Below, piece after piece: positions 1 through 64,000 of a DNA stretch of 64,000 bases (its first letter is position 1; the number at the start of each line of letters is the position of its first letter). Made by a program: the position numbers and the translations under genes. The stretch spans positions 11,403-75,402 of the forward strand of contig JBDKUN010000022.1 of the NCBI GenBank assembly GCA_039679675.1. The letters run 5' to 3'. This stretch comes from Armatimonadota bacterium. Lineage in GTDB: Bacteria > Armatimonadota > UBA5829 > DTLH01. Under the pieces are notes generated by a model. The model saw nothing but the letters and a program-made list of their open reading frames with translations. It was not told the DNA's origin and did no database searches.

Positions 1-175
1 TACGGAATAAGAAATGCGGTATAAAAGGGAAGATGCGGAGATTTCCACCGCTCATCTCGTATAACTCATGGGCCGCAACTCTCTATTGAACGGCAATGTG
101 GACTGCGGTAGTGCGACTCATGAGTACTGTGCGTTTTACGCAGCCATCAAATGCTTTATTGTCAGAGGAGTGGAT

Positions 176-769
176 ATGAAAAGATTATTCGCCATAATGA
201 CAGTCCTAATAATCGTCGCAGCAATTCCGGTTATGGGACAGGCTCAAGATGAGGGATCCAAGCCGCCTCCTGAGATTCCTGCACCGGCTGGAGCCACCGT
301 TACGACGGAAATGAACGTCACAAGAGATCAGATAATGGATCTTCTCCCCATGTATCTCAACCAGTCCTACCCCGACCTGCAAATCGACCCAGAAAAGCTG
401 GATAAGGCACTTGGCACGGTCGAGCGTGTGCAGTTTGCCGAAATGAAGCTGAATGGGAAGTATACGGCCGCCGATACGCTCGCGCTTTTCGAGAAAAAAG
501 TCGACGGCAATCGTGTTATTTACAACTGCGGCAAAGATACACCTGAATCCGGGATGCTTATCCTGGCGCTGCCGCAGAACAGCGGCTATTTCGCCGTTGC
601 GATAAAAGCCGAGAAGAACAAAAGCAATAAGACCACCGGCGCGGAAATAAAAGCGATAAGGATATCCGGCTGTCCGGACATAGCTAAAGTTATAGAACTA
701 ATCGCACCGGCAATTCCGCAAGTAATAGGTAAAGGTTTCGGGGAATTCACTTGCGAATTGCTGAAATAG
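176..769 (+). CDS. Secreted hypothetical protein (possibly DUF4252-like), paralog of next gene
   Basis: GAGGAG RBS before ATG 176; signal peptide MKRLFAIMTVLIIVAAIPVMG; shares PEIPAPAGAT-x2-TE-x-N with next ORF. Confidence 0.75.
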   Translation: MKRLFAIMTVLIIVAAIPVMGQAQDEGSKPPPEIPAPAGATVTTEMNVTRDQIMDLLPMYLNQSYPDLQIDPEKLDKALGTVERVQFAEMKLNGKYTAADTLALFEKKVDGNRVIYNCGKDTPESGMLILALPQNSGYFAVAIKAEKNKSNKTTGAEIKAIRISGCPDIAKVIELIAPAIPQVIGKGFGEFTCELLK

Positions 770-801
770 ACCATCATTATTTCAGAGGAGAAAGACAAGA
801 A

Positions 802-1461
802 ATGAAAAAGACGGTATTGATCACGATTGCTTTCGCACTGCTTGCGGCGGCGTCATATGCCCAGCAGCCCGAAATCCCCGCTCCAGCTGGAGCAACACTG
901 ATTACTGAGATCAACCTGAGCGATTCGGACATACTGGGAATGATCAAACAGGCCCTCCCTGCATTTGCACAGGCCTTCACCAGCACACCTGGGGAAGTCA
1001 ACAATTTTGTAAAACAGCTCGACATCGACAGCTTCTCCGCTGCAATTGAGGGAATACATCAGGTGCGCATCCTTCAGTTCGATATTCCCAAAACCGCCAA
1101 CACTGCAAAAATGTTCGATTTCTACCAAGAAAAGTTCTCCGCTGATAACGGCTGGTCAAGGATCGTCTATGACATCTCGATGGCGCCGGCAAAAGCAGGG
1201 GCTGTTTATACTCATGGCGGGCAGGAATATCTCGCCGTCGGGGTTGACGCTAAAGCAAACAGGCTGTTTGTCGCAAGGACTGTCGGGTTTGTAGATGTGC
1301 CCAAACTTGCGGCATGGTTCGGAAATGCGGTCAAAGCATACTTCCAGATAGCAGATACTCAGCAGACAATAAAGTCCAAACCTGAGCAGAAACAACCGCC
1401 AAAAACTGTATCACCTGCAAAGAAAACTGCTCCGGCTCCAAAAGCTCCGGTCAAGAAGTAA
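802..1461 (+). CDS. Secreted hypothetical protein, paralog of previous gene, Lys/Pro-rich tail
   Basis: GAGGAG upstream of ATG 802; signal peptide ending ASYA; PEIPAPAGATLITEIN. Confidence 0.8.
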   Translation: MKKTVLITIAFALLAAASYAQQPEIPAPAGATLITEINLSDSDILGMIKQALPAFAQAFTSTPGEVNNFVKQLDIDSFSAAIEGIHQVRILQFDIPKTANTAKMFDFYQEKFSADNGWSRIVYDISMAPAKAGAVYTHGGQEYLAVGVDAKANRLFVARTVGFVDVPKLAAWFGNAVKAYFQIADTQQTIKSKPEQKQPPKTVSPAKKTAPAPKAPVKK

Positions 1462-1478
1462 GAAAAGACTCCGGAATA

Positions 1479-1568
1479 GGGTTAGTGGAGACTCGTGCTT
1501 CGGGACTGCGGTTCATCCCGAAGCACACTTTCCACCAATCTCTTTGGAGTGCGGAAGCATCAGGTTCC
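1479..1568. repeat. Composite REP-like palindrome (GCTTCGGGA..TCCCGAAGC plus CTTTGGAGTGCGG unit)
   Basis: Related segments at 5962-6008, 7982-8060, 12331-12377 and 36750-36797. Confidence 0.75.
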
Positions 1569-2105
1569 CTACAAAAGACTTTCAGCCACGAATCTATGGA
1601 CGACAGCCCGGAAACGGCCCCAGTCAAGCCAGCGGCCGGGAAGATTTTCGAGCCGGTCGGCGACATTCTTGAGTTCACTGGTCGAAACCTCGGTAAACCC
1701 GGTAATCTGCTCGCTGTCATCGTGGGGCACAGGTTTTTCGGGCATCTCTTTCGCCAGATAGATATTTGAAGTAAACTCAACCGGCTCTTCATTTCCGCAT
1801 TTCAACCTGTGTATAATCACGCCGAGGCTGCGGTCCAAGCGGCCTTCAGTTCCAAGCTCCTCAGTAAACTCTCGGTGGAATGCTTGAAGCGGGTCTTCTT
1901 CAGGCAGCAGCCTACCGGTAGGCAACCTGTATGTTTCTTTCGGGTAGAACGACTTCGTGTGAAGTAATATTCCCCCACCCGGTCGAGGCACAACAAGCAC
2001 GACTTCACCCGATGAGCCGGATTCCCTTATCTTTTGCCGGAATTCCTGAAGAAACTGCCGACTTACATCAAGCTCGACATACCGGCATGCAGGCATCCTG
2101 CTCAC
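1569..2105 (-). CDS. NUDIX hydrolase
   Basis: Nudix box GRLLPEEDPLQAFHREFTEELG. Confidence 0.85.
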   Translation of the reverse strand: MSRMPACRYVELDVSRQFLQEFRQKIRESGSSGEVVLVVPRPGGGILLHTKSFYPKETYRLPTGRLLPEEDPLQAFHREFTEELGTEGRLDRSLGVIIHRLKCGNEEPVEFTSNIYLAKEMPEKPVPHDDSEQITGFTEVSTSELKNVADRLENLPGRWLDWGRFRAVVHRFVAESLL

Positions 2106-2908
2106 AAAACTCCTCTTTCTTCCACATAATGAGAATATAATAGTTCGATGTAGTCTACATATTTGAACGGCGGAGAAGGCAACGGCATACCCAGCCGCGT
2201 CATTATCGGCTGCGCCATCTGGGCTGCCAGATGCTCTTGTATATCATCCTTCAGTGCAGCACGCCGTTCCACGAACCGCTTGATAGCTTCAATCTCACTT
2301 TTGTCCAAAAGCTGGGCATCGACCATGAACGCCGCTTCGCGGGTATCGGCTACAAAAGTTTTTGCGGGAGCTGCTGCCGGAACACTCGGAATACTCACGG
2401 TGCTTGGAGAACGCTCCTTGACAACGATCGTTCCTGCTGCGTAATCGCCGAGCCGCTTATACATCGGGCTGAAGAGGATGAAAAACAGGCTGATTACGTA
2501 TGATCCGAGGGCAAACTCAAATATACGGATGATGTTGCGGATGCTCGCGCTGGCAAAATCGACCGGCGCTCCTCCCTCCTTGATAACGCGAAGTCCCAGC
2601 CATTTTTTTCCCGGTGTCTGACCGTTTTGCGTCGTTTCAAAAAAGATAAAGTATCCGGTAAAGATCAAAAACGACACGATAATCGCCAGTGCAATCCAGA
2701 TATCTGCCAGAACTGGCAGTTGAGTCATGCCGCCTCCCGGCCCACTGGTTAAACTCAATATCAGAACCCAAATCAAGCCTAAAACAACGAAAAAACCGAT
2801 TTGTACAAGCAGGTCAGCCAGCTGCGCTGCCGCACGCGAACCGAGCCCGGCCAATTCATACTCTATCGTGACATTTTCCGGTGTGACTACAGTGATTTCT
2901 CTTGACAA
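2102..2908 (-). CDS. RDD family membrane protein
   Basis: TPENV..YELAGLGSR, GQTPGKKWLGLRV, KRLGDYAAGTIVV. Confidence 0.9.
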   Translation of the reverse strand: MSREITVVTPENVTIEYELAGLGSRAAAQLADLLVQIGFFVVLGLIWVLILSLTSGPGGGMTQLPVLADIWIALAIIVSFLIFTGYFIFFETTQNGQTPGKKWLGLRVIKEGGAPVDFASASIRNIIRIFEFALGSYVISLFFILFSPMYKRLGDYAAGTIVVKERSPSTVSIPSVPAAAPAKTFVADTREAAFMVDAQLLDKSEIEAIKRFVERRAALKDDIQEHLAAQMAQPIMTRLGMPLPSPPFKYVDYIELLYSHYVEERGVL

Positions 2909-2949
2909 TTTGATTGCACCTCTGGCTGCTTTAGCTGTATAATCCGTTT

Positions 2950-3915
2950 GTGGACGAGCGAGCGTTTATAGAAAGAAGGCGGCCTGAGTGGGAACACCTC
3001 GCGGAACTACTTCGCAGGACCTCCACTCGCGGCGGACTCCAATCTCTTTCCGGTTCCGATCTTTCGGATATCGGCAAGCTATACAGGCGCGTGACTTCCG
3101 ACCTGTCTTATGTTAAATCCAACTCTGTAAACGATGAGTTGATCATATATCTAAACGAACTTGCCGGCCGCGCTCACGGGGTTCTGTATATAGATCAGTC
3201 CACCGATGGTCTTCACTCAGTAATTCAATTTCTTCTTCGAGGGTTCCCAATCCTCTTTCGTGCAAAGAAAAGATTTATGGCAATAGCTGCGGCGTTGATG
3301 ATATTGTCGTGTATTTTTTCGGCGGCAATCGTCGCGCATGACTCAAGAACCGCTGGCTATTTTATTCCGACCAGTTTTCAGGACGCTGGCAGAAACAGCG
3401 TTCGCCCTGACAATGAGCTGCCCGCTTCATTCTCAAGCTTTCTTATGACCCATAATATCCAGGTCAGCCTTTTCGCATTTGCAGGAGGAATCTCGTTTGG
3501 GATCTTTACAGCCTTCGCATTGATCCAAAACGGCCTGATGCTCGGTGCATTTCTCATTAAACCCTACCCGTTCCTGAAGGACCCTCTGGACATAATAGCC
3601 TTTCTGTTTCCGCACGGTTTCATCGAGCTTACAGCGATAGCAATTGCGGGAGGAGCCGGTCTGATGCTGGGCTGGTCGCTGATCGCACCAGGCAACCTGA
3701 CGCGCTGGGACTCACTAAGAAAAGCCTCCAGCGAAGCCATACCGCTTATGGGCGGTGTGGTAGCAATGCTCGTAGTTGCAGGCTGCATAGAAAGCTTCGT
3801 ATCCAGGACATCCGTTCCGCGCGGCCTCCAGCTTACCGTAGCAGCGGTATCTGCCGTTTTGCTGGTTGTATACTTCGGATTTGCAGGGCGCAGGGAGACT
3901 AAGGCTTCCAGGTAA
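2950..3915 (+). CDS. SpoIIM/DUF95 family membrane protein
   Basis: LYRRVTSDLS, YLNEL, THNIQV, PHGFIEL, AGCIESFVS; usual partner of RDD genes. Confidence 0.9.
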   Translation: MDERAFIERRRPEWEHLAELLRRTSTRGGLQSLSGSDLSDIGKLYRRVTSDLSYVKSNSVNDELIIYLNELAGRAHGVLYIDQSTDGLHSVIQFLLRGFPILFRAKKRFMAIAAALMILSCIFSAAIVAHDSRTAGYFIPTSFQDAGRNSVRPDNELPASFSSFLMTHNIQVSLFAFAGGISFGIFTAFALIQNGLMLGAFLIKPYPFLKDPLDIIAFLFPHGFIELTAIAIAGGAGLMLGWSLIAPGNLTRWDSLRKASSEAIPLMGGVVAMLVVAGCIESFVSRTSVPRGLQLTVAAVSAVLLVVYFGFAGRRETKASR

Positions 3916-4465
3916 GGTAAATCATGCATTCTTCATAATGGCAGTCCGGATGGACCATCCAGCCCGATATAGTGAAACCCTGAGACAGGTAGAACTTCAC
4001 GGCCGGATAATAATCGAACCCGGTCCAAAGGCTGACCAGCGATTTCCCTGAGTTCACACAATAGCACTTCACAGTTTTGAGCAACTCCCGGCCGATACCT
4101 TTTCCCCGCGCTTCCCTGTCCACAGCTATCGTTGCAAGCATATACTCGCCCGGCTTCGCCATGCAGAAAGGGATATCTCTGACAAGCGGCATACAACAAG
4201 CAGCTCCGACTATCCGTCCACCGTCCTCAGCGGCAAGAAACAGGTCGTAGCGGTCATACTCGTCATGGTATCTCATTGCAGCATTGGATGAGGTGCTGCC
4301 AAAAATCGGAGGCATGACTTCTTTCGGTGGATCGGCATCAACAGTCACAAGGTGAGGTTCGAAAGGATTACTGTATTCGATCTTGTAGGTCTTGCTGGTA
4401 ACAAATGACGGATCGATCTCAGCCAAACGATGGCATTCGTCAGCGCCCAAGTTGCGAATAATCAT
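3899..4465 (-). CDS. GNAT family acetyltransferase
   Basis: IAVDREARGKGIGRELL motif A; AVKFYLSQGF; ATGA overlap with nuoN stop. Confidence 0.85.
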   Translation of the reverse strand: MIIRNLGADECHRLAEIDPSFVTSKTYKIEYSNPFEPHLVTVDADPPKEVMPPIFGSTSSNAAMRYHDEYDRYDLFLAAEDGGRIVGAACCMPLVRDIPFCMAKPGEYMLATIAVDREARGKGIGRELLKTVKCYCVNSGKSLVSLWTGFDYYPAVKFYLSQGFTISGWMVHPDCHYEECMIYLTWKP

Positions 4466-5913
4466 AGCATTAGTCTCCAGACGGCATCGGTAAAAGCCTG
4501 TGTGCTGTTCGGAAAAAGAAAAAGCCAGATTGTTGCTATTACTGCAATGCCGATGACTATCGCAACCGGCACCGGTACGTTGACTGCGGGCTCGCTTTCA
4601 TGTTTCTCCATAAACATTATGACCGTTATCCGCAGGTAAAAATAGGCTGATATTATAGTCGTTATTATGGCAACTATCAAGAGCCCAGTTAATTTTGCAT
4701 TAACAGCAGCCATAAAAATATATATTTTTGCCGTAAAGCCGGATGTTGGCGGCAGCCCTGCAAGTGCGAACATAAACACAGCCATAGAGCCTGCAAGGAG
4801 CGGATTTCGCCAGAAAAGACCGCTGTAATTATGAATTCCTGTAGCTTCTTCGCCTTTTTTCGTGACAGCCGTTACCACCGCCCACGCGCCGAGGTTCATA
4901 AATGCATAAGCGATCAGATAGAACGGGATGCTTTGAATGCCAAATTGATTGGCCGATGCTACCGCGACCAGTATATAGCCTGCATGAGCGATACTTGAGT
5001 AAGCAAGCATCCTTTTTATGTTGTCCTGCGCGATTGCAACGACATTTCCTATGATCATCGTAAGCGCAGCTACCGCCCAGATGGCAGCAAGCCAGACACC
5101 GCTCAAATCGCTGAAAGTGAAGACGAGAATACGCGTAAGCGCGGCAAACGCCGCCGCTTTTGTGGCAACGGACATATATGCCGTGACCGGTGACGGTGCA
5201 CCTTCGTAAACGTCCGGTGTCCACATCTGAAATGGTACCGCTGCTACCTTGAATGCGAGCCCTACCAGTATCAAACCTGCCCCTGCGAGGAGAATCGGGT
5301 TGCCTGGCATTCCCCGTGAGGCAAGAACAGATGCAACACCCCGCATATCGGTAGTGCCGGTCGCTCCATAGATGAGCGCGACACCGTATATTAAGATCGC
5401 TGCCGAGAATGAGCCCAGCAGAAAGTATTTCATCCCCGCTTCCTGCGACCTCTGCCGCCCGGTTGCAAAGCCTGCCATAATATAGAGCGCAATCGACAGT
5501 ATCTCCAGGCTGAGAAAAACCATAATCAGGTTGGCACTCGATGCCAGAAAGAGCATTCCGACGGTGGAAAGAAGCATAAGCGAGTAGTACTCGCCCTGTT
5601 GGAACTCCTCGCGCCTCGCATAATCGACAGAGAGCAGTATGGCAAGCGCAGCGGCAGTCAGAATCACCATTTTGACAAGCTCAGAGAAGTTGTCTGCAAT
5701 GAGCATCCCCCCGAACCCAGAAAGATGCCGTCCCCACATAAAGCCGACTGCCACAAGCCCGGCGATGCACCCGATGAGCGCAACCCACGGAGAAGCCTTA
5801 TCCGACGCGCGCTTGGCAAAGGCGTCCAGCATCAAAATGATCGCAGCTGTGACGATGAGGATAATCTCAGGGATTACAACAACCCAGTCCGCCGCGCTGA
5901 AAGGAATCCTCAT
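4462..5913 (-). CDS. nuoN: NADH-quinone oxidoreductase subunit N
   Basis: EAGMKYFLLG, FKVAAVPFQMWTPDVYEGAP, QDNIKRMLAYSSIAHAGY. Confidence 0.96.
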   Translation of the reverse strand: MRIPFSAADWVVVIPEIILIVTAAIILMLDAFAKRASDKASPWVALIGCIAGLVAVGFMWGRHLSGFGGMLIADNFSELVKMVILTAAALAILLSVDYARREEFQQGEYYSLMLLSTVGMLFLASSANLIMVFLSLEILSIALYIMAGFATGRQRSQEAGMKYFLLGSFSAAILIYGVALIYGATGTTDMRGVASVLASRGMPGNPILLAGAGLILVGLAFKVAAVPFQMWTPDVYEGAPSPVTAYMSVATKAAAFAALTRILVFTFSDLSGVWLAAIWAVAALTMIIGNVVAIAQDNIKRMLAYSSIAHAGYILVAVASANQFGIQSIPFYLIAYAFMNLGAWAVVTAVTKKGEEATGIHNYSGLFWRNPLLAGSMAVFMFALAGLPPTSGFTAKIYIFMAAVNAKLTGLLIVAIITTIISAYFYLRITVIMFMEKHESEPAVNVPVPVAIVIGIAVIATIWLFLFPNSTQAFTDAVWRLML

Positions 5914-7889
5914 CGTTCTACACCCTTTTCTTCGGAGGTCACGGGGTGTAGGTATGCTTCTGATTGGTGGAGGACCGTGCTTCGGGACGGACTGCGGTCC
6001 CGAAGCATATTAAGTTTCTCGACACCTGCGGTGTCGGCTTCGGCAGCAAGCAGTCCGAAGCAACTAGCGATCACAACGTCATTCCGAGCTTGACTCGGAA
6101 TCAATTTTGGAATGGGCTCTGAATCAAGTTCAGAGTGACGTGGGGGAAATGGACCCTGAATCAAGTTCAGGGTGACGTGGTTGTCGTTTTTTGCATCGGA
6201 CTGCTTGCTGCCGATGCGGGCCGATAGGCCCAATACGGAGGATACTTCGGCGCGCGTAGTTTGCGCCGAAGCCAGCTTTTGGGATTGGTGGAAACTCGTG
6301 CTTCTCCCCGTGATCCGGTAGGTCCACGGGTTAGCACGTAGACTGGCCACTACTTCTTTCACTCCAAGTTTCTGTTCCTTGTTCCCTCTCACCTGTTCCC
6401 TGTTTCTCACGGCTTCCATCACTCTTCCTGCTGATGCTTCCGTTCTCGAAAGAACTGTACCTGGAAAAGCACCCAACAGAATGATGAAGAGTATTACTGG
6501 CGTGAGGACGAATATTTCCCGAACCGTAAGATCGCGCATACTGCGTATTGCGGGCTTTTCGGTTGGCCCCTGCATCACATTGCCGTAGAGCCACAGTATG
6601 TAAATCGTGGAGAGCACGACTCCACTTGCCGTAAGCGCGGCATATATCCAGTTTCTGGCTAAAAACGTGCCGACTACCACTAGAAACTCGCCAGGGAAGT
6701 TCGATAGGCCCGGAAGCCCAAGTGATGCGAGAGCTGCAAGCATGAAGAATCCGCCGAGTACGGGCATCACCTTCCAAACGCCGCCGAAATCGGCCATCAA
6801 CCGGCTGTGCCGTCGGTCATAGAGGATTCCGACAACAAGAAACATCGCGCCTGTAGCAAGCCCGTGGGCAATCATCAGGAGGAGCGCGCCCTGAATCCCC
6901 TGTATATTGAATGCGAATATCCCCATTACGACGAACCCAAGGTGGCTTACGCTAGAATATGCCACAAGCCGCTTTACATCCGGCTGAGCGAAGGCTACAA
7001 GCGCTCCGTAGATGATCCCGATTATCCCGAGCACGATAAGCAGCGGTGCAAAGTATACCGCTGCTAACGGGAAAAGCGGCAGGCAGAACCTGAGGAACCC
7101 GTAAGCCCCCATTTTGAGAAGAATTCCCGCCAGAATGACGCTTCCGGCGGTCGGAGCCTCTGTGTGGGCGTCAGGAAGCCACGTGTGAAGCGGAAAAATC
7201 GGTATTTTGATCGCAAATGCGAGGCCGAATGCCCCGAACAGCCAGAATTGGATATTTCTGGCTATCGGCCCGGCAGATGTCAGCTCTAAAAGATCGAAAG
7301 TTACACCGGTAGGGTTTTGGAACCCCAGATATATGATCGCAACGAGCATTAAGAGGCTTCCGACCAGGGTGTAGATGAAGAACTTGATCGAAGCGTAAAT
7401 CCGGTTTTGATACCCCCAGACCCCGATTATAAAATACATCAGAATCAGCATTGCGTCCCAAAAAACGTAAAAAAGTATCAAGTCGAGCGAGACGAACACG
7501 CCGATCATCGCTCCAAGGAGAATCAAAAGTGAAAAATAGAACTCCCTTGCGTGATCGGTGATGCTCCTCCATGACGCAAGCATCGCAACAGGCACCAAGA
7601 AAGTAGTAAGGAGCACCAGAAACAGGCTGATTCCATCTATTCCAACGTGGTAGTTGATGGCAAATCGAGCCGTTTTGACCCACGGGACAACCTGCTGGAA
7701 CTGCATCCCGGTGGTTTTGAGGTCGAACCAGAAAAACAGCGGGACCGCTATAGCAAACGTTACCACGGCTGCCGCAAGCGAGAACCAGCGGATGAGCGCA
7801 TCGAACCGTCTCGGTATGAGAAGCACCATTATGCTCGCCGCTACCGGCAGAAAGATCAGTATAGATAGTATGTTGTCTCTTATAAACAT
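5910..7889 (-). CDS. nuoM: NADH-quinone oxidoreductase subunit M with repeat-derived C-terminal extension
   Basis: GIDGISL, PLHTWLPDAHTEAPT, KRLVAYSSVSHLG; homology ends near aa 495, ORF continues to aa 659. Confidence 0.95.
   Translation of the reverse strand: MFIRDNILSILIFLPVAASIMVLLIPRRFDALIRWFSLAAAVVTFAIAVPLFFWFDLKTTGMQFQQVVPWVKTARFAINYHVGIDGISLFLVLLTTFLVPVAMLASWRSITDHAREFYFSLLILLGAMIGVFVSLDLILFYVFWDAMLILMYFIIGVWGYQNRIYASIKFFIYTLVGSLLMLVAIIYLGFQNPTGVTFDLLELTSAGPIARNIQFWLFGAFGLAFAIKIPIFPLHTWLPDAHTEAPTAGSVILAGILLKMGAYGFLRFCLPLFPLAAVYFAPLLIVLGIIGIIYGALVAFAQPDVKRLVAYSSVSHLGFVVMGIFAFNIQGIQGALLLMIAHGLATGAMFLVVGILYDRRHSRLMADFGGVWKVMPVLGGFFMLAALASLGLPGLSNFPGEFLVVVGTFLARNWIYAALTASGVVLSTIYILWLYGNVMQGPTEKPAIRSMRDLTVREIFVLTPVILFIILLGAFPGTVLSRTEASAGRVMEAVRNREQVRGNKEQKLGVKEVVASLRANPWTYRITGRSTSFHQSQKLASAQTTRAEVSSVLGLSARIGSKQSDAKNDNHVTLNLIQGPFPPRHSELDSEPIPKLIPSQARNDVVIASCFGLLAAEADTAGVEKLNMLRDRSPSRSTVLHQSEAYLHPVTSEEKGVER
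5962..6406. repeat. Mosaic of palindromic repeat families inside the nuoM 3' end
   Basis: Units at 6018-6063, 6077-6102, 6115-6140, 6151-6177, 6193-6217, 6245-6271, 6298-6332 and 6334-6353 each match intergenic copies elsewhere in the window. Confidence 0.9.
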
Positions 7890-7911
7890 AGTTATTTAGA
7901 AAAGCAGTCTC

Positions 7912-8060
7912 TGATGGACCGGGGGATCATGCCCCGGTCCACATTCTCCAGGGCATCCATGCCCATTACTACCGTTTCAAAATGCTTCGGGATTCTTTTC
8001 TTCCCGAAGCACGAATTTCCACAAACCTCTTTGGAGTGCGGCGGCTCGACGCCGCTTTTC
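7912..8060. repeat. REP-like cluster between nuoL and nuoM
   Basis: GACCGGGGGGATCATGCCCCGGTC, GGGCATCCATGCCC, GCTTCGGGA..TCCCGAAGC, GGAGTGCGGCGGCTCGACGCCGCTTT. Confidence 0.8.
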
Positions 8061-8102
8061 TATCGACATCCGTAAATCTTCCGACCTATACCCCATAGCC
8101 TT

Positions 8103-10019
8103 TCACCTTCTAATCACCAGATACCCGACCAGAAGCACTGCCCCTATGAATATTGCAAGGGCATAGTTGCGGAGAAAACCGGTCTGCACACGGCGGATAA
8201 CCTCCGACACCCAGCCGACCAGATAAGCCACACTGTTCACTATAAAATCGATTATGCCTACATCTACCGCACGCCACAAAAATGCTGCAAGCGCCTTTCC
8301 GGTCCTGACGAAGACAGTGTTATACACTTCATCGACCCAGTATTTATTGGAAAGCGTGTTATACACAACCGGCGCACGCTCAGCGACCTGAGCAGCCAAC
8401 CACAGCTTTCGGACATAGAAATACCAGGCGATAGTAATCCCGATTAGGCTTACTACAAGCGCAATTCCGGCAAGCACTAACCCTGATGATGAAGCTGCCG
8501 CACTTACAGGCCCATGAGCCAGCGCTGGTCCAAGGAATGTGTCGATAGCATTTGTCCATGACAGACCCGGCGCGATGAACTTCGGAATACCGGCAACTCC
8601 GGCAACGAGCGCACCTATCGCAAACACGATCATTGCGATTGTCATGGACGGCGGCGATTCATGCATATTCGTAAACCGATCTTCATCCATCCTCGGGCTG
8701 CCGTGAAACGCTTTAAAAAACAGCCGAAAAACATAAAATGCCGTCATAAGCGATGTCGCAAGCGCCAGTCCGTAGAGAGCGCCGTTGCCGAGCGGAGATA
8801 TGAGCGCCGCAGCAAGAATCGCATCCTTGCTAAAAAAACCTGAAAACGGAACAACTCCCGATATGGCAAGCGCAGCGACGAGAAAAGTCCAATAGGTAAT
8901 GGGCATTTTCGCTTTCAGTCCGCCCATCTTGCGTAAATCTGTCTCACCCGAAAGCGCGTGCATAACGCTTCCTGCCCCCAGGAACAAAAGTGCCTTGAAG
9001 AATGCGTGAGTCATCAGGTGGAAAAGCCCCGTTCCGAATGCGCCGACACCCACGCCGAGGAACATGTATCCGATCTGGCTGATGGTAGAGTAAGCAAGCA
9101 CCCGCTTTATATCATTCAACACAAGTGCGATGGTTGCCGCAAAGAAAGCCGTGGACACGCCCACTATGGCAACTACGAAAAGCACAGAAGGAGCCTGGAT
9201 GTAGAGCGGGCTTGCTCTAGCGATCAGATAGACCCCCGCAGTGACCATCGTAGCGGCATGGATTAGTGCACTGACCGGAGTTGGACCTTCCATCGCGTCC
9301 GGCAGCCACACGTAGAGCGGCAACTGGGCGGATTTTCCTACAGCGCCGATTAAAAGAAGTGCCGCAATCGCTGCAACAGCACCTTTTGCAGCAGTCGGGA
9401 CAGCGGAAAAGACTCCGCCGTATGAGAGCGTCCCGAATGTGATAAATACCAGGGCAACACCCAGCATGAAGCCGAGGTCCCCCACCCTCGTAGTGATGAA
9501 TGCCTTTTTCCCGGCTGCAACCGCTTCCGGCTTTCTATACCAGAAGCTTATGAGGAGATAAGAGCAAATCCCGACCAATTCCCAACCGGCAAAAAGGAAG
9601 AGAAAGTTATCTGCCATCACCAGAATAAGCATCGAGAAGACGAATAGGTTCATATATGTGAAGTAGCGCGAATAACCTTCGTCGTCACCCATATAACCCG
9701 TCGAATAGATGTGGATGAAGAAGCCGATACCGGTCACTATGAGCATCATAAAGACCGAAAGCGGGTCGATGAGTATTGCCGCATCGGCTTTGAGGCTCCC
9801 GGATGCCACCCATGTATAAAGCGTGCTCGTGACATGGCGCGCGCCTACCGGCATACGGATAAGCTGCAGAAAGACTGCGACAGCTACCGCGAACGCTCCG
9901 CCGACGAGTGCGCATGCGATGGCTCCCACAAGCTTTCTTGGCAGGACCCTTCCGAATATCCCGTTTATTATGGTGCCGATAAGCGGCAACCCCGGTGCGA
10001 GCCACGCGTAATCAAACAT
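8103..10019 (-). CDS. nuoL: NADH-quinone oxidoreductase subunit L
   Basis: GKSAQLPLYVWLPDAMEGPTPVSALIHAATMVTAGVY, HAFFKALLFLGAGSV. Confidence 0.97.
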   Translation of the reverse strand: MFDYAWLAPGLPLIGTIINGIFGRVLPRKLVGAIACALVGGAFAVAVAVFLQLIRMPVGARHVTSTLYTWVASGSLKADAAILIDPLSVFMMLIVTGIGFFIHIYSTGYMGDDEGYSRYFTYMNLFVFSMLILVMADNFLFLFAGWELVGICSYLLISFWYRKPEAVAAGKKAFITTRVGDLGFMLGVALVFITFGTLSYGGVFSAVPTAAKGAVAAIAALLLIGAVGKSAQLPLYVWLPDAMEGPTPVSALIHAATMVTAGVYLIARASPLYIQAPSVLFVVAIVGVSTAFFAATIALVLNDIKRVLAYSTISQIGYMFLGVGVGAFGTGLFHLMTHAFFKALLFLGAGSVMHALSGETDLRKMGGLKAKMPITYWTFLVAALAISGVVPFSGFFSKDAILAAALISPLGNGALYGLALATSLMTAFYVFRLFFKAFHGSPRMDEDRFTNMHESPPSMTIAMIVFAIGALVAGVAGIPKFIAPGLSWTNAIDTFLGPALAHGPVSAAASSSGLVLAGIALVVSLIGITIAWYFYVRKLWLAAQVAERAPVVYNTLSNKYWVDEVYNTVFVRTGKALAAFLWRAVDVGIIDFIVNSVAYLVGWVSEVIRRVQTGFLRNYALAIFIGAVLLVGYLVIRR

Positions 10020-10020
10020 T

Positions 10021-10323
10021 TCATCCCTTCATCGAGTTGAGATCGTCGATGTTTATGTCTCCGCTCAACCGGAAGATCGATACGATTATTCCAAGGCCTA
10101 CGGCGACCTCTGCAGCCGCAACCGTCAGGATTATGAACACAAAAATATGCCCATCGAGCGTTCGTTGATACCTTGAAAAAGTGATAAATGCCAGATTAGC
10201 CGCGTTCAGCATCAGTTCGATGGACATAAACATAATGATCGGATTGCGGCGGATGAGAACGCCGAGCGCGCCTATCACAAAGAGCGCAGCGGACAAAATC
10301 AGGTAATAATAAGCCGGAAGCAT
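10021..10323 (-). CDS. nuoK: NADH-quinone oxidoreductase subunit K
   Basis: [26 protein letters not shown]; start moved to ATG 10323 after GAGG. Confidence 0.93.
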
Positions 10324-10327
10324 AACC

Positions 10328-10840
10328 TCAGCGCCTCCTCTTCGCAAGCACAATCGAGCCGACCATCGCAATAAGAAGCAGTATACTTGTCGCCTCGAAC
10401 GGCAGCAGGTAATCTGTATATAAAAGCCTCCCAATCGGTGCGGATGTGCCGAAATTTACCGGCAATGGCCCACCCTTGGGGACAGTCTTAAACGCTCCGG
10501 TCAAAAGAGCGGCTGCTGCAAGCAATAGAAGAACCATTCCGAATATAACGGCCAGCCATTTCTGAGCCGGAAGCTCGTCCCGCACGTCTTCGATTGCACC
10601 GGTCATGTTGAGGAGCATCACAGCGAACAGGAAAAGCACCATAATCGCTCCGGCATAGATCAACACCTGAATGAATGCGATGAACTGAGCAGAAAGGACA
10701 AGATAGAACATCGCAAGCGTGAAAAAGTTGACGACAAGGAGCAAAACGGCATATATGGGGTTCTTCGAAAGCACAACTGCCACCGCCGTTCCTACAGAAA
10801 CCACTCCAAGAATGATGAATATTATCAGTTCGGTAAGCAT
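10328..10840 (-). CDS. nuoJ: NADH-quinone oxidoreductase subunit J
   Basis: [28 protein letters not shown]. Confidence 0.95.
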
Positions 10841-10860
10841 TTTTCAGTCATTAGTAGAGA

Positions 10861-11015
10861 CGTCACCCTAAACAACAATTACGTCACCCTGAACTTGATT
10901 CAGGGTCCATTGTTTTCCTGGATGCTGAGCCAAGCTCAGCATGACGTATTTCCCATAACCCATGCTTCGGGACCGCAGTTACCCCATGGACCTACCGGAC
11001 CACGGGGAGAAGCAC
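10861..11015. repeat. Inverted REP-like pair plus CCCCRTGG..CCACGGGG hairpin at the usual nuoI position
   Basis: CGTCACCCTGAACTTGATTCAGGGTCC 10882-10908, inverted variant 10920-10946, hairpin 10981-11015. Confidence 0.85.
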
Positions 11016-11034
11016 AACTCTCCACCAGTAACCC

Positions 11035-12195
11035 CTAAATCCTCTCTCCCGCCATCCTGCGCCTTATTCCTCTTCTGAAGAGGTATGAAGAGACAAAGAA
11101 TCCGGCTATCGTCAAAACCACACTCACTATGCTGAGCATCAGAACGGACCTGTTCGGGAAGAACGCTATTACTAAAGCCGTGATACCTGCGTTCAGCAGC
11201 GCCACCGGAAGCGATATCTTCCACCCAAGCCCCATCAACTGGTCAAAACGGACTCTGGGCCACGTCCCCCGGACCCAGATAAATGTATAAAGGAATAGCA
11301 TCAGCTTGAGCACAAACCATACCGGCTGAAGCCACACAATGTTTGTAAAGAGCCTGTAGCCACCTAAAAAGAAGGTCACAGCTATTGCGCTGATTGTCAC
11401 CATACCCAGATACTCAGCCATAAAAAACATCGCAAACCTGAAGCTGGAATACTCCGTGTGATACCCTCCGATCAGTTCCTGCTCGGCTTCAGGCAGATCG
11501 AAGGGCGCCCGGTTGACTTCTGCCGTTCCTGATACAAGGAAAATCACAAACGCTAAAAGCTGAGGGATGATGAACCATATCCCTGCTGCGCCCTGCGCGT
11601 TTATGACTCCGTTCAACCTAAGCGTTCCGGCAAGTATCAACGGCCCGATAAGCGCGACCCCGAGCGGAAGCTCGTAAGAGAGCATCTGTGCCGACGAACG
11701 CATACCACCGAGAAGCGAATATTTATTCGCCGATGACCATCCGGCGATTACAATCCCGTAGACGCCGAGTGCTGACAGTGCGAGCACCAAAAGTATTCCT
11801 GCATCGAGTTCAGGGACATAAAACCCACTTGGCCCGTGATACTCTCCCATAATCTGAAGCGTAAAACTCCGTCCGGCAATCGTCAGCATCCCGCCGATGG
11901 GGATTACCGCGATAGCCAGAAGCGCGGGGACCATCAGCATCGCAGGTGCGAGAGTGTAGAGCCACCTATCAGCCCGTTCGGGCGTAATGTCCTCCTTCAA
12001 TAGGAGTTTTAGGGCATCGGCTATCGGCTGCAAAATGCCGAATGGCCCTACTCTGTTCGGCCCGATACGCACCTGGATGTCTGCGATCACTTTCCGCTCT
12101 AGCCAGATCATAAACGGGACCATCAGCATCCAGAGCGTGAAGACCACAACCACCAATATCAGTTTTACAATTATGTAGATAACTATTTCAGGCAT
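11035..12195 (-). CDS. nuoH: NADH-quinone oxidoreductase subunit H
   Basis: ERKVIADIQVRIGPNRVGPFG, NRAPFDLPEAEQELIGGYHTEYS. Confidence 0.97.
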   Translation of the reverse strand: MPEIVIYIIVKLILVVVVFTLWMLMVPFMIWLERKVIADIQVRIGPNRVGPFGILQPIADALKLLLKEDITPERADRWLYTLAPAMLMVPALLAIAVIPIGGMLTIAGRSFTLQIMGEYHGPSGFYVPELDAGILLVLALSALGVYGIVIAGWSSANKYSLLGGMRSSAQMLSYELPLGVALIGPLILAGTLRLNGVINAQGAAGIWFIIPQLLAFVIFLVSGTAEVNRAPFDLPEAEQELIGGYHTEYSSFRFAMFFMAEYLGMVTISAIAVTFFLGGYRLFTNIVWLQPVWFVLKLMLFLYTFIWVRGTWPRVRFDQLMGLGWKISLPVALLNAGITALVIAFFPNRSVLMLSIVSVVLTIAGFFVSSYLFRRGIRRRMAGERI

Positions 12196-12208
12196 TTTCT
12201 AAATAGAT

Positions 12209-12525
12209 GTAGTGGCCGGTCTCCGCGCCGGCCATCAACCCCGTGGACTCACCGAACCACGGGGAGCACCGCAGGTGACGGATAATCTAGGGTATGCTTC
12301 GGCGCGTATTTTACGCCGAAGCCGGATTATCGAACTGGTGGAAAATGTGCTTCGGGAAGAAAAGAATCCTGAAGCATAGAATAGGAACCCTGAATCACGT
12401 CACCCTGAACTTGATTCAGGGTCCATTTTTCATCCTGGATTCCGAGTCTATGGATTTTCGGCTATGGCCGAAAATCTTCCGGGAGAGTTTCCGATACTAC
12501 CGGAAACTCCTTAGCTCGGAATGAC
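12209..12525. repeat. REP-like cluster at the usual nuoG position, with one nested element
   Basis: GTAGTGGCCGGTCTCCGCGCCGGCC, CCCCGTGG..CCACGGGG, GCTTCGGCG..CGCCGAAGC, CGTCACCCTGAACTTGATTCAGGGTCC 12398-12424, split unit 12437-12525. Confidence 0.85.
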
Positions 12526-12528
12526 CTA

Positions 12529-13806
12529 TTACCCATGACCTTCCCACCCTCCAAAAGGACATTTGCCTTCCTTAATGTGTGCTTCGTACTCGTCTCGGAA
12601 ATACTTTATACTCGATACGACCGGCTGGGCTGATGCGTCACCGAGCCCGCAAAAGCTCCGCCCGTCAATGTTCTTCGCCACATCGACCAATCTGTCGATA
12701 TAACCGATCTTACCCGTTCCTTCTTCTATGCTTTCGAGCATTTCTCTCATCCAGAGCGTGCCTTCTCTGCAGGGAGTGCATTTCCCGCAGGACTCATGCT
12801 CATAAAACTTCGCCATGTTCCATGTGGCGCGCACGATGCAGGTGTCCTCGTTTAGAACCATAAACCCCGCGGAGCCGAGCATCGAACCGGCCGCCTGGAG
12901 CGTTTCATATGCCAACTGTACATCCAGATGCTCTTCGGTCAGCATAGGAACGGATGACCCGCCGGGGATAAACGCTTTCACGCGCTTTCCACCCGGTATC
13001 CCGCCTGCATGCTCGAATATCAGCTCGCGGGCAGTTACGCCCATAGGCAGTTCGTAGTTGCCTGGCTTATTGACATGCCCGCTCACGCTGAATATTTTCG
13101 TTCCGGGGCTCTTCTCCGTCCCGATTTTCGTGAACCACTCGGCACCGTTATTGATGATATGCGGGACATTTGCGAGGGTTTCGACGTTATTGATGACTGT
13201 AGGCCCGGCATAAAGCCCTTTGATCGCCGGAAACGGCGGCCTTAACCTCGGTTCGCCTCTTTGTCCTTCAAGCGAGTTCAAAAGCGCCGACTCCTCACCG
13301 GCGATGTATGCCCCTGCGCCCCTGTACATCTGTATCTGAACATTAAACCCGGACCCTAAGATATTCTCGCCGATGTATCCACGGTCGCGAGCCTCAGAAA
13401 GAGCCTGCTCCATTTTTCTCAGGGGCTCTACATACTCGCCGCGAATATATATGAACGCCCGCTCTGCGCTGATTGCATAGCAGCAGATGATCATCCCCTC
13501 GATAAGCTGGTGAGGATTCCTGAGCATAAGTTCACGGTCTTTGAATGTGCCCGGTTCGCTCTCATCGGCGTTGCAGCAGAGATATTTCTTCAGGTTCGGG
13601 TCCTTCGGAATATACTCCCACTTCTTCCCGGTGGGGAAACCCGCGCCGCCGCGTCCCCTCAAGCCCGATTTCGTGACGACATCTGTCACCTCTTCAGGCT
13701 TCATCTGCTTGATGGCCTTCTCGAGCGCAGAGTAGCCACCTTCGCGGATGTATACATCAATGTTATCTATGTCAGGCACATCCAGATGCTTGAATAGTAT
13801 CCTCAT
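12529..13806 (-). CDS. nuoF: NADH-quinone oxidoreductase subunit F
   Basis: GLRGRGGAGFPTG, NADESEPGTFKDR, ESCGKCTPCREG, CGLGD. Confidence 0.97.
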   Translation of the reverse strand: MRILFKHLDVPDIDNIDVYIREGGYSALEKAIKQMKPEEVTDVVTKSGLRGRGGAGFPTGKKWEYIPKDPNLKKYLCCNADESEPGTFKDRELMLRNPHQLIEGMIICCYAISAERAFIYIRGEYVEPLRKMEQALSEARDRGYIGENILGSGFNVQIQMYRGAGAYIAGEESALLNSLEGQRGEPRLRPPFPAIKGLYAGPTVINNVETLANVPHIINNGAEWFTKIGTEKSPGTKIFSVSGHVNKPGNYELPMGVTARELIFEHAGGIPGGKRVKAFIPGGSSVPMLTEEHLDVQLAYETLQAAGSMLGSAGFMVLNEDTCIVRATWNMAKFYEHESCGKCTPCREGTLWMREMLESIEEGTGKIGYIDRLVDVAKNIDGRSFCGLGDASAQPVVSSIKYFRDEYEAHIKEGKCPFGGWEGHG

Positions 13807-14288
13807 CCGCTCTCTCCGGCCTTTCTTCTGAGCTCATCCAGGATGCCGTCGAGCTTTTCCGGCGTCAAATTGTCGTAATATGCGTCGCCGACCATCATAA
13901 CGGGGGCGTTTCCGCAGTCCCCCAGGCATTGAACTGCTCTCAGCGTGAACATCCCGTCCGGCGTAGTCTCATCGACCTTGATTCCAAGCTTTTTGTACAA
14001 ATAATCGATCAGATGCTCCGCGCCCAGGAGTGAACAGGTGAGTGTCGTGCAAACATCCAGCCTGTACTTACCGGCTGGCTGCTTCTGGAACAACGTGTAA
14101 AAGGTCGCTACTGCCTCGACGTCGGTGTAAGGCATCCCCAAGAGTTCGGCGATTTCCTGCATGCCGTCTTCGGCCACAAAACCCTCCTCGTTTTGGACCA
14201 CATAGAGAGCATTCAAGATAGCCGATTTGGCTGAGGGGAATCTCTTTGCGTTCTCTTCTATTTGGGCTCTCGATTCTTGCGACAGCAT
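13803..14288 (-). CDS. nuoE: NADH-quinone oxidoreductase subunit E
   Basis: 2Fe-2S ligands CTTLTC and CLGDC-x2-AP; VATFY. Confidence 0.95.
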   Translation of the reverse strand: MLSQESRAQIEENAKRFPSAKSAILNALYVVQNEEGFVAEDGMQEIAELLGMPYTDVEAVATFYTLFQKQPAGKYRLDVCTTLTCSLLGAEHLIDYLYKKLGIKVDETTPDGMFTLRAVQCLGDCGNAPVMMVGDAYYDNLTPEKLDGILDELRRKAGESG

Positions 14289-14293
14289 TGCAC

Positions 14294-14668
14294 CTACTCA
14301 CCTATGCATAAGTCGAGCGCGCCCTTCTTCCAGATATATATGTAGCCGATTACAAGGACGCCGAGGAAAACAAGCATTTCGAAGAATAAGAAGACCTTCG
14401 CAGCTCCGGCTGTAAGAAAAATAACAGCCCAGGGATACAAAAAGACGATTTCTATATCGAAGAGTATAAAAAACATCGCGACCAGATAGAACCTGATCTG
14501 GAACCTGCTTTTTGTGGTGCCGATGGGGACCATACCGGACTCATAAGGCTCAAGCTTATCAGCGCTTGGGTGTTTGGGGCCCAGGAGACGTGACAAGAGT
14601 ATCGATACGCCTGCAAACCCGGCCGCGATTATGAAGAGAATGATGAATGGAATATACTGAATAAGCAA
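14294..14668 (-). CDS. nuoA: NADH-quinone oxidoreductase subunit A
   Basis: KLEPYESG, FILFDIEIVFLYPWA, WKKGAL; TTG 14668 follows AGGAGG. Confidence 0.93.
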   Translation of the reverse strand: MLIQYIPFIILFIIAAGFAGVSILLSRLLGPKHPSADKLEPYESGMVPIGTTKSRFQIRFYLVAMFFILFDIEIVFLYPWAVIFLTAGAAKVFLFFEMLVFLGVLVIGYIYIWKKGALDLCIGE

Positions 14669-14785
14669 CCCGCCGGCCTCCTGCAATCGGTATTCCCGCT
14701 TGCAGAAGGGCTTGAAACATGAAGAATCACCTGTTGACGCTCATTGCCGCACAGCTTATACTTTGACATGTGAGGATTGTGATGG

Positions 14786-15685
14786 ATGAACAGTATAGCG
14801 GTCGATAGAGCTGACAAGCGTATCGGGCAGGTATGGGCGCTAAAGAATATCAGCCTGGAAATTCCCAGCGGAGAGATATTCGGCGTCTTCGGACGTTCAG
14901 GCTCAGGTAAATCGACACTTCTCAAGCTGATTGCCGGACTGAACCAGCCGACTGCAGGCACAGTAGTCCTGCAGTCGTCAGGCAGCGATGATCCGGCATG
15001 GCTTGATTCGCAGGTGAGCATCGCGTTTCAGACTCCAGGACTTGCTCCAGAGCTCACAGTCATCGAGAACCTGAGGCTCTTCTCATCGCTCTGGAATACA
15101 CGGCGAAAAGGCAAAATGGGCCGGACCGCGATGTTCCTTGAGCTGCTTGGGCTTTCAAACGTGCGGAACAGGCGCGTTTGCAAGCTTTCAGACGGACACA
15201 AGTGCGCAGCCGAGCTTGCCAGAGCTTTTATCTCCGATGCACGTATCACCGCTATCGACGGGTTGATAGAGCGATTGGACCACCCTACCAGGCGAAAGAC
15301 ATGGGAATACATCCTCGCCAGGAAACGGCAGGGTTCAACGTTTATCATCGCCACATCGTCTGCAAAAGAGGCTTTGCTTTGTGATAAGCTGGCAGTGCTC
15401 TCGCAAGGGAGGCTTGTATTCGCCGGTAAACCCGGAGAACTGCTGAGCGCGGTGCAGAATGAAGTCGTTGTCGTTGAGTCGATACATGGCCCGCTGATCA
15501 ATTCCAAGCTGAGAGACCGTTTTGGCGCAGCAGTGACCGAGCGCAACGGAACAATCGAGATCAAAAGCCCGGATGCGGACTCGGACGCCGCATGGGTGCT
15601 GTCAGAGCTCAAATCAGATGTAGGCTGTGTGTACTTAAGGCAGCCTACGCTGGATGACGCACTCGACAGAATAGAGGGTAGTTAA
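14786..15685 (+). CDS. ABC transporter ATP-binding-like protein with degenerate catalytic motifs
   Basis: Walker A GRSGSGKST; signature LSDGH; Walker B ITAIDG; C-terminal RQPTLDD. Confidence 0.85.
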   Translation: MNSIAVDRADKRIGQVWALKNISLEIPSGEIFGVFGRSGSGKSTLLKLIAGLNQPTAGTVVLQSSGSDDPAWLDSQVSIAFQTPGLAPELTVIENLRLFSSLWNTRRKGKMGRTAMFLELLGLSNVRNRRVCKLSDGHKCAAELARAFISDARITAIDGLIERLDHPTRRKTWEYILARKRQGSTFIIATSSAKEALLCDKLAVLSQGRLVFAGKPGELLSAVQNEVVVVESIHGPLINSKLRDRFGAAVTERNGTIEIKSPDADSDAAWVLSELKSDVGCVYLRQPTLDDALDRIEGS

Positions 15686-16035
15686 TGTCACGGACCGTTG
15701 TACTTGCTTATTGGGAGTTCGTAAGGCTACTCCGCTCCAGAAAGACCGTATTTGCGGCGCTTGCTGTTCCGGTTGCAGGCGTGGCTGTCTGTGTTTCTCA
15801 TCTGGGCAGGGGAAACCTTGCACTCAGGTGCTTCTTCCCTGCCGCTGCCGTACTCTTCACCTGGCTTTTGCTTTATGTTCGATCACTCACGGACCGTTCT
15901 TCAGGATTTTCAGCAGGGATAGACTCGACTCCCGCTGCAGGAGCTGTTTCGTTTATTGCGCGGCTACTGATCGCGCTGGTTATCATTCTGGTTCAGATAG
16001 CCGTCTTTTACGCCGCTATACGAATAATAAATTGA
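15685..16035 (+). CDS. Small membrane protein, short ABC-2 permease-like
   Basis: TAATG coupling to the ATPase; WEFVRLLRS start; three hydrophobic segments. Confidence 0.6.
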   Translation: MSRTVVLAYWEFVRLLRSRKTVFAALAVPVAGVAVCVSHLGRGNLALRCFFPAAAVLFTWLLLYVRSLTDRSSGFSAGIDSTPAAGAVSFIARLLIALVIILVQIAVFYAAIRIIN

Positions 16036-16047
16036 GGAGTATCGAGA

Positions 16048-16515
16048 TTGAAAAATCGTAAGAACATAGTAAATGAAGAACCACTCTGGAAAAAACGGCG
16101 CAGAGAAAGACAAATAGAAGCGCAAAAGTCCAGACGGTGGGTAGCAGTGGTTGTAATTTTGATAGTTGCCGCCCTTGTTCTCATGATTTATGGGATGGTA
16201 CGGGGGCTTCGTCCGTCCAAAGTCAAAAAAGCAGCAGCAGCGCCTAAGCACACCCTTTCGCAGATCGTCGATAAGGAAATAATTCAGCAGAACGGAAAGA
16301 TCGATAGATACGTTGTCTTCCGGGTAATCGGGAAAAAGATGCGTAAGTCCGTAGACCAGAAGACATTCGATTCACTCGAAAAGGGCAAAGAAGTCCTGCT
16401 TACATACGACGAAGATTACATGGGAAACCCCAAAGAAATCCGCGGTTGGAGCCAACCCAAGTTCGTCAAACCGGTCGAAGGCAGCACCTCGTCTTCTGGA
16501 GGTACTAAACGGTGA
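16048..16515 (+). CDS. Single-TM hypothetical protein
   Basis: GAGGAG RBS, basic N-terminus, one TM helix, small beta-rich domain. Confidence 0.7.
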   Translation: MKNRKNIVNEEPLWKKRRRERQIEAQKSRRWVAVVVILIVAALVLMIYGMVRGLRPSKVKKAAAAPKHTLSQIVDKEIIQQNGKIDRYVVFRVIGKKMRKSVDQKTFDSLEKGKEVLLTYDEDYMGNPKEIRGWSQPKFVKPVEGSTSSSGGTKR

Positions 16516-16618
16516 TGTCTGATTGTGATCGTCGGCGAATACATCGGTCTTATTTACGGCAAGGTATGGAATCATCCATTATATAATTAGAGATTCAAAG
16601 CAGAAGAAGGCATCACAA

Positions 16619-17941
16619 GTGAATTACAAGAAGCCGATGCATAAAAATAATACCATGCCATCGACTGCGGCACCGCGGAGTCGCCGTGTCTTCCATCTGC
16701 TCATCGCCTGCTCCGTAGTTTTATCGATAATCCTTGCATACTTCACAACAGGCTTCAAGGGGGATATCAACTGTTTCACCAGCTGGGGGCAATACGGTTT
16801 CACCAACAAGTTATTACACATTTATGACACCCCGCCGAAAGGCATCTTTCTTTATCCTCCGCTGGGAATGTATCTTTGCGTTATAACGAACTACCTGGGC
16901 TCGTTTTTCGGTATAAGCCCAGCATCACAGTTATGGGTCCTGATGCTGAAACTGCTGCCGATAATTGCTACTGCACTTGGAGCATATATCGTTCGGGCGA
17001 TTGTCCGGCAGTATCAAAGCGAAAAGATCGCGTTCTACTGTGCTGTTTTATATGCATTCAACCCGGCTTTGCTTATGAATGGCCCGGTATTCGGCCAGTG
17101 GGAACCGATTCTGTTACTTTGCGTTTTGGGCATGATCTGGTGTATGGTTAACCGCAAGGAGTGGGCAGTCGGTCCTATACTCGCTTTTGCCTTACTGATC
17201 AAACCACTGATCATTATTTCAGTTCCGTTAATAATATATAGCCTGATAGTATACGGCGGTATGCGAAAGTTCATCCTGAGTGTCCTGTGGGGTTGTGTCG
17301 CGTTTTCACTTGTAATTCTCCCATTCATCATAGTCGGCACCGCAGTTCCATTGGCAAAAACACTATTTGCAGCTTCGGATGTCTCTCCAATCAAGTCGAT
17401 TCAAGCTGCCAATTTCTGGTGTCTTTATCAGACACTGGAAACTATCGTAACAGGTACCCCCAACCTATCATCCGGGCATGGCTCTTTTTTGGGAGTAGCC
17501 AGTTGCAAGCTGGTGGGACAATTGGCATATATGGGGTTCTTGTTGTTTATCATGCTGAAGTGGAAGAAACAAAAAAACTTCACGGTGTTGATAGCCGGAT
17601 TCTTCCTCGCATGGTTTGGAGCTTTCCATATTCTGACAGGGATGAGCGCACGTTACATCTTGACTGCTGTAGGCTTTTCGGCACTCTTGCCTATGGTTAA
17701 CCGCCGCTACGCTATCCTGTATTTCGCTGTTTCGGTAATCGCAGCACTGAATATATTGCTGGTTTATCTCTTTAGCCAGCCAGCCGGAGTCGAGTGGCCG
17801 ATTGCAGTGAAGTATGGCAAATGCCTTCTGGCTGTGATCAATTTGCTTTTATTTGGCTTTGCAATCGGGACATTCCTGTCCCACATCAAAAACGATACGG
17901 CGAAAATATCAGATAACCGCGCCAACAAGCTGATGCGGTAG
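16619..17941 (+). CDS. GT-C fold polytopic glycosyltransferase (GT87/PIG-M-like)
   Basis: GD-x3-F-x2-W, YPPL, FNPA-x7-FGQWE, ALLIKP; many TM helices. Confidence 0.75.
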   Translation: MNYKKPMHKNNTMPSTAAPRSRRVFHLLIACSVVLSIILAYFTTGFKGDINCFTSWGQYGFTNKLLHIYDTPPKGIFLYPPLGMYLCVITNYLGSFFGISPASQLWVLMLKLLPIIATALGAYIVRAIVRQYQSEKIAFYCAVLYAFNPALLMNGPVFGQWEPILLLCVLGMIWCMVNRKEWAVGPILAFALLIKPLIIISVPLIIYSLIVYGGMRKFILSVLWGCVAFSLVILPFIIVGTAVPLAKTLFAASDVSPIKSIQAANFWCLYQTLETIVTGTPNLSSGHGSFLGVASCKLVGQLAYMGFLLFIMLKWKKQKNFTVLIAGFFLAWFGAFHILTGMSARYILTAVGFSALLPMVNRRYAILYFAVSVIAALNILLVYLFSQPAGVEWPIAVKYGKCLLAVINLLLFGFAIGTFLSHIKNDTAKISDNRANKLMR

Positions 17942-17953
17942 AAACGGAATATT

Positions 17954-18694
17954 CTACGGCCTGATCTCGACCGTAGTGCCGGGATCTGCGAAGTCGTAGA
18001 CTTCTTCGATGTCCTCGCTTCTCATTGCTATGCAGCCTTGGGTCCAGTCGTTTATGCGCGCTTTGCTGAAATCGCTCGCAAGTTCGCCGATGCCGCCGCC
18101 GTGGATGCATATATAGCTTCCGAGAGCTGTATCTTGGGGAGGAGTCCGCTTTTCACTCAGAGCAGAGGTGATGGAGCTGTACACGGCTTTATCTATAAGC
18201 CCATTTTTGAGCCCATTATCAGCCTCGGCCTTACCAGGGTAGGCTATAAGAAGTGAGAGTTCATAGTTACTTCTGGGATTGCGGGAACAGACATAGTAGA
18301 CACCTTCGGGTGTCTTGCCATCATCCCTTTTAGCTTTAGGCCCTTCAGGCCTGTAGCCAAGCGCTATAAAATATGATTTAACTCGCCTTTTACCAGTGTA
18401 TACATTTAGAGTCCTGCTGGATTTATCTACTACTATCCGGCGATTCATCCGCTTCCAGCCGGATGGGAGAAGCTCCTCAAGGGGTTTCGACTCACGCGAC
18501 GGATCGCCGGGCATCGAAAACACGCAGCTTTCGCGGTCCGGGATGTCACTTGCATTGACAATCTTCGTCCCAGGCCCGCCGTTCTTTCTCGTAAAGTAAT
18601 TCATGTAAACCCAAAACCCGCCTGCAATGGTGAGTATTACAACTGTAACGACCATTAATGCGATCAGAATCCGCTTTGCTGATATGTTGCCCAT
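17954..18694 (-). CDS. L,D-transpeptidase (YkuD family)
   Basis: DGKTPEGVY, ICIHGG, WTQGCI; N-terminal anchor. Confidence 0.9.
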   Translation of the reverse strand: MGNISAKRILIALMVVTVVILTIAGGFWVYMNYFTRKNGGPGTKIVNASDIPDRESCVFSMPGDPSRESKPLEELLPSGWKRMNRRIVVDKSSRTLNVYTGKRRVKSYFIALGYRPEGPKAKRDDGKTPEGVYYVCSRNPRSNYELSLLIAYPGKAEADNGLKNGLIDKAVYSSITSALSEKRTPPQDTALGSYICIHGGGIGELASDFSKARINDWTQGCIAMRSEDIEEVYDFADPGTTVEIRP

Positions 18695-18701
18695 GTTAAG
18701 A

Positions 18702-19259
18702 TTACCTGAAGAACCGCGAGGCTTTTATATGCCGTTCGCAATGGAAAGCAATCGCTTCTTTCATGAAAGCCATTATCTCGCCTTCATCCACATCCTTCGG
18801 ATCGAACACCAGGAGCAGCATCTGGGCTCTATCCCCGCTCTTAAAACTGATCTCGATAGATCTGAGATCGGAAAAGCCTTCAACCGGCATAGGCTGATAC
18901 CAGTTTATATCCGGCCAGTTCAGAGATCCAATCCCTAGATATATGAGATTACGCCTGAGTTCGACTTCGCTCGCGATGTTGATTACCCGGTTGCGGGCAA
19001 TACGAGTGTAAATAATATAAAGCGACAAAAGAAATATCGCTGCGGTCAAGGCAAATAATGGCCAGTTGCCTTCTTTAAAGAGCTGATATGTATACGCTCC
19101 CAAAGTTGCTTCTATAAGGCAACTAACAAACTTTTCTCTAAGGAATTCGGCCCCTTCTTTGGAGACTGCCTCTTTATTAGCATCCAGATAGCGCTTCGGA
19201 GTTTTCCACTTGATAGGTTTCGATAACAAACTATCTGCTGAGGAGGATTTCGTTTCCAA
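18702..19259 (-). CDS. Hypothetical membrane protein
   Basis: GAGG before TTG; two TM segments; 7 nt from next gene. Confidence 0.6.
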   Translation of the reverse strand: METKSSSADSLLSKPIKWKTPKRYLDANKEAVSKEGAEFLREKFVSCLIEATLGAYTYQLFKEGNWPLFALTAAIFLLSLYIIYTRIARNRVINIASEVELRRNLIYLGIGSLNWPDINWYQPMPVEGFSDLRSIEISFKSGDRAQMLLLVFDPKDVDEGEIMAFMKEAIAFHCERHIKASRFFR

Positions 19260-19321
19260 GTATGCACCTCTACCAGTGTCAGTATGGAATACAGTTAGGG
19301 TAATCCCCTTGCATTAAAAGC

Positions 19322-19352
19322 AAAGGCCCCGAAAATTACTTCCGGGGCCTTT
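19322..19352 (-). terminator. Intrinsic terminator after ftsH
   Basis: AAAGGCCCCG..CGGGGCCTTT stem 30 nt after the stop. Confidence 0.75.
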
Positions 19353-19381
19353 ATTTGACCTGTATTATAAGCTATTTGCTC

Positions 19382-21325
19382 TTACGCCATTCCTGGTTCG
19401 AGCCGAGGATTAGCTGGATCGGGAACCCTTTTCGACGCCTGTGAATCCTGGCACTGCTCGCCTTCGGCAGACGGACCTTCGGCTGATTCCTGCCCCGTTT
19501 TGTGATCGGGCAGCTTGGCATCAGCCATCAGAGCCTGGAACTCTTCGCGGTCAAGCGACTCCTTCTCAAGAAGCACCTTGACGATCTCATCCATCTTTTC
19601 ACGATTATCGGTCAGTATCTGCTTCGCGCGGCTGTAACCGGCCTCGATGATCTTTCTGACCTCTTTGTCGATGGACATAGCGATCTCTTCGCTATAGTTC
19701 CGCTCATCGCCTATATCACGCCCGAGGAACGGGTTCGCGTGGCGCTTGCCGAGTGTCAGCGGCCCGAGCGTATCGCTCATTCCGAACTCACAGACCATAG
19801 ACCGTGCAATCTCGGTCGCCCTGTCAAGGTCGTTGTTCGCGCCCGTAGTTTGCTCTCCGAACACAAGCTGCTCCGCGACCCTTCCGCCAAGCAGTCCGGC
19901 AACATCGTCCAAAAGCTCGGTCTTTGTGGTCAGATACTTGTCTTCAATCGGGAACATCATCGTGTAACCGAGCGCCATTCCTCTCGGAAGGATCGATATC
20001 TTGTGAACCGGGTCTGCATAAGGCAGAATCTCTGAAACAAGCGCATGACCGACCTCATGGTAAGCCACCATCGACTTTTCCTCTTCACTGATGATCCTGC
20101 TTTTCCGCTCCGGCCCGGCTACCACGCGATCTATAGCCTCCTCGAAGTCGGACATATATATCTTCGTCTTTTCCAGCCGTGCGGCGAGTAATGCCGCCTC
20201 ATTGACAAGGTTGGCCAGATCCGCACCGGAGAACCCCGGTGTCCTTCTGGCAAGGCTGTCTATCTTGACATCCTCTGCAAGCGGCTTGCCGCGCGTGTGG
20301 ACTTTCAGGATCGCTTCGCGCCCGATGGCATCGGGGTTGTCCACCACCACACGCCTGTCGAACCTTCCGGGCCGAAGGAGCGCAGGGTCAAGGACATCCG
20401 GCCTGTTTGTGGCCGCAATCAGGATTACACCCGCATTAGGATCGAAGCCGTCCATCTCCACAAGAAGCTGGTTAAGCGTCTGCTCCCGTTCGTCATGACC
20501 ACCGCCGAGTCCGGCGCCTCTCTGGCGGCCGACCGCGTCGATCTCGTCGATAAACACCAGGCTGGGTCGGTTAGCTTTAGCCGTATCGAACAGGTCACGC
20601 ACTCTCGATGCGCCTACCCCGACGAACATTTCGACGAAGTCCGACCCACTGATATGGAAGAACGGAACACCCGCTTCACCGGCTATCGCACGTGCGAGAA
20701 GAGTCTTGCCGCATCCCGGAGGGCCGAGAAGCAGGACTCCCTTTGGAATCTTTGCACCGAGCGCCTGGAACTTCTTCGCGTTTCTCAGAAACTCGACTAC
20801 TTCTTCAAGCTCTCGCTTGGCTTCTTCCACGCCCGCAACGTCTTCAAATGTGACCTTCGGGACATTTTCTCCAAGCCGCTTTGCTTTTGCACGTCCAAAG
20901 GACATGGCCTGGTTTCCACCGGCCTGGGCCTGCCTCATGAAAAAGATCCAAAGCACTGCGATAAGCCCGACAGGAAGAAGTAATGAGAACAGCACTGTCT
21001 GTACCATGTCCGACGTTCCAGAGTCTTCAATGGTATATTTTATGTTGTTTTTGTCCAGTTGGGAGAAGAAATCACGGTTAGCCTCATCCTGCGTAAACAG
21101 CGTTACCTGGAACTTGGTCCCGTTTTTCAGCTCACCAAGGAAAGTGTTCTTTTTGACTACGCCACTGACGATCTTGTCGTCCATGGCATACTTCCGGGCA
21201 GCCGAAAAGGCTATCCGCTGGCGGCTCTCGCCTATCTGTCCAAATGGGCTTTTGCCTCCGCGAACTAGCAGAAACAACCCAACAATAGTCGCTATAATAA
21301 CAATATTTCTTAAATAACGGTTCAA
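19382..21325 (-). CDS. ftsH: ATP-dependent zinc metalloprotease FtsH
   Basis: Two TMs, [36 protein letters not shown]. Confidence 0.98.
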
Positions 21326-21591
21326 ATATCTGGACCTCCTGCTCTACAGTCAACGGGAATTTACTCCCTGTAGCCATCGGAGCTAGTCGTATTATACCAT
21401 AGCATGGTCACGTTCGCAACGCAATTACTCCTCCGCCAAGTCCCCTATTTCTCTCGTCTCCAGCCGGAATGTGTTAACAGTTCAGATTTATATACAAAAT
21501 TCCCGTTCCATATCAAGAAAACCGTCAATAATCCCAATAATCTAGATTGAAATCATGCCGCAGATTTTGTCGGCGCTAGTAGGATAAATGG

Positions 21592-23547
21592 ATGAAATTC
21601 GGCAAAAAGCTGGGATTGCTTTTCTGGTTCTGCACAATCAGTATAGTCATATTTACTGCAGGGGTCTTCTATAAGGAAATATCATCGACAGCCCACATTA
21701 CAGCAGGAACGCATCTTACCGACATTGCATCCAGCATATCGTTTTTGATCGATACCGATGCTCACTCAAGGATAAAAAGCCCGACGGATGAGAAAGGCAG
21801 GGATTATAAGCTGATTCGCAGTAAACTGGAGCGTTTTCGTGAAGCTAATCCCAAGATTCGGCATATATACACCATTGTGCGGGCCGCGAAGTCGAACCGA
21901 TTGAACTATGTGATCGATGTAGGTGTCAATCCATCATTGATCGCGCATGTGGGATGCCCCTTGAATATAACTGATTACCCCGAAATTCAGCACGCGTTCG
22001 ATAAACCCATTGTCGATCCGGTTGTGCGGCAGGACAAATGGGGATCGTGGATTTCAGCTTATGCTCCTGTCAAATCCGGGAATACCACCGTTACAATCGT
22101 CGGCTTCGATATGTCTGCTAAAGAAGCAATAAAGGAGGAGAAACATCTCCAGTTCATTGTCGGGCTGATGGTGGGCATTGGGATCATTTTATCTACGGTG
22201 CTCGGATTTGTGATCGATGCGAAGATCAGTAAGCCGATCAACCAACTTACCGTCGCAACACAACTCATCGCGGATGGCAACCTCGACCATGTTATCTCGA
22301 TCGACAGCAAGGATGAGATCGGCAAAATGGCTGAAAGCCTGAACCGTATGACACAAAGCCTGCGTGAAAGCCAGACAAGCCTGCTTCAGCGAGCTAATAC
22401 CGATGGTTTGACGGGACTTTACAACCATCGATACTTCCAGGACCGGCTCAATCAGGAGTTGAAGCGCGCCCTCAGGTACAGCCGTCCTCTATCGCTTATG
22501 ATGATCGACCTGGACGGCTTCAAGGCGGTCAACGATAGCCTCGGACATCTTGCCGGTGATACGATACTAAGGAATTTCTCAAAAATCCTTACGTCCGAAG
22601 TGCGGGAAATCGATGTCGCCGCGAGGTACGGCGGCGACGAGTTTGCGGTAATCCTTCCGGAGACCAGTTTGGAGGAAGCCCTGCGGTTAGCCGAGTCTGT
22701 ACGCGCTGCTGTGGACCACTCTCCGCACTTGATGGAAGAGTCTTTGACCACCAATGGTGACAAGTCCGATAATAAAAAGGACTGGAAGATCACCCTCAGC
22801 ATAGGTGTGGCTGAGTGTCCTGCTCACACCCGGCAAAGAGACTCTCTCGTGTCGGCAGCAGATATTGCGATGTATCATGCCAAGCATGTGTCACAAAACG
22901 CGGTCTGCAGTTATGATCGGGTCCCCGGAGCTGGAGGAACGATGGACCCATGCAGGATTTACACATTCCTGCAAAGTGCAAGCGTCAGCACCATAGCCGC
23001 GCTTGCCGCCGCTGTCGACGCGAAGGACCACTACACTCATGGCCATTCCGAGTCCGTAGCCCGATATGCCGTAGGAATAGCCACAGAACTGCGGCTTACT
23101 TCGGAAGAAAAGTTCAACGTGCGCATCGCTGCGCTTCTTCACGATGTAGGAAAAATCGGTATGCCAGATACTCTGCTCAACAATCCGGGTAAGCTCGACA
23201 CTTACGAGCGTGAGCTCATCCGCAATCACCCGTCAGTAGGAGAACGGATCGTCAAGCAGGTCCCGCAACTCCAAAAGATACTTCCCGGCATACTTTATCA
23301 TCATGAAAAATATAATGGGACCGGCTACCCATGCGGGCTTTCCGGCAAAAAAATCCCTTTGATCGCCAGAATTATCTGTGTTGCCGATTCTTTCGATGCC
23401 ATGACATCGAACCGGCCATACAGGAGCGCCATGTCAACTGCTCAAGCTCTGGCGGAACTGCGTGATAATGTCGGGACACAGTTCGATACCGATTGCGTGG
23501 ATGCGCTCATCCGGTGGATACAGTCCGCCGAACTGCAGGTCGCATAG
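21592..23547 (+). CDS. Membrane sensor with HAMP, GGDEF and HD-GYP domains
   Basis: TM-sensor-TM, HAMP (DEIGKMAESLNRM), RYGGDEF, HDVGK, HHEKYNGTGYP. Confidence 0.93.
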   Translation: MKFGKKLGLLFWFCTISIVIFTAGVFYKEISSTAHITAGTHLTDIASSISFLIDTDAHSRIKSPTDEKGRDYKLIRSKLERFREANPKIRHIYTIVRAAKSNRLNYVIDVGVNPSLIAHVGCPLNITDYPEIQHAFDKPIVDPVVRQDKWGSWISAYAPVKSGNTTVTIVGFDMSAKEAIKEEKHLQFIVGLMVGIGIILSTVLGFVIDAKISKPINQLTVATQLIADGNLDHVISIDSKDEIGKMAESLNRMTQSLRESQTSLLQRANTDGLTGLYNHRYFQDRLNQELKRALRYSRPLSLMMIDLDGFKAVNDSLGHLAGDTILRNFSKILTSEVREIDVAARYGGDEFAVILPETSLEEALRLAESVRAAVDHSPHLMEESLTTNGDKSDNKKDWKITLSIGVAECPAHTRQRDSLVSAADIAMYHAKHVSQNAVCSYDRVPGAGGTMDPCRIYTFLQSASVSTIAALAAAVDAKDHYTHGHSESVARYAVGIATELRLTSEEKFNVRIAALLHDVGKIGMPDTLLNNPGKLDTYERELIRNHPSVGERIVKQVPQLQKILPGILYHHEKYNGTGYPCGLSGKKIPLIARIICVADSFDAMTSNRPYRSAMSTAQALAELRDNVGTQFDTDCVDALIRWIQSAELQVA

Positions 23548-23755
23548 CAGTTTTCAGCCATCAGCCTCCTGTCACCTATTCCCTATTAAATTAAATCTCC
23601 AACTGCCATTTTATCATTACAAATGGGTATAAATGGATTGACCGGTGTTGTGACACACAGCCGGTTACGACAAGTGGTAGTTTTGTTGAAAAACACGACG
23701 CAATTGACCTGTGGTTATTGCTATATAACCACAAGCGTTCCAGGAGGCAAGGACG

Positions 23756-24448
23756 ATGAGAGTGATATGGGTTATCGCAATCCTGATGATTGCTGGAGTA
23801 TCGGTTATACAAGCAGCACCCAGTTACTTAGGGCCATCAGGTGTCATACTGACGCCTGACGAAAAGACTGTCCCTCATAAACAGTTCGGGATTGGATATC
23901 ACATGATCTCGAACATAGACTTCAGGGGCGATGATAATAGAGACTTGAACATTTTCCACAACGAATACGGGCTCACTCCCAGTATAGAAATTGGGCCCAC
24001 AATAGTGGACCAACAGGACAATGGTTCCGACCTGGCGATAAACGGAAAATGGCGGTTCATGGATGAGACAGCCAAAATACCTGCGATTGCAGTAGGGGTT
24101 TTGGATGCATCAGGAAATGCAATAGACGATAACGCCAGCTTCTATCTGCTGTTCTCAAAGAACCTGACACGAACCGCAACAGAAGTGGCAAAAACTCCAT
24201 CCAAGCCGCTTCGCGGAACCATTGGAGTCGGATCGGGGTTCTTTGATGGAATATTCGCCAGCCTGGATTGGACGTACAATCCTCAGCTCAGTGTGATGGC
24301 TGAGATCGTAAACGGAGGAGACTTCTTCGACAACACAATGGTCAATGCAGGTCTCAGATACTCGATAAGTTCCGGACTGAGACTGGATCTGGCTACCATA
24401 GACTTTGATAGCATAGCCTTCGGTATAAGCTACACAGGCGGCTTTTAA
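23756..24448 (+). CDS. YjbH-like outer-membrane beta-barrel protein
   Basis: Signal peptide, GPSGVILTP, PAIAVGVLD, amphipathic strands, terminal Phe. Confidence 0.7.
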   Translation: MRVIWVIAILMIAGVSVIQAAPSYLGPSGVILTPDEKTVPHKQFGIGYHMISNIDFRGDDNRDLNIFHNEYGLTPSIEIGPTIVDQQDNGSDLAINGKWRFMDETAKIPAIAVGVLDASGNAIDDNASFYLLFSKNLTRTATEVAKTPSKPLRGTIGVGSGFFDGIFASLDWTYNPQLSVMAEIVNGGDFFDNTMVNAGLRYSISSGLRLDLATIDFDSIAFGISYTGGF

Positions 24449-24480
24449 CAATTAGCTGTCAGCTCTCAGATTTCAGCAAG

Positions 24481-24523
24481 AAGGGACTGGTGGATGATTA
24501 CCACATTTTCCATCAGTCCCTTT
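24481..24523 (+). terminator. Intrinsic terminator
   Basis: AAGGGACTGGTGGA..TCCATCAGTCCCTTT stem followed by T-rich sequence. Confidence 0.65.
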
Positions 24524-24723
24524 ATTCTTACCCCAGTATAGCTCCTATGCAACTTGAACCACATGTGCTATAAAGGGCAATCTAGCTCGGCAATTTGCGT
24601 CTGCTTGTTTCAGGAAGTATGGAAGTCCGAGCAATCCCCGGTGCCGATATGAGGAAACATGGAGACTCTATTGCTTGCGGAGGTTTTTGCGAGGCTTCCA
24701 GAGACAGCATAGGAGGAGAAACA

Positions 24724-25410
24724 TTGAAAAAACTGGTTCTGACCGCCGTTTTGGCGGGAGCGCTCATCCTTTCTGCAGTCGGAATGGCTGCCGCAGCGCC
24801 CAATATCTATGGTACGAGCGGACTCATCGAAGTACCGGACGATATCATCTTTCCTGTCGGATCTGTAACTCCGGCGTTCCATCACGTTTCCGGCGACAAC
24901 GATACCGATTTAAACTTTTTCACCTTTGGTGTTGGCGTTTTGCCTAACCTGTCGGTAAGCGGCGGAATTGTTGATAATGATGACTCCAAAGCTATAATCA
25001 ATGCCAAATACAGGGTTTCGGCAGAGACAGTTGATCGCCCGTCGATCACTTTCGGTGTCGTCGATGCAACCGGAGAACTGAACGCTGATGACGACCCCGG
25101 CCTTTATGTCCTTTTCGGAAAGAACCTGACTGCTGCTGCCGAAGAAGTATCGGGTGGCATTTCCAAGCCTCTGCGCGGTTACCTTGGCTTTGGCACCGGC
25201 ACCCTTAAGGGCTTCTTCACTGGTCTCGATTGGACGCTGACACCGAGACTCACCGGGATAGTCGAGTATGTCTCCGAAGGTCTGAGAGGCGATGCCCACT
25301 TCAACGGCGGAGTCCGAATCGCGGTCACCAATGAAGTACGAGTAGACTTGGGGTTGGTAGATTTCGAAGACTTTACCGCAGGGGTCAGCTACAACGCACT
25401 GAGATTCTAG
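24724..25410 (+). CDS. YjbH-like outer-membrane beta-barrel protein, paralog of previous gene
   Basis: AGGAGG then TTG 24724; GTSGLIEVP; shares KNLT..SKPLRG..G and LDWT with previous ORF; terminal Phe. Confidence 0.7.
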   Translation: MKKLVLTAVLAGALILSAVGMAAAAPNIYGTSGLIEVPDDIIFPVGSVTPAFHHVSGDNDTDLNFFTFGVGVLPNLSVSGGIVDNDDSKAIINAKYRVSAETVDRPSITFGVVDATGELNADDDPGLYVLFGKNLTAAAEEVSGGISKPLRGYLGFGTGTLKGFFTGLDWTLTPRLTGIVEYVSEGLRGDAHFNGGVRIAVTNEVRVDLGLVDFEDFTAGVSYNALRF

Positions 25411-25434
25411 GTAATCTTCAGTTTTGATAGCAAC

Positions 25435-25508
25435 ATGTCATTCTGAGCGAAGCGAAGAATCTCAATCTTCCGACATTTGAGGTCCTTCGCCTACACTCAG
25501 GATGACAT
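25435..25508. repeat. Palindromic element of the GTCATTCTGAGCGAAGCGAAGAATCT type
   Basis: ATGTCATTCTGAG..CTCAGGATGACAT ends with inner GCGAAG/CTTCGC pairing. Confidence 0.8.
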
Positions 25509-25711
25509 AAGCTAACAATATTCAAGTTAATCTACCGTTAGCAATCAACAGTGAACAACCCTGATACCCGTTTCTGTTAAGACAACTGCGCTTTTGACAG
25601 CCTTCATCTTCTTTATTGCTCTTCGAGAACCATCACACGCTGGAACGAAATCCTCTCACTAACAGTCATATTAATGGGGGAGGAGTGTGCCCAGAGAATC
25701 AGCTCTACCGT

Positions 25712-25740
25712 TTGACCGGTTATCCGGGGCGTGTTATAAT
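25712..25740 (+). promoter_or_regulatory. Sigma-70 promoter with extended -10
   Basis: TTGACC-17nt-TATAAT with TGn. Confidence 0.75.
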
Positions 25741-25745
25741 ACTTC

Positions 25746-25914
25746 GGGTAATAGTGTGTTCCGCAGCCGGAAGAACCGCATCATGATGTCTGTATTCGCG
25801 GCAGTGGAATACACGATGAGTTCCCCCTTAGAGCTGCAAAACACCTCCGTTTGTGCGGCTTGATCCGGCGCAGTATGATTCCCCTTGACGTCGCGCGACA
25901 GGTATTTTTTGTTT
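25746..25914 (+). ncRNA. Structured leader or sRNA candidate, family unassigned
   Basis: Starts just after the promoter; several stems; ends in a hairpin plus T-tract. Confidence 0.4.
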
Positions 25915-25972
25915 CCTGCCAACGCGACTGTCGTTGATATTTTGTACAGGTTGAGAGGATCAACTGGTTGTT

Positions 25973-27739
25973 ATGAGCGAGGTAAAGAAGGTCTTGAGTA
26001 ATCAGGAATTGGAACAGCTCAATGGGCGTATCGACGCTCTTCAGAAAGAGCTGGATGAGAAAAAAGTTGCGATTTCCGCGTTAGAGCGAGCAAACAAACA
26101 ACTTGAGGAAAAGGTGCGCGCCTCTGAAGTCACAGAGGGGCCTACATCACTTACTGAACTCGAAGAAACACTAAAAAGGCTTGTCTTCAGGGTCGCCATG
26201 ATCCTGCAGGCGGAAAAGTGCGTCTTTATGCTCTTCGATAAAGATAATGGCGATCTTGCCGCTGCAAAGCCTGCCTTCGGGCTCACTGACGAAGAAGTAA
26301 AGAGATTTCGTGTAAGAGCTACGCATGGCATCTCTGGAGAAGTTTACAGGGGGCTGAAGCCTATCATACTTTATGATGCCGTTAATGATCCCCGTACCAT
26401 AAAAGAGAATGTCGGAATTCTCGGCGTCTGGAATGGCGTATGCGTACCGTTGATCATTGAGAAGCGGGACGAAGACACGAACAAAGTAGTAGAGTCCAGG
26501 CCTATCGGCGTTCTTCATGTTTTCAACAAGCGCGATGGCAATGTTTTCATCCAGGAAGATGTCAATCTCCTTACAAGGCTTTCCAAAAACGCAGCATCGG
26601 TCATAGCAAGCGCTCAGATGTATCGTGAAGTCGTAGAGGAAAAAGAAGAACTCGAAAGCATCATCGAGAATGTCTACGCCGGACTGGTAATGATCAACGA
26701 GAGCGGCAGGATCATTCAGAGCAACGCTTCGGTGCGCACTATGCTGGGAATAGAAGAGACAGATCTTGTCGGCAAGCTCTATAGTGACGTAGTCGAAAAT
26801 GAGCATGTATGCGAAATCATACGCACATCACTCAAAGATGTCTCTGATATGGCTGAAGAAGTCAGCGTCATTATGCCGGGAGAAGACGGCGAAGACAAGG
26901 AAAACATCTACCAGATGCAGACCGCCGTGGTCAGAAGCGACGACAACAAGGCCATGGGCGTTGTAATAATCTTCAACGATATAACAGAGATCAGAAGCAT
27001 CGAGCGGATGAAGACCGCTTTCGTATCTACAGTTTCTCACGAGCTGAGAACTCCGTTGACATCCATCAAGGGGTTCATCTCTACGCTGCTTATGGATGAA
27101 GACGGCACATGCTACGACTTCGATACGCAGCGTGAGTTCTATAACATCATCGATACGGAATGCGACAGGTTGACCAGGCTCATAAGCGATCTTCTTAACG
27201 TATCGAGGATCGAAGCCGGGCGCGCGCTCGACCTGAATCCGAAGCCGGTCACGCTGCCCGCACTCATCGAAAAGGTTGTGGCAGTCCAAAGAAGCTATAC
27301 GGACAAACACAAACTGGTTGTCGATATAAAGAACGAGCTGCCGGTCATAGTTGCAGATGAAGACAAGGTAGACCAGATTCTTACGAACCTTACCAATAAC
27401 GCGATCAAGTATTCGCCTAAGGGCGGCACTATCACGGTCAGCGCAGTTGCTGAGGACGACATCGTAAGGTTTGCCATCACCGACCAGGGAATGGGTATTC
27501 CGAAAGATCACCTTCCCAAGGTCTTCGACAGGTTCCACAGGGTCGATAACCGCGACACGAGGACTGTCGGAGGGACCGGTATTGGCCTTTATCTGGTCAA
27601 GCACCTGGTCGAAGCCCATGGCGGCAAGATCTGGGTCGAAAGCGAAGTCGGCAAGGGGTCCAGCTTTATATTTGAGATGCCGAAGTGCCCGCCGCAATTC
27701 GCTGAGGAGCATGATGAACTTCTGGCCGGCAATAACTAA
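25973..27739 (+). CDS. Soluble histidine kinase (coiled coil-GAF-PAS-HisKA-HATPase)
   Basis: SHELRTPL, NLTNNAIKY, DQGMGI, GGTGIGL; no TM. Confidence 0.95.
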   Translation: MSEVKKVLSNQELEQLNGRIDALQKELDEKKVAISALERANKQLEEKVRASEVTEGPTSLTELEETLKRLVFRVAMILQAEKCVFMLFDKDNGDLAAAKPAFGLTDEEVKRFRVRATHGISGEVYRGLKPIILYDAVNDPRTIKENVGILGVWNGVCVPLIIEKRDEDTNKVVESRPIGVLHVFNKRDGNVFIQEDVNLLTRLSKNAASVIASAQMYREVVEEKEELESIIENVYAGLVMINESGRIIQSNASVRTMLGIEETDLVGKLYSDVVENEHVCEIIRTSLKDVSDMAEEVSVIMPGEDGEDKENIYQMQTAVVRSDDNKAMGVVIIFNDITEIRSIERMKTAFVSTVSHELRTPLTSIKGFISTLLMDEDGTCYDFDTQREFYNIIDTECDRLTRLISDLLNVSRIEAGRALDLNPKPVTLPALIEKVVAVQRSYTDKHKLVVDIKNELPVIVADEDKVDQILTNLTNNAIKYSPKGGTITVSAVAEDDIVRFAITDQGMGIPKDHLPKVFDRFHRVDNRDTRTVGGTGIGLYLVKHLVEAHGGKIWVESEVGKGSSFIFEMPKCPPQFAEEHDELLAGNN

Positions 27740-27801
27740 TGCATTTCAAGTATAGTAAAACTGATACTCAATAGAGTAGAAAAAACACATAAAGTAGAGT
27801 A

Positions 27802-27840
27802 GAATGGAGCCGGTGTGTTATACGCCAGCTCCATTTTTTT
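27802..27840 (+). terminator. Intrinsic terminator
   Basis: AATGGAGC..GCTCCATT followed by a T-run. Confidence 0.75.
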
Positions 27841-27887
27841 GTTTATGGAGCCTCCAGAATCATAAAATATTCCTTATGAGGTGAAGA

Positions 27888-29138
27888 ATGGTTCAGGATA
27901 ACCTCGTTCAATTTTTACCGTCCGATCTAAATAGCGCGCTTCAACAGACAATAAGCCCTGGAGAAGCCACACTTATATCACTTCCCGGCGCGATGGGAGA
28001 AGCGCTGGCTGTCACCAACAGCCGGATAGCCGTAGTAAAAGACAAGGGACCGACCGAAGGCATAGAGGTATTTTCGTACCCATTGGTCAAAGTGACGGAT
28101 GTAGAGCTCGGCACATCGGCCACTGGAGGAATGCTTATCATAAAATCTCCGGGAAAAGCAGCAGATGAAAAACGCACAGTGTACTTTTCGTCGTATGACA
28201 GAGCGAAATTCGAGTCTGCCACCGAAAAGATCAAAGAATTGGTCTCCGTAGCTGAAACGGCAGCTAACGGAGGGCGCATATCTACCGCTGCCGCTCCGGT
28301 TGCTGTAAATTCTACCGCTTCTGCTTCTTCGTCCGGCATCCAGAAACTGGTATGCAGTTCGTGCGGTTGTGAGCTGGATGCGCATAATGCGTTTTGTCCC
28401 TCGTGCGGTGCTAATGTCCAGGATATCTGCCAGGTATGCTCTGGAGCGATTCCAGCTGGAGCTAACTACTGCCCGTCCTGTGGTTCTGAAGCGAAAACCG
28501 TTGCACTCACATGCCCTGCCTGCGGCAAACGCGTTAATTCATCGGTTATGTCCTACTGCCCGCACTGCGGGACTTCGCTTTCACCCAAATGCGCTTCCTG
28601 CGGCGCCGCGATTATCATAGGCTGGCCGCGCTGCCGTTACTGCGGACGAGAGATAGGCTCGGAGAACATGTATAGAGGGATGTATGCGCAGCGCCAGCGT
28701 GAGCTTGAAGAGCAGGCAAATGCCCCCTCCCCCGTGGATAAAACAAGCGAAGAAGCGTATGTCGAAGAAAAGCAGTCCCCTGCTGATTTTCATAACGCTA
28801 AAGGCGCGGAGTTGTTCGAAGATGATAAGATCAACGAAGCCATAGATGAGTTCCGAAGCGCAGTGGCACTTGAGCCTAATAACTACTCATACCACTGCAA
28901 CCTTGCAGCAGCGTATGACGAAGCCGGACAGTCCGACGACGCAAGACGGGAATACGAGCGTACTCTCGAACTGAATCCTAACGAAACGACTGCACTTCTG
29001 TATCTGGGTTATCTGCTTAACGAACAGGAAGATTCCGAACGAGCCGCAAGTCTGTGGAAGCGGGTAATCGAAGTCGCTCCGGGCACACCTGAAGCAGAAG
29101 AAGCCCAACAGAACCTTAGTGCCCAAGGATCGTTATAG
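27888..29138 (+). CDS. PH-like, tandem zinc-ribbon and TPR domain protein
   Basis: Eight CxxC motifs; C-terminal TPRs; N-terminal ALAVTNSRIAV resembles bacterial PH domains. Confidence 0.85.
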   Translation: MVQDNLVQFLPSDLNSALQQTISPGEATLISLPGAMGEALAVTNSRIAVVKDKGPTEGIEVFSYPLVKVTDVELGTSATGGMLIIKSPGKAADEKRTVYFSSYDRAKFESATEKIKELVSVAETAANGGRISTAAAPVAVNSTASASSSGIQKLVCSSCGCELDAHNAFCPSCGANVQDICQVCSGAIPAGANYCPSCGSEAKTVALTCPACGKRVNSSVMSYCPHCGTSLSPKCASCGAAIIIGWPRCRYCGREIGSENMYRGMYAQRQRELEEQANAPSPVDKTSEEAYVEEKQSPADFHNAKGAELFEDDKINEAIDEFRSAVALEPNNYSYHCNLAAAYDEAGQSDDARREYERTLELNPNETTALLYLGYLLNEQEDSERAASLWKRVIEVAPGTPEAEEAQQNLSAQGSL

Positions 29139-29145
29139 GTAAGAT

Positions 29146-29628
29146 ATGGTAGTAGAAAATCTAAGAACAGCTGGCGGCTCCACTGTAGTGGATGTCCTGA
29201 TCGAACAATTGAAGGAAGCGCAGGACTTACCGCTTCCTTCCTACGCTACAGCGGGGTCCGTCGGAATGGACCTCTTCGCCGCGGTGACTCAGGAGCTTTC
29301 TCTGATGCCGGGAGAACGGACTCTGGTCCCAACAGGCATACGTATCGCTGTTCCTGATGGATACGAAGCCCAGATCAGGCCCAGAAGCGGTCTGGCGGTC
29401 AAACACGGACTTTCTCTGGTCAATTCGCCGGGAACTATCGATTCAGACTATCGCGGACAGGTGCAAGTGGTTATAATCAACTTGGGGAGCGAAGCAATAA
29501 TCATCCGTCGCGGCGACAGGATCGCGCAGATGGTCATCTGCCCCGTCATTCGTGCCAGGCTCGTCAAATCCACTAGCCTGCCGGAGACAACCAGGGGAGA
29601 AGGAGGCTTCGGGCATACTGGCGTATGA
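29146..29628 (+). CDS. dut: dUTP diphosphatase
   Basis: [40 protein letters not shown]; start may be slightly downstream. Confidence 0.97.
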
Positions 29629-30662
29629 AAACTTGCGATGCTTGTAAAGTAGTCGTAGATGAAGAATTACTATTCTGCCCAAAGTGCGGCCAATCGCTGA
29701 GGAATGGGACGGACGATGATCTGTCACGGGCAGTTTCACAACTGCTTGCGGAGGCCAGTCTGAACCGAACCAAGGGAGAGCTGGACGCCGCCCTCGACAA
29801 ATGCACTGAAGCGCTCAAGCTTATGCCTGATAACCCCGATACTTATTCCCTGCTGGGCGACATTTACGAAAGCAAGGGTAATTTCGAGGAAGCGGTCAAA
29901 TGGTATCAGATGGCAATCGACATCAAGCCAAAAAGCTCACTGGACGCAGCGAAACTGGAGCAAGTCGAGGCGCTTCTTCAGAAAAGCAGGCAGGAGCGCA
30001 TGGAAAACATCACTGGAGGATGGCTGCTGGGCGACACAAAGCGAAACACCAGCCTCAGCAGGATTGTCTCCTTCAGCGTTATTGCAGTGCTTGTTCTGGC
30101 TGTGTTCGGAATGACCTCTCTTTTTATGAAATACCGCGCAGAACAATCGAAACCGGCTGAAAAACCGCCGCATACTGAACAAACGGCTGTAAAGCACCAG
30201 GAAGAGATGCAGACACCTCCGCCTCCGACCTCAACGGAGGCCGATCCGCAGGTTATTGCGAGACCGATAGCAGAGCAGCGGATTCTTACCAGCCTTGCAA
30301 CAAACCCGGCTATTCTTTCTCACAAGTTAATCATGGAAGATGTCAGGTTCGACCCACGCACGGAAGTGTTGACGCTGACAATAAGATTATCCGGTTCAAA
30401 AAAGCCTCTGACCAGGGCCAGCATGCTTAAATACGCCGCCATTGCAGCGTCAGCCACGTTTGCAGCAAGTCCGAGTACAGCCAGAGTGGAAATAAGATCG
30501 CTCGTGGAGTATCAGACAAAGATCAGCCCCAGAGAACCAAAGCTGGAGCTCATAACAGATGTGACGAGACACATAAGCGGACTTGACCTGAGCCATGTAT
30601 CTGCCAAACAGTTGGAAAAATCCTTTGCCCGCACCTGGTGGGGGCCCGAACTGCCGCAGTAG
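29625..30662 (+). CDS. Zinc-ribbon, TPR and single-TM protein
   Basis: CDAC..CPKCG, TPRs, one TM; ATGA overlap with dut. Confidence 0.8.
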
Positions 30663-30738
30663 TGTAGAATACAGGATTTGGAGGAGTTGGTGAATATTTA
30701 TATCATCTTTCCTGAATTCCCAATTCTTCTGTTCTCTG

Positions 30739-31998
30739 TCACCTATTCCCTGTTTCCTTCGACCGAATATACTCCAGCAATGACAGTGCGTTCTTATTGC
30801 GCGGGTCCATCTTGAGCACGGCATTCAGCTCGGCCTTCGCCAGACTGTAGTCATCACGCCGGACAAAGATCGAAGCAAGGTACAGATGAGGGTCCAGTTG
30901 ATCCGGTTTGAGCTTGCATGCTCTGTGGAATGAGGTCGCGGCATCCCGGTACCGCTCCCGATCCAGCATGTCCCGGCCACGGCGCATTTCATCGTTATAC
31001 CTTTCACTAGCCGATATTTTGAGCGCATCGACTGCCGAAGCGGACGAAGATACAGTCGCAAGCGATTCAAACTCGCGTTCTACTGCCACTGTATGCGATA
31101 CAAGCCAGCCGACTCCTCCGATCGCGCCCAGAACAATAACAAGCGCTGCTACCAGAACCGGGTTCGGATGCTCTCGTTTATGGAGTTCGCCGGAAGCCGG
31201 GCTATGGGCTTTGATTGCATCGACCTCGGCCACTATCGCTTCGCAGCTCTCAGGCCTTAGATCAGGGCTCTTCGCGAGCATTTTCATAACCAGCGCGGCG
31301 AGCCTTTCGGGGATAGCATGGTTCAGCTTATCCACCGGCTCAGGTTCGGACGATATATGCCTGAACAGCGTGTCTGACACGCTGCCTTCGGAAAACGGCG
31401 GTCGGCCTGTGAGCATCTCGTAGAAGACCACGCCAAGGGAGTATATATCCGACTGTGGTGTTGCCGGAAGCCCGCGCGCTTGTTCCGGTGACAGATACTC
31501 CGGCACTCCGACAACTGTTCTTCCGCCCTGCTCACCGGGTTTGCTTCCGATGAAATCCCCGACTACGACGCGCCCGTTCGGCGCCAGCATAATATTTCGT
31601 GGGTTCAGGTCACCGTGTACGACTCCCGCTCGATGCGCATAGTCCAGAGCGGCCGCGATCTGTCCGGCTATGGAAACCGCTGCATCGGCCTTAATCCGAC
31701 GCTCTTCTAAAATCGCCCTATCCAGCGTCTTGCCTTCAAGACACTCCATCACAACAAAATAAGTGCCTGAATCGCAGCCGTAGCAGTGTGTGCGGACAAT
31801 GTTCGGGTGGTCCAGCTTTACCGCGACGCGTGCTTCTTCGATAAACCATTGGGATTCGTCCGATGTGGCAGACTGAAGCAACTTGATCGCAACGATCCTG
31901 TCGTATTCTGTCTGTACAGCCTTATAAACAGACCCGAATCCACCTTTGCCGATGGCTTCTGTAAGCCTGCATCCCCCTATTTCGGAACCTATCATCAC
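30739..31998 (-). CDS. Membrane Ser/Thr protein kinase with C-terminal TPR, atypical catalytic loop
   Basis: GKGGFG, VAIK, HGDLNPRN, YLSPE, DIYSLG; TM; TPRs. Confidence 0.9.
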   Translation of the reverse strand: MMIGSEIGGCRLTEAIGKGGFGSVYKAVQTEYDRIVAIKLLQSATSDESQWFIEEARVAVKLDHPNIVRTHCYGCDSGTYFVVMECLEGKTLDRAILEERRIKADAAVSIAGQIAAALDYAHRAGVVHGDLNPRNIMLAPNGRVVVGDFIGSKPGEQGGRTVVGVPEYLSPEQARGLPATPQSDIYSLGVVFYEMLTGRPPFSEGSVSDTLFRHISSEPEPVDKLNHAIPERLAALVMKMLAKSPDLRPESCEAIVAEVDAIKAHSPASGELHKREHPNPVLVAALVIVLGAIGGVGWLVSHTVAVEREFESLATVSSSASAVDALKISASERYNDEMRRGRDMLDRERYRDAATSFHRACKLKPDQLDPHLYLASIFVRRDDYSLAKAELNAVLKMDPRNKNALSLLEYIRSKETGNR

Positions 31999-33053
31999 TT
32001 GTCGGCCTCCACTGGCTTACCGCTCAAATCCAGCATACCGCTGCCATCGGAATGATGCTCAGAAAGCGGCGCAGATTGTTCCGTCTTATGTTTTGGTAGT
32101 GGTATCGTCATCTCTCGATCCGAAGGGACTTTCTCATGGCTCATGACCCGGCCTACCAGATACGCTCCGTTCGCCAGAAGCAGAGCAATGATAAGCGCCA
32201 GGGCAAGGACAGCCCACTGGGGCGGCGTTCTATTGAACCTGGGGAGCTTGACTGGTAATTTGGACGGTTCCCCCTGGCAGCTGATAATCACTGCTGCGGA
32301 GTTGTCGTACCCGCCCGCCCTGTTTGCTGCATATATAAGCCGCGCAGCAGCCTTTTGCATATCGGTTCGGGAGCCTGCAATAACCGAGATGTCCGTTTCC
32401 GACAACATCTCGGTTATCCCATCGGTGCAGAGCACTATTCGGTCGCCGGGGCGGAGGCCCACTGCATCGATGTCGGCCTGTACTGTATCGTTCAGGCCTA
32501 TCACCCTGGTGAGCTGCCCACGCCGGTCTGATGTTTCAGCTTCTCTAGCGCTCATCCGCCCTTCACGGACACATTGGGCAACCCATGTGTGGTCTTCCGT
32601 CAACCTGATGATCCTGTCATTGCGGACAAGATATATCCGGCTGTCTCCCACGTGTGCGAAATACATCACATCGCCCGCAATGATAACTGTAGCAAGCGTC
32701 GTGCCCATCCCCGCGCGTCCCGGCCAGCGCGCTGCCTCATCATGGACTTCGGTATTGGCATGGTTGAACGCATCACGCAGGAGCGACGGCCAGTCCGGGC
32801 TTATCTGCCTCGATTGATCGCTCGTGGACACCTTAGCGAACCTGGATGCGAGCACCTGGACAGCGCGTTCACTCGCAGCTTCGCCTGCGGCGTGGCCTCC
32901 CATACCGTCAGCAACTGCGGCGATAAGCCCATATTCCTGCCCCAGCTCACCAGTATATATAAATGTCCTGTAAAAGCATCGGTCCTCATTCGATTCCCGT
33001 ACCATACCCGGATTACATGCGCCGCCTGCCCTTATGCTCTCTATGACCTGCAT
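31995..33053 (-). CDS. PP2C-family Ser/Thr phosphatase with TM anchor
   Basis: RESNED, VADGMGGH, MGTT, HVGDSR, LCTDG, GGYDN; ATG 33053 chosen to avoid overlap. Confidence 0.92.
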   Translation of the reverse strand: MQVIESIRAGGACNPGMVRESNEDRCFYRTFIYTGELGQEYGLIAAVADGMGGHAAGEAASERAVQVLASRFAKVSTSDQSRQISPDWPSLLRDAFNHANTEVHDEAARWPGRAGMGTTLATVIIAGDVMYFAHVGDSRIYLVRNDRIIRLTEDHTWVAQCVREGRMSAREAETSDRRGQLTRVIGLNDTVQADIDAVGLRPGDRIVLCTDGITEMLSETDISVIAGSRTDMQKAAARLIYAANRAGGYDNSAAVIISCQGEPSKLPVKLPRFNRTPPQWAVLALALIIALLLANGAYLVGRVMSHEKVPSDREMTIPLPKHKTEQSAPLSEHHSDGSGMLDLSGKPVEADK

Positions 33054-33063
33054 TCCGCGATCA

Positions 33064-33870
33064 TCAGCCGGATACGATCGTAACCCGGAACCGTGTGGAC
33101 CCGATCTGGATAATGTCCCCATCGGCCAACTCTCTCTCGTCTATGTCTTGTTCTTCAATCTTGGTGGGATTAGTATGACTCTCGTTTTTGATGATCAGGC
33201 TGCCTTCACTTGCGTCAATCCGCGCATGACTGCGGCTGACAGTCGAATCGTCCGTAAGCTGTACAGTCTGGTTATCATCTCTGCCTATCGTATTCGTTCC
33301 GTTGTAAACTTTGAATACTTCGCCTTTATACGGCCCGCAAAGCGCCACAAGCAGCGCTACCGGATCGTCCCTGAACACCTGGGTTATGATGGGCCGGCGC
33401 TCAAACTCCGGCTCATCGCTCTTCGGCTGATGTTTCTTTGCCGCAGGCCGCGGGACAAGTATCAGGTAGCATAGCGCAACCGCGGAGAGCACCAGCACTC
33501 CTCCTATTCCGATAAGCACCGAAAGTGCTATACCGGCCTTAACATGCTTGACCTCCAACAGATACGGCTTTGCAGCGGCGTCATCCTGTACGACTATGCC
33601 GACTACATCGATATATGAGTCCAGGTTGGGCGCTATACGCGACTTTATCCTGATGACCTGGTCACTTTGGTCCTGCAGCAGATAGGTTACCCCGCCGGAT
33701 GCCAGCGGGTCGGCTTCTACCTTAGTCACCTGGCCGGACAGCTTGACGCGGACGTCGCGGTACCTTACCGGATTGCCGATGACATCAGCAACCTGCACAA
33801 CCGGCATCGCCATGGCCGGCACGACGCTGATAGCCAGTATCAAAGCTGCAATATATCCAACAGTTCGCAT
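33064..33870 (-). CDS. Exported OB-fold-like domain, TM and cytoplasmic FHA protein
   Basis: GGAGG then ATG 33870; signal peptide; TM; FHA motifs IGR, VSRSHA, TNPT. Confidence 0.85.
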   Translation of the reverse strand: MRTVGYIAALILAISVVPAMAMPVVQVADVIGNPVRYRDVRVKLSGQVTKVEADPLASGGVTYLLQDQSDQVIRIKSRIAPNLDSYIDVVGIVVQDDAAAKPYLLEVKHVKAGIALSVLIGIGGVLVLSAVALCYLILVPRPAAKKHQPKSDEPEFERRPIITQVFRDDPVALLVALCGPYKGEVFKVYNGTNTIGRDDNQTVQLTDDSTVSRSHARIDASEGSLIIKNESHTNPTKIEEQDIDERELADGDIIQIGSTRFRVTIVSG

Positions 33871-33995
33871 AAAGCCTCCCCCTGCTATGGTTATTACACA
33901 AATAGCCTGCAAGCTAAACGAACGGGAATGCTCTCCGGCATAGAGTTAAAGAAAACGATCCCAGTGGGAATAATACTAATGAGAGGTATATATCC

Positions 33996-34358
33996 ATGAC
34001 GTTTATGAGGGAAAGCTTGATACTGCTTAGCATCGGCTTATGGGACCTGCTGTTCACCCTGCATCTCATGGCTAATCAAAAAGCCTTTGAGGGGAACCCC
34101 CTGATGGCATATTATCTGCAATTTGGAATTGGGGCATTCGTAATCGTGAAACTGGTACTTCTTGTCCTGCCGATATTCATAGCCGAATGGTCCAAGCGGT
34201 ACAAGCCGAAATTTGTGAGGCTTATGCTTCGTTGTGCAATTGTGGCGTACGTCGGATCGTATTTAGTAGGGTTTACGCTGGTAAACATCAAGCCTATAGT
34301 GACAGACCGCGATTATATACCTCCGCCGGATGTCCGAATAGCCCGGCAGGTGAAGTAG
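33996..34358 (+). CDS. DUF5658-like small membrane protein
   Basis: DLLFT..EGNPLM..FVIVK pattern. Confidence 0.75.
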   Translation: MTFMRESLILLSIGLWDLLFTLHLMANQKAFEGNPLMAYYLQFGIGAFVIVKLVLLVLPIFIAEWSKRYKPKFVRLMLRCAIVAYVGSYLVGFTLVNIKPIVTDRDYIPPPDVRIARQVK

Positions 34359-34381
34359 CAGCTAGTTATCAAGTTTTGAAA

Positions 34382-34612
34382 CGCGAAATACGCAAAGAAG
34401 CACGAAAAACGCAAAACTCGACACCTACGGTGTCGGCTTCGGCAGCAAGCAGTCCGAAGCAAAAGGGATTGGTGGAGACTTACCGACAACATCATCCCGA
34501 ATAGCTAAACATCATCCCAAGCTATCACAACTCCATCCCGGATGGCCACAACGTCATCCCGAACTTGATTCGGGATCCAGGAAAAATAGGCTCTGAATTA
34601 AGTTCAGTAACG
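34382..34612. repeat. Repeat cluster (CGCGAAA-rich unit, 46-nt nuoM-tail unit, stuttered REP)
   Basis: 34382-34415 matches 36577-36611; 34417-34462 matches 6018-6063 with 1 mismatch; REP 34552-34578. Confidence 0.85.
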
Positions 34613-34640
34613 TAGCTATTGCTCAGAATAACAAAAGAAG

Positions 34641-34838
34641 TCAGACATTCTTCATTATCATAGGTTCGAACTGAATGCCGTTGTCGCCGGGATATGGTAC
34701 AGTATGATCTTTACCCTCAAACCAGATTTCTTCAGGTATACCTTTTGGAAATGCCTTACATCTTCTTGAAAGAGCGCCTATTATATGCTCACACTTTACA
34801 CATTGATTATCAGGTATATCTCGGTCATCTAATAACAT
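34641..34838 (-). CDS. Small Cys/His protein of a phage-associated type
   Basis: AAGGA RBS; CxxCxH..CKAFPxGIP..H..PYPGDNGIxFEP. Confidence 0.7.
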   Translation of the reverse strand: MLLDDRDIPDNQCVKCEHIIGALSRRCKAFPKGIPEEIWFEGKDHTVPYPGDNGIQFEPMIMKNV

Positions 34839-34929
34839 GGCAGTTTCCTTTGATCAATGTCTGATTTCCATACTTCGGCGCGTTTTTTGCGCCGAAGTCG
34901 CCGCTATCATGTCTAGTCCACCTGTCCGA

Positions 34930-36534
34930 CTATAAATCCAGCTCAGTCTGCTCGCCTTTTCTTACGAGTTTCTTCCCACCGCCGCTTTTCAGCGAGTAAC
35001 CTCTGGGAAAATCGAACTCTTTTTCTTCCTGCAGTTCCTTTATAGTGCGTATTTGCAGCTTAGGTATCTTGCGCCCGCTTGGAGAGTCGAAAAACCCCAA
35101 TTCCTCGGCGCTGTCGTACATCCCTTTGGTCGGTGTCTCAAGGCAGATGAAAAACCCCATCGCGGCTTTGTCTCTTTCGATTACGTGAGCGAAGTCCCGT
35201 ATTACACTTGGCGTCAGGTGGCCGCCTTTCACCTGGCAGACCGCCCACTGGAGGTTGCCCTGCAAGTCCTGGAAGTAGACTTTGCCGTCTACGCCTCTGT
35301 CTCCTACTTTGTCCGGCTGGGGAACACCAGCCACAAGCCCGACTGCCCATATCTCGAACTGTTTCGGGCTTTCTTCAAAGAGTTTCCGTGCAGAGTAGGC
35401 GTCTTTCGGGTCTCCGAGCACATCATAGTCCTTCCCACGCTTTAGCTCAAAGTCCTTTGCGAGCCTGCTTATCATAAGATCGATGGCAATAAATGTAATA
35501 TCGATACCAATCCAGTGTCTTTCGAGCTTTTCGGCAGCTACAACCGCCGTCCCGCACCCGCAGAACGGGTCGAATACTATGTCACCAGGGTTGGAAGAAG
35601 CATTGATTATTCGCTCCAGAAGCGTAAGCGGCTTTTGAGTGGGGTAGCCCATACGTTCGGCTGCATGCGCGGAAATCGGTTGAATATCATCAAAAATATC
35701 CTGAAGTGCAATTCCTTTGACTTCATCCAAGAACCGTTTGTATCGAGGCATACCACTGTTTTGAGGCCAATAGATGCGACCTGCCTCATCAAGTATTTCC
35801 AGTGTTTCGATTTTATACTTCCAGTGATTACCCTTAGTTGCTGGGTCAATCCCGCGCCAAGGTTGACCGGACGATCCATTACGAGTTCCAGCAGCAGTAA
35901 GATCACTAAGGGTATATCGACGGCCGTCAGTATCTATATGGCGGTAAAATTTGCTAATATATTCTGAAGTATAGGGTGTGTGTTGGGCATTCCATATGTG
36001 TGGGATGCCTTTTGCATAAAATAGAATGACATCATGAACCGGCCCATACCTTTTTGCCGAACTGTGTGCACTTGTTCGTTTCCATATGATCTCATTTCTA
36101 AAATGTGCTGGACCAAATGTAACGTCGAGCAATATCTTAAGATAATGACTTGCAGCCGGGTCACAATGGAGATAAAAACTTCCGGTAGGTTTCAGTATCC
36201 GGTGCATTTCCATAAGGCGCGGGGCCATCATGATGAGATAAGCCATCATTTCACTCTGGCCGAGGATTCTGTAGAGAGATTCCATCAGGTCAAAGAGCTT
36301 GGCGTTGCGAGAATCATCGAAAAACTCCTCGTAATGCCGCTTGCTCCACTGCCATGTGTCCGTAAAGGCCGTAATCTGCGCTTGGTTTTCGTCTTTCTTA
36401 GCCTGCTTGAAGAGCACATTGTAGTCTCTTGCAGAGTTGAACGGAGGGTCAAGGTAGATAAAGTCCACTGACTCGTCCGCCATGTGCTCACGCATTATCC
36501 AAAGGTTATCGCCGTAGTAGAGGGTGTTCTTCAT
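34930..36534 (-). CDS. Beta-class N6/N4 DNA methyltransferase fused to an Mrr-like C-terminal domain
   Basis: YLDPPF, YPTQKP, DPFCGCGT; C-terminal QFEIWA..DRGVDG..QVKGG. Confidence 0.9.
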   Translation of the reverse strand: MKNTLYYGDNLWIMREHMADESVDFIYLDPPFNSARDYNVLFKQAKKDENQAQITAFTDTWQWSKRHYEEFFDDSRNAKLFDLMESLYRILGQSEMMAYLIMMAPRLMEMHRILKPTGSFYLHCDPAASHYLKILLDVTFGPAHFRNEIIWKRTSAHSSAKRYGPVHDVILFYAKGIPHIWNAQHTPYTSEYISKFYRHIDTDGRRYTLSDLTAAGTRNGSSGQPWRGIDPATKGNHWKYKIETLEILDEAGRIYWPQNSGMPRYKRFLDEVKGIALQDIFDDIQPISAHAAERMGYPTQKPLTLLERIINASSNPGDIVFDPFCGCGTAVVAAEKLERHWIGIDITFIAIDLMISRLAKDFELKRGKDYDVLGDPKDAYSARKLFEESPKQFEIWAVGLVAGVPQPDKVGDRGVDGKVYFQDLQGNLQWAVCQVKGGHLTPSVIRDFAHVIERDKAAMGFFICLETPTKGMYDSAEELGFFDSPSGRKIPKLQIRTIKELQEEKEFDFPRGYSLKSGGGKKLVRKGEQTELDL

Positions 36535-36576
36535 ACTGATTTCTTAGCTCTCAGCGCTAGATTTTCCTTGTCGAAT

Positions 36577-36868
36577 CGCGAAATACGCGAAGAAGCACGA
36601 AAAACGCGAAAAGGGATTGGCGGAGATATGCACAATCAGCCCCTTCTCACCTTGCGGGAGAAGGTTGGGACGAGGGGTATTCCGGCAGCAAAGCTGCCGA
36701 TGGCCGGCACGGAGACCGGCCACTACTTCCGTTAGTGTATGTCGATAGAAAAGCGGAAGCTGGCGCTTCCGCACTCTAAAGAGATTGGTGGAGACTCGTA
36801 GCATAAGAGCAGATGCCGTAACCCTCTACCTTCCGCGTTTCCCATAATTCCGCGTCTCCGCGGTTCAA
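36577..36868. repeat. Repeat cluster upstream of the methyltransferase
   Basis: CGCGAAA unit; CCTTCTC..GAGAAGG hairpin; 36699-36726 is the reverse of 12209-12236; 36750-36797 is the reverse of the 1533 and 8020 units. Confidence 0.8.
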
Positions 36869-36891
36869 AAGCTGATAGCCATACCTGGTAC

Positions 36892-36992
36892 AAAAAAAAG
36901 CCCGCCGGACTACCATCCAACGGGTGGAGGGTTTTGCCCTCCGTCGATTTTGCCACAACACTTTAGGAAGGAGAAAAAGATGTTTTTCTCTG
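36892..36992 (-). ncRNA. Candidate sigma-54-dependent sRNA
   Basis: Begins ~12 nt after a -24/-12 site; three hairpins, the last followed by U8. Confidence 0.55.
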
Positions 36993-37003
36993 GTAATAGG
37001 TTT

Positions 37004-37019
37004 TGCAAGATTCGTGCCA
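37004..37019 (-). promoter_or_regulatory. Sigma-54 (-24/-12) promoter
   Basis: TGGCACG-AATC-TTGCA matches the consensus exactly. Confidence 0.75.
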
Positions 37020-37124
37020 ATTCGCTTGTTTTCCAAAAAATTAGCCCAGCAATCTTGCAGGGTATTGTGATGGGTTGTTACACATGTTATCGGCAGTATA
37101 AAACGAGTTCATTAGCCCGTTTTA

Positions 37125-38594
37125 TTACGTAATCAGCAGTAAATATATAAAAAGAAAAATGACGCTGTTGTGGATTGCGTGCGCAACCATCGATGGAACG
37201 AGTGAGCGGCGGGTCTCAAACAGCAAATTGAAGACTGAAGCTATGGCAAATATCGGCAGGAACCCCCCAGGGAACGGGTGAATAATCGCAAAAGCCGCTG
37301 ATGCCAGGACCAGAGCTCCCGCAATGCTCATCCGCACGCGGAGAGCGTTATATAACATCCCCCTGAAGAATATCTCTTCAAAAAACGGAGCGAGCACCGA
37401 GCCGAGCAGTATAACGACAAAAATCACAGCGGTATTCCCGGACAGGAACAGCGGCACTACCTCGTTTACCGGGGTCTCGACTCCACGGAAGAATATTCTG
37501 GAGAGAATATTCCACACTAATCCGGCAACCAGAAGCAGCGGCAGCAGCGCGCAGTAACCCGCAACTCCCCAGAGGATATTCATCAGGAATTTCCGCGTGG
37601 TAAGCCCTATAACATCCAGTTTGCGGCCCTGCTGCTTTAAGAGGTGATACACCACTCCAAGCCCGATCAGGCCGGTTGCAACGATGAGCCCAAACTCCAA
37701 AATTACGATATAAAAAACCCGGGAATCAGACGGCATCTTTTCCAGAGTAGAAGACAAAGATATTCCGGCGATCAGCCCCAGCGCAATCGAAGAAAGCAAA
37801 TAAGCAATAAAACCCGTGAAAAGCACCTTAGCTATTGGCGTCCTATCTTCCGGTTCCTCTGCGGGGTGTTCGATCCACTTGCGCCCGTTCATAGCAAACA
37901 GGATTATGAAAACCACTCCGGCGAGTCCGGCAAGGATAATCGCCAAAAACAATCCGCCCGTAGCCATAAACGATACGGCTGCTCGCTCCTTGCCTGCTGA
38001 GATAACCTGGCGAGCGCGGTCAAACTGATTAACTCGGCTGAACAAATGCTCCAGCGCAAACGCCCTTGCGGGCCCAAGGTTCAGGATGTTTATCCTCTTT
38101 GCGTATTCATCGGCTTTATTCGCGGTCAATTTTCCTGCGTATACATCGCGCCACATGGCAGCTTCGCCCCGCAGCTTTCGGACATCCTCCGGCTGAAGGC
38201 CCTTCAGCGTTGCCGGAGCCACCAATTTGTCAAAATACTCGACTGCGCCTTCTCTGTGAAGCTCATAAGACATAACACCGGCGCGGCGGATAGCTGCCGG
38301 ACTGGGACCCTTTGCCGCTTTTTGGTAAAAATCAAACGCCAAAGGAAGCATCTGGCCGGATTTCTTTGTACCGGAAAACGTGACTCCTTTTTCCAGCGCA
38401 TATTGGGTGTAGAAATAGAGTTTGATCTGAAGATCGCCGTAGTACATACTGGACATGCTTTCTTCAGTCTGTTGAGTGTGTAAAGCATTTCCGCTTTCGA
38501 GCTGAGACCTTAGAAATATAAAAAGAATCAACGCAAAAGCAACTATGGCGTATCTGAGCCAGACCTTTTCCCGGTTTTCGGTGTTTAGTTCCAT
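37125..38594 (-). CDS. CPBP (CAAX protease-like) intramembrane glutamic endopeptidase
   Basis: EEIFFRG, FAIIH, HAIHN; N-terminal helical extracytoplasmic region. Confidence 0.9.
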   Translation of the reverse strand: MELNTENREKVWLRYAIVAFALILFIFLRSQLESGNALHTQQTEESMSSMYYGDLQIKLYFYTQYALEKGVTFSGTKKSGQMLPLAFDFYQKAAKGPSPAAIRRAGVMSYELHREGAVEYFDKLVAPATLKGLQPEDVRKLRGEAAMWRDVYAGKLTANKADEYAKRINILNLGPARAFALEHLFSRVNQFDRARQVISAGKERAAVSFMATGGLFLAIILAGLAGVVFIILFAMNGRKWIEHPAEEPEDRTPIAKVLFTGFIAYLLSSIALGLIAGISLSSTLEKMPSDSRVFYIVILEFGLIVATGLIGLGVVYHLLKQQGRKLDVIGLTTRKFLMNILWGVAGYCALLPLLLVAGLVWNILSRIFFRGVETPVNEVVPLFLSGNTAVIFVVILLGSVLAPFFEEIFFRGMLYNALRVRMSIAGALVLASAAFAIIHPFPGGFLPIFAIASVFNLLFETRRSLVPSMVAHAIHNSVIFLFIYLLLIT

Positions 38595-38650
38595 GTCACT
38601 CCATCAAAGTAAAAGTTCTACAATCTCTATTACACGCCATACCAAAGACT

Positions 38651-38738
38651 AACGTCATTCCAGGCTACCACAACGTCATTCCGAGCTTGACTCGGAATCC
38701 AGGAAGGGAATGGACCCTGAATCAAGTTCAGGGTGACG
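38651..38738. repeat. Inverted REP-like pair
   Basis: CGTCATTCCGAGCTTGACTCGGAATCC 38674-38700 and GGACCCTGAATCAAGTTCAGGGTGACG 38712-38738. Confidence 0.88.
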
Positions 38739-38820
38739 TCGGTTTGTTCATGGTGACATCTTTGTTGTTCAGGGCAACATCTTCTGTTCTGCGTGGCGTA
38801 TAAATGCGAGCAGTTACCCA

Positions 38821-39084
38821 TTAAAATTGCCTTATGATGCGCAGGATTATGGAGATCGCAACAATAGCCAGGATCGGCGAAAGGTCGACGTAGGCATCGC
38901 CCATCCTCTGCGGCGGCAGTATTTTTCTGAAGATGTTAAGTACCGGCCTTGTGATCCGCCGGATGAAGACGACAATCGGGTGATAACTCGGAATCGAAGG
39001 TATCCAGGACAGAATCGCATCGATAAATATCAGCCACAGTAAGATCTGCAGCGCCAGTGCCACCAACCAGATCAAAAGAGACAT
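38821..39084 (-). CDS. yggT: YggT/YlmG family membrane protein
   Basis: ILSWIP..HPIV..ITRPVL..DLSPILA; operon context. Confidence 0.9.
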   Translation of the reverse strand: MSLLIWLVALALQILLWLIFIDAILSWIPSIPSYHPIVVFIRRITRPVLNIFRKILPPQRMGDAYVDLSPILAIVAISIILRIIRQF

Positions 39085-39101
39085 CAGGTAACTCCTTCAC
39101 G

Positions 39102-39908
39102 CTACGACGAACGTGAGCGCTCCACGGAGGCTTCTACTGCATCATACACCGCAGCACGAAACGCAGCTCTCTCCAATGCGGCGATCCCTGCTATCGTGGT
39201 TCCTCCCGGACTCGCCACCGCGTCTCGCAACTGCGCAGGATGCTTACCTGAATCTATAACCATTTTCGCCGCGCCGAAAACCGTCTGAGCGGCAAGAACG
39301 GCAGCTTGCTGGCGTGTAAGCCCTGCTCGAACACCGGCATCCGCAAGCGTTTCTATAAAAACATATACATACGCAGGCCCGCTGCCGGAGAGTCCCGTCA
39401 CAGCATCCATAAGACGCTCAGGCACTTCTATTACTTTGCCGACTGCTCCGAATATACTTTCAGCCCGCTCTATGTTCGCGTCGCTTGCGTTCTTGCCTCG
39501 GCTTATGGCGACAGCTCCGGCCATTACGGCACAAGGGGTATTCGGCATTGCCCTAACGACCGGTACGCCGGACCTCAGCTTCGACTCGACCTGCGCTGTT
39601 TCGACTCCGGCAGCTATGGAGATTACCAGTTGTTCGGGTGTAACATAGCTGGAAATCTCATCGAGGACTTTCGGCATTACGCCGGGTTTCACGGCGAGTA
39701 TAATTATGCCGCACTTCGATGCTGCTTCGACGCTTCCGGCGGACTCGACCCCTGTCGCTCCCGCAAACACTCTGAGCCGTTCTTTGTCTATGTCCGCGGC
39801 GACAATATCCTGCGGGGCATATACATGAGCTGTGATCAGGCCACGGGCGAGCGCCTGTCCCATCGCGCCCGCCCCGATTATGGCAAGCCTTCGCGTTATT
39901 TCGGGCAT
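39102..39908 (-). CDS. proC: Pyrroline-5-carboxylate reductase
   Basis: IGAGAMG, AVKP, RAMPNTP, GSGPAY, SPGGTT. Confidence 0.97.
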   Translation of the reverse strand: MPEITRRLAIIGAGAMGQALARGLITAHVYAPQDIVAADIDKERLRVFAGATGVESAGSVEAASKCGIIILAVKPGVMPKVLDEISSYVTPEQLVISIAAGVETAQVESKLRSGVPVVRAMPNTPCAVMAGAVAISRGKNASDANIERAESIFGAVGKVIEVPERLMDAVTGLSGSGPAYVYVFIETLADAGVRAGLTRQQAAVLAAQTVFGAAKMVIDSGKHPAQLRDAVASPGGTTIAGIAALERAAFRAAVYDAVEASVERSRSS

Positions 39909-39917
39909 TGTCTTGTC

Positions 39918-40364
39918 CTACGCACCCATGAAGGGGCTTCTTACTGTGGAGTCGCTGTTATTATTCTCCACATCTATCTGATAATTAGCCGGGGTGAACA
40001 GGTATACCCTGTCGCCGATCTTCTCTACATAGCCATCCAGGGCATATGTGACGCCGTTTAGGAAGTCTATTACTCTCCCGCAGATCTCGGGGCTTGCTTT
40101 TTCGAGGTTTACGATCTGCTGATTGCCGGCTTTCAGCCCATCTGCCGCTTCCTGAGCGTTATCAAGTGATTGAATGGACTTCCAGACGGAAATGTGATGC
40201 ATCCTGGAAGGATGGAGTCTGAGTGTCACAGGGCGCCGGGTGCCGCCTGGGTCATCCAGCATTTCATCGAACTCATCATACTCTCCGAGTCCGACTCGCT
40301 CTTTCAATTTGGTCCAAAAACCTCTAGGTTGTTCTTCGTAATCGTCCAAAGGTGCAGTTGTCAT
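39918..40364 (-). CDS. sepF: Cell division protein SepF
   Basis: IVNLE..RVIDFLNGVTYALDG..YLFTP; lies between yggS and yggT. Confidence 0.92.
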   Translation of the reverse strand: MTTAPLDDYEEQPRGFWTKLKERVGLGEYDEFDEMLDDPGGTRRPVTLRLHPSRMHHISVWKSIQSLDNAQEAADGLKAGNQQIVNLEKASPEICGRVIDFLNGVTYALDGYVEKIGDRVYLFTPANYQIDVENNNSDSTVRSPFMGA

Positions 40365-40471
40365 GTATGTACCCTCCCATTTCTGGTGATGTGCCGGTCA
40401 TGGTTGGGTGTTGGGCGGCCACTCCTTGCCTGACATCAGACACTTGCGCTTGTGTTCCCCCAAAGGGATGG

Positions 40472-41149
40472 CTAGGCTCTCGGACCGAATATGGCAGAAC
40501 CGATACGGACCATATTCGAACCTTCTTCTATGGCTATCTCGAAATCGTGACTCATACCCATAGAAAGCCAGTGCCGCTGCTCATCCGGCAGCTTGTCCCA
40601 AAGTCCTTTAAGGCGGGCAAAATAGGGTCTTGTCTCTTCGGGATCGGCTACGAACGGAGCCATCCCCATAAAACCCTGCAATCTGACGCCAGAAACCTCC
40701 GCAATCTCTCCGGCCAAATTCAGCGCGTCCTCCGGCGACACGCCGTACTTTGTTTCTTCTCCGGATATCTTGACCTCAATCAGTATATCTTGGACTATCC
40801 CGCGAGCTTCGGCCCGCCTGCCTATCTCCACTGCAAGGGACAGATTATCCACACTTTGGATGGTCGAAAAAACTCCGACCGCCTGCCTTGCCTTGTTCTT
40901 TTGGAGATGGCCGATGAAGTGCCAGCGAACATCCGAAGACTCTACGGCCTTCCATTTTTCGATGGCCTCCTGGACATAGTTCTCGCCAAGGTCTTTTGCG
41001 CCTGCGGAAATGGCTTCTTGAATCCTCGAAACGCCGATAGTCTTTGTCACCGTTACAAGAGTGACATCCTCCGGCTTGCGGCCCGAATTTCGGGCTGCTT
41101 CCGTGATCCGTCCGCGCACGACCGCCAGGTTTTCTGCTATAGTTGCCAC
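40472..41149 (-). CDS. yggS: PLP homeostasis protein YggS
   Basis: GENYVQE, WHFIGHLQKNK, LSMGMSHDFEIAIEEGSNMVRIGSAIFG; GTG start inferred. Confidence 0.95.
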   Translation of the reverse strand: MATIAENLAVVRGRITEAARNSGRKPEDVTLVTVTKTIGVSRIQEAISAGAKDLGENYVQEAIEKWKAVESSDVRWHFIGHLQKNKARQAVGVFSTIQSVDNLSLAVEIGRRAEARGIVQDILIEVKISGEETKYGVSPEDALNLAGEIAEVSGVRLQGFMGMAPFVADPEETRPYFARLKGLWDKLPDEQRHWLSMGMSHDFEIAIEEGSNMVRIGSAIFGPRA

Positions 41150-41340
41150 AATATGTCTACCCGCCACAGGCCAGGTAACGCATGATTGCACGTAAAGCAG
41201 GGATGTGTCAAGGGTTTCAGCGAAAAATTATGCATGCGCCCTGTTTTCTATTATAGAGTTTCAAGAGATAAAGTACCAGCCTTACAGCTATATAAACAAT
41301 TCTCTGATATAGTTTTATCTGTTGATTTTAACTTACACCT

Positions 41341-41413
41341 GAAACTCTCCCGGAGGATTTTCGGCAACAGATAATATATGATTGGCCGTTAATCAATCAG
41401 CCGAAAATCTATA
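41341..41413. repeat. Second copy of the element nested at 12449-12512
   Basis: GAAACTCTCCCGGAGGATTTTCGGC..GCCGAAAATCTATA matches the reverse complement of 12449-12491. Confidence 0.75.
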
Positions 41414-41505
41414 GGTAATTTTTACCCTGAATTTTATCTTTTACAAGCCACTTGCAATATGATATTGTTCTAATAACTTAACCGAGGAGGCAAAAGGACC
41501 TAAAG

Positions 41506-42693
41506 ATGGACAGCGAGATAATAATCGCCGGAGGCGGAGCACGGGGACTGTACTTCGCCCAAATGCTGCATCAGACACTCGGCAGAAAGGTTGCCGCTAT
41601 AGCTGACACCTACCTGGAAGGGCACAAGGTAATCACTCACAGACTTTCTGAGTTTATGACTCCCGATACCAAAGTCTTTCGAACCATTGATGAAGCCCTT
41701 CTATCCATTCCCCGCACTCAAGCTAATATCGTCTTTGTGATGACACCGGAATGGACTCATCTGGATATTTTCAGAAAAGCGGTCGGATCCGATTGCCATG
41801 TGTTCCTCGAAAAACCTCTTGCGACCACTCGCGGGGATGTCCTCGAAATACTGAAAATAGCACGCAGCACAGACAAGACCATTCAGGTAGGTTTCGTGCT
41901 GAGGTATTCGCTGTTTTATAAAAAGATAAAGTCCATCATCGATTCAGGGGTTCTCGGAAGACTGGTCATAATACAGATGAACGAGCGCCTCGCTCTGCAG
42001 CATGGAGCGACATTCAAGCGGACATGGCATCGCAAGCAGGAGTATACCGGGGGCTTCATGAACGAAAAGTGCTGTCATGACCTTGACCTTATGTGCTGGT
42101 TCAAGGAAGGCCAAGCTTTGCCTGAGAGAGTGTGGTCCCATGGCGGGCAGCACTTCTGCAAGGATCGCAGCACTCCTCCTGCGTGTGTGGATTGCGATCT
42201 TGCAACCTGCCCCTGGAGATATAAAGGAACTGAAACGCTGAAGTGTATCGATGGGAATTACTTGATGGATAAAACATCCGCGAAAGCAGGCAAATGCGTA
42301 TTCCATTCAGATTCGGATGTCATGGACCATCAGATGGTTAACATTGTATTCGGCGATGGGACTCAAGGCGTTTTATGTGTATCTACAATGAGCGCTGATC
42401 CCGGCAGAGACATTACAGTCCACGGGACGGACGGCTGCCTCCACGGTGAACTGGAAAAAGGCATTCTGAGCGTGCAAAACTACTGGAAAGAAGATGCGGA
42501 AGAGATAGATCTGAACCAGACAGACGCACATGGCGGAGGGGATGAGGCCATAGTCAAATCATTCCTCGACAGCATAGACTCAAAGAACAAGCCCTTGGCA
42601 ACGGTAGAAGCGGGAGTTCGAGCCAGCCTGATAGCTTTCGCCGCAGACGACAGCGTCAGAACGAACGCCCCGGTCCAGCTTAATTCAATATAG
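41506..42693 (+). CDS. Gfo/Idh/MocA family oxidoreductase
   Basis: IAGGGARG, LEKPLA, VGFVLRY, EKCCHDLD, HGGGD. Confidence 0.92.
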   Translation: MDSEIIIAGGGARGLYFAQMLHQTLGRKVAAIADTYLEGHKVITHRLSEFMTPDTKVFRTIDEALLSIPRTQANIVFVMTPEWTHLDIFRKAVGSDCHVFLEKPLATTRGDVLEILKIARSTDKTIQVGFVLRYSLFYKKIKSIIDSGVLGRLVIIQMNERLALQHGATFKRTWHRKQEYTGGFMNEKCCHDLDLMCWFKEGQALPERVWSHGGQHFCKDRSTPPACVDCDLATCPWRYKGTETLKCIDGNYLMDKTSAKAGKCVFHSDSDVMDHQMVNIVFGDGTQGVLCVSTMSADPGRDITVHGTDGCLHGELEKGILSVQNYWKEDAEEIDLNQTDAHGGGDEAIVKSFLDSIDSKNKPLATVEAGVRASLIAFAADDSVRTNAPVQLNSI

Positions 42694-42702
42694 GAGCAGA
42701 TT

Positions 42703-45063
42703 TTGCAATTTAAACACACAGATTTTGCTTCGGACTGCTTGCTGCCGAAGCGCGACACATTATGGCTGGTCGAACCGGCCAAAAGATGGATAGACGCTTT
42801 TCCGATAGGGAACGGCAGCATCGGCGCGATGATATTCGGGGGAACGGACACCGAACGGCTCGCATTAAATCATGAAAACCTCTGGAGAGGTGTCACGAAA
42901 GGCCGCACTGTCGAACCGAAGTACCAATATCTTCCTGAAATCCGTGAAAAGCTTCTTGCAGGCAAGTGGGTTGAAGGCGCGGAGCTTGCTACAAAGCATT
43001 TGAGCGGGCATGAACGGCGGGTGCAGCCATATCAGCCGGTTGGCGACCTCCGCCTGCACTTTAGCAGCCGTGCAGATGTAGAAAACTACGGCAGAACGCT
43101 CGATCTATCGACAGCCATAGCAGAAGTTAGCTACCGCGCGGGCGGTGTGACATATAAGCGCGAAACATTTGCATCCGCTGCCGATGGAGCCATAATCACA
43201 AGGGTCTCAGCCGATAAGCCGGGAGCAATCAGTGTAAAAATCGAGCTTGGACGGGTAGACAACCCCGAATGTGAACTCAAGCCGTGGTCAAATACGAATG
43301 GAATCGGCTTTACAGGCAGGTTCGTCGAAGGAATAGAGTTCGCGGTCGAGACCAGAGTCTATCCATCCGGTGGAAAAATCGCCGCAGGTGAAGGTGCAAA
43401 TATTCAGGTGTCCGGTGCGGATGAACTCCTCCTTGTGACTGCCATAGCGGTCGATTACAACCAGCCGGAGCCTGCCAAGTGGTGTTCGGAGCATCTGGAC
43501 AAAATCCCGGCGGATTTCGATACTCTAAAAGAACGGCATATTGCCGAGTACAAGCCACTCTATGACAGGGTGAGCTTCAATCTTGCTGCAAATGAAGAAG
43601 CGGAAAAATTGCCTCTCGATGTCCGGCTGGACAACCTCAGAAAAGGCGGAAACGATCCGGGGTTGTTCCCGCTCTATTTCAACTTTGGACGCTATCTGCT
43701 TCTCTCCAGCTCGCGAAAGTGCGACCAGCCCGCCAACCTGCAGGGCATCTGGAACGACGATATCCGGCCGCCATGGGACTCGGACATCCACAACGATATA
43801 AATGTCGAGATGAACTACTGGCCTGCCGAGGTGTGCAACCTTCCCGAATGCACCGAGCCGCTTTTCAATTACATGGAGCAAAGCGTCCCAGAAGGGACCA
43901 AGATCACAAAGAACCTTTACGGCTGCCGGGGCGTATGTTTTTGCATCCAGACTGACATTTGGGGCCGCCCTACCCCTGAAGCACCCGGTTGGGATGTCTG
44001 GACCGGTGCGGCGGCATGGCTTTCAGAGCATCTCTGGTGGCGGTACGAATATTCGCTCGACGAAAAGCTCTTGAAAGATAGAGTTTATCCCTTCCTCAAG
44101 TTGTGCGCTGAGTTCTACGAGGACTATCTGGTCAAGGATTCACTTGGAAGGCTTGTTACCGTCCCATCGCAGTCGCCTGAGAACTACTTCGCAGGCGGAG
44201 CAACGCCGGTCAGCCTGTGTGTCGGCGCAACAATGGACTTTCTCCTTATTCGCGAGGTGATGGAACGCTGCATCAAGGCAAGCGAGATACTCGGCATCGA
44301 CGAAGACCTTCGTCTAAAGTGGCATGAGATCCTGAATGGCATCCCGCCGTTTCAAGCCGGTAAATTCGGGCAGCTTCAGGAGTGGCTGGACGACCATGAG
44401 GAAGCCGAGCCGGGCCACAGGCATGTGTCGCATCTCATAGGCGTTTATCCCGGAGAGCAGATGACCCCGGAGACACTGCCGGAGATGTATAAGGCGGCTA
44501 GAGTGTCGCTTGAACGAAGGCTTGCGGCCGGAGGCGGCCACACCGGGTGGAGCAGGTCTTGGGTCTGCGCTCTCTGGGCGAGGTTCCTCGAAGGTGAGCT
44601 TGCCTACGAGCACCTTGTCTGCCTGATTACGGACTTTGCAACGAAAAGCCTGCTGGATACCCATCCGATGAACAACGAGTGGGGCTATGTCTTCGAGATA
44701 GACGGGAACTTCGGAGGGACAGCCGCCATCGCGGAACTTTTGATGCAAAGCTACGGCGGGACTATCCGCCTGCTGCCCGCGCTTCCTTCCAAATGGAAGA
44801 CTGGCTCAGTGAAGGGTCTGCGCGCAAAGGGCGGGTTCACGGTAGACATCAGTTGGAAAGACGGTACGCTCACTGAGGCCAGGATAACAAGCGATTTCGG
44901 GAAGCCATGCAGAATAATCTGCTCCAGTGGCGCGCTTTCCGTGACCAGCAATGGGACTGAACTGCCTGTGGAACGCGACACCAACGGCGGGTTCACCTTC
45001 CCCACCCTCCCCGACAGGGCGGTAGTGCTGAAGGCGGGAAAATCGAATGGAATCATCCAGTGA
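42703..45063 (+). CDS. GH95 alpha-L-fucosidase-like glycoside hydrolase
   Basis: PIGNGSIGAM, FGRYLL, PANLQGIW, NVEMNYW, HRHVSHL, EIDGNFG, GLRAKGG. Confidence 0.93.
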   Translation: MQFKHTDFASDCLLPKRDTLWLVEPAKRWIDAFPIGNGSIGAMIFGGTDTERLALNHENLWRGVTKGRTVEPKYQYLPEIREKLLAGKWVEGAELATKHLSGHERRVQPYQPVGDLRLHFSSRADVENYGRTLDLSTAIAEVSYRAGGVTYKRETFASAADGAIITRVSADKPGAISVKIELGRVDNPECELKPWSNTNGIGFTGRFVEGIEFAVETRVYPSGGKIAAGEGANIQVSGADELLLVTAIAVDYNQPEPAKWCSEHLDKIPADFDTLKERHIAEYKPLYDRVSFNLAANEEAEKLPLDVRLDNLRKGGNDPGLFPLYFNFGRYLLLSSSRKCDQPANLQGIWNDDIRPPWDSDIHNDINVEMNYWPAEVCNLPECTEPLFNYMEQSVPEGTKITKNLYGCRGVCFCIQTDIWGRPTPEAPGWDVWTGAAAWLSEHLWWRYEYSLDEKLLKDRVYPFLKLCAEFYEDYLVKDSLGRLVTVPSQSPENYFAGGATPVSLCVGATMDFLLIREVMERCIKASEILGIDEDLRLKWHEILNGIPPFQAGKFGQLQEWLDDHEEAEPGHRHVSHLIGVYPGEQMTPETLPEMYKAARVSLERRLAAGGGHTGWSRSWVCALWARFLEGELAYEHLVCLITDFATKSLLDTHPMNNEWGYVFEIDGNFGGTAAIAELLMQSYGGTIRLLPALPSKWKTGSVKGLRAKGGFTVDISWKDGTLTEARITSDFGKPCRIICSSGALSVTSNGTELPVERDTNGGFTFPTLPDRAVVLKAGKSNGIIQ

Positions 45064-45074
45064 CATATAAAATA

Positions 45075-45103
45075 TTGACAACTGATAGTCTGTAGGTTAT
45101 AAA
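45075..45103 (+). promoter_or_regulatory. Sigma-70 promoter
   Basis: TTGACA-17nt-TATAAA. Confidence 0.65.
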
Positions 45104-45109
45104 AAAGCT

Positions 45110-45170
45110 GGCCCGCAGCACTACTTGGGGCTGTTATAAGCAGTTTGAAGTAGTGCCTGCGGGCCTTTTT
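45110..45170 (+). promoter_or_regulatory. Promoter-proximal hairpin/U-tract element, copy 1
   Basis: GGCCCGCAGCACTACTT..AAGTAGTGCCTGCGGGCC-TTTTT; homologous to 57116-57187 and 55836-55901. Confidence 0.7.
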
Positions 45171-45219
45171 ATAGCATTAATTGTATACAATCGGTTTCAC
45201 TGATCTCGGAGGAATACCT

Positions 45220-46335
45220 GTGCGTAATTTTGTTCTTCTCACTGTAATACTACTAGGTTTTGCATCACTTGCGGTTCCGGCAAATGCCGGTTGGAACGTT
45301 TTGAACTTGTCCCAGCCAGAAAATAGCTTTGCTTGTGCGAAAAATATTAACGGCAATCAGGTAGTAGGATCAGTTTCTATTGGAAACGGCTGGCCGGGGT
45401 GGACGCATGCTTCTATGTGGACTCAGGGAAGCACAGGGTGGATCGATCTTAACCCCAGCGGCTCAGCGTATTCTGTAGCTAATGGTACGGATGGACAGAA
45501 GCAGACTGGTTACGCTTTTATAGGTGACAATATGCATGCAATACTCTGGACCGGCTCATCTAAAAATTATGTAGACCTGAACCCTTCAGGGGTCTTAGGT
45601 TCCAACGCGGAATCTGTCTACGGTAATCAACAAGTCGGAGGTGCTATGTATGACACCTCGTGGTCCGGAGTTAGCTTCGCCAGCTTATGGTATGGTTCAG
45701 CTGAGAGTTGGGTGAACCTAACACCGAAGGACTCAGGCGACTCGCGTGCTTATGGCACTGATGGAATCCATCAAGTAGGCTACGCTACGTTTAGCGGTAG
45801 TAATCATGCTGGAATATGGAGTGGAACTGCGGAAAGCTGGAGTGACCTGAACCCCATATCCGCAATAAGTTCACGCGCCTACGCTGTCCGAGGTAATCAG
45901 CAGGTAGGCTACGCCACCACTGCAGATTACTGGCGGCATGCGAGCTTGTGGAACGGCACATCTGATAGCTGGGTAGATTTGAACCCAGCCGCATCCGTCG
46001 AATCCAGCGCACTGGCATTATCATCAGGATATCAGGCCGGCTGGTTCAATACAGATGGTCTTGAGCGGGCATCCATATGGGCTGGGTCTGCAGACAGCAT
46101 GGTCGACCTTCATTCGCTTCTCGCTTCTGATACATACTGTAAGTCGTTAGCAACCGGCATTTCCATACAAGGCTCGGATATATTCGTGTCAGGATATGCA
46201 TATAACAGTTCAACGAACAAAGAAGAAGCAATTCTGTGGCATTATACATCTGATGTTCCCGAGCCTTCGGGCATCCTTTCGCTACTCTTCGGCCTTGGTG
46301 GATTCGGCGGCATGATGCTGCGGAGGAAAGATTAA
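45220..46335 (+). CDS. PEP-CTERM protein with HAF-like repeats
   Basis: GGAGG then GTG; signal peptide; ~44-aa repeats (HAxLWxG..WVDLNP..QQVG); VPEPS-TM-RRKD. Confidence 0.92.
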   Translation: MRNFVLLTVILLGFASLAVPANAGWNVLNLSQPENSFACAKNINGNQVVGSVSIGNGWPGWTHASMWTQGSTGWIDLNPSGSAYSVANGTDGQKQTGYAFIGDNMHAILWTGSSKNYVDLNPSGVLGSNAESVYGNQQVGGAMYDTSWSGVSFASLWYGSAESWVNLTPKDSGDSRAYGTDGIHQVGYATFSGSNHAGIWSGTAESWSDLNPISAISSRAYAVRGNQQVGYATTADYWRHASLWNGTSDSWVDLNPAASVESSALALSSGYQAGWFNTDGLERASIWAGSADSMVDLHSLLASDTYCKSLATGISIQGSDIFVSGYAYNSSTNKEEAILWHYTSDVPEPSGILSLLFGLGGFGGMMLRRKD

Positions 46336-46343
46336 GCATTCAC

Positions 46344-46376
46344 TGATAGACAGAGGGATCCAGACCTCGGTCTATC
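46344..46376. repeat. GATAGACCGAGG-type REP hairpin
   Basis: GATAGACAGAGG..CCTCGGTCTATC just after the stop. Confidence 0.75.
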
Positions 46377-46400
46377 GGATATTAAATTCATAAACGAGAG

Positions 46401-47825
46401 GTGTTGACTGTGAGATACGCTTTAAGGCTATTTCTGTCTGTAATTCTTTTATCAGGCTTCCTCTTACCATCAGAGGCTGTTGTTCTTCAGCCGGGAACGT
46501 ATAAGCTGGCCTGGACTACATCCGAAGACATCAGCAAAACCATCTGCCAGTCCTTAATACTTGATGTAGCTGCGCAGGATAATGGTGTACCTGCCATAAA
46601 TGGACTGAAGTCTGCCAAATATCTTCGATGTGGACCCGATGAAAACTGTTACTTAAGGATGGTTCTGGATGAGTCCAATGGAACGGGCAAAGGCTACGAT
46701 GTTGCATACATATCACTGGCTACATCAGGTAAATTGACTGATGTAGCTCAGGCCATCAAGCTGCCGCTAAGGAAAAGCAACAACGCTCCACTGATGTGGA
46801 AAGATGTCAAAGTGCTGGAATCCGACAAATTCACACTGGACATACCTTACACATCGTCAAATATCATACGCAAAACTACTATTTCGCTGGAGATCGATAT
46901 ATTCGACGATGGCAATATAACCGGCACTGCAGCAATAAATCTCTGGTCGGGCTGGAGCGGGGTTATCAAGACAGATGGCGAAGACCTGAAAGTCATCCTT
47001 GATGATCAGAATGCAGATGGGCTATTCGAGAAAAATTCATCCAATCAAGCAATAGACGGTACAACTCCGTGTTTGAACGATTATTTATGGATAGGCAAGC
47101 ACAATGGACAGTGCGAATGCAGCGATTGCAAGTCCATTATGCTGGGAGGCGTTTCATCTTACGGTAACAAGCTCTATATAATCAATGTTAAACCGTCAGG
47201 TGAGGAAATTGAGATTAAACCATATACGGGACCAAGTGGAACGGTAAAATTCAATGCAGTCGACGGCTATAATAAACCAGCAAAGTGCTACGCCACCATT
47301 CATGGTAAAGAAGGGGTTTTCGAACTACTGGATAACGGCAAAGAAACGCAGATCCCTGCCGGTGTTTACAAGGCATCACCGTTTGTCATTATCGAACCTG
47401 AGCAAAACAAGGCATCAGATAAAGGATTCTACATTTTTAAGAGAGCCAACCTTGAAATAACAGTCCAACCTAAAAAAACGGTCACAATAGATGCTGGCGG
47501 ACCTGTCACTTTATCTATTAATTCGGAAAAAGACGCTGTCACGGCAAAAGTCGGCCAGGAAATAAAGATTCCCCTTGATATAAAGCAAAAAAATGAGAAG
47601 GTGGTTATTTTCAGCGAAAAAAAACCTGTTGTAAGCATCTATAACTCTGCCGGTAAGCGGCTAAAAAGCGGTAAAGGGAAGTTTGGGTGAGGCGGAGTCT
47701 GTGAGTATTCCGTGCGAATACCTTCGAATTGGAAACCCGGCACCTATAAGATCAGTGCAAGCATCGATCTGAGACCTTACCAGGATCAAATCTCAGCAAA
47801 GAAGACATTGAAGATCGTAAAGTGA
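46401..47825 (+). CDS. Secreted protein, probable selenoprotein (Sec at TGA 47688-47690)
   Basis: Signal peptide; FG-TGA-GGVCEYSVRIP frame stays open for 44 codons; SECIS-like hairpin 47705-47721. Confidence 0.78.
47705..47721 (+). promoter_or_regulatory. Candidate bacterial SECIS hairpin
   Basis: GTATTC-CGTGC-GAATAC; loop starts 20 nt after UGA with G at loop position 2. Confidence 0.6.
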
Positions 47826-47831
47826 GCCGGT

Positions 47832-47927
47832 TGATAGACCGAGGGAACCATGCCTCGGTCTAGGGGTTGGTTAAGGGCATGGATGCCCTGGAGAATAAGG
47901 CTCGGGGCATGGATCCCCCGAGCCATC
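47832..47927. repeat. REPIN-like composite repeat, copy 1
   Basis: About 91 nt nearly identical to 51200-51290. Confidence 0.9.
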
Positions 47928-48001
47928 TGGTTGGTCGCCTCGCGCATTATGTTCATCTATTAAAATGACGCAAAAGATGACGTACGATGATCACGCATTA
48001 A

Positions 48002-50005
48002 TTGAAGGAGAATCGCTTGAAAACTCAGATTTTGCCAGCTGAATTGGAGACGATTGCAGTTACGGTAAACGACAACGGAATAACCATTCGCAGTGCTAGT
48101 GGGTCCGTTATAGAGGGATGTAATCTTAGTCTGCATTGGAGATATCCCGGTGAAGAAGAGTGGCGGATTACAGATGCTGAGAGCCTATACGATTTAAAGT
48201 GCACAGCTGGTGCTGTTGAATTTTCATGCCGGTTCGGTGACATAATTGCTCGTGTAAGGGTTTGTGGTTCAGGAGAACAAAGGTCCTGGCAGTTCTCCGG
48301 CAAACTCATAAGCGATGCGAGCCAGCCGTTGGAGCTTGCGAGGTTTTGCTATCTTGTCGGCGAAGTCCCGGATGACCTCAACTTTCTTGAGCTGCTTGGA
48401 TCAAGGGAAAAACCCGTTTTGCGGAAACCAGGGGATTCACTGCCATCATACAGGCAGGATGTTGAGGCTTTCTGGGCTTCAATGGGTGTTAAATGGCTGA
48501 GGATGCCCGATACGATTCACGATGTCTCTGACTGGGCGGTATCCAAAGACATCGCAGCTTTTCTCCCCGAATGGAATGGCTCAGGATGGGGGTTTTGTTT
48601 TGTCGGTCCCGGCACTGCGTTCGGCGAGATCGGCTATAAAACAACCGGAAAGCCATCAGCCTTTTATGTCGGAGTCCTGCTCGATAACTTGCTGATCGAC
48701 CCGGGCGAGGAGCGGTTGCTCGAAACTGCCTGTGTGTGGTACGGTGATTGGCAAGAAGGGTTTCGTCTGTGGGCGAAGACCTGTGCCAATCATGCAGGAG
48801 TTCGGAATGCGCATCCTGCGCTCACCGGTTATTGCTCTTGGTATCAGTTTCACACGAAGATAACTCCAGAAGAAATATTGCAAGCTAACGATGAATTTGC
48901 TGATTGGCCGGTTGGCTCAGGAAATCGTACCATCCAGATTGATGATGGTTTTCAGGTTGCTCCGGGTGACTGGGCCCCTAATGAGCGGTTCAAGGAGATT
49001 TGGCCTGATCTGCCAGGCCGTATCGCTGCTAAAGGCTCACTTCCAGGGCTATGGCTTGCGCCCAGCATAATACACGAGACGCATTCTATTGCAGCCGAAC
49101 ATCCAGAATGGCTGCAAAGGCTGGCATGCGGAGAATTTGCGATTTCTTTTGCAAACTGGGGTGGCGATACGTATTATCTTGATGCTGACCATCCCGATGC
49201 ACAGGAGTTTATGAGGAAGAACTTTGCTGCTTTTGTCGCTGAGGGATGGAAGTATTTCAAGATCGACTTCACCTATCCAGTGAGCACTGCACGGCAGGCG
49301 TTCGACCGAAAGAAAACGTCATTTGAGACCCTGCGCGGTATGTATCGGCTTTTCCGCGAGACCTGCGGTGATGAGATTCTCTTATCAGCCTGTATAGGAG
49401 TGCCGGGCCGATATGCTCTCGGTTATGCGGACATCGCAAGGTTGGGCGGCGACATCGAGACATCCTGGGAAGCAGTTCAGACTACCGTGAGGGCATGGAT
49501 TACCTGGGGGTGCACCAATGGTGTTTGGTGGTTGGGTGATCCGGACGTTTTTCTGATGCGAACGGAGAATTCATCGCTTTCATTCGAGGAAAACTATCTG
49601 CTGACGGGCACAATAGGACTCTTTGGCGGGTTATTTCTCACTTCAGACTTGCCTTCTCAATGGTCTCCTGAAGCTGTAGCCGCAGTGAAGGAGTTCTGGA
49701 ATGAGCACAACCCGCGGACACCGGTTTCACATCGGGCTCTCTGGGACGATCGAGGTATGATTCAGGCATATCGTGTGAGCGTAGAAGAAGGCGGAAACCT
49801 GTATCACGCAATTGGGGTCTACAACTGGGCTGACGATGTTCGCGATATGACCATTTCACTCAAAGATGTGGGATTACAGCCCTCGCTCAATTGGAACCTG
49901 CAGGCGACGTCACACAGCGAACAGATGCAGTTGATCGATGGGGTTTTGAGAGTGCCTCTTCTTCCGAGACACAGCCTGAGGATAGCAAAACTGTCGCTTA
50001 GGTAA
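48002..50005 (+). CDS. Alpha-galactosidase-like glycoside hydrolase (GH36/GH27 clan)
   Basis: GYCSWYQ, IQIDDGFQ, PGLWLAP, YFKIDF, RLGGD; start could be 48017. Confidence 0.8.
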   Translation: MKENRLKTQILPAELETIAVTVNDNGITIRSASGSVIEGCNLSLHWRYPGEEEWRITDAESLYDLKCTAGAVEFSCRFGDIIARVRVCGSGEQRSWQFSGKLISDASQPLELARFCYLVGEVPDDLNFLELLGSREKPVLRKPGDSLPSYRQDVEAFWASMGVKWLRMPDTIHDVSDWAVSKDIAAFLPEWNGSGWGFCFVGPGTAFGEIGYKTTGKPSAFYVGVLLDNLLIDPGEERLLETACVWYGDWQEGFRLWAKTCANHAGVRNAHPALTGYCSWYQFHTKITPEEILQANDEFADWPVGSGNRTIQIDDGFQVAPGDWAPNERFKEIWPDLPGRIAAKGSLPGLWLAPSIIHETHSIAAEHPEWLQRLACGEFAISFANWGGDTYYLDADHPDAQEFMRKNFAAFVAEGWKYFKIDFTYPVSTARQAFDRKKTSFETLRGMYRLFRETCGDEILLSACIGVPGRYALGYADIARLGGDIETSWEAVQTTVRAWITWGCTNGVWWLGDPDVFLMRTENSSLSFEENYLLTGTIGLFGGLFLTSDLPSQWSPEAVAAVKEFWNEHNPRTPVSHRALWDDRGMIQAYRVSVEEGGNLYHAIGVYNWADDVRDMTISLKDVGLQPSLNWNLQATSHSEQMQLIDGVLRVPLLPRHSLRIAKLSLR

Positions 50006-50123
50006 AATCATTCAGATCAGATATTCGATGGAATAGATACATGCTTCGGTCTGGATTCCACCGAGCATCAGAGTGCAAATTACGCGCTGAAGATTAAATC
50101 ATTATGAAATCAGGAGTGACGTT

Positions 50124-50681
50124 ATGAATCTAGATTTTCTTCTTACACCTGACGAGCCGTGGATTATGAGCTTTGGCGGTGATTTTGAGGATATTGTAGA
50201 AAATATCAGGTTATTGCAAGCCCAGAATCCTGGTCTTAAGATGGTTGTCCTTGAGGGGAAATCTATGAGGACGAAGGATGAGCTTTTCGATGAACTAACT
50301 GAAAAACTCAAGTTTCCTGACTATTTCGGGCGGAACTTTGATGCCCTTGATGACTGTATAACTGATCTTGCTTGGTTGGAATTCGATTCTATAGTGCTTG
50401 TGATAAAGGACAGTAAAGACGTGCTTAACAAAGCTCATATCAGCAGAATATCCAAGTTACTTCGCCGCGGAAAAGTCCCCGCAGAAGTATTGGCCACAGA
50501 TAATCTATCAATATTTCTTGATTCCCTCTGCTCAGCTGGTATCGAGTGGAGCCAGCCAGTCGAATCGGGAAACTGGTGGGATCGTCTACCTGTTCCGTTC
50601 CATACTATTCTGGTACAAAAAGAGATCAGTATAATCAAATACCACGGAACCCGTCAGGAGATTCCTGTAATTGGTGCATAA
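50124..50681 (+). CDS. Barstar-family protein
   Basis: LKFPDYFGRNFDALDDCITDLAWL. Confidence 0.88.
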   Translation: MNLDFLLTPDEPWIMSFGGDFEDIVENIRLLQAQNPGLKMVVLEGKSMRTKDELFDELTEKLKFPDYFGRNFDALDDCITDLAWLEFDSIVLVIKDSKDVLNKAHISRISKLLRRGKVPAEVLATDNLSIFLDSLCSAGIEWSQPVESGNWWDRLPVPFHTILVQKEISIIKYHGTRQEIPVIGA

Positions 50682-50693
50682 TTAGGAGTATAT

Positions 50694-50734
50694 CCGCTGA
50701 TAGACCGAGGAAACCATACCTCGGCCCATCAGCG
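50694..50734. repeat. GATAGACCGAGG-type REP hairpin
   Basis: CGCTGATAGACCGAGG..CCTCGGCCCATCAGCG. Confidence 0.75.
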
Positions 50735-50758
50735 AGATTTGAAAGGCAGCCGAATTTA

Positions 50759-51181
50759 ATGTCGTCAGAATATATCGTTATTGATACACAAGAAGCAATG
50801 GATAGATTCTTATGGCTCGTAGATAGCTTCCATGATGCCTTACTTAGGGAAGTTGGTATAGTCTCACGAGGCTATGTCGATACTGATGGAGATATGTATG
50901 GTGATGTTGCCCCAAGTGATATGAGATTGATAATCCATTCGCAATTTGAGGAAACACCATATATCGAGATAATATTCAGAGAGCTTAAAGAATTCAAATG
51001 GATCGATGGCTATGATCTGGAGCCAGCAAAAGGTTCTGTTGCAAATGATCTCGTGACACTTGTCTTTAGTTCAAATCCTAAGAATTTTTTAGTTTCAGGG
51101 AAACAGATGGAATACAGGATATTAGGCCGTGATTGCTTGGGCAAGCAACCTCGCACAGTTGAGCAGATTCAATCAGAATGA
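50759..51181 (+). CDS. Hypothetical protein, possibly Imm50-like immunity protein
   Basis: ATG 50759; SFHDALLREV motif; acidic; AT-rich. Confidence 0.6.
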   Translation: MSSEYIVIDTQEAMDRFLWLVDSFHDALLREVGIVSRGYVDTDGDMYGDVAPSDMRLIIHSQFEETPYIEIIFRELKEFKWIDGYDLEPAKGSVANDLVTLVFSSNPKNFLVSGKQMEYRILGRDCLGKQPRTVEQIQSE

Positions 51182-51199
51182 AAAAGCCGGAGAATTACT

Positions 51200-51290
51200 G
51201 ACCGGGGAACCATGCCTCGGTCTATGGATTGGTTAAGGGCATGGATGCCCTGGAGAATAAGGCCCGGGGGCATGGATCCCCCGAGCCATC
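51200..51290. repeat. REPIN-like composite repeat, copy 2
   Basis: Direct repeat of 47837-47927. Confidence 0.9.
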
Positions 51291-51303
51291 AATTTACCTC
51301 AAA

Positions 51304-52938
<1,635 letters not shown>

Positions 52939-52968
52939 TCACTCCTTTGCTTATTTCGGATTTCGGGA

Positions 52969-53256
52969 CTATTCGCGGACAGCGAAGATAGAGTCCTGAT
53001 CGAGGATGATGTAGTCCTCATTGTCAACGGTGACTTCGGTCCCGCCGTACTTGGCGAAAATGACCTTCTGACCTTCTTTGACGTTCATCGGAGCCCTGCT
53101 GCCGTCATCAAGCACGCGGCCTGGTCCGACTGCAACGACCACACCTTCCTGCGGCTTCTTCTTAGCCGTATCGGGAAGGAAAATCCCTCCTGGGCTCTTC
53201 TCCTCACCTTCAGTCGCCTTAACGACTACCTTGTCCCCAAGCGGTCTAATGGCCAA
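52969..53256 (-). CDS. groES: Co-chaperonin GroES
   Basis: [27 protein letters not shown]. Confidence 0.98.
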
Positions 53257-53322
53257 TTTTACTCCACCTCCTGTTTAATTAAATAGTATATAGGCTTTTA
53301 CAAGCCCAACTGAAACATAAAT

Positions 53323-53349
53323 TTAGCACTCCAATCTCTAGAGTGCTAA
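53323..53349. promoter_or_regulatory. CIRCE element (HrcA operator)
   Basis: Exact TTAGCACTC-N9-GAGTGCTAA upstream of groES. Confidence 0.97.
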
Positions 53350-53352
53350 AGC

Positions 53353-53382
53353 ATTTTAGATTACGTACGATGAGGTTGTCAA
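53353..53382 (-). promoter_or_regulatory. Sigma-70 promoter of groESL
   Basis: TTGACA-18nt-TAAAAT directly before CIRCE. Confidence 0.75.
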
Positions 53383-53520
53383 TAGGCAGATGAGGATTTT
53401 GGGGATGTGGGGTGGATGGTCCCGGTTTTTCAGGTCCGGGACCAAGCCGAAGCATTCCAATATCAGCGTAAAAACTCGCGCCGATACATAAAATCCGAAA
53501 TGGGTTCAGTGGAATACCAG

Positions 53521-53706
53521 TTATTCTACTGAATCATTATCGCGGCCAATCCTACAGGCAATGCATATAGAGAGTCCCAGTATCGCTCCACCGAGAGAGC
53601 CTATTATGATACCCTGCCACATATGCGGCATATTCCGACCTAAGGCAGCAGCAATTCCATATAGGATGCTACCGAAGATCACCAATGCATATCTTCTAAA
53701 TCTCAA
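53521..53706 (-). CDS. Small two-TM membrane protein
   Basis: GGAGGAG before TTG; Gly-rich hydrophobic helices. Confidence 0.55.
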   Translation of the reverse strand: MRFRRYALVIFGSILYGIAAALGRNMPHMWQGIIIGSLGGAILGLSICIACRIGRDNDSVE

Positions 53707-53739
53707 TATCTTCTACTCCTCCACTCACACGGATTTTCT

Positions 53740-53888
53740 ATGCTTCAGCGCGATTTTTGCGCAGAAGCCCCCACTTTCGACGTCCACGGTCTGAATGTGC
53801 TGTGACTACCATCCGTCTACACTGTCTACCACTACAGGGACTGTCCCACTGGATTAGCTTCGGCGCCAAAGGCTCGCGCCGAAGCATT
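53740..53888. repeat. GCTTCGGCGC..GCGCCGAAGC-type palindromes
   Basis: Copies at 53740-53768 and 53856-53888; relatives at 6245, 12296, 34873, 53461 and 55924. Confidence 0.75.
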
Positions 53889-53926
53889 TCAAACTAACGA
53901 TTTATACTTTTATCGGTTTTGTTTTA

Positions 53927-55804
53927 TTACTTGATCTTCATCCCCTCAGCCGTTGCCTCTTTGATCAGTTCCTTCTCCCTGTCAGGAGAATATATGGGAA
54001 AAGCTGCATCAAACGAAAACTTTACCGGCTCCTTACCGCCATGAATCTCAACTGTGTATGTGTGCCTCTCAAGTCCATCATAATCCTGTTTCGTATCCTC
54101 GACCAGCTTCATATATAGCTTGGATATATCCACTTCAGGTCTGGATTCAGCGGGGAGTGAATTGAAGAGTTTCTTGAGCTGTTCAGTGTTGAGGTTTGCT
54201 ATGTCCGCCAAATATATACCGGAACCATAAGCCGTGTTCAGCTCATCCACACTCATTGCAGCCAGTATGTTAAGCAAAACCTTCTGGTTATCAAACAGAG
54301 AAGATTTAGCCGACTCAAATCCATGTAAATCCTTAATAAAATGAATCCAGTCCAATTCTTGCCCGTTCGTCAATCTCCACATTGCCAGGAAATCATAAAG
54401 CTCAAGGCCCGAATTATCTGCTTTGTTCAGCCAGTCTGTAAACGATGCTTTTGGAACCAGATTGTTATACCTGTCAGCCCAACTCCAGGCTTTAAGATCG
54501 ATCAGCTTGTTTTCCTCATTGATATACCATTTGAATACACGCTTGACGTCTGACGACCACTTTACATCTACCAGAGACTTCTTTCCGGTAAAGATATCTT
54601 TATAGGTATAAGAATAAACATCCTGATGATCCTGATAATCATCAGCAAGGATGCTGTAACCGGTCGTTTTCGATACCTCAGTCAAAACATCAGCAAGTGT
54701 AACAGTCTCTTTGACAGGTTTCTTGAACTCGTATTTTGTTTCAGGCTTCAGTAAGTTGTTGGATGCATCCGTCATGTATTTCATCTCGTGCATGGGCTGG
54801 TCTGTATGTTTTGGATATACCGGTTTTTCAGACGATTTTGATGTTGATTGCGGGTCTGAATCTTTAGGGGTCGAGGACTGTTCCAGCGCTAAAGTAAAAG
54901 AAGTTAAATCCCCAAGAAATCCCGTAGAGAAAAAAGGTCCGGCAGATACTGTAGAATCGAGCGATATCCCATTGGTTGAGTTCAGCTTGAACATTATTTG
55001 CGCCTGCTCCAGGTCTGGCGTTTCTGGTTCAGGTAACGCAGCTCTATCAGATGATGGTATGGGCTTCATTAGTACATAATTTCTGTCTTCAGCGGCACGT
55101 GCAGCAACTATCTCCCTCTTTTGAAGAATGTAGTCTCGTACCATCTTCCCGACATCGCCACCTTGATTGGCACTTAACGCAACCTCTTCACCGTTCATGA
55201 GCTTGGCCATTCCCTCTTCTCCGAGGGACTTAACCAACCTGCTGTATGAAACAATTTCGTCGTATCCCAGCCGTTGTGAATCCGGTCCATATGAACTACA
55301 GCATCCCGGGCTTTTCTGGGTAATCTGCTGATACAGCTTTTCAACATCCTCAGCAGAGAGGGAACCCATCCAGTCATACAGCTTCCATTTGTATAACTCA
55401 CACTGGATTCTATAACTTTCCTCTTTGTCGTTAGCCTTGCCCAATATCTCCTGGTATATCTTCGGACGGTAGAACCTGTAGAGCACCTCGCCGTCTACAT
55501 CGGTCTTCTTCAGCGCCAGAAAATATGCATCAGTCATCATATTAAGGAGTTTGCCGACTTCTATATCGTTGATGCACATCACGACAGGCATGTCCCGCAC
55601 CTGCCAGTCATTACGGGATATACCTGCGGCTATTTTGATGCCGGATAGCTTGCTGATCTCAGCCACAGCATCGCTTAAGCGGACATATCCGCTGTAGTAG
55701 GTGATTTTCTTGCTTAGTCTTGCGTCACTTTTCTCGGCTGCATAGCTTCCGGTTAGCATGCAAGCCATCAGCAACAGCATAATGAGCGATATTCTTCTGT
55801 TCAT
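53927..55804 (-). CDS. Large secreted hypothetical protein with STN-like segments
   Basis: AGGAGGAG RBS; signal peptide; VRLSDAVAEISKLSG and VTLADVLTEVSKTTG. Confidence 0.8.
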   Translation of the reverse strand: MNRRISLIMLLLMACMLTGSYAAEKSDARLSKKITYYSGYVRLSDAVAEISKLSGIKIAAGISRNDWQVRDMPVVMCINDIEVGKLLNMMTDAYFLALKKTDVDGEVLYRFYRPKIYQEILGKANDKEESYRIQCELYKWKLYDWMGSLSAEDVEKLYQQITQKSPGCCSSYGPDSQRLGYDEIVSYSRLVKSLGEEGMAKLMNGEEVALSANQGGDVGKMVRDYILQKREIVAARAAEDRNYVLMKPIPSSDRAALPEPETPDLEQAQIMFKLNSTNGISLDSTVSAGPFFSTGFLGDLTSFTLALEQSSTPKDSDPQSTSKSSEKPVYPKHTDQPMHEMKYMTDASNNLLKPETKYEFKKPVKETVTLADVLTEVSKTTGYSILADDYQDHQDVYSYTYKDIFTGKKSLVDVKWSSDVKRVFKWYINEENKLIDLKAWSWADRYNNLVPKASFTDWLNKADNSGLELYDFLAMWRLTNGQELDWIHFIKDLHGFESAKSSLFDNQKVLLNILAAMSVDELNTAYGSGIYLADIANLNTEQLKKLFNSLPAESRPEVDISKLYMKLVEDTKQDYDGLERHTYTVEIHGGKEPVKFSFDAAFPIYSPDREKELIKEATAEGMKIK

Positions 55805-55835
55805 AGTTCTCCTCCTGAGGAAAATTTGGCATTGG

Positions 55836-55901
55836 CATAAAAAAAGCCCGAAAGCACTACCTTACTCTGCAAAACATAAGTTGCATCCCATGGTACTGCT
55901 T
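55836..55901 (-). repeat. Hairpin/U-tract element, copy 3 (5'-truncated)
   Basis: 64 of 66 nt identical to 57115-57180. Confidence 0.9.
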
Positions 55902-56001
55902 GTATGTGCATATCCATAAGATTAGCTTCAGCGCAAAAAGCTCGCACCGAAGATTCCAATCACATGCTATGCTCCTTTCTTTGAACCATCCTTATCAGTT
56001 C

Positions 56002-57093
56002 CTATTTCGTTATGGTGGGAAGTTTCACTTTCACTATTCTAATCTTCGATCCGTCTGCGTAAGCAATCATCTTCCCATCTGGCGACCAAGAAAACGGACA
56101 ACCGAATACTGGTTGTGCTCCTTCCCATCCAGAGGATATCATCACCACCGTTCTGTGTTTGCTCGATTTCAGATCATGCAGAATCAGTTCATCAGATTTG
56201 CCCTCACCTGGCAATTGGAGATAAGCTAGTAGTCTTCCACTAGGTGACGTTCTGGGAAAAGCTAAACCTCGGTGCGGCGAACTGGCGAGGATCTTGTCCT
56301 GGCGCAGGGAATATGAGGTGCTATTCCAGAGATAACATCCACCGTCCTCATATGTGTGTCCCAGCATCCAGGCTGCCAAGTAAAACTCTGGCTTATTCGG
56401 ATTGCCAAGCGAACCGCAGAGCGTCACGTTGGAAATGACAGGATGAGCCAAACCCTTCAAAGGCGGTACGTTCAGGTTCCGAGCCTTCTTCGTGACAAGA
56501 GAAAGGGCCCGCACATACACTTCGTTGTCCGGTGGCAGTGCGGCGCTAAACAACAGCGTGCGAGAAGCGGTGTCATAGTAGACATCATCAGGCGCAGACC
56601 ATGGTCCACTATCTCCCGTACCCTGAAAGCCGCGAAAACTCTGGCTCACCAGCGGCTCCGGTTTGTTATTGGCCATGCTTATCTGCATAAACACGAAAGA
56701 AGATGCTCGTGACGCTGCCCATCCGACTCGGTTGCTATCCAGCCAGAACAGCGATACAGGAATACCCTGTTTGCGTGTTAGTGTGATCAGACGCGCGACC
56801 TTCTCTATCTGCCCATACTGCGATATTGATGCTACCCAAATGCTCGCACGTAGCAGCCCAATGTCGGTATCGTCTTTGTAGCTTGCAGCAACGAAGGCGA
56901 TATGGTCACCTTTTGGCGACCATGCAACTGAGTACACACTGTGGTTTCTTAACACGCTCCATGGGTCGGTTGTCTTGCTCTCGGGTTTAGTCTGTGCGCA
57001 AGAGGCTACTGATAACGTCCCAAAAACAAGCAAACAGCAAAAGGTGACAACCTTGAGCTTGCTGAGTAGTCTTATCCCCAATGATTCATACAT
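56002..57093 (-). CDS. Exported TolB/PD40-like beta-propeller protein
   Basis: WSPKGDHIAF, SPSGRLLAY, WSPDGKMIAY; hydrophobic N-terminal stretch; start uncertain. Confidence 0.75.
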   Translation of the reverse strand: MYESLGIRLLSKLKVVTFCCLLVFGTLSVASCAQTKPESKTTDPWSVLRNHSVYSVAWSPKGDHIAFVAASYKDDTDIGLLRASIWVASISQYGQIEKVARLITLTRKQGIPVSLFWLDSNRVGWAASRASSFVFMQISMANNKPEPLVSQSFRGFQGTGDSGPWSAPDDVYYDTASRTLLFSAALPPDNEVYVRALSLVTKKARNLNVPPLKGLAHPVISNVTLCGSLGNPNKPEFYLAAWMLGHTYEDGGCYLWNSTSYSLRQDKILASSPHRGLAFPRTSPSGRLLAYLQLPGEGKSDELILHDLKSSKHRTVVMISSGWEGAQPVFGCPFSWSPDGKMIAYADGSKIRIVKVKLPTITK

Positions 57094-57115
57094 GCGATCA
57101 CGTCTCTTTCTATAC

Positions 57116-57187
57116 ATAAAAAAAGCCCGAAGGCACTACCTTACTCTGCAAAACATAAGTTGCAGCCCATGGTACTGCTTCCGGGCT
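57116..57187 (-). promoter_or_regulatory. Promoter-proximal hairpin/U-tract element, copy 2
   Basis: AGCCCGGAAGCAGTACC..GGTAGTGCCTTCGGGCT followed by a T-run. Confidence 0.72.
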
Positions 57188-57194
57188 CGATTGT

Positions 57195-57223
57195 AATATA
57201 TACCGCTGCTGCTTGGCTGTCAA
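57195..57223 (-). promoter_or_regulatory. Sigma-70 promoter
   Basis: TTGACA-17nt-TATATT, 7 nt before the hairpin. Confidence 0.7.
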
Positions 57224-57298
57224 TAATAGGGCTTGAAAATGCTCAGGTTGCGGTAAACTGTGATGCAATCATTCCCGATTATGAGGAGGACACGCCTG

Positions 57299-58396
57299 TT
57301 GAAAAAGGTATACATCGCAGCAACACGGCAGAATGACGGCAAAACCATCACATGCCTTGGCCTCATTTCCGCGTTCAAAAAACGCTTCGCGAATGTCGGT
57401 TACATAAAGCCGGTGGGGCAGCGGTACATAGAGATAGATGGGCACAAGATAGATGAGGATGCACTTTTGGTCAATGAAGTCTTTGGTATCGACGGAGACA
57501 TCCGGGACATGTCGCCGGTTGCCGTACCCCACGGGTTTACCGAGTCATATATCGAAAATCCCAACCGCGAAGCCCTCGTCACGGCCATCATGGATGCTTT
57601 CGGCCGAATCTCCGCAGGTATGGACGCTGTTTTAGTTGAAGGAACAGGCCATGCGGGAGTGGGATCGGTCTTCGACATGTCGAACGGCGATGTCACGAAG
57701 ATGCTCGGCACGAAGGTAGTGCTCGTTTCGGCGGGCGGCATCGGAAGGCCGATAGACGAAATAATGCTGAACAAGGCCATGTTCGACCGGTTCGAGGTGA
57801 AAATCATCGGCGCAATCATAAACAAGGTTCAGCCGGATAAATACGAGAAAGTGAACCGCGTCGTGCGCGATGGGCTGGCGCGGAAGGGCATCGAAACGCT
57901 CGGTGTTATGCCGTACAGGCCGGTGCTCTCGAACCCAACCATCGGACAGCTATTGAATGACATCGACGGCGAGTTGCTGTCCGGCAAATCCGGGCTTGAG
58001 AACTCCGTCTCCCGTATGATCATCGGCGCTATGCCGACACACGAAGCCCTGGACTATCTCAGCCCGAACGGGCTGCTGATAACACCGGGCACGAGAGAAG
58101 ACCTCATACTCGCCGCGATGAGTTCGTGCGTTGTCGGGTTGAGCGCGGCCCACTGTGTTTCGGGGATTGTCCTGACCGGAGGGACTGCGCCGCATCACAA
58201 CATCATGGAACTCATTAAGCGGACTCGAATACCGGTGATCCTGGTCGAAGAGGATACATTTACTGTGGCAACAAAGATCGACAAGCTGATCGTGAAAATT
58301 CGGTCTGGCGACACGGAGAAAATACAGGTCTCGGAGCAATTGATCGAGGAATTTGTGGATGTAAATCGGCTGATCGATATGCTGGACGAAGAATAA
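57299..58396 (+). CDS. Phosphotransacetylase N-terminal-like protein (AAA_26 plus DRTGG)
   Basis: DGKT, GYIKPVG, LVEGTGH, ITPGTREDL, IVLTGG; no Pta catalytic domain. Confidence 0.85.
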   Translation: MKKVYIAATRQNDGKTITCLGLISAFKKRFANVGYIKPVGQRYIEIDGHKIDEDALLVNEVFGIDGDIRDMSPVAVPHGFTESYIENPNREALVTAIMDAFGRISAGMDAVLVEGTGHAGVGSVFDMSNGDVTKMLGTKVVLVSAGGIGRPIDEIMLNKAMFDRFEVKIIGAIINKVQPDKYEKVNRVVRDGLARKGIETLGVMPYRPVLSNPTIGQLLNDIDGELLSGKSGLENSVSRMIIGAMPTHEALDYLSPNGLLITPGTREDLILAAMSSCVVGLSAAHCVSGIVLTGGTAPHHNIMELIKRTRIPVILVEEDTFTVATKIDKLIVKIRSGDTEKIQVSEQLIEEFVDVNRLIDMLDEE

Positions 58397-58428
58397 GCTG
58401 CATTTTTAGCGCACTTTTGTTCGTCAGC

Positions 58429-58457
58429 TTGACACATCATTAGCGCTGCGATAAGAT
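58429..58457 (+). promoter_or_regulatory. Sigma-70 promoter
   Basis: TTGACA-17nt-TAAGAT. Confidence 0.65.
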
Positions 58458-58486
58458 TTATCGTTGGGAATCTTTGAGGAGTGCTT

Positions 58487-59332
58487 ATGAAACTATCGGT
58501 TATAACAGACGAAATTTCTATGGATTTCGCGCATGCGCTGGACGTCATGCGCAAGTACAATGCAAACGGCGCCGAACTGAGGTCGCTGTGGGGCAAAAGC
58601 GTCGTCGACATGGATGACGATGATATTAACGAGGCTCTTGCTATCCTGCACGATAAGGGTGCTGTAGTATCGTGCATCGCATCCCCGCTTTACAAATGCG
58701 ATCTGCATACGGATGTAACAGTTGAGAGCGGAAATACCCATCAGGCTCGTGCGCGTGTCAACGCAGAACAACTGGCTCTACTGGACCACTGCATAAAACT
58801 CGCGGACAAGTTCGACACCAGGCTAGTCAGGGTCTTTTCCTTCTGGAAAAAAGGTGAGTTGACCCCGGAAATCGAGGACCAGATAGCTGAAGAGCTTTCG
58901 CAGGCAGCCGAGGTAGCCAAACGCGAGGGTATTACGCTGGTACTCGAGAACGAACACGCCTGCTACCTCGGATCGGGAAAAGACACTGCCAGGATGCTGA
59001 AAAGGATCGATTCTCCTAGCCTGCGGGCAATCTGGGACCCAGGAAATGCTTACTGTACCGGCGAAATCCCATTCCCGGACGGCTACAACGCGATAAAAGA
59101 TTTTGTCGCTCATGTCCACCTGAAAGATGCAACCGGAGCGGATGAAAAATCGTATAGGTTTATAGCTATCGGCGACGGCGAGATCGATTTTCCCGGTCAG
59201 TTAGCCGCGCTGAAGAATGACGGATATACTGGCTGGCTGTCTCTGGAGACCCATTTTTCGCTGAATGGCGACGGTGAGGCCGGCTCCACCCGCTGTCTTG
59301 CCACACTGAACTCGATGCTTGAGAATATTTAG
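58487..59332 (+). CDS. Sugar phosphate isomerase/epimerase (xylose-isomerase-like TIM barrel)
   Basis: LENEH, WDPGN, HVHLKD, GDGEIDF, LSLETH. Confidence 0.9.
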   Translation: MKLSVITDEISMDFAHALDVMRKYNANGAELRSLWGKSVVDMDDDDINEALAILHDKGAVVSCIASPLYKCDLHTDVTVESGNTHQARARVNAEQLALLDHCIKLADKFDTRLVRVFSFWKKGELTPEIEDQIAEELSQAAEVAKREGITLVLENEHACYLGSGKDTARMLKRIDSPSLRAIWDPGNAYCTGEIPFPDGYNAIKDFVAHVHLKDATGADEKSYRFIAIGDGEIDFPGQLAALKNDGYTGWLSLETHFSLNGDGEAGSTRCLATLNSMLENI

Positions 59333-59375
59333 GCAGACAGCATATTTGAAGGTTTGCTACTGGAGGAACTACTAA

Positions 59376-60914
59376 ATGTCCATCACAAAATTACGGAACA
59401 ACTCCGCCCGGTATATGAAAGTCGGGCTGTGGTTATTCGTTATTATCTTCGTCGCCAGTATTCCTTTCTGGAACTCCGGGACCGGCTCCCGCACAAATAA
59501 CAAGCTGGAGCAGAGCAATGATGTTATAGCCACGGTCAACGGCAAGGATATCAAAAACGGAGATTTTCTTGAGAGATACACCGCCCAGAAAGAGATGTAC
59601 AAGAAGGTAGGCGGGATGAATGCGATTCAGGATGCCCAGTTGAGGGGTGAAATCCTGAGCCAGCTTATAAACGAACAGATAGTAATTTCCGCTGCTGAGA
59701 AAAAGGGAATCTCTGTCGGATGGGGTGAACTCCGGCGCGAGCGCAACAAGCTTATCGATGCTCGAGTCGACCAGGAAAAACAGATAGCTGGCGGCAAGGG
59801 CAGAAAGCTGACGGACAACGAGTTCGACAGGCTTCTTCGCCAGTCCAGTCCGTCCAAAACACTCGGCCAATTCCGCAAAGAGATTGCAAATGAGCTGACC
59901 AAGGATAAAGTCCGCAATTACATAATGATTAACAAGCTGGAAGCTCAGCTCAAGTCAAGCGTCGGCAATATAGATGATCAGCGGCTGACTGATAACTTCC
60001 GCCAACTGAAGGTCAGCCATATCGTGATCCTGTCCAACAAGGCTCCTGAACAGGCCCAGAGGAAAGCCGAAGAAGTTCAGAAGAAGCTGAAAGCCGGTGA
60101 AGACTTTGCCAAGATGGCTGCACAGTTCTCCGATGATCCTACATCGAAGAGCAAAGGCGGCGACTTGGGATTCATGCCCGTTGCCGGCGATAAAGACCTG
60201 CAGGGGCTGAAGGTGGGCCAGACCAGCGGAATTATAAAGCTGCCCTACGGCTACCGGATAGTCAAAGTTGAAGACAGCAAGCTGGAGCTTCCCAAAGACT
60301 TCGATAAAAACAAGAATAAGTATCGGGATCAGTTAACATCACAGCTTCAGTCCGAAGCATTGAGAGAATTTTTCGATACGGCGCAAAAATCAGCTAAAAT
60401 CGAAGTCCGCAATCCTGAGTTCAACGGCTATTGGATCGCACGGAAGGCAATGAACTCAATGGATATGGATGAGCGGACAAAGCTGTTCAAGCAGGCGCTT
60501 CAGTCACTCGACAAAGCAACCAAGGACGAGAACAGCGACAACAGCAGCCTCCTTCCCGCATACGCCGAGAAGGTTGTAATCTACCAGATGACCGGTGAAG
60601 GCAAAAAAGCCATTGACGTTCTTGTGGACATCATGGATAACAAACAGCTTACAGATACCCCTGAGCTTAGAATGATGCTCGCTGAGCTTTACATACAAAA
60701 CGGCGAGAAAGAAAAAGCAGTACCTAACCTTAAGATAGCATCAGAGGAAGCCTACGATGCTCAGACTCACGTAAGGCTGAAATCGATGTATGAGTCGATA
60801 GGCCACCCAGAGCTTGCGGCAGTGGAAACTAAATGGATGAAAGCTAATCCTGAGTTGATGTCCAAGCTGAACAACGCATCGAAGGAAAATGCACCGATCA
60901 AACTCAAGAAGTAG
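59376..60914 (+). CDS. SurA-N plus parvulin PPIase chaperone with TPR-like C-terminus
   Basis: TM anchor, IATVNGKDI, SHIVI, GEDFAKMAAQFSDD..GGDLG. Confidence 0.88.
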   Translation: MSITKLRNNSARYMKVGLWLFVIIFVASIPFWNSGTGSRTNNKLEQSNDVIATVNGKDIKNGDFLERYTAQKEMYKKVGGMNAIQDAQLRGEILSQLINEQIVISAAEKKGISVGWGELRRERNKLIDARVDQEKQIAGGKGRKLTDNEFDRLLRQSSPSKTLGQFRKEIANELTKDKVRNYIMINKLEAQLKSSVGNIDDQRLTDNFRQLKVSHIVILSNKAPEQAQRKAEEVQKKLKAGEDFAKMAAQFSDDPTSKSKGGDLGFMPVAGDKDLQGLKVGQTSGIIKLPYGYRIVKVEDSKLELPKDFDKNKNKYRDQLTSQLQSEALREFFDTAQKSAKIEVRNPEFNGYWIARKAMNSMDMDERTKLFKQALQSLDKATKDENSDNSSLLPAYAEKVVIYQMTGEGKKAIDVLVDIMDNKQLTDTPELRMMLAELYIQNGEKEKAVPNLKIASEEAYDAQTHVRLKSMYESIGHPELAAVETKWMKANPELMSKLNNASKENAPIKLKK

Positions 60915-60946
60915 AGCTGACCGGCAATAACACATAATCGATAACG

Positions 60947-60977
60947 AGCCCGGGCTTAAACCACCCGGGCTTTTTTA
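60947..60977 (+). terminator. Intrinsic terminator
   Basis: AGCCCGGG..CCCGGGCT followed by a T-run. Confidence 0.8.
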
Positions 60978-61039
60978 TGCTCTCTCATCCATTAATGATT
61001 GACATCGCCCACATGGTGGGATAACATAATGACGTTATA

Positions 61040-61059
61040 CAATACTCCCTATAGTATTG
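61040..61059. promoter_or_regulatory. Probable CsoR/RcnR-family operator
   Basis: CAATACT-CCCTAT-AGTATTG with a C-tract, next to the regulator's RBS. Confidence 0.65.
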
Positions 61060-61067
61060 GAGGCAAT

Positions 61068-61337
61068 ATGGTGAACAGTGTAGATTCCGACATTATGAAC
61101 AGACTAAAACGTGTAGAAGGCCAGATTCGCGGGCTGCAGCGCATGTTGGAAGAAGGCAAGGACTGCACGGAAGTAGTACAGCAGCTTGCTGCCGCGCGAA
61201 AAGCGCTGGACAAGGTGGGGTTCCTTATCCTCACAAACCGGATGCAGGAATGCATAGAAAAGAAAAAGCGCGACGGCGATTATGACAGCGAAAAGGCTAT
61301 GGAAGAAGCTATGAAGCTGTTTCTGACACTGGCGTAG
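61068..61337 (+). CDS. CsoR/RcnR family transcriptional repressor
   Basis: RLKRVEGQIRGLQRM..C..VVQQLAAARKAL; GGAGG then ATG 61068. Confidence 0.92.
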   Translation: MVNSVDSDIMNRLKRVEGQIRGLQRMLEEGKDCTEVVQQLAAARKALDKVGFLILTNRMQECIEKKKRDGDYDSEKAMEEAMKLFLTLA

Positions 61338-61422
61338 CTCGATCTAAAACGGCGCCCCGCGTTTTCTCATCCCATCTCCAGGGTAATAAGACTCCAGCCA
61401 AAAGTTAAGGAGTGAAGCTAAA

Positions 61423-62100
61423 TTGAAAGTCAATGTTGAATACTTCACCGATCCTATCTGTGCTTGGAGTTATGTGTCGGAGCCAACAATTCAGTCACTT
61501 CTCAGCGATCACCGGGAGAATGTGGACTTCCGATTCCGATCGCTGCCGATCCTGGACAAGATCACCGGCCAGCGTAAAGAAGGAGAGAAATTCCGAACTC
61601 CCCAGGAGATGCAGCAGGAGTGGACCGAAATCTCTCTAAAGACAGGCGTAAGGCTCGATCCGTCACTCTGGCAGGAAGACCCTCCCCACTCAAGTTGGCC
61701 AGCTAATCGAGCGATGAAGGCAGCGCTCAGGCAGGGGCTGGATAAAGGCAATAGATTCATCCATTTACTGCGCGACGCGGCACTTGTCGACCGCAAAAAC
61801 CCATCCGATATGGATATTCTCAAGGACATTGCGTACGAGGCAGCACTTGATGTAGACCAGTTTTATGTAGATATGACCGAAAACGCGCAGCAGCTCGAAA
61901 AAGAAGTCGCGGATGACGCTATCGAAGCCAATGAGCGATGTATCTACAATACCCCCACCCTGGTCATGCAAAATGATGAAGGAGACGGAGTAATCATCAC
62001 TGGAACGATTGATTACCAGGTCGCGAACCATGCGATCCGTTCGCTCCTGGGCCAGAAGGTTATAGGCACACCAGAATCAATAATCGCGCCTTCGATGTAG
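61423..62100 (+). CDS. DsbA/FrnE-family thioredoxin-fold protein (SpxH-like, CxxS)
   Basis: FTDPICAWS, PPHSSWPANRAMKAA, TPTL. Confidence 0.8.
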   Translation: MKVNVEYFTDPICAWSYVSEPTIQSLLSDHRENVDFRFRSLPILDKITGQRKEGEKFRTPQEMQQEWTEISLKTGVRLDPSLWQEDPPHSSWPANRAMKAALRQGLDKGNRFIHLLRDAALVDRKNPSDMDILKDIAYEAALDVDQFYVDMTENAQQLEKEVADDAIEANERCIYNTPTLVMQNDEGDGVIITGTIDYQVANHAIRSLLGQKVIGTPESIIAPSM

Positions 62101-62112
62101 AATGCTTCGGCT

Positions 62113-62745
62113 CTAGGAGAATGACGCAAGAAAATCTTTGACTTCACCGAAGAGATAGTTGTAAGCCGACTCCATCTTCCGTTCAACATCGGAAAGGTCC
62201 GTAAACGGTTCCGGGTGCTGCACATCCAATTCCACGTAAATTTGCGAGAGGTCATTGAAGAACGGCTCGATCTTGATCTCATGTATGCCTTCATGATGAA
62301 GGACCAGCCTTATACCGGCTCCCTGCCTGCCCGGGCCGAGTATTTCCAGCTTATCGGACATATTCGAAAGCATCTTATCCTCGATATACTGCGCTGCGCG
62401 CGGGGCCTCGTTCATCGGCACGAACGCCGTCAGCTTGATACCGAGTGTCATAAACTGCGGAATGCTCAAACGGCTTTGGATTATCTCCAGCATATCCATA
62501 CACTTCTCTTTTGTAGCCTGGAAGTGCATAACAGATTCATTGATCTGTATTCTGCTCTGCTGGATGAAGCAATCGTTGTCAGAATTGGCCATTCTAGCGC
62601 CATCAGGCAGGTGCTGGAGCGACTGATAAGGATAGTGCTCGGTAATATCCGCATAGATGTGGTTGACCTCTGCCGGATGCAGTCCCCTGGGGGGATAGAG
62701 CAGTCCTACAGTCGACCTGCGAAGAGTCAGAAGTTCCGGATTCAT
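62113..62745 (-). CDS. Hypothetical protein
   Basis: Long ORF with GGAG before ATG 62745; no recognised motif. Confidence 0.65.
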   Translation of the reverse strand: MNPELLTLRRSTVGLLYPPRGLHPAEVNHIYADITEHYPYQSLQHLPDGARMANSDNDCFIQQSRIQINESVMHFQATKEKCMDMLEIIQSRLSIPQFMTLGIKLTAFVPMNEAPRAAQYIEDKMLSNMSDKLEILGPGRQGAGIRLVLHHEGIHEIKIEPFFNDLSQIYVELDVQHPEPFTDLSDVERKMESAYNYLFGEVKDFLASFS

Positions 62746-62904
62746 GAACAGTCTCCAGTCCAGTAGAAAGGGATTATTGCGCTCAATTCTACCACGGAGG
62801 CATAAGAGGGTCAAGGATGGGTTGGACTAAAAGGGGATGGTTAGGTCTCCGTATTCTATCCATCCCCTCTTCAATTCGCTATCTCGCGATAGAAAGCTGT
62901 TGGT

Positions 62905-63531
62905 CTACTTGGAGGGTTTTCCACCCCGTATGATAGTGCATCCGTTTGGTCCGCACTCGAAAGTATTGCCGGTTGCCGGTTTTGCAGGCGCTGCAGCCGC
63001 TTTGGCACATCCTGTTTTACCATTGCAGAGCATCTTTGGACACTGATCGCTCATCATCATACAGCAGGCTACGGGGCCTTTGCAGTTCTCACATGTTTTG
63101 GCATCCGGTACCTTCTCACGCACCGCTACCCACATATCAACCGTTTTAGTAAAAAGCTCTGACTGAAGGCTGTTTATCTTCTCAACCTGTGTTGAGACAG
63201 CTTCTTTGTCGATGGATTTCGCTGAAAGCAGGGTGTTTAGCTCAGCTCTGGCATCTGCCAAATCTTTTCTTATCCCTGCGGTCTCGTTCATATACGCATC
63301 GTGGATCTCTTTTCCGGCTCCCTGCATCATCGGACAGGAGCATGACGCGCCGCAGCACGCGGTTCCCGGAGTTTGAGCATCCGCCGGCGTAGGAGAAGCA
63401 GACTTGGCAGCGCAGCCGGTTCCACAGCACCCACAGCCTGACGGCGACTGCTGCTGCGCAGCCCAGCTGAATACCAGCACTCCTGCCAACAGCACTACAC
63501 CTATCAAAATCATTAATCTGTTTCTGTTCAT
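62905..63531 (-). CDS. Exported Spy/CpxP/ZraP-like protein with Cys-rich arms
   Basis: GGAGG RBS; signal peptide; IRKDLADARAEL..ID..V..INSL helical core; 17 Cys. Confidence 0.75.
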   Translation of the reverse strand: MNRNRLMILIGVVLLAGVLVFSWAAQQQSPSGCGCCGTGCAAKSASPTPADAQTPGTACCGASCSCPMMQGAGKEIHDAYMNETAGIRKDLADARAELNTLLSAKSIDKEAVSTQVEKINSLQSELFTKTVDMWVAVREKVPDAKTCENCKGPVACCMMMSDQCPKMLCNGKTGCAKAAAAPAKPATGNTFECGPNGCTIIRGGKPSK

Positions 63532-63571
63532 ACGTTTCTACCTCCAAGATCTGTTTTTTGGACTCGCATGA

Positions 63572-64000
63572 GTCAGTAACCTCCGGCAGAGCCGGAGTCT
63601 TGTAATATGGGAACCGCTCAAAGCGGTTATCTGTTCGTCATTTATGAGCCGCCCAAGGCGGCATCAGCACAACTTAAGTTGATCGATCCGTTTGTCTTCC
63701 GCCTCTTGTTGGCGGATATACTCTTGGATCATCTTCTCATCTTTTCCAACTGTGGATACAAAATATCCACGAGCCCAAAATTGCTCGCCGGTGAAGTTCT
63801 TTTTCTTTCCGGCATAAGTCCGTGCTATGTGTATGGCACTCTTGCCTTTGATATAACCTATCACCTGTGCAATACTATATTTGGGCGGTATGCTGATCAG
63901 CATATGCACGTGGTCAAGCTGCAGACTTCCCGTCTCGATGCATGACTCCTTGTGTCGAGCCAACTCGGTAAACAGCTTGCCCAATTCATTTCTGATGTGA
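63572..64000 (-). mobile_element. IS200/IS605-family insertion sequence, right part
   Basis: Y1 transposase plus subterminal hairpins 63581-63597 and 63612-63628. Confidence 0.85.
63664..64000 (-). CDS. tnpA: IS200-type HUH/Y1 transposase, 5' end outside window
   Basis: DHVHMLISIPPKY, IKGKS, FWARGYFVSTVG, YIRQQ. Confidence 0.95.
   Translation of the reverse strand, partial: HIRNELGKLFTELARHKESCIETGSLQLDHVHMLISIPPKYSIAQVIGYIKGKSAIHIARTYAGKKKNFTGEQFWARGYFVSTVGKDEKMIQEYIRQQEAEDKRIDQLKLC

Follow-up and report, generated by a model that had tools for sequence, protein, structure and literature searches.

Repeats within genes and at gene junctions

Since the RPEs of Rickettsia, it has been known that palindromic repeats can insert into genes in frame. 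To our knowledge, the reason why the frame is retained in repeat-bearing genes has mostly been left open.

The RPEs are selfish palindromic elements that lie in frame in housekeeping genes, where the additional peptide is tolerated (Ogata et al., 2000, as summarised in the available parts of PMC10969869 and PMC3184786). Each RPE is a single element of ~150 bp that brings its own conserved peptide, and the elements are scattered over many genes. A second group are the intragenic REPs, short dispersed palindromes which are mostly extragenic and sometimes found in frame within genes. These are GTAG-/CGTC-tagged, their inserts comprise 20–30 aa and the largest clusters described in the available text reach 43–82 aa (Di Nocera, De Gregorio and Rocco, 2013; PMC3733652).

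For the MIRUs, an insertion that keeps the −4 coupling has been reported (excerpts of PMC12548453). They are repeats at a cistron junction which retain the −4 stop/start overlap, and according to the accessible portions of PMC12548453 and PMC3184786 each MIRU contains its own small ORF, coupled on both sides, belongs to one unit family and has a fixed orientation. Furthermore, ERIC, BOX, RUP and Correia-type repeats have been described to extend the 3′ ends of genes by fusing a repeat reading frame onto the end of a chromosomal gene. In the part of the review available, these are single-element cases, usually without evidence of frame selection (Delihas, 2011; PMC3184786).

Here, we describe the 3′ end of the nuoM gene from an Armatimonadota bacterium (G000), which is a new variant among the in-frame repeat insertions already known from RPEs, intragenic REPs and MIRUs.

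The nuoM gene and its junction with nuoN

The window analysed, a stretch of 64,000 nucleotides, carries on its minus strand a nuo cluster in the order nuoA-E-F-H-J-K-L-M-N. The gene nuoM (5910–7889, minus strand) encodes 659 aa and is located between nuoL and nuoN. Its product contains the domain PF00361 (Proton_antipo_M, aa 134–426, E = 2.4e-73 in Pfam), and its best PDB matches are NuoM/ND4 chains with E-values down to 2.4e-127. These solved chains of 438–542 aa cover aa 6–492 of the query, the alignment of orthologues breaks off near aa 495–511 and the homology ends near aa 499. Domain, full-length similarity and the position between nuoL and nuoN point to the antiporter-like complex I subunit NuoM/ND4. 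NuoM is an essential membrane protein for which the subunit ratio matters, and its C-terminus is probably periplasmic. A literature search for the membrane side that is faced by the tail gave no usable result.

A preliminary description of this DNA had noted an in-frame tail of ~165 aa behind the NuoM homology. The open tail is indeed present, its length being 160 codons (aa 500–659), and the proposed ATGA overlap with the nuoN start is seen at 5910–5913. The features are the following:

5910..7889, minus strand: nuoM open reading frame, stop codon included, 659 aa
6393..7889, minus strand: NuoM core (aa 1–499) with NuoM/ND4 homology by Pfam, PDB chains and orthologue alignment
5913..6392, minus strand: C-terminal tail (aa 500–659), 160 codons without a stop, running into the ATGA of nuoN
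6333..6392, minus strand: unique (non-repeat) start of the tail (aa 500–519), prolonging the last predicted helix (477–519)
6280..6332, minus strand: U8, peptide NPWTYRITGRSTSFHQSQ, 14 other genome copies; the block U7+U8 is also found elsewhere
6243..6277, minus strand: U7, hairpin, peptide KLASAQTTRAEV, 10 other copies
6189..6217, minus strand: U6, hairpin, peptide RIGSKQSDAK, 45 other copies; related in reverse orientation to the 3′ half of U2 and showing a compensatory stem pair
6147..6181, minus strand: U5, hairpin and CGTC tag, peptide NHVTLNLIQGPF, 44 other copies
6110..6144, minus strand: U4, variant of U5 in a different reading phase, peptide PPRHSELDSEPIP, 29 other copies; direct repeat D2
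6070..6104, minus strand: U3, hairpin and CGTC tag, peptide LIPSQARNDVVI, 53 other copies
6016..6064, minus strand: U2, double hairpin, peptide SCFGLLAAEADTAGVEK, 31 other copies
5974..6011, minus strand: U1, hairpin, peptide NMLRDRSPSRSTV, 59 other copies
5913..5961, minus strand: unique terminal nuoM segment, carrying the SD-like AAGGGUG (5921–5927) for nuoN
5910..5913, minus strand: ATGA, in which the start codon of nuoN and the stop codon of nuoM overlap
4462..5913, minus strand: nuoN, 483 aa
7917..8069, no strand assigned: contrast case, repeat cluster lying within the untranslated spacer of 213 nt between nuoL and nuoM

The terminal nuoM segment resembles the ends found in relatives (SEEKGVER, SEERGEKR). 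Given its own SD-like sequence inside the nuoM end, nuoN might also initiate independently.

Composition of the tail

The repeat part of the tail spans ~371 nt (5962–6332) and consists of eight short hairpin units from approximately six families, each with 10–59 other copies in the genome. Of the 160 added residues, ~123 are encoded by repeats. Positions 5962–6330 are covered by repeats with 30–60 genome matches, and 5910–5961 and 6331–6410 are unique; genome-wide, repeat 12-mers cover 2% of the sequence. Thus, the tail is built from repeats as first described, although with eight units instead of the ten or so initially counted. The four peptides listed at that time (VTLNLIQG, RHSELDSE, IPSQARND and CFGLLAAEA) are all found in the translation, and the match of 6018–6063 to the intergenic stretch 34417–34462 is exact in 45 of 46 positions, as claimed. 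Furthermore, from U2 onwards 6019–6102 is 98.8% identical to positions 44961–45044 of contig C21. Copies of U1–U8 occur in both orientations. The stems of U6 and U2 covary, as the sole difference between 6193–6217 and the reverse complement of 6037–6061 is a T:A to A:T stem pair. Further genome copies exist for both variants, and the suggested compensatory change thereby holds.

The preliminary description favoured a serial insertion of several families. The several families are present, but a few composite modules, each of several units, probably gave rise to the tail rather than some ten serial insertions. This is suggested by multi-unit blocks of the tail that recur at other genome sites and by a composite palindrome, inverted repeat I1, whose arms (6037–6107 and 6147–6217) are 76% complementary.

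A search with aa 495–659 against 5.8 billion proteins returned only NuoM itself and one weak, repeat-derived match, P0002, a PF02621 protein of 412 aa whose N-terminal part is repeat-derived. The tail of the relative G001 was missed by this search despite a module shared with the G000 tail. On the RNA level, no known family was detected in 5700–6600; only ilvH appeared below threshold (E = 0.24, 20.6 bits against a cut-off of 55.1).

All genomes compared here are metagenome bins, and a mosaic that was mis-joined in the bin, with a shorter true nuoM, would produce a similar picture. Public contigs of two runs holding the region do break in the repeats, and no listed piece bridges 6100–6194. Among the 4 public runs retrieved in total, none was listed as RNA. 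However, exact contig pieces with zero differences cover 5700–6007, 5980–6045, 6046–6099 and 6195–6600, a support by k-mer contigs that is silent on the path through U4 and U5 and comes from runs which may be the window's own source. Moreover, the repeat units are shorter than ordinary reads, and the independent assemblies of relatives display the same architecture with other repeats. We consider an assembly artefact extremely improbable. A nuoM stop that was miscalled or recently lost was also rejected, as a stop near the core end is present in no orthologue.

Comparison with described repeats

REPs and REPINs are short imperfect palindromes (20–50 nt), present in tens of copies and mostly extragenic, and U1–U8 agree with this description. 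As to the tag, U3, U4 and U5 begin with CGTC ahead of the stem on the hairpin strand; in U1, U2, U6, U7 and U8 a GTAG/CGTC tag is not evident. A cognate RAYT (Y1 transposase) for U1–U8 was not found among the seven PF01797 matches in G000. Two PF01797 genes on contig C28 have REPtron-like flanking hairpin repeats, which do not belong to the tail families. In contrast to the described intragenic REPs, ~123 aa originate here from eight units of about six families, with up to ~187 tail codons in a relative. This makes it an unusually large multi-family case compared to the largest clusters of 43–82 aa given in the available text (PMC3733652). Furthermore, the nuoM insertions recur at one gene junction in several lineages, tied to a 4-nt overlap.

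With respect to MITEs, which are defined by terminal inverted repeats, target-site duplication and a size of 70–400 bp, the tail shows the composite palindrome and the recurring multi-unit blocks.

The RPEs are similar in behaviour only, as selfish palindromic insertions that add tolerated peptide to housekeeping genes, whereas the nuoM tail stacks many short units of several families at one C-terminus. With the MIRUs the locus shares repeats at a cistron junction with a retained −4 overlap, by which nuoN would stay coupled. Yet a separate small ORF of the MIRU type is absent from the tail: its hairpins of several families belong to the nuoM reading frame and, joined to the upstream gene, would lengthen a real protein. 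From the ERIC, BOX, RUP and Correia-type cases it differs in that frame maintenance is seen comparatively, as outlined below.

Chance of an open frame

The hairpins are GC-rich and few in stops. The repeats could accordingly have been inserted without any selection on the frame, the open tail being a neutral accident. The probability of ~4e-4 given initially for the open tail is too low. A mononucleotide shuffle of the 160 tail codons is open with a probability of 0.0014, and three realistic nulls for the 371-nt repeat part in the stated frame gave 0.025, 0.018 and 0.008. As the inserted length has to be a multiple of 3, a further factor of ~1/3 would probably apply. A survey took in 137 repeat clusters of the genome with a length of 120 nt or more. 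Open frames were seen in 2 of 60 cases with 250–300 nt and in 1 of 42 with 300–500 nt, with 0.034–0.046 stops per codon. For many unit cores, most copies in the genome have four to six of the six frames open; for U5, three of six frames are closed in most copies. Because the cores are intrinsically stop-poor in several frames, the case of the single genome is only about 1–2.5% unlikely, and with hundreds of repeat clusters in the genome the 0.8–2.5% of open mosaics are not negligible.

Among 440 repeat clusters scanned for coverage by long ORFs, no second large multi-unit C-terminal case was found in G000; the 102 resulting cluster/ORF pairs are mostly 5′ of likely true starts or represent paralogous gene repeats. 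For this genome alone, an open frame over such a mosaic is unusual, not extreme, and the comparative evidence is stronger.

The junction in relatives

In all 15 orthologous loci, nuoM stops at the nuoN start in ATGA or GTGA, as in a coupled gene pair, and the tails vary between 4 and 187 codons. An alignment of nuoM 3′ ends had been proposed in the preliminary description, with varying tails as the expectation. From the core end to the nuoN start, 12 loci contain no in-frame stop in 805 codons, compared to 29, 32, 24, 15 and 19 stops when the other frames are read. Five tails reach 60 codons or more; all of them are open in the nuoM frame, and of their 25 other frames 1 is open. These counts come from related, not fully independent genomes, with one module common to G000 and G001 and another to G036 and G038. 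In the outgroup, nuoM stops at most 30 nt from the extrapolated nuoN start in 64 of 71 more distant loci.

Tails derived from dispersed repeats of the own genome are present in six of eight genomes tested, belonging to five genera. For G001, G005, G007, G038 and G035, 26–59 matching places were found in their own genomes. For the tails of G004 and G040 dispersed copies were not found in their own genomes, hence not all tails are repeat-built. The tail of G038 has grown relative to that of its congener G036, through a 150-nt (50-codon) tandem present in 3.4 copies. A neutral accident would have to account for this recurrence with different repeats and for the 4-nt overlap in every locus, and inserted lengths must be multiples of 3. 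It would also have to explain why an in-frame position is not seen for the repeat clusters that occupy the operon's three true spacers. We regard it as quite unlikely. A filter which preserves frame and overlap in selfish repeats read as NuoM, as originally proposed, is supported by the orthologous loci.

Untranslated repeats elsewhere in the operon

In the gaps nuoL-nuoM, nuoH-nuoJ and nuoF-nuoH, repeat clusters of 130–320 nt lie behind ordinary stop codons. Therefore, untranslated repeats are the default where a spacer exists. Most relatives have a tight nuoL-nuoM junction (−7 to +25 nt), and a repeat-filled spacer of 213 nt is found in this genome and one of 80 nt in G009. The tolerance of these long spacers shows that uncoupling is not always harmful in the operon.

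The same clusters bear on the question of what would be selected. Untranslated hairpins might provoke Rho-dependent polarity, RNase cleavage or termination, so that ribosome cover of the transcript would be favoured rather than re-initiation at nuoN. Polarity on untranslated RNA is established (available sections of PMC12548453), and the mRNA of the tail is highly structured (MFE −217.7 versus −155.4 ± 7.6 kcal/mol, z = −8.2). On the contrary, the gene cluster carries untranslated repeats in three other gaps, and a sense-strand terminator-like site was not found in the tail. Transcript protection as the selected property seems unlikely.

In the minimum-energy fold, the SD-like AAGGGUGU is paired in an 8-bp stem. 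Within 82 nt around the nuoN start of 12 orthologues the mean unpaired probability of the SD is variable (0.16–0.78, a range that carries no shuffle comparison). Due to these mixed values, SD sequestration was rejected as a conserved feature and is not counted as evidence.

The tail as a protein

In the AlphaFold2 model, aa 520–659 have a pLDDT below 50 without secondary structure and are predicted to be disordered. A selected part of complex I (a spacer, docking arm or regulatory segment, for instance), for which the repeats are mere raw material, would fit to the first 20 tail residues, which extend the last predicted helix. It would also be in line with NuoM tails of 20–70 codons, which are common across phyla in this NuoM clade and indicate that a C-terminal extension is tolerated or wanted. 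However, the cores of G000 and G001 are 90% identical, whereas their tails lack conservation beyond the one shared module. Tail length is as variable as stated above, and the database search yielded nothing but NuoM itself and the repeat-derived match. A selected protein function of the tail is very unlikely.

Proposed mechanism and its meaning

From the comparison of the loci, we consider it likely that repeats entering nuoM at its dispensable 3′ end persist only while ribosomes reach the start of nuoN. As the stop of nuoM is contained in the ATGA of the nuoN start in this NuoM lineage, an untranslated repeat has no spacer to occupy. The repeats would have landed 5′ of the nuoN ribosome-binding site, and an insertion would either be in frame without a stop or cause an early end of nuoM and an uncoupled nuoN. 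Since only stop-free in-frame insertions are seen, we infer purifying selection for read-through of the hairpins and termination at the nuoN start. Coupling might rely on re-initiation, on an unfolding of the ribosome-binding site of nuoN, or on both. The last 160 codons represent a fast-evolving extension, predicted to be unstructured and mostly derived from dispersed REP/MITE-like hairpin repeats. The tail peptide, if translated as suggested, would be a by-product that is disordered, lacks conservation also among members of the genus and is replaced from one lineage to the next.

The nuoM locus offers a concrete and testable reason for a kept frame: nuoM and the gene that follows share a conserved stop/start overlap. 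The locus further provides a natural replicate series, with the same outcome in several lineages and different repeats in each. For annotation, this is a warning that odd long C-terminal tails in repeat-rich genomes can be genuine reading frames.

More tentatively, the 4-nt stop/start overlap may act as a trap, in which selfish hairpin repeats at nuoM-nuoN can be retained solely in coding form. A core respiratory subunit would thereby repeatedly acquire, expand (in one lineage by 50-codon tandem steps) and replace a long disordered tail. Many Acidobacteriota NuoM proteins have repeat-like tail peptides, a hint that the phenomenon extends past one phylum. If the overlap is such a trap, translational coupling would be a general and predictable route from non-coding selfish DNA to protein sequence, and the tails would provide material from which new appendages of complex I, periplasmic or cytoplasmic, could arise.

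The nuo Cluster and the Extension of NuoM

The nuo cluster of the window runs in the order nuoA, E, F, H, J, K, L, M, N and is followed by a GNAT acetyltransferase gene (3899-4465), which appears coupled to the cluster because it shares 4 nt (4462-4465) with the end of nuoN. nuoB, C, D, G and I are absent here; Complex1_49kDa (NuoD) matches in the genome occur on contigs C50 and C63 only, and C50 also carries a second nuoM paralogue (45% identity).

4462-14686, minus strand: nuo cluster
4462-5913, minus strand: nuoN, overlapping nuoM
5910-7889, minus strand: nuoM, 659 aa
5910-5913, minus strand: ATGA common to nuoM and nuoN (M-N junction)
5913-6392, minus strand: nuoM tail, aa 500-659, 160 codons

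Within NuoM, Proton_antipo_M (Pfam) occupies aa 134-426, and solved NuoM/ND4 chains, themselves of 438-542 aa, align over aa 6-492. The orthologue alignment ends at about aa 495-511, and the end of the core was put at aa 499 using 12 orthologues. AlphaFold2 (12-sequence alignment, mean pLDDT 67) predicts a helix at aa 477-519, followed by disordered aa 520-659 lacking secondary structure (pLDDT 27-36). A search of the tail against 5.8 billion proteins returned only its own protein and one weak repeat-derived match. The tail peptide looks like a by-product.

Repeat Composition of the Tail

The region 5850-6450 was compared by BLAST with its own genome (3.14 Mb, 66 contigs). Positions 5962-6330 have 30-60 matches each, and 5910-5961 and 6331-6410 are single-copy. 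Eight hairpin units were resolved, each with 10-59 further genomic copies in both orientations:

5974-6011: U1
6016-6064: U2
6070-6104: U3
6110-6144: U4
6147-6181: U5
6189-6217: U6
6243-6277: U7
6280-6332: U8

The preliminary description had derived the tail from about ten intergenic repeats inserted serially; the repeat origin holds, the count does not. Its match of 6018-6063 to 34417-34462 (45/46 identical) was reproduced, as was a compensatory change, in which one stem pair sets U6 apart from the reverse-complemented 3' half of U2, both variants being multi-copy. Moreover, units travel in blocks: U2 and U3 (6019-6102) recur at C21:44961-45044 with 98.8% identity over 84 nt, 5963-6102 aligns to C57 at 81%, and U7 and U8 align to C62 at 85%. 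Together with a 71-nt inverted repeat (arms 6037-6107 and 6147-6217), these blocks suggest that the tail was probably assembled from few composite modules and not by ten separate insertions.

An Rfam search of the tail region gave no matches above threshold. Public contigs, perhaps from the window's own sample, match 5700-6007, 5980-6045, 6046-6099 and 6195-6600 exactly, and none bridges 6100-6194.

For Y1 transposases (PF01797) the genome has seven matches. Hairpin repeats border two of them, both genes on C28, in a REPtron-like manner; these repeats are not of the tail's families. Another (window 63706-63996) is cut by the contig end, and the copies on C25, C22, C44 and C39 are all located at contig ends, the pattern that a multi-copy IS200/IS605-type element would give.

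Frame Maintenance Across Relatives

Orthologues were sought in 41 related genomes and then in all 53 genomes of the class. Fourteen genomes, including the window's own, carry nuoM orthologues of 55-91% identity, and G035 carries a more distant orthologue. Among named relatives, the nearest are Armatimonadota bins (91, 75, 72 and 70% identity). All genomes are metagenome bins, and counts from related ones are not fully independent.

In 15 of 15 loci nuoM meets its first in-frame stop at the TGA of an ATGA or GTGA, and the start codon of this tetranucleotide shares its frame with the nuoN homology downstream. Beyond the aligned core end, the tails of 12 loci comprise 160, 84, 68, 42, 27, 21, 4, 95, 37, 187, 37 and 43 codons, and three further genomes have about 19 codons each. 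Varying tails had been anticipated in the preliminary description, as had the possibility of a recently lost stop near 6400; between core end and nuoN start, however, the 12 loci contain no in-frame stop in 805 codons. The other five frames over the same codons hold 29, 32, 24, 15 and 19 stops, and where the tail reaches 60 codons or more (five loci), only 1 of 25 other frames is open. In our reading of these alignments, the comparative evidence for an open frame beyond chance is decisive.

The tails are non-homologous between lineages. That of G001, with a core 90% identical, shares only the module VTLNLIQGPF...IPSQARNDVVI and a terminal SEE(K/R)G motif. Searched against their own genomes, the tails of G001, G005, G007, G038 and G035 have 26-59 matching places each, and for G004 and G040 no further place matched; this search left out the short tails of G002, G003, G009 and G036 and the three 19-codon tails. 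The G038 tail (964-1469 of its locus L010) consists of 3.4 tandem copies of a 150-nt unit (96% identity, 50 codons per step), made up of hairpins that are scattered through that genome (59 matches). Its congener G036 has matches to this unit and carries it in single copy in its tail. In G035 (L012), nuoN gives two tblastn segments whose frames differ across query aa 211-215, which may reflect a frameshift or an assembly error, this genome being 60% complete.

A set of 71 evaluable, more distant loci, most of them from Acidobacteriota, remained after five were dropped (four with the frame running off the locus, one without a usable nuoN match); in 64 of the 71, nuoM stops no more than 30 nt from the extrapolated nuoN start. 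Several of these tails contain recurring repeat-like peptides, suggesting that tails of repeat-derived or low-complexity sequence exist in another phylum. Peptides such as GIRDWGLGI...SLNQSPIPNP are common to the tails of many Vicinamibacterales bins, the loci behind such Acidobacteriota peptides including L071, L078, L080, L092, L097, L106, L112 and L119, and ERSER runs occur in other Acidobacteriota NuoM tails.

Open Frames Expected From Repeats Alone

Repeat clusters of the window's genome are not stop-poor overall (0.034-0.046 stops per codon), and several unit cores are open in most frames; for U3, U4 and U5, two or three of the six frames are closed. A survey of 137 clusters, each 120 nt or longer, and four simulations are summarized below.

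Table. Open frames in repeat clusters and in simulations
Clusters of 120-150 nt: 53/276
Clusters of 150-200 nt: 35/324
Clusters of 200-250 nt: 9/120
Clusters of 250-300 nt: 2/60
Clusters of 300-500 nt: 1/42
Tail frame, own units and spacers permuted and flipped: 2.5%
Tail frame, unit order kept, orientation and phase randomised: 1.8%
Tail frame, 371-nt stretches from the other 136 clusters: 0.8%
Mononucleotide shuffle, all 160 codons: 0.14%

The earlier null of 4e-4 was thus too small: repeat simulations give 0.8-2.5%, and stop-free mosaics of shuffled units are uncommon, yet commoner than assumed. The need for an inserted length in multiples of 3 would add a factor of about 1/3. Taken alone, this genome's open frame is only moderately beyond chance.

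Two other frames cross repeats in this genome. P0002 (C28, about 12283-12669), a called protein of 412 aa with PF02621 (menaquinone biosynthesis family), crosses repeat clusters in its first ~130 residues, probably through an annotated start codon that lies too far upstream and not as a real extension. A 983-codon frame at C21:17160-20108, stop-free for its first ~170 codons across clusters 17223-17522 and 17563-17661, may be either an N-terminal case of in-frame repeats or an upstream artefact.

Repeats in Other Gaps of the Cluster

Every real spacer of the nuo cluster is colonised by repeats:

7890-8102: nuoL-nuoM gap, 213 nt, repeats 7917-8069, mostly repeat units
10841-11034: nuoH-nuoJ gap, 194 nt, repeat cluster 10881-11015
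12196-12528: nuoF-nuoH gap, 333 nt, repeat cluster 12206-12525

One nuoL-nuoM unit resembles repeats flanking a Y1-transposase gene on C28. All three clusters sit behind ordinary stop codons, so repeats inserted after a stop would stay untranslated; they appear in frame only at the M-N junction, whose stop falls within the following start codon. This default outcome speaks against any broad intolerance of hairpins that are left untranslated. Most relatives have a tight L-M junction (-7 to +25 nt), and in G009 it spans 80 nt with a hairpin; its opening in both G009 and the window's genome indicates that uncoupling is not always harmful in the nuo cluster.

Known Systems and a Proposed Filter

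In-frame palindromic repeats are established for RPEs (PMC10969869), intragenic GTAG and CGTC REPs form clusters encoding up to 43-82 aa, about 10% at gene ends (PMC3733652), repeats can extend gene 3' ends (PMC3184786), and MIRUs insert with the -4 coupling kept (PMC12548453). Neither NuoM tails built of repeats nor a stop/start overlap that filters the in-frame accretion of REPs was found described in the literature covered, subscription journals being outside it. Compared with the known cases, the NuoM tail is larger, mixes several families, recurs at one junction in several lineages and has comparative evidence of frame maintenance.

Insertions in the dispensable nuoM 3' end would persist only where ribosomes can still reach the nuoN start and terminate there. 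Such a filter is supported by the conserved overlap, by an SD-like AAGGGUG (5921-5927) inside the unique terminal segment that every lineage keeps in some form, by the strongly structured tail mRNA (z = -8.2) with this element paired in the minimum-energy fold, and by the absence of sense-strand terminator-like sites from the tail. SD pairing varies across orthologues and has no shuffle control, and is given little weight; structure and pairing fit the RNA-unfolding and re-initiation models covered in a review (PMC12548453). The tail as first described is confirmed. With the number of events and the single-genome probability corrected, the comparative lack of in-frame stops and the overlap support the earlier proposal that selfish repeats entering nuoM would have been filtered so as to preserve the frame and M-N coupling.

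Follow-up and report, generated by a model that had tools for sequence, protein, structure and literature searches.

A putative sigma-54-dependent, base-pairing small RNA family confined to one class of Armatimonadota, with a plausible PEP-CTERM regulon

A short unit on the minus strand of the window (the whole stretch of 64,000 nucleotides analysed here) plausibly belongs, as judged from sequence comparison, to a new family of sigma-54-dependent, base-pairing small RNAs (sRNAs) restricted to a single class of the Armatimonadota, a phylum that is widespread and for the most part uncultured. For this family a regulon of PEP-CTERM genes is plausible. An earlier note on this DNA had offered two readings of the unit: a trans-acting sRNA that is transcribed from a sigma-54 promoter and pairs with ribosome-binding sites (RBS), or an antisense partner of a small open reading frame (ORF) on the opposite strand. 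The former is strengthened by the conservation of the unit, by the presence of rpoN, activator and hfq genes and by an enrichment of candidate target RBS regions, whereas the latter was not supported. That we are dealing with a real sRNA gene is very probable, and its dependence on sigma-54 is only a little less so.

Architecture, conservation and distribution of the unit

The features of the unit are compiled in Table 1. All elements described in the earlier note are present: its promoter TGGCACG-N4-TTGCA is the same string as the TGGCAC-N5-TTGCA that we located on the minus strand at 37019..37004, and the 5′ hairpin, the CTCCTTCC tract, GGAGGG-CAAAA-CCCTCC and the U8 terminator follow on the same strand; the AGGAAGGAG with an ATG opening 50 codons was likewise found on the opposite one.

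Table 1 Features of the predicted sRNA gene and its immediate surroundings, with positions in the window
Feature	Position	Strand	Basis or remark
Sigma-54 promoter TGGCAC-GAATC-TTGCA (-24 GG, -12 GC)	37004..37019	minus	pattern match, kept among copies
Predicted sRNA transcript, ~102 nt	36892..36993	minus	both ends predicted; 3′ end taken as the end of U8
5′ stem-loop GAGAAAAA-CAUC-UUUUUCUC	36971..36990	minus	fold; 3′ arm is the 5′ part of the seed
Tract CTCCTTCC	36973..36966	minus	read from sequence
Seed CAUCUUUUUCUCCUUCCUAAAGUGUUGUGG	36953..36982	minus	near-invariant columns in the 40-copy alignment
Middle stem-loop GGAGGG-CAAAA-CCCUCC	36926..36942	minus	fold; sequence differs among copies
Intrinsic terminator, stem CCCGUUGGAU/AGUCCGGCGGG, then C and U8	36892..36924	minus	motif and covariation
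GTAC straight after the U-run	36888..36891	minus	kept in 34 of 55 distinct copies
Imperfect inverted repeat CCTGCAAGATTGCTGGG	37045..37061	minus	40 upstream regions compared side by side
ORF of 50 codons, AGGAAGGAG-N6-ATG	ATG 36980	plus, opposite the unit	perfect RBS and start

The promoter is the sole match without mismatch to TGGCAC-N5-TTGCW in the window; with up to one mismatch allowed there are three matches, versus 2.1 ± 1.5 expected from shuffled sequences. Terminator-like sites within 5 kb number eight, versus 5.2 ± 2.7 expected. Taken on their own, the promoter and terminator motifs are not beyond chance in the window. In most other copies an inverted repeat equivalent to the one listed in Table 1, CCyGnnA-AAAn-TGCnGGG, precedes the -24 element by 2-3 nt, and that of the window lies 24 nt farther upstream; it may represent a regulator-binding site.

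The 5′ end of the predicted RNA was placed at 36993 ± 2, i.e., 12 nt downstream of the -12 C, from the known spacing of sigma-54 promoters. The resulting 102-nt RNA (36993..36892) folds with -35.9 kcal/mol (z = -2.68), a value equalled by one of 200 shuffled sequences. The arms of its 5′ hairpin, GAGAAAAA and TTTTTCTC (36990-36983 and 36978-36971, with CATC as the loop in the DNA), are 8 nt long and 100% complementary, and CUUCCUAAAGU is unpaired in the minimum-energy fold. The seed comprises, in this order, an anti-start-codon, an anti-spacer, the anti-Shine-Dalgarno core CUCCUUCC (36973..36966) and a 3′ box GUGUUGUGG (36961..36953). The terminator stem (36924..36901) consists of ten pairs, six of them G-C, closed by a loop of four and followed by C and T8 (36899..36892).

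A blastn search with a 181-nt query produced matches in 24 of 41 related genomes, often in several copies, with the promoter and the first ~70 nt of the RNA as their common core. Alignment of 40 distinct copies revealed invariant promoter positions (GG, A, C and TGC) and a near-invariant block GAGAnAAACATC-TTTTTCTCCTTCCT(T)AA-AGTGTTGTGG, 3′ of which come a variable hairpin, a CCCG...CGGG terminator, a T-run and GTAC; the region of the middle stem-loop is variable and aligns poorly in both alignments made (A1 and A2). The 40-copy alignment was turned into a covariance model, R1, whose structure was supplied by hand because RNAalifold, run on the plain MAFFT alignment, had recovered just seven pairs, three of them inside promoter DNA. 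R1 matches the window at 36888-37019 with 113.1 bits (E 2.3e-23). Over the collected loci it yielded 79 matches, 55 of them distinct, and among the related genomes it matched 31 of 40, with one to five copies in each, often in tandem; three-copy arrays of the unit occur, among others, in G019:C2, G026:C19 and G037:C71.

Of the 55 distinct copies, 51 retain GG-N10-GC and 46 the strict form TGGYAY-N5-TTGC, while CTCCTTC is present in 50 and GTGTTGTG in 40. The 5′ stem-loop is paired in 81-89% of the cells and is almost free of covariation, since its 3′ arm is the invariant seed. The covariation among homologs that the earlier note had proposed to look for resides in the terminator: its helix is paired in 90.5% of the cells, both sides have changed in five of nine pairs, and the covariation score of 0.201 (0.097 in shuffled alignments) was reached by none of 500 shuffles, in an alignment (A2) that was fitted to the hand-supplied structure and hence favours it.

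The family appears narrowly distributed. In an even sample of the phylum, R1 matched 11 of 151 genomes, all 11 being among the 14 that represent the class of the window; the 137 genomes of the sample from outside this class gave no match. A scan of ~186,000 species genomes with an exact pattern returned 30 stretches, nearly all from metagenome-assembled genomes titled Armatimonadota or carrying no label; the five stretches from other phyla have no promoter and seem fortuitous. Two more distant families of the class, f4 and f5, have shorter variants that possess the promoter, CUCCUUC and the terminator and are devoid of the GUGUUGUG box, because of which the PEP-CTERM link discussed below may hold only for the order that harbours families f1, f2 and f3. 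The Rfam scan suggested in the earlier note revealed no family at gathering score, either in the window or in seven loci of the family.

Host machinery and predicted targets

With a completeness of 98.5%, the host genome codes for two RpoN proteins (329.7 and 303.3 bits versus a cut-off of 277.35 for TIGR02395), as the earlier note's reading of the promoter presupposed, an Hfq (99.1 bits versus a cut-off of 27), two exosortases and four strong PF00158 activators (E 1e-42 or better); six further PF00158 matches (E 7e-8 to 7e-4) were too weak to be counted. A perfect -24/-12 pattern is accordingly found in a genome with rpoN and activator genes, as is typical of sigma-54 promoters, and a U8 terminator that is kept in the family occurs together with hfq, as in sRNAs of the Hfq type. 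None of the four activators reaches the cut-off of an equivalog model; the best PrsR (TIGR02915) score among them is 426.3 bits, below the 502.6 required. No activator gene adjoins an sRNA copy in the loci compared. Several other PEP-CTERM genes of the host, and its flgB, have sigma-54 promoters (TGGCAY-N5-TTGCW) of their own; we saw no upstream motif that these, or the sigma-54 promoters of further genes, share with the promoter of the sRNA.

Candidate targets were scored by the duplex predicted for the 32-nt seed with the region -50..+12 of each of 8852 Shine-Dalgarno-led starts. Highest in this ranking were leaders of small signal-peptide proteins ending in VPEP...RRR. The six best PEP-CTERM targets all pass TIGR02595 (19.1-29.3 bits, cut-off 16) and four of them exceed the cut-off of PF07589; an FGE-sulfatase domain is present in one of the six and a choice-of-anchor E domain in two. 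The duplex energies of the six lie between -37.1 and -27.5 kcal/mol; genome-wide, the 1% and 0.1% points are at -25.7 and -30.6 kcal/mol. Of the 3695 ORFs that have a Shine-Dalgarno-led start, 34 are PEP-CTERM-like. When each ORF was represented by a single start, picked independently of the sRNA, these 34 accounted for four, six and eight of the top 10, 20 and 50 duplexes (Mann-Whitney p = 9e-10). The target counts given here and below overstate the number of independent events, as leaders are shared among paralogues and among orthologues, for instance within the C31 and C42 pairs and between C56 and G030.

The strongest competitor of the PEP-CTERM reading, though itself unlikely, is that the sRNA is real and sigma-54-dependent and has its main targets elsewhere, acting as a broad anti-Shine-Dalgarno RNA or on other mRNAs, so that the PEP-CTERM enrichment is a by-product of shared leaders. 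The core CUCCUUCC is indeed complementary to any strong Shine-Dalgarno, and it is this anti-Shine-Dalgarno part alone that the f4 and f5 variants retain. Several top-ranked duplexes belong to genes other than PEP-CTERM ones, with just about six of the 34 PEP-CTERM genes in the top 30. The median duplex for all 34 is -21.5 kcal/mol, and many are near the genome median; only a subset of the PEP-CTERM genes is complementary to the seed. The leader of the rpoN gene on contig C28 is in the top 0.9% (-26.0 kcal/mol), which is in line with broader targeting; the leaders of the four activators, of the second rpoN (C10) and of the two exosortases form unremarkable duplexes (14th-78th percentile).

The control seeds argue against such a by-product. 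Twelve seeds in which CUCCUUCC was kept and the flanks were shuffled gave means of 0.17, 0.42 and 1.17 PEP-CTERM ORFs (maxima 1, 1 and 3) in the top 10, 20 and 50, as compared with 4, 6 and 8 for the true seed, so the enrichment is not merely an effect of strong Shine-Dalgarno sequences. The seed of a second sigma-54 sRNA-like locus from the same genome gave 0, 0 and 0, and that of a look-alike on contig C20 gave 1, 2 and 3. What the best target leaders add to the Shine-Dalgarno is a CACAACAC-like box, located a few bases 5′ of it and complementary to GUGUUGUG; this box is enriched separately at PEP-CTERM starts in other genomes and kept in homologous leaders, as follows.

The pattern ACAACAC-N0-15-GGAGAAAA occurs 48 times in 41 genomes, versus three times for the reversed control, most of the 48 being sRNA genes read antisense; at the RBS of ORFs of at least 60 aa it occurs five times, in four PEP-CTERM genes and one truncated homologue. 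A second pattern, CACAACAC-N1-6-GGAG-N4-10-ATG, was designed to exclude the canonical spacing of the sRNA and has 28 matches in the 41 genomes, versus six for its control. Fourteen ORFs of at least 100 aa start at such a site: six, in five genomes, encode PEP-CTERM proteins, another three are homologous to the FGE-sulfatase/PEP-CTERM target, and five, about the control rate, are unrelated. Eight of 26 homologues of this FGE-sulfatase/PEP-CTERM target have ACAACAC upstream, all in genomes whose sRNA contains GUGUUGUG; the homologues in G039, whose sRNA is without the box, and in G025, which has no sRNA match, do not have ACAACAC there.

Altogether, the candidate target RBS regions are statistically enriched and phylogenetically conserved. 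On these comparisons, pairing with the RBS is the likely mode of action, and we lean, with some reserve, towards PEP-CTERM mRNAs as the principal targets. Repression, as opposed to activation, we rate at slightly less than even odds overall.

A reading without base pairing would have the RNA titrate a protein, such as Hfq, ribosomal protein S1 or another CU-rich RNA binder. Sigma-54-dependent protein-sponge RNAs are known in Pseudomonas (CrcZ), and multiple copies, tandem arrays and an invariant single-stranded CU-rich tract would be compatible with such a role. Each RNA, however, has one copy of the motif and no array of binding sites, the invariant region is the exact complement of a start codon, spacer and Shine-Dalgarno, and matching boxes are present in mRNA leaders, all of which renders titration improbable.

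Exosortase was found in 38 of the 41 genomes, including all 31 sRNA-positive ones; six sRNA-negative genomes still carry it. The three exosortase-negative genomes, all from genus g10, are also without an sRNA match, a joint absence that amounts to one evolutionary event.

Genomic neighbourhood of the sRNA copies

The copy in the window is intergenic and follows a gene for a CPBP/Rce1-like protein (37125-38594; PF02517), as do the copies of family f1 (G000, G002 and G004). In family f2 the unit is placed between a divergent PPDK_N gene and pfk, and other copies adjoin YkuD genes. In contigs from three wastewater metatranscriptome runs of one study, the best of which holds 5% of the sampled words, positions 36892-37019 are uncovered; over 35500-38600 the same contigs match 164 nt of the methylase ORF and, at 36570-36875, short pieces of dispersed repeats.

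The neighbourhood bears on the question of whether the unit is a cis-acting leader or attenuator of the gene downstream, i.e., of pfk in f2 and of a DNA methylase gene in the window. At the five f2 loci pfk always starts ~70 nt past the terminator on the same strand, and the conserved GTAC after the terminator could be seen in the same light. Yet the downstream genes vary by family: the methylase gene is ~350 nt away, past dispersed repeats, and in G002 the downstream ORF is convergent to the unit. Furthermore, the fold offers no alternative anti-terminator pairing, and the reading is weakened by the tandem arrays, which are made up of complete promoter-to-terminator units. We consider a cis-acting leader still less probable than titration; the element is best described as a predicted independent gene that is not part of its neighbour.

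The opposite-strand ORF was the basis of the antisense reading in the earlier note. Its AGGAAGGAG-N6-ATG is a perfect RBS and start, followed by 50 codons in the window, and the arrangement recalls type I toxin-antitoxin pairs, which require a conserved small ORF opposite the RNA. Over 40 copies, however, the ORF ranges from 4 to more than 113 codons (the value for L005:1303 being that of a neighbouring copy's ORF), eight of the 40 have no start, a copy from the same genus has five codons, and there is no conserved plus-strand promoter. The type I assignment was rejected, and an antisense partnership is very improbable.

Least credible of all is a chance promoter-like motif with a terminator that just ends the upstream CPBP mRNA, the outcome that the earlier note had named as fatal to its own reading: singly the motifs are indeed no commoner than chance, but in f2 the upstream gene is divergent, so that the terminator cannot merely close its mRNA, and the unit is conserved in its entirety across 55 distinct copies and varied contexts, which is decisive where the motifs are not and argues that the element is real.

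Proposed mechanism and comparison with known systems

We lean towards an account in which a class-confined, sigma-54-driven gene for a base-pairing sRNA of ~100 nt blocks the translation of some PEP-CTERM mRNAs. RNA polymerase with sigma-54, assisted by an enhancer-binding protein, would initiate near 36993, ~12 nt downstream of the -12 GC, and transcription would end at the intrinsic terminator at 36892. Such an RNA would begin with a short 5′ hairpin and the invariant seed, continue with a variable hairpin and end in the kind of U-tailed terminator that Hfq binds. One part of the seed, CAUCUUUUUCUCCUUCC, mirrors a start codon, spacer and Shine-Dalgarno, and another, GUGUUGUGG, is predicted to pair with the CACAACAC box just 5′ of the Shine-Dalgarno in some PEP-CTERM leaders; the seed as a whole can be read as the complement of AGGAAGGAGAAAAAG-AUG plus a second box. 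Pairing over the RBS would repress translation of exosortase-cargo mRNAs.

A sigma-54 promoter is missing within 300 nt of the five best PEP-CTERM targets and present at seven weaker ones, small numbers in both cases. Since other PEP-CTERM genes possess sigma-54 promoters and the five best targets do not, a two-set circuit is suggested, in which a single signal would switch one set of exosortase cargo on through sigma-54 and another off through the sRNA. It is conceivable, albeit more tentative than the account above, that this class-wide, multi-copy family serves as a post-transcriptional master switch of exosortase cargo via the CACAACAC...GGAG box. If so, it would have no described precedent, either as an sRNA regulator of a PEP-CTERM/exosortase system or as a regulatory RNA family of Armatimonadota; a full-text literature search returned no paper linking PEP-CTERM or exosortase to an sRNA, and none describing a regulatory RNA or sRNA from Armatimonadota.

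The family supplies a covariance model, a marker of the sigma-54 regulon and a testable hypothesis for post-transcriptional control of PEP-CTERM proteins. A two-box seed with a matching leader box lends itself to compensatory mutations in a heterologous host, for which no culture of the organism is needed. PEP-CTERM/exosortase proteins have been tied to exopolysaccharide and to floc or biofilm formation, and the parts of the two studies that deal with their regulation describe it at the transcriptional level only, in the 2006 study for Proteobacteria only (PMC1569441, PMC3333781).

The PrsK/PrsR system of Haft et al. (2006; PMC1569441), in which PEP-CTERM genes are described as single-gene units with long leaders under sigma-54 control, shares with our proposal the link between sigma-54 and PEP-CTERM, as several PEP-CTERM genes of the host have sigma-54 promoters. 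It differs in that PrsK/PrsR, as presented there, is transcriptional and restricted to Proteobacteria, whereas the proposed sRNA layer would be post-transcriptional, and no activator of the host reaches the PrsR level. A sigma-54-dependent sRNA gene is also known from Desulfovibrio vulgaris, where DVU0679, an NtrC-type response regulator, binds its promoter, and a separate sigma-54 regulator, DVUA0057, binds PEP-CTERM genes (Rajeev et al., 2011; PMC3333781). Unlike the copies studied here, the Desulfovibrio sRNA adjoins the gene of its regulator; in the part of that paper concerned with it, its function is given as unknown and no link to PEP-CTERM is drawn (PMC3333781).

With respect to sRNAs, a search of the 801-nt region revealed no Rfam match to Qrr (RF00378) at gathering score, nor any at E up to 10. 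Vibrio Qrr1-5 are paralogous RNAs of ~100 nt with sigma-54 promoters served by an NtrC-type activator, an invariant seed of ~30 nt, a Hfq-type terminator and pairing to the RBS. The Armatimonadota sRNA resembles them in its length of ~100 nt, sigma-54 promoter, multiple copies, invariant seed of ~30 nt and Hfq-type terminator, its function being predicted. It departs from them in phylum, in the lack of any sequence or structure match and of an adjoining activator gene, and in its seed, which combines an anti-Shine-Dalgarno/anti-start tract with a second box. Its predicted targets are mRNAs of surface proteins and not of master regulators, and no feedback on activators is predicted. Two further Rfam families were considered and rejected: narK RNA (RF03032; 19.0 bits versus 43.2) and Pseudomonas P11 (RF00625; 14.8 bits versus 70), for both of which the aligned part comprises essentially the letters of the sigma-54 promoter.

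In enterobacteria, MicA and RybB are sigma-E-dependent sRNAs that repress abundant envelope proteins by pairing near the RBS. The logic proposed here, that of an sRNA under an alternative sigma factor repressing secreted envelope proteins near the RBS, would be alike, with a different sigma factor, different sequences, another taxon and other targets, namely exosortase cargo in place of porins.

Seed relatives and look-alikes in the same genome and in related genomes

We have identified a second sRNA-like unit in the genome from which the window derives; its sigma-54 promoter reads TGGCACAATTTCTGCA, and the unit also has a terminator and the GTAC motif. The CU-rich seed of this unit, CAUUCUUCUCCAAAGACGUGAGG, differs from that of the window sRNA, and own-genome target prediction with it gave no PEP-CTERM enrichment. 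Contig C20 carries a look-alike of the seed directly 5' of a small ORF and a gene which, by eye only, resembles the HNH type; no clear sigma-54 promoter was seen at this locus. Either a diverged paralogue or a mimic carried on a mobile element could account for the look-alike.

Antisense matches in the searches for the target motif additionally revealed, in related genomes, a second subfamily of sRNAs whose seed is CUUCUUCUCCUUUCAAGUGUUGUG. Its copies are scored weakly by R1, the covariance model of the sRNA family (34-42 bits where detected).

Coordinates of the features discussed (G000, the window's own genome; other G numbers, related genomes; C, contigs; L, loci)
Feature	Location	Strand	Remarks
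Second sRNA-like unit	G000:C56:51420-51534, L141:221-335	-	R1 score 41 bits
Seed look-alike CUCUUUUCUCCUUUCCAUUCUGUGUUGUGGGG	G000:C20, L109:~235-345	+	followed by hairpin and T-run
Second-subfamily copy	G003:C31, L156		
Second-subfamily copy	G021:C25, L165		
Second-subfamily copy	G019:C61, L176		
Second-subfamily copy	G004:C151, L155/L149		
Second-subfamily copy	G005:C308, L065		
Perfect sigma-54 promoter TGGCACGAATTTTGCA and cysteine-rich ORF	G000:C18:845, L110:146-400	+	
rpoN copy	G000:C28:191-1603	-	
PEP-CTERM-like ORF	window 45646-46332	+	229 aa, ends ...VPEPSGILSLLFGLGGFGGMMLRRKD
DNA methylase (PF01555) with C-terminal NA-iREase1 domain (PF22722)	window 34930-36534	-	gene downstream of the sRNA

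Sigma-54 promoters, rpoN and PEP-CTERM genes

In the own genome, at least six other PEP-CTERM genes (on contigs C6, C10, C16, C21, C28 and C31) have a promoter of the form TGGCAY-N5-TTGCW upstream, as does a gene on C10 that reads like flgB. The perfect sigma-54 promoter on C18 is followed by a cysteine-rich ORF of ~65 codons, which reads like a zinc ribbon. Two rpoN copies are present: the one on C10 is adjoined by one activator and a hybrid kinase, and the leader of the one on C28 is moderately complementary to the sRNA seed (-26.0 kcal/mol, 0.9th percentile), a pairing predicted from sequence that could reflect feedback or could be due to chance. The PEP-CTERM-like ORF of the window itself is not among the predicted sRNA targets (-14.6 kcal/mol).

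Surroundings of the sRNA genes

The ~350 bp separating the sRNA terminator from the DNA methylase gene (window 36535-36890) form a mosaic of short palindromic units, found at dozens of further intergenic sites in the genome with 87-100% identity. These units are REP-like dispersed repeats, and they account for the partial, mismatched matches to metatranscriptome contigs. GTAC is located immediately 3' of the terminator U-run (window 36888-36891), and is conserved at the equivalent position in 34 of the 55 copies of the sRNA.

At five loci of family f2 (L007, L010, L013, L021 and L022) the sRNA genes occupy a conserved slot between a divergent gene for a PPDK_N-domain protein and pfk, which starts ~70 nt past the last sRNA terminator on the same strand.

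Follow-up and report, generated by a model that had tools for sequence, protein, structure and literature searches.

The TGA triplet at positions 47688-47690 of the 64,000-nucleotide stretch of Armatimonadota DNA analysed here (the window) is very probably a selenocysteine (Sec) codon at which insertion is directed by a hairpin, and the gene that contains it would encode an exported protein of about 471 residues from an uncatalogued family. We place the probability of this reading at roughly 0.88. In mechanistic terms, SelB carrying Sec-tRNA(Sec) would bind a small hairpin at 47705-47721, whose G-rich apical loop lies 20 nt after the UGA. Sec would then be inserted at the UGA, and translation would run for 44 more codons to a stop at 47823-47825.

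Under translation table 11, the open reading frame at 46401..47690 encodes 429 residues and ends with ...SGKGKFG, directly before the TGA. Translating past this triplet reproduces the in-frame continuation described in an earlier note on this DNA: the frame runs on as GGVCEYSVRIPSNWKPGTYKISASIDLRPYQDQISAKKTLKIVK, 44 conserved codons up to the TGA at 47823-47825. Allowing for read-through and start choice, the full coding sequence occupies 46410..47825 on the forward strand. The mechanical ORF start is GTG 46401, but GTG 46410 is likelier because a Shine-Dalgarno-like GAGAGG (46396-46401) lies 8 nt before it, the ORF of the ortholog in genome G001 begins at the equivalent MRY, and the ESM Atlas record begins at residue 4 (numbering from the 46401 start). 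With this start the protein therefore has about 471 residues with Sec, and not the 474 counted in the earlier note. The N-terminus (MRYALRLFLSVILLSGFLLPSEA; 46410..46478, forward strand) is putatively a signal peptide, judging from basic residues that lead into a hydrophobic run and then SEA; in the model, a helix (residues 3-17) gives way to a segment of pLDDT below 50, and homologs have similar N-termini.

The second TGA (47823..47825, forward strand) is the true stop, as similarity between the G001 ortholog and the gene here (genome G000) ends exactly there. In most homologs, a TAA, TAG or TGA stop comes 35-44 codons after U; two genes continue for about 250 residues after U. A REP-like palindrome, matched on both strands, follows the real gene end at 47833..47864, so that, as had been pointed out previously, this element trails the second stop and not the first. 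It has two further copies, one at 46345-46376 directly 3′ of the upstream gene's stop and one at 50699-50730, and all three sites in the window match on each strand, with zero expected in shuffles. The second TGA was considered as a Sec codon in its own right and rejected, since its trailing hairpin is the REP palindrome and G001 shows no conservation past this point. Genes for a PEP-CTERM protein and for glycoside hydrolases are neighbours of this copy.

The UGA is conserved in diverged relatives. In a phylum sample of 401 genomes, the C-terminal domain gave 103 matches, 90 of which, spread over 55 genomes, contain exactly one TGA, where a mutated gene would have been expected to show Trp, Arg or Gly in its homologs. 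Exactly one TGA was also present in 18 of 33 matches among 61 relatives, and the same TGA occurs in 98 stretches of a 185,579-species collection. In every one of the 38 distinct Sec-form sequences that were extracted, the TGA falls within [FY][GT]-U-G-G-x-C. The conserved TGA, the read-through and the motif alignment assign Sec here to residue 430 (from the 46401 start; 47688..47690, forward strand), within F-G-U-G-G-V-C. Conservation extends to both sides of the site, as the earlier note had anticipated, with P446, G447, Y449 and D456 invariant downstream. Between G000 and G001, which represent two species of the genus, the 44 codons after the UGA carry 6 synonymous changes and 1 non-synonymous change, compared with 23 synonymous and 42 non-synonymous changes in the 426 codons before it.

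The nearby Cys that had been proposed as a partner for Sec is common without being universal. It lies at +4 in 31 of the 38 distinct forms, at +5 or +6 in two, at -3 in two, and is missing from the vicinity in three; in the protein here it is the +4 residue (47700..47702, forward strand), which is likely a selenylsulfide or chelation partner. The CECSDC cluster that had been included in the initial description is indeed present, but it is confined to the two species of this genus and is not a family feature, and it was rejected as a functional site. A Cys form of the Sec site, also predicted at the outset, was found as FGCGGVC with a TGC codon (locus L066, genome G220), one of 13 non-TGA matches, in a genome that lacks selA and has no selB above the cut-off. 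Only 6 of 85 read-through representatives have Cys at this column, and few of those resemble the motif; so scarce a set of Cys-for-Sec homologs is unusual for a selenoprotein family. Across 72 non-Sec homologs, the column holds W (8), S (8), I (7), C (6) and others, and because so many residues are tolerated there, the fold does not need Sec.

The genome also encodes the machinery that Sec insertion requires, with selA (563.2 bits), selB (370.2), selD (380.6) and tRNA-Sec (68.4) all scoring above their cut-offs. ARAGORN likewise reports a tRNA-SeC with anticodon tca. The genes selD, selA and selB form one cluster on contig C33, and tRNA-Sec lies on contig C42. Among the 55 genomes with TGA forms, 53 have selA at E<=1e-30, compared with 218 of all 401, and the remaining two have selB at 407 and 410.6 bits, so that selA or selB is present in 55 of 55. 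Conversely, selA is absent from five of the nine genomes with only non-TGA forms, one of the five being the genome that carries FGCGGVC. No match to FdhA was found in the present genome, which is 98.5% complete; FdhA and FmdB are mentioned in a study of Planctomycetes selenoproteins (PMC4807772).

The hairpin that had been noticed after the UGA was recovered at 47705..47721 on the forward strand and is classed as SECIS-type on its geometry and covariation. Its stem GUAUUC/GAAUAC (GTATTC 47705-47710, GAATAC 47716-47721) encloses the loop CGUGC (CGTGC 47711-47715), which starts 20 nt past the UGA, and it overlaps the (E)Y-S-V-R-I-P codons. Published bSECIS criteria specify a loop of 3-9 nt, a stem of 4-16 bp, a G in the first two loop positions, a distance of 16-37 nt from the UGA and an MFE of -7.5 kcal/mol or below (PMC13188914). 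With its 5-nt loop, 6-bp stem and 20-nt spacing, this copy is within the geometric range, as are all 38 relatives, whose loops have 3-5 nt, a G within the first two positions and an onset 20-24 nt past the UGA. The energy of the hairpin here, however, is -4.3 kcal/mol and falls short of the published limit of -7.5, a value that 21 of the 38 relatives do reach on a local 25-nt segment. When 60 nt are folded, the hairpin has a pair probability of 0.12, and the MFE structure is a different fold, at -10.8 compared with -10.0 for the enforced extended structure. In addition, hairpins of the same geometry with at least 6 bp follow 14% of the 2191 TGA triplets in the window (3.1% for pure Watson-Crick hairpins), the real stop is likewise trailed by one, and an Rfam scan of 47500-48000 at E<=10 returned nothing at the hairpin. 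Taken as a single sequence, the hairpin is not beyond chance, and its significance comes from comparison with relatives.

That comparison is where the hairpin conservation anticipated by the earlier note is seen, in the form of compensatory changes. Over the 38 distinct sequences, pairing is 82.2% compared with 71.6% in shuffles, none of 500 of which reach the observed value, and slid controls give 30-55%. Double changes occur at all eight hairpin pairs, and no sequence leaves any of three core pairs unpaired (CG21/UA17; UA30/GC4/AU2/CG1/GU1; CG33/UA3/UG2). Repeated on 68 independent sequences, the test found pairs 25-33, 26-32 and 24-34 formed in 61, 66 and 61 of them, above shuffle maxima of 54, 62 and 55. 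Covariation also links the wobble base of the Tyr codon to the first base of the Ile/Val codon, a pattern that protein selection cannot account for. The gene resembles bacterial genes with a coding-region SECIS (PMC13188914) in its in-frame UGA, in a small-loop stem-loop with an early G whose loop lies 16-37 nt after the UGA, and in the dependence of the site on selA, selB, selC and selD. It differs from them in its minimal stem (6 bp, -4.3 kcal/mol) and in drawing its hairpin from the codons of a conserved peptide, Y-S-V-R-I-P, whose amino acids shift with the pairing: Y/I changes to C/T, Y/V to G/A, and S/R to V/D, T/G or L/K. This is an unusually clear case of RNA structure dictating which amino acids are allowed in a conserved peptide.

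Our structure models place the Sec residue in an all-beta setting. The sole helix of the whole-protein model is the N-terminal signal-like segment, which is consistent with the initial description of an exported protein without a thioredoxin fold; the motif, U-x3-C and not UxxC or CxxU, points the same way. The models strongly support a product of three beta-sandwich domains, of which the last, MG2-like one is predicted to hold Sec at the apex of a Gly-rich beta-hairpin loop. This C-terminal MG2-/Ig-like domain (residues ~350-474; 47448..47822, forward strand) is complete only with read-through, as four of the eight strands in the domain model (pLDDT 88.7) lie after or around the UGA. Pfam MG2 (PF01835) scores 19.1 bits (E 0.0018) with the protein and 22.1 bits with the domain alone, below the cut-off of 32.8, and reaches E<=0.01 in 10 of 38 family members. 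A fold search retrieved MG domains of alpha-2-macroglobulin and complement C3/C4/C5 at Z 9.5-11.7, including 4u48_A (Z 11.7, rmsd 10.3, 112 aligned) and 2p9r_B (Z 9.9, rmsd 2.6, 95 aligned), with Foldseek TM values of 0.5-0.6. Unlike those proteins, the one here has neither a thioester domain nor a CGEQ motif, and its likeness to MG and Ig domains, CARDB and S-layer domains included, is one of fold class and not of membership, the matches being generic. Foldseek and VIA fold searches gave only generic Ig, MG, S-layer and adhesin sandwiches, with no functional lead and no enzymatic analogue.

These results bear on two other accounts of the TGA. In the first, a near-cognate tRNA would place Trp, Gly or Cys at the codon, through read-through or reassignment. 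Such decoding would fit the occurrence of Trp (8 of 72) and Cys (6 of 72) at the column in non-Sec homologs, each one base from TGA, and the glycines that flank the site. Nevertheless, it is very improbable, given that TGA ends 9 other long ORFs among the 33 in the window, in keeping with the earlier note's view that it is a normal stop there, and ends this gene as well. In addition, no TGA form occurs outside genomes with selA or selB, the codon is trailed by a hairpin that covaries and has SECIS geometry, and the site carries TGC in a genome lacking the machinery. The second account, a nonsense mutation, pseudogene or assembly error at 47688 with the downstream frame as a decaying remnant, agrees with gene callers ending at the UGA and with the insignificance of a lone weak hairpin, but its likelihood is negligible in view of the recurring homologous TGA, an extension under stronger purifying selection than the gene body, and a modelled beta-sandwich that would need the extension.

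With Sec as the favoured reading of the TGA, we strongly support the existence of a family without a Pfam or NCBIfam model that lies outside current selenoprotein catalogues. Of the four architectures tested against NCBIfam, the read-through protein drew 0 families at E<=1, the short paralogs 0, and a large form nothing relevant. No match was found to known selenoprotein models, including UGSC NF041046, TsoA NF045695 and DUF1573 PF07610. The catalogued DUF1573 (UGC), TsoA (LULAxC) and UGSC-containing proteins nevertheless share with this family one Sec beside Gly and/or Cys, TsoA has the same U-x3-C spacing, and DUF1573 is a beta-sandwich domain too. PDB searches with sequence profiles (A1 and A2) gave nothing below E 0.03, ESM Atlas queried with the table-11 ORF gave nothing beyond uncharacterized clusters, in which Verrucomicrobiota or Planctomycetota was the commonest phylum, and a weak GEVED lead, and a homologous-protein search gave 4 matches, none informatively named. 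Catalogued prokaryotic selenoprotein families are mostly thioredoxin-like, in contrast to the all-beta family here (PMC13188914, PMC9312934). No U-G-G-x-C, MG2 or Ig-like exported family is among the 119 in Table 1 of the 2026 review PMC13188914, whose rows include families of Haft & Tolstoy 2025 (mSystems), or the 87 of PMC9312934 Table 1.

The family itself is large, and its presence in genomes labelled Verrucomicrobiota, Lentisphaerae, Planctomycetota and Armatimonadota is strongly supported. The superfamily comprises 2017 representatives at 50% identity, and among the best 150 of these, 61 (~40%) end at the residue before U. A public protein that is 90% identical to the one here is recorded as a 426-residue 'hypothetical protein'. 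Homologs also occur fused to BlaR1/M56 sensor-transducers, and to CarboxypepD_reg repeats and CBM9. Secreted proteins of a large family are systematically mis-annotated as truncated hypotheticals. Because Cys homologs are rare, search methods based on Sec/Cys pairs tend to miss the family; reliance on such pairs is described in the deep-Sep paper (PMC12013277).

Short paralogs of the Sec domain lie directly upstream of selA-selD-selB, a linkage that recurs in at least five families of the phylum. A TGA-form gene is less than 1 kb from selA in 11 of the 47 genomes with listed selA coordinates and within ~10 kb in 18 of them. The sel-linked paralogs adjoin a small membrane protein ending C-P-T-U-L and a NapH/MauN-like Fe-S membrane protein; of 15 loci analysed, 8 have a Fer4_5 gene immediately 5′ of the short form. 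The C-P-T-U-L protein, an 80-residue single-pass membrane protein (C-P-T-U-L-stop) without a match in NCBIfam or Pfam, is a second candidate selenoprotein. As its Sec is one residue from the C-terminus, its SECIS must lie past the stop codon, and the hairpin there extends over the following gene's start codon. Like the C-terminal 'star' selenoproteins (KCU-star, UXX-star; PMC13188914 Table 1), this candidate has Sec near its C-terminus, but it is a different protein, with a single membrane pass and a hairpin over the next start codon. The SelD encoded here carries a fused AhpD/CMD domain, and selB is followed by a methyltransferase gene. The gene in the window is near neither the sel operon nor a Fer4_5 gene.

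What the Sec residue does can be addressed only tentatively. Since a nearby Cys is present in 35 of 38 forms, paralogs sit at selA-selD-selB, and Fe-S and C-P-T-U-L proteins are neighbours, Sec and the Cys four residues on may form a redox-active selenylsulfide or a soft-ligand site outside the cytoplasm, a proposal to which we give somewhat less than even odds. The paralogs, the NapH/MauN-like protein and the C-P-T-U-L protein together look like an electron relay to the outer side of the membrane. The window copy is a longer, stand-alone paralog that probably acts at the cell surface, as suggested by its setting among PEP-CTERM protein and glycoside hydrolase genes. Arguing against a redox or binding role, the +4 Cys is absent in 7 of 38 forms, the fold matches are generic Ig/MG sandwiches without an enzymatic analogue, the window gene is not close to the sel operon or any Fer4_5 gene, and the linkage to selA could mean only that the machinery is co-expressed with its main client. 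The many residues tolerated at the column in non-Sec homologs also leave any catalytic role putative.

An alternative, possible though on the unlikely side, is that the protein serves in the periplasm or at the surface as a chaperone, scavenger or carrier whose Sec binds a soft metal or metalloid (Cu(I), Hg, As or selenium species), with no redox catalysis of the thiol type. The Gly-flanked G-U-G-G loop would then act as a carrier arm, and capture or reduction of selenium for SelD would fall to the sel-linked paralogs. A beta-sandwich that carries a U-x3-C pair may be likened to periplasmic metal chaperones, which speaks for such a role, as do the tie of the paralogs to selA-selD-selB across families of the phylum, the SelD-AhpD/CMD fusion with the methyltransferase gene after selB, and the BlaR1/M56 fusions, which suggest a ligand-binding outer domain. 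SoxY, an Ig-like sulfur carrier with a GGCGG carrier Cys on a C-terminal arm, offers an analogy only: it too is an exported beta-sandwich with one reactive chalcogen residue flanked by glycines, but Sec here lies in an internal hairpin loop, and neither sequence nor profile searches gave a link to SoxY. Soft-ligand binding is also favoured by the several metal-binding proteins among the catalogued selenoproteins (PMC13188914 Table 1). On the other hand, no metal-site fold match stands out, and the NapH-like partner points to electron transfer.

Less probable still is a role for Sec and Cys as nothing more than a structural staple, a selenylsulfide without chemistry of its own, in a surface or adhesin-like protein. 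The fold neighbours (adhesins, S-layer proteins and MG domains), the fusions to CarboxypepD_reg repeats and CBM9, and the retention of the fold in non-Sec homologs with other residues at the site are all consistent with a staple. However, the cost of Sec is hard to justify where Cys would do, yet Cys forms are rare, and redox turnover is favoured by the linked genes for an Fe-S membrane protein and a CxxU protein.

Our assignment adds a non-thioredoxin, extracytoplasmic, all-beta setting for selenocysteine. Returning to a redox-active or soft-ligand site as the preferred role, the tie between the paralogs, the NapH-like protein, the CxxU protein and selA-selD-selB yields a hypothesis on the purpose of selenium in bacteria without formate dehydrogenase. 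The U-G-G-x-C proteins may be the outer arm of a module that works outside the cytoplasm in selenol-based redox chemistry or selenium handling, and that module may be the main reason that FdhA-less Verrucomicrobiota, Planctomycetota and Armatimonadota keep Sec machinery, a conjecture that we regard as doubtful. Such a module would consist of the membrane-anchored C-P-T-U-L protein, the NapH-like polyferredoxin and one to three exported Sec proteins, fused genetically to the Sec-biosynthesis operon, and the 471-residue protein of the window would be its surface-deployed paralog. If this is true, it would mean two new selenoprotein families and a new pathway, and, with a SECIS over the start codon of the next gene, translation of that gene could respond to SelB and selenium.

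The gene at 46410..47825 on the forward strand very probably encodes an exported selenoprotein, and we put the probability that the in-frame TGA at 47688-90 is a selenocysteine (Sec, U) codon in a real exported protein at about 0.9. This reading, proposed in an earlier note from the sequence alone, is supported by the Sec machinery of the genome, the conservation of the TGA, a covarying hairpin and selection past the UGA. The table-11 ORF (46401..47690, 429 aa) ends in SGKGKFG at this TGA, and with the codon read as U the same frame runs on as GGVCEYSVRIPSNWKPGTYKISASIDLRPYQDQISAKKTLKIVK up to the TGA at 47823-25. A hairpin, GTATTC/CGTGC/GAATAC, lies at 47705-21 with its loop starting 20 nt past the UGA, while TGA terminates 9 other long ORFs of the 33 in the window. 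A REP-like palindrome, GATAGACCGAGG..CCTCGGTCTA, is present in three copies (none in shuffles): at 46345-46376, after the stop of the upstream gene (gene end 46335); at 47833-47864, after the second stop of this gene (gene end 47825) and not after the first; and at 50699-50730. A second GC-rich inverted repeat lies beyond the middle copy, at about 47875-47925. On re-examination, what the note had said of the ORF end, the continuation, the hairpin, the REP and the use of TGA as a stop elsewhere was correct throughout. Its length of 474 aa becomes about 471 aa, as the start codon is likely GTG 46410 rather than 46401; this codon lies 8 nt past GAGAGG and matches the ortholog and the Atlas record. 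The CECSDC cluster that it described is present, but is restricted to the two species of this genus.

From the window sequence alone, the hairpin and TGA are not above chance, and the case is built on relatives. Of the window's 2191 TGA triplets, 14% precede a hairpin that shares this geometry and has 6 bp or more (3.1% for a pure Watson-Crick version), and the real stop at 47823 is also trailed by one, namely the REP. The window copy has an energy of -4.3 kcal/mol and, in a 60-nt fold, a pair probability of 0.12, with an enforced value of -10.0 versus -10.8 for a different minimum free energy fold.

When 61 related genomes were searched in six frames, 18 of them gave matches, with exactly one TGA in 18 of the 33 matches. 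When 401 genomes sampled across the phylum were searched with a profile of the C-terminal domain, 64 genomes, belonging to 40 of 207 genera, had matches, which carried one TGA in 90 of 103 cases and none in 13. Around the TGA, the 38 distinct TGA-bearing sequences from fetched loci share the common motif [FY][GT]-U-G-G-x-C-x-Y-x-[VG]-x-[IV]-P, and in two genes the frame stays open for about 250 residues past U. In the full-length alignment P446, G447, Y449 and D456, all 3′ of the Sec site, do not vary. Between the window's genome and the other species of the genus (90% identity), the 44 codons past the UGA hold 6 synonymous changes and 1 non-synonymous change, compared with 23 and 42 in the 426 codons ahead of it, and similarity ceases wholly at the second stop. 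Diverged homologs mostly hold TGA at this position, and one genome (G220, FGCGGVCEYSG) has Cys for the Sec; the sequence is conserved on both sides of the site. Separately, in a Phycisphaerales-labelled MAG at least 8 contigs (loci L104, L111, L117, L127, L131, L134, L135 and L138) bear the motif GKM-E/A-F/Y-G-U-G-G-x-C-E-Y-S-G-G-V-P, which is a large paralog expansion of Sec-motif genes.

The alignments show that the structure of the hairpin is conserved and that its pairs covary. Across the 38 distinct sequences, its 8-pair helix is 82.2% paired versus 71.6 ± 1.0% in shuffles, none of 500 of which reach it, with two-sided changes in 8/8 pairs, a covariation score of 0.352 versus 0.154, and 30-55% pairing in slid controls. 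In three core pairs, not one of the 38 sequences has an unpaired cell (CG 21/UA 17; UA 30/GC 4/AU 2/CG 1/GU 1; CG 33/UA 3/UG 2). The first of these couples the wobble base of the Tyr codon with the initial base of the Ile or Val codon, UAU occurring with AUA and UAC with GUA, and amino acids also switch in pairs: Y..I to C..T (UGU/ACA), Y..V to G..A (GGC/GCC), and S..R to V..D, T..G or L..K. It is the RNA, not the protein, that dictates these linked changes. Scanning the exact degenerate pattern over one genome per species (185,579 species) returned 98 stretches, 80 of them listed, where about 0.5 would be expected by our own arithmetic under uniform base composition. The covariation recurs in 68 sequences outside the alignment, in which the unconstrained pairs form in 61, 66 and 61 of 68 (shuffle maxima 54, 62 and 55). 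In all 38 sequences the loop has 3-5 nt, a G at its first or second position and a start 20-24 nt past the UGA, a geometry that agrees with the published bacterial SECIS model (PMC13188914, section 5). The local segment reaches the energy limit of that model in 21/38. Among non-Sec homologs, a 5-bp hairpin relic remains in the Cys form, with weak relics in two more and none in the remainder. Decoding of Sec at the hairpin would be carried out by SelB, a step that is well supported.

A check for Sec machinery found all four components in the window's genome (3.14 Mb, 98.5% complete), each above its curated cut-off: selA (563.2 bits), selD (380.6) and selB (370.2) adjoin one another on contig C33, and tRNA-Sec lies on contig C42 (68.4 bits; called tRNA-SeC with anticodon tca by ARAGORN). 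The commonest bacterial selenoprotein is formate dehydrogenase alpha, yet the FdhA profile (TIGR01553) had no match in the whole genome at E<=1e-10, despite this completeness and full machinery. Across the phylum, selA (E<=1e-30) is found in 53/55 genomes with TGA forms versus 218/401 overall, plain counts being given because the genomes are related and hence not independent; in the remaining two, G127 and G225, selB scores 407 and 410.6 bits. Nine genomes hold only non-TGA forms, and selA is missing from five of them, including the Cys-bearing G220, where no selB above cut-off was found either.

The whole-protein model (10-sequence alignment; pLDDT 75.9, pTM 0.67) is all-beta, in line with the non-thioredoxin fold claimed earlier. 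Its single helix (residues 3-17) is followed by a low-confidence stretch, as for a signal peptide, from which we infer that the protein is probably exported. U430 is placed in a loop (429-433) that connects strand 420-428 to strand 434-439. Modelled alone (38-sequence alignment), the last domain has eight strands (pLDDT 88.7), and its fold neighbours are MG domains from alpha-2-macroglobulin (bacterial and human), complement C3/C4/C5 and TEP1, as well as S-layer and other Ig-like domains, with matches (Z 9.5-11.7, Foldseek TM 0.5-0.6) not distinct from generic sandwiches. The Pfam scan gave a sub-threshold MG2 alone (19.1 bits, cut-off 32.8), a match seen at E<=0.01 in 10/38 members; an NCBIfam scan gave no family, and profiles against PDB sequences gave nothing. 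Of the 38 Sec forms, 31 have a Cys at +4 from Sec, 2 have it at +5 or +6 and 2 at -3 (C-x-x-U), while 3 have none nearby.

At E<=1e-3 the whole-protein profile matches 2017 public representatives (50% clusters), a number that falls to 657 at 1e-10 and to 171 at 1e-30. Among the best 150 of the 2017, 61 stop exactly one residue ahead of U (...FG, ...YT, ...YG and others), 2 more are borderline and 85 read through. The public protein with 90% identity, 426 aa long, goes by the name 'hypothetical protein'. At the Sec column, read-through representatives (for example P0028, P0029, P0023, P0068 and P0007) have W (8/72), S (8), I (7), C (6/72), various others and some Arg, with W and C over-represented; because Trp, Cys and Arg are each one base from TGA, this suggests repeated Sec loss by point mutation. 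By record title, the 80 listed pattern-scan stretches comprise 17 of Verrucomicrobiota type (Akkermansia and Kiritimatiellia labels included), 15 Lentisphaerae/Victivallales, 17 Planctomycetota, 15 Armatimonadota-labelled, one each from Sumerlaeota, WS1, Hydrogenedentes and Acidobacteriaceae, the last of which looks like a chance match, and 12 without label. Architectures vary: besides the form of about 470 aa (window copy), there are forms of 830-1100 aa with CarboxypepD_reg repeats or CBM9 at the N-terminus, BlaR1/M56 fusions and two kinds of short form (about 240-280 aa). In public representatives (P0043, P0061; P0047, P0059, P0068, P0086, P0102, P0120, P0127, P0144), the 470-aa module forms the outer portion of BlaR1/M56 membrane sensor-transducers, and is also seen behind CarboxypepD_reg arrays, at times with CBM9.

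Judged against two family tables, we rate this as a new selenoprotein family. In the portions compared, neither the 119-family prokaryotic table of a 2026 review (PMC13188914) nor the 87-family table of 2022 (PMC9312934) has an exported family of the U-G-G-x-C, MG2 or Ig-like kind. Closest to it come DUF1573 (UGC), TsoA (LULAxC) and the UGSC protein, whose models do not match the window protein. The accessible parts of BSepDB and the deep-Sep papers contain no mention of Verrucomicrobiota, Lentisphaerae, Planctomycetota or Armatimonadota. The family has probably been missed so far because its Cys homologs are rare and its hairpin short.

The window gene stands in a polysaccharide-degradation and surface-protein neighbourhood that offers no operon clue: upstream are a GH95 fucosidase (506 bits) and a PEP-CTERM protein of 384 aa in which ..GNQQVGYA.. 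units recur (42703-46335), and downstream is a melibiase-like protein with a weak match (48002-50005). A second family member of the same genome (237 aa, FKYGUGGTC) lies 133 nt upstream of selA. It belongs to a sel operon on the reverse strand of C33 (96185-103400; locus L074:5363-13378, also L024) that comprises an 80-aa membrane protein, a NapH/MauN-like Fer4_5 protein, the 237-aa U-G-G-T-C protein, selA, selD, selB and a methyltransferase, an arrangement that other members of the phylum share. Besides two Fer4_5 domains, the NapH/MauN-like protein contains a 4Fe-4S dicluster (Pfam 61.6 bits), its NCBIfam NapH matches being under cut-off. SelD (537 aa; reverse strand, C33:98455-100068 = L074:8456-10069) is a fusion protein: its N-terminal extension is rich in Cys, and its C-terminal part is a carboxymuconolactone decarboxylase/AhpD-like domain (Pfam CMD, 53 bits). 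It is of the Cys type, since its gene contains no internal stop codon. Of 47 genomes with listed selA coordinates, 11 (from five families of the phylum) have a TGA-form gene less than 1 kb from selA, 14 have one less than 5 kb away and 18 have one at a distance of up to about 10 kb. A Fer4_5 gene directly precedes the short Sec gene(s) in 8/15 fetched loci and is nearby in 2 more.

The 80-aa single-pass membrane protein (reverse strand, C33 about 103078-103377 = L024:2985-3284; also L041, L056, L057, L059, L061, L063, L075, L076, L077 and L086) is a second candidate for a new selenoprotein, its CxxU standing just one residue ahead of the C-terminus. In 11 genomes it ends in A-C-P-T, TGA, Leu, stop, with Gly for Leu in one, and C-P-T-U is a classic CxxU motif. 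The synonymous variation of the Leu codon (CUG, CUU, CUC, CUA) points to translation past the TGA. A hairpin 18-25 nt past it, GAUUAUGG-GGU-CCAUAAUC or, in GC-rich genomes, GCCAUGG-GGK-CCAUGGC, includes the AUG start codon of the Fer4_5 gene and is 95.3% paired versus 89.7% shuffled, with double changes in 3 pairs in a sample of just 11. The protein has no Pfam or NCBIfam match.

As to function, we tentatively prefer that the U-x3-C loop forms a selenylsulfide and performs redox chemistry outside the cytoplasm. A putative role in binding or carrying metals, or selenium itself, fits the tie to selA-selD-selB about as well, and we consider it slightly less likely. That Sec is a purely structural staple is improbable; this reading is consistent with the adhesin-like fold but leaves the rarity of Cys forms unexplained. 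With selenylsulfide redox chemistry as the preferred reading, the NapH-like protein and its CxxU neighbour would feed the Sec loop of the operon copies.
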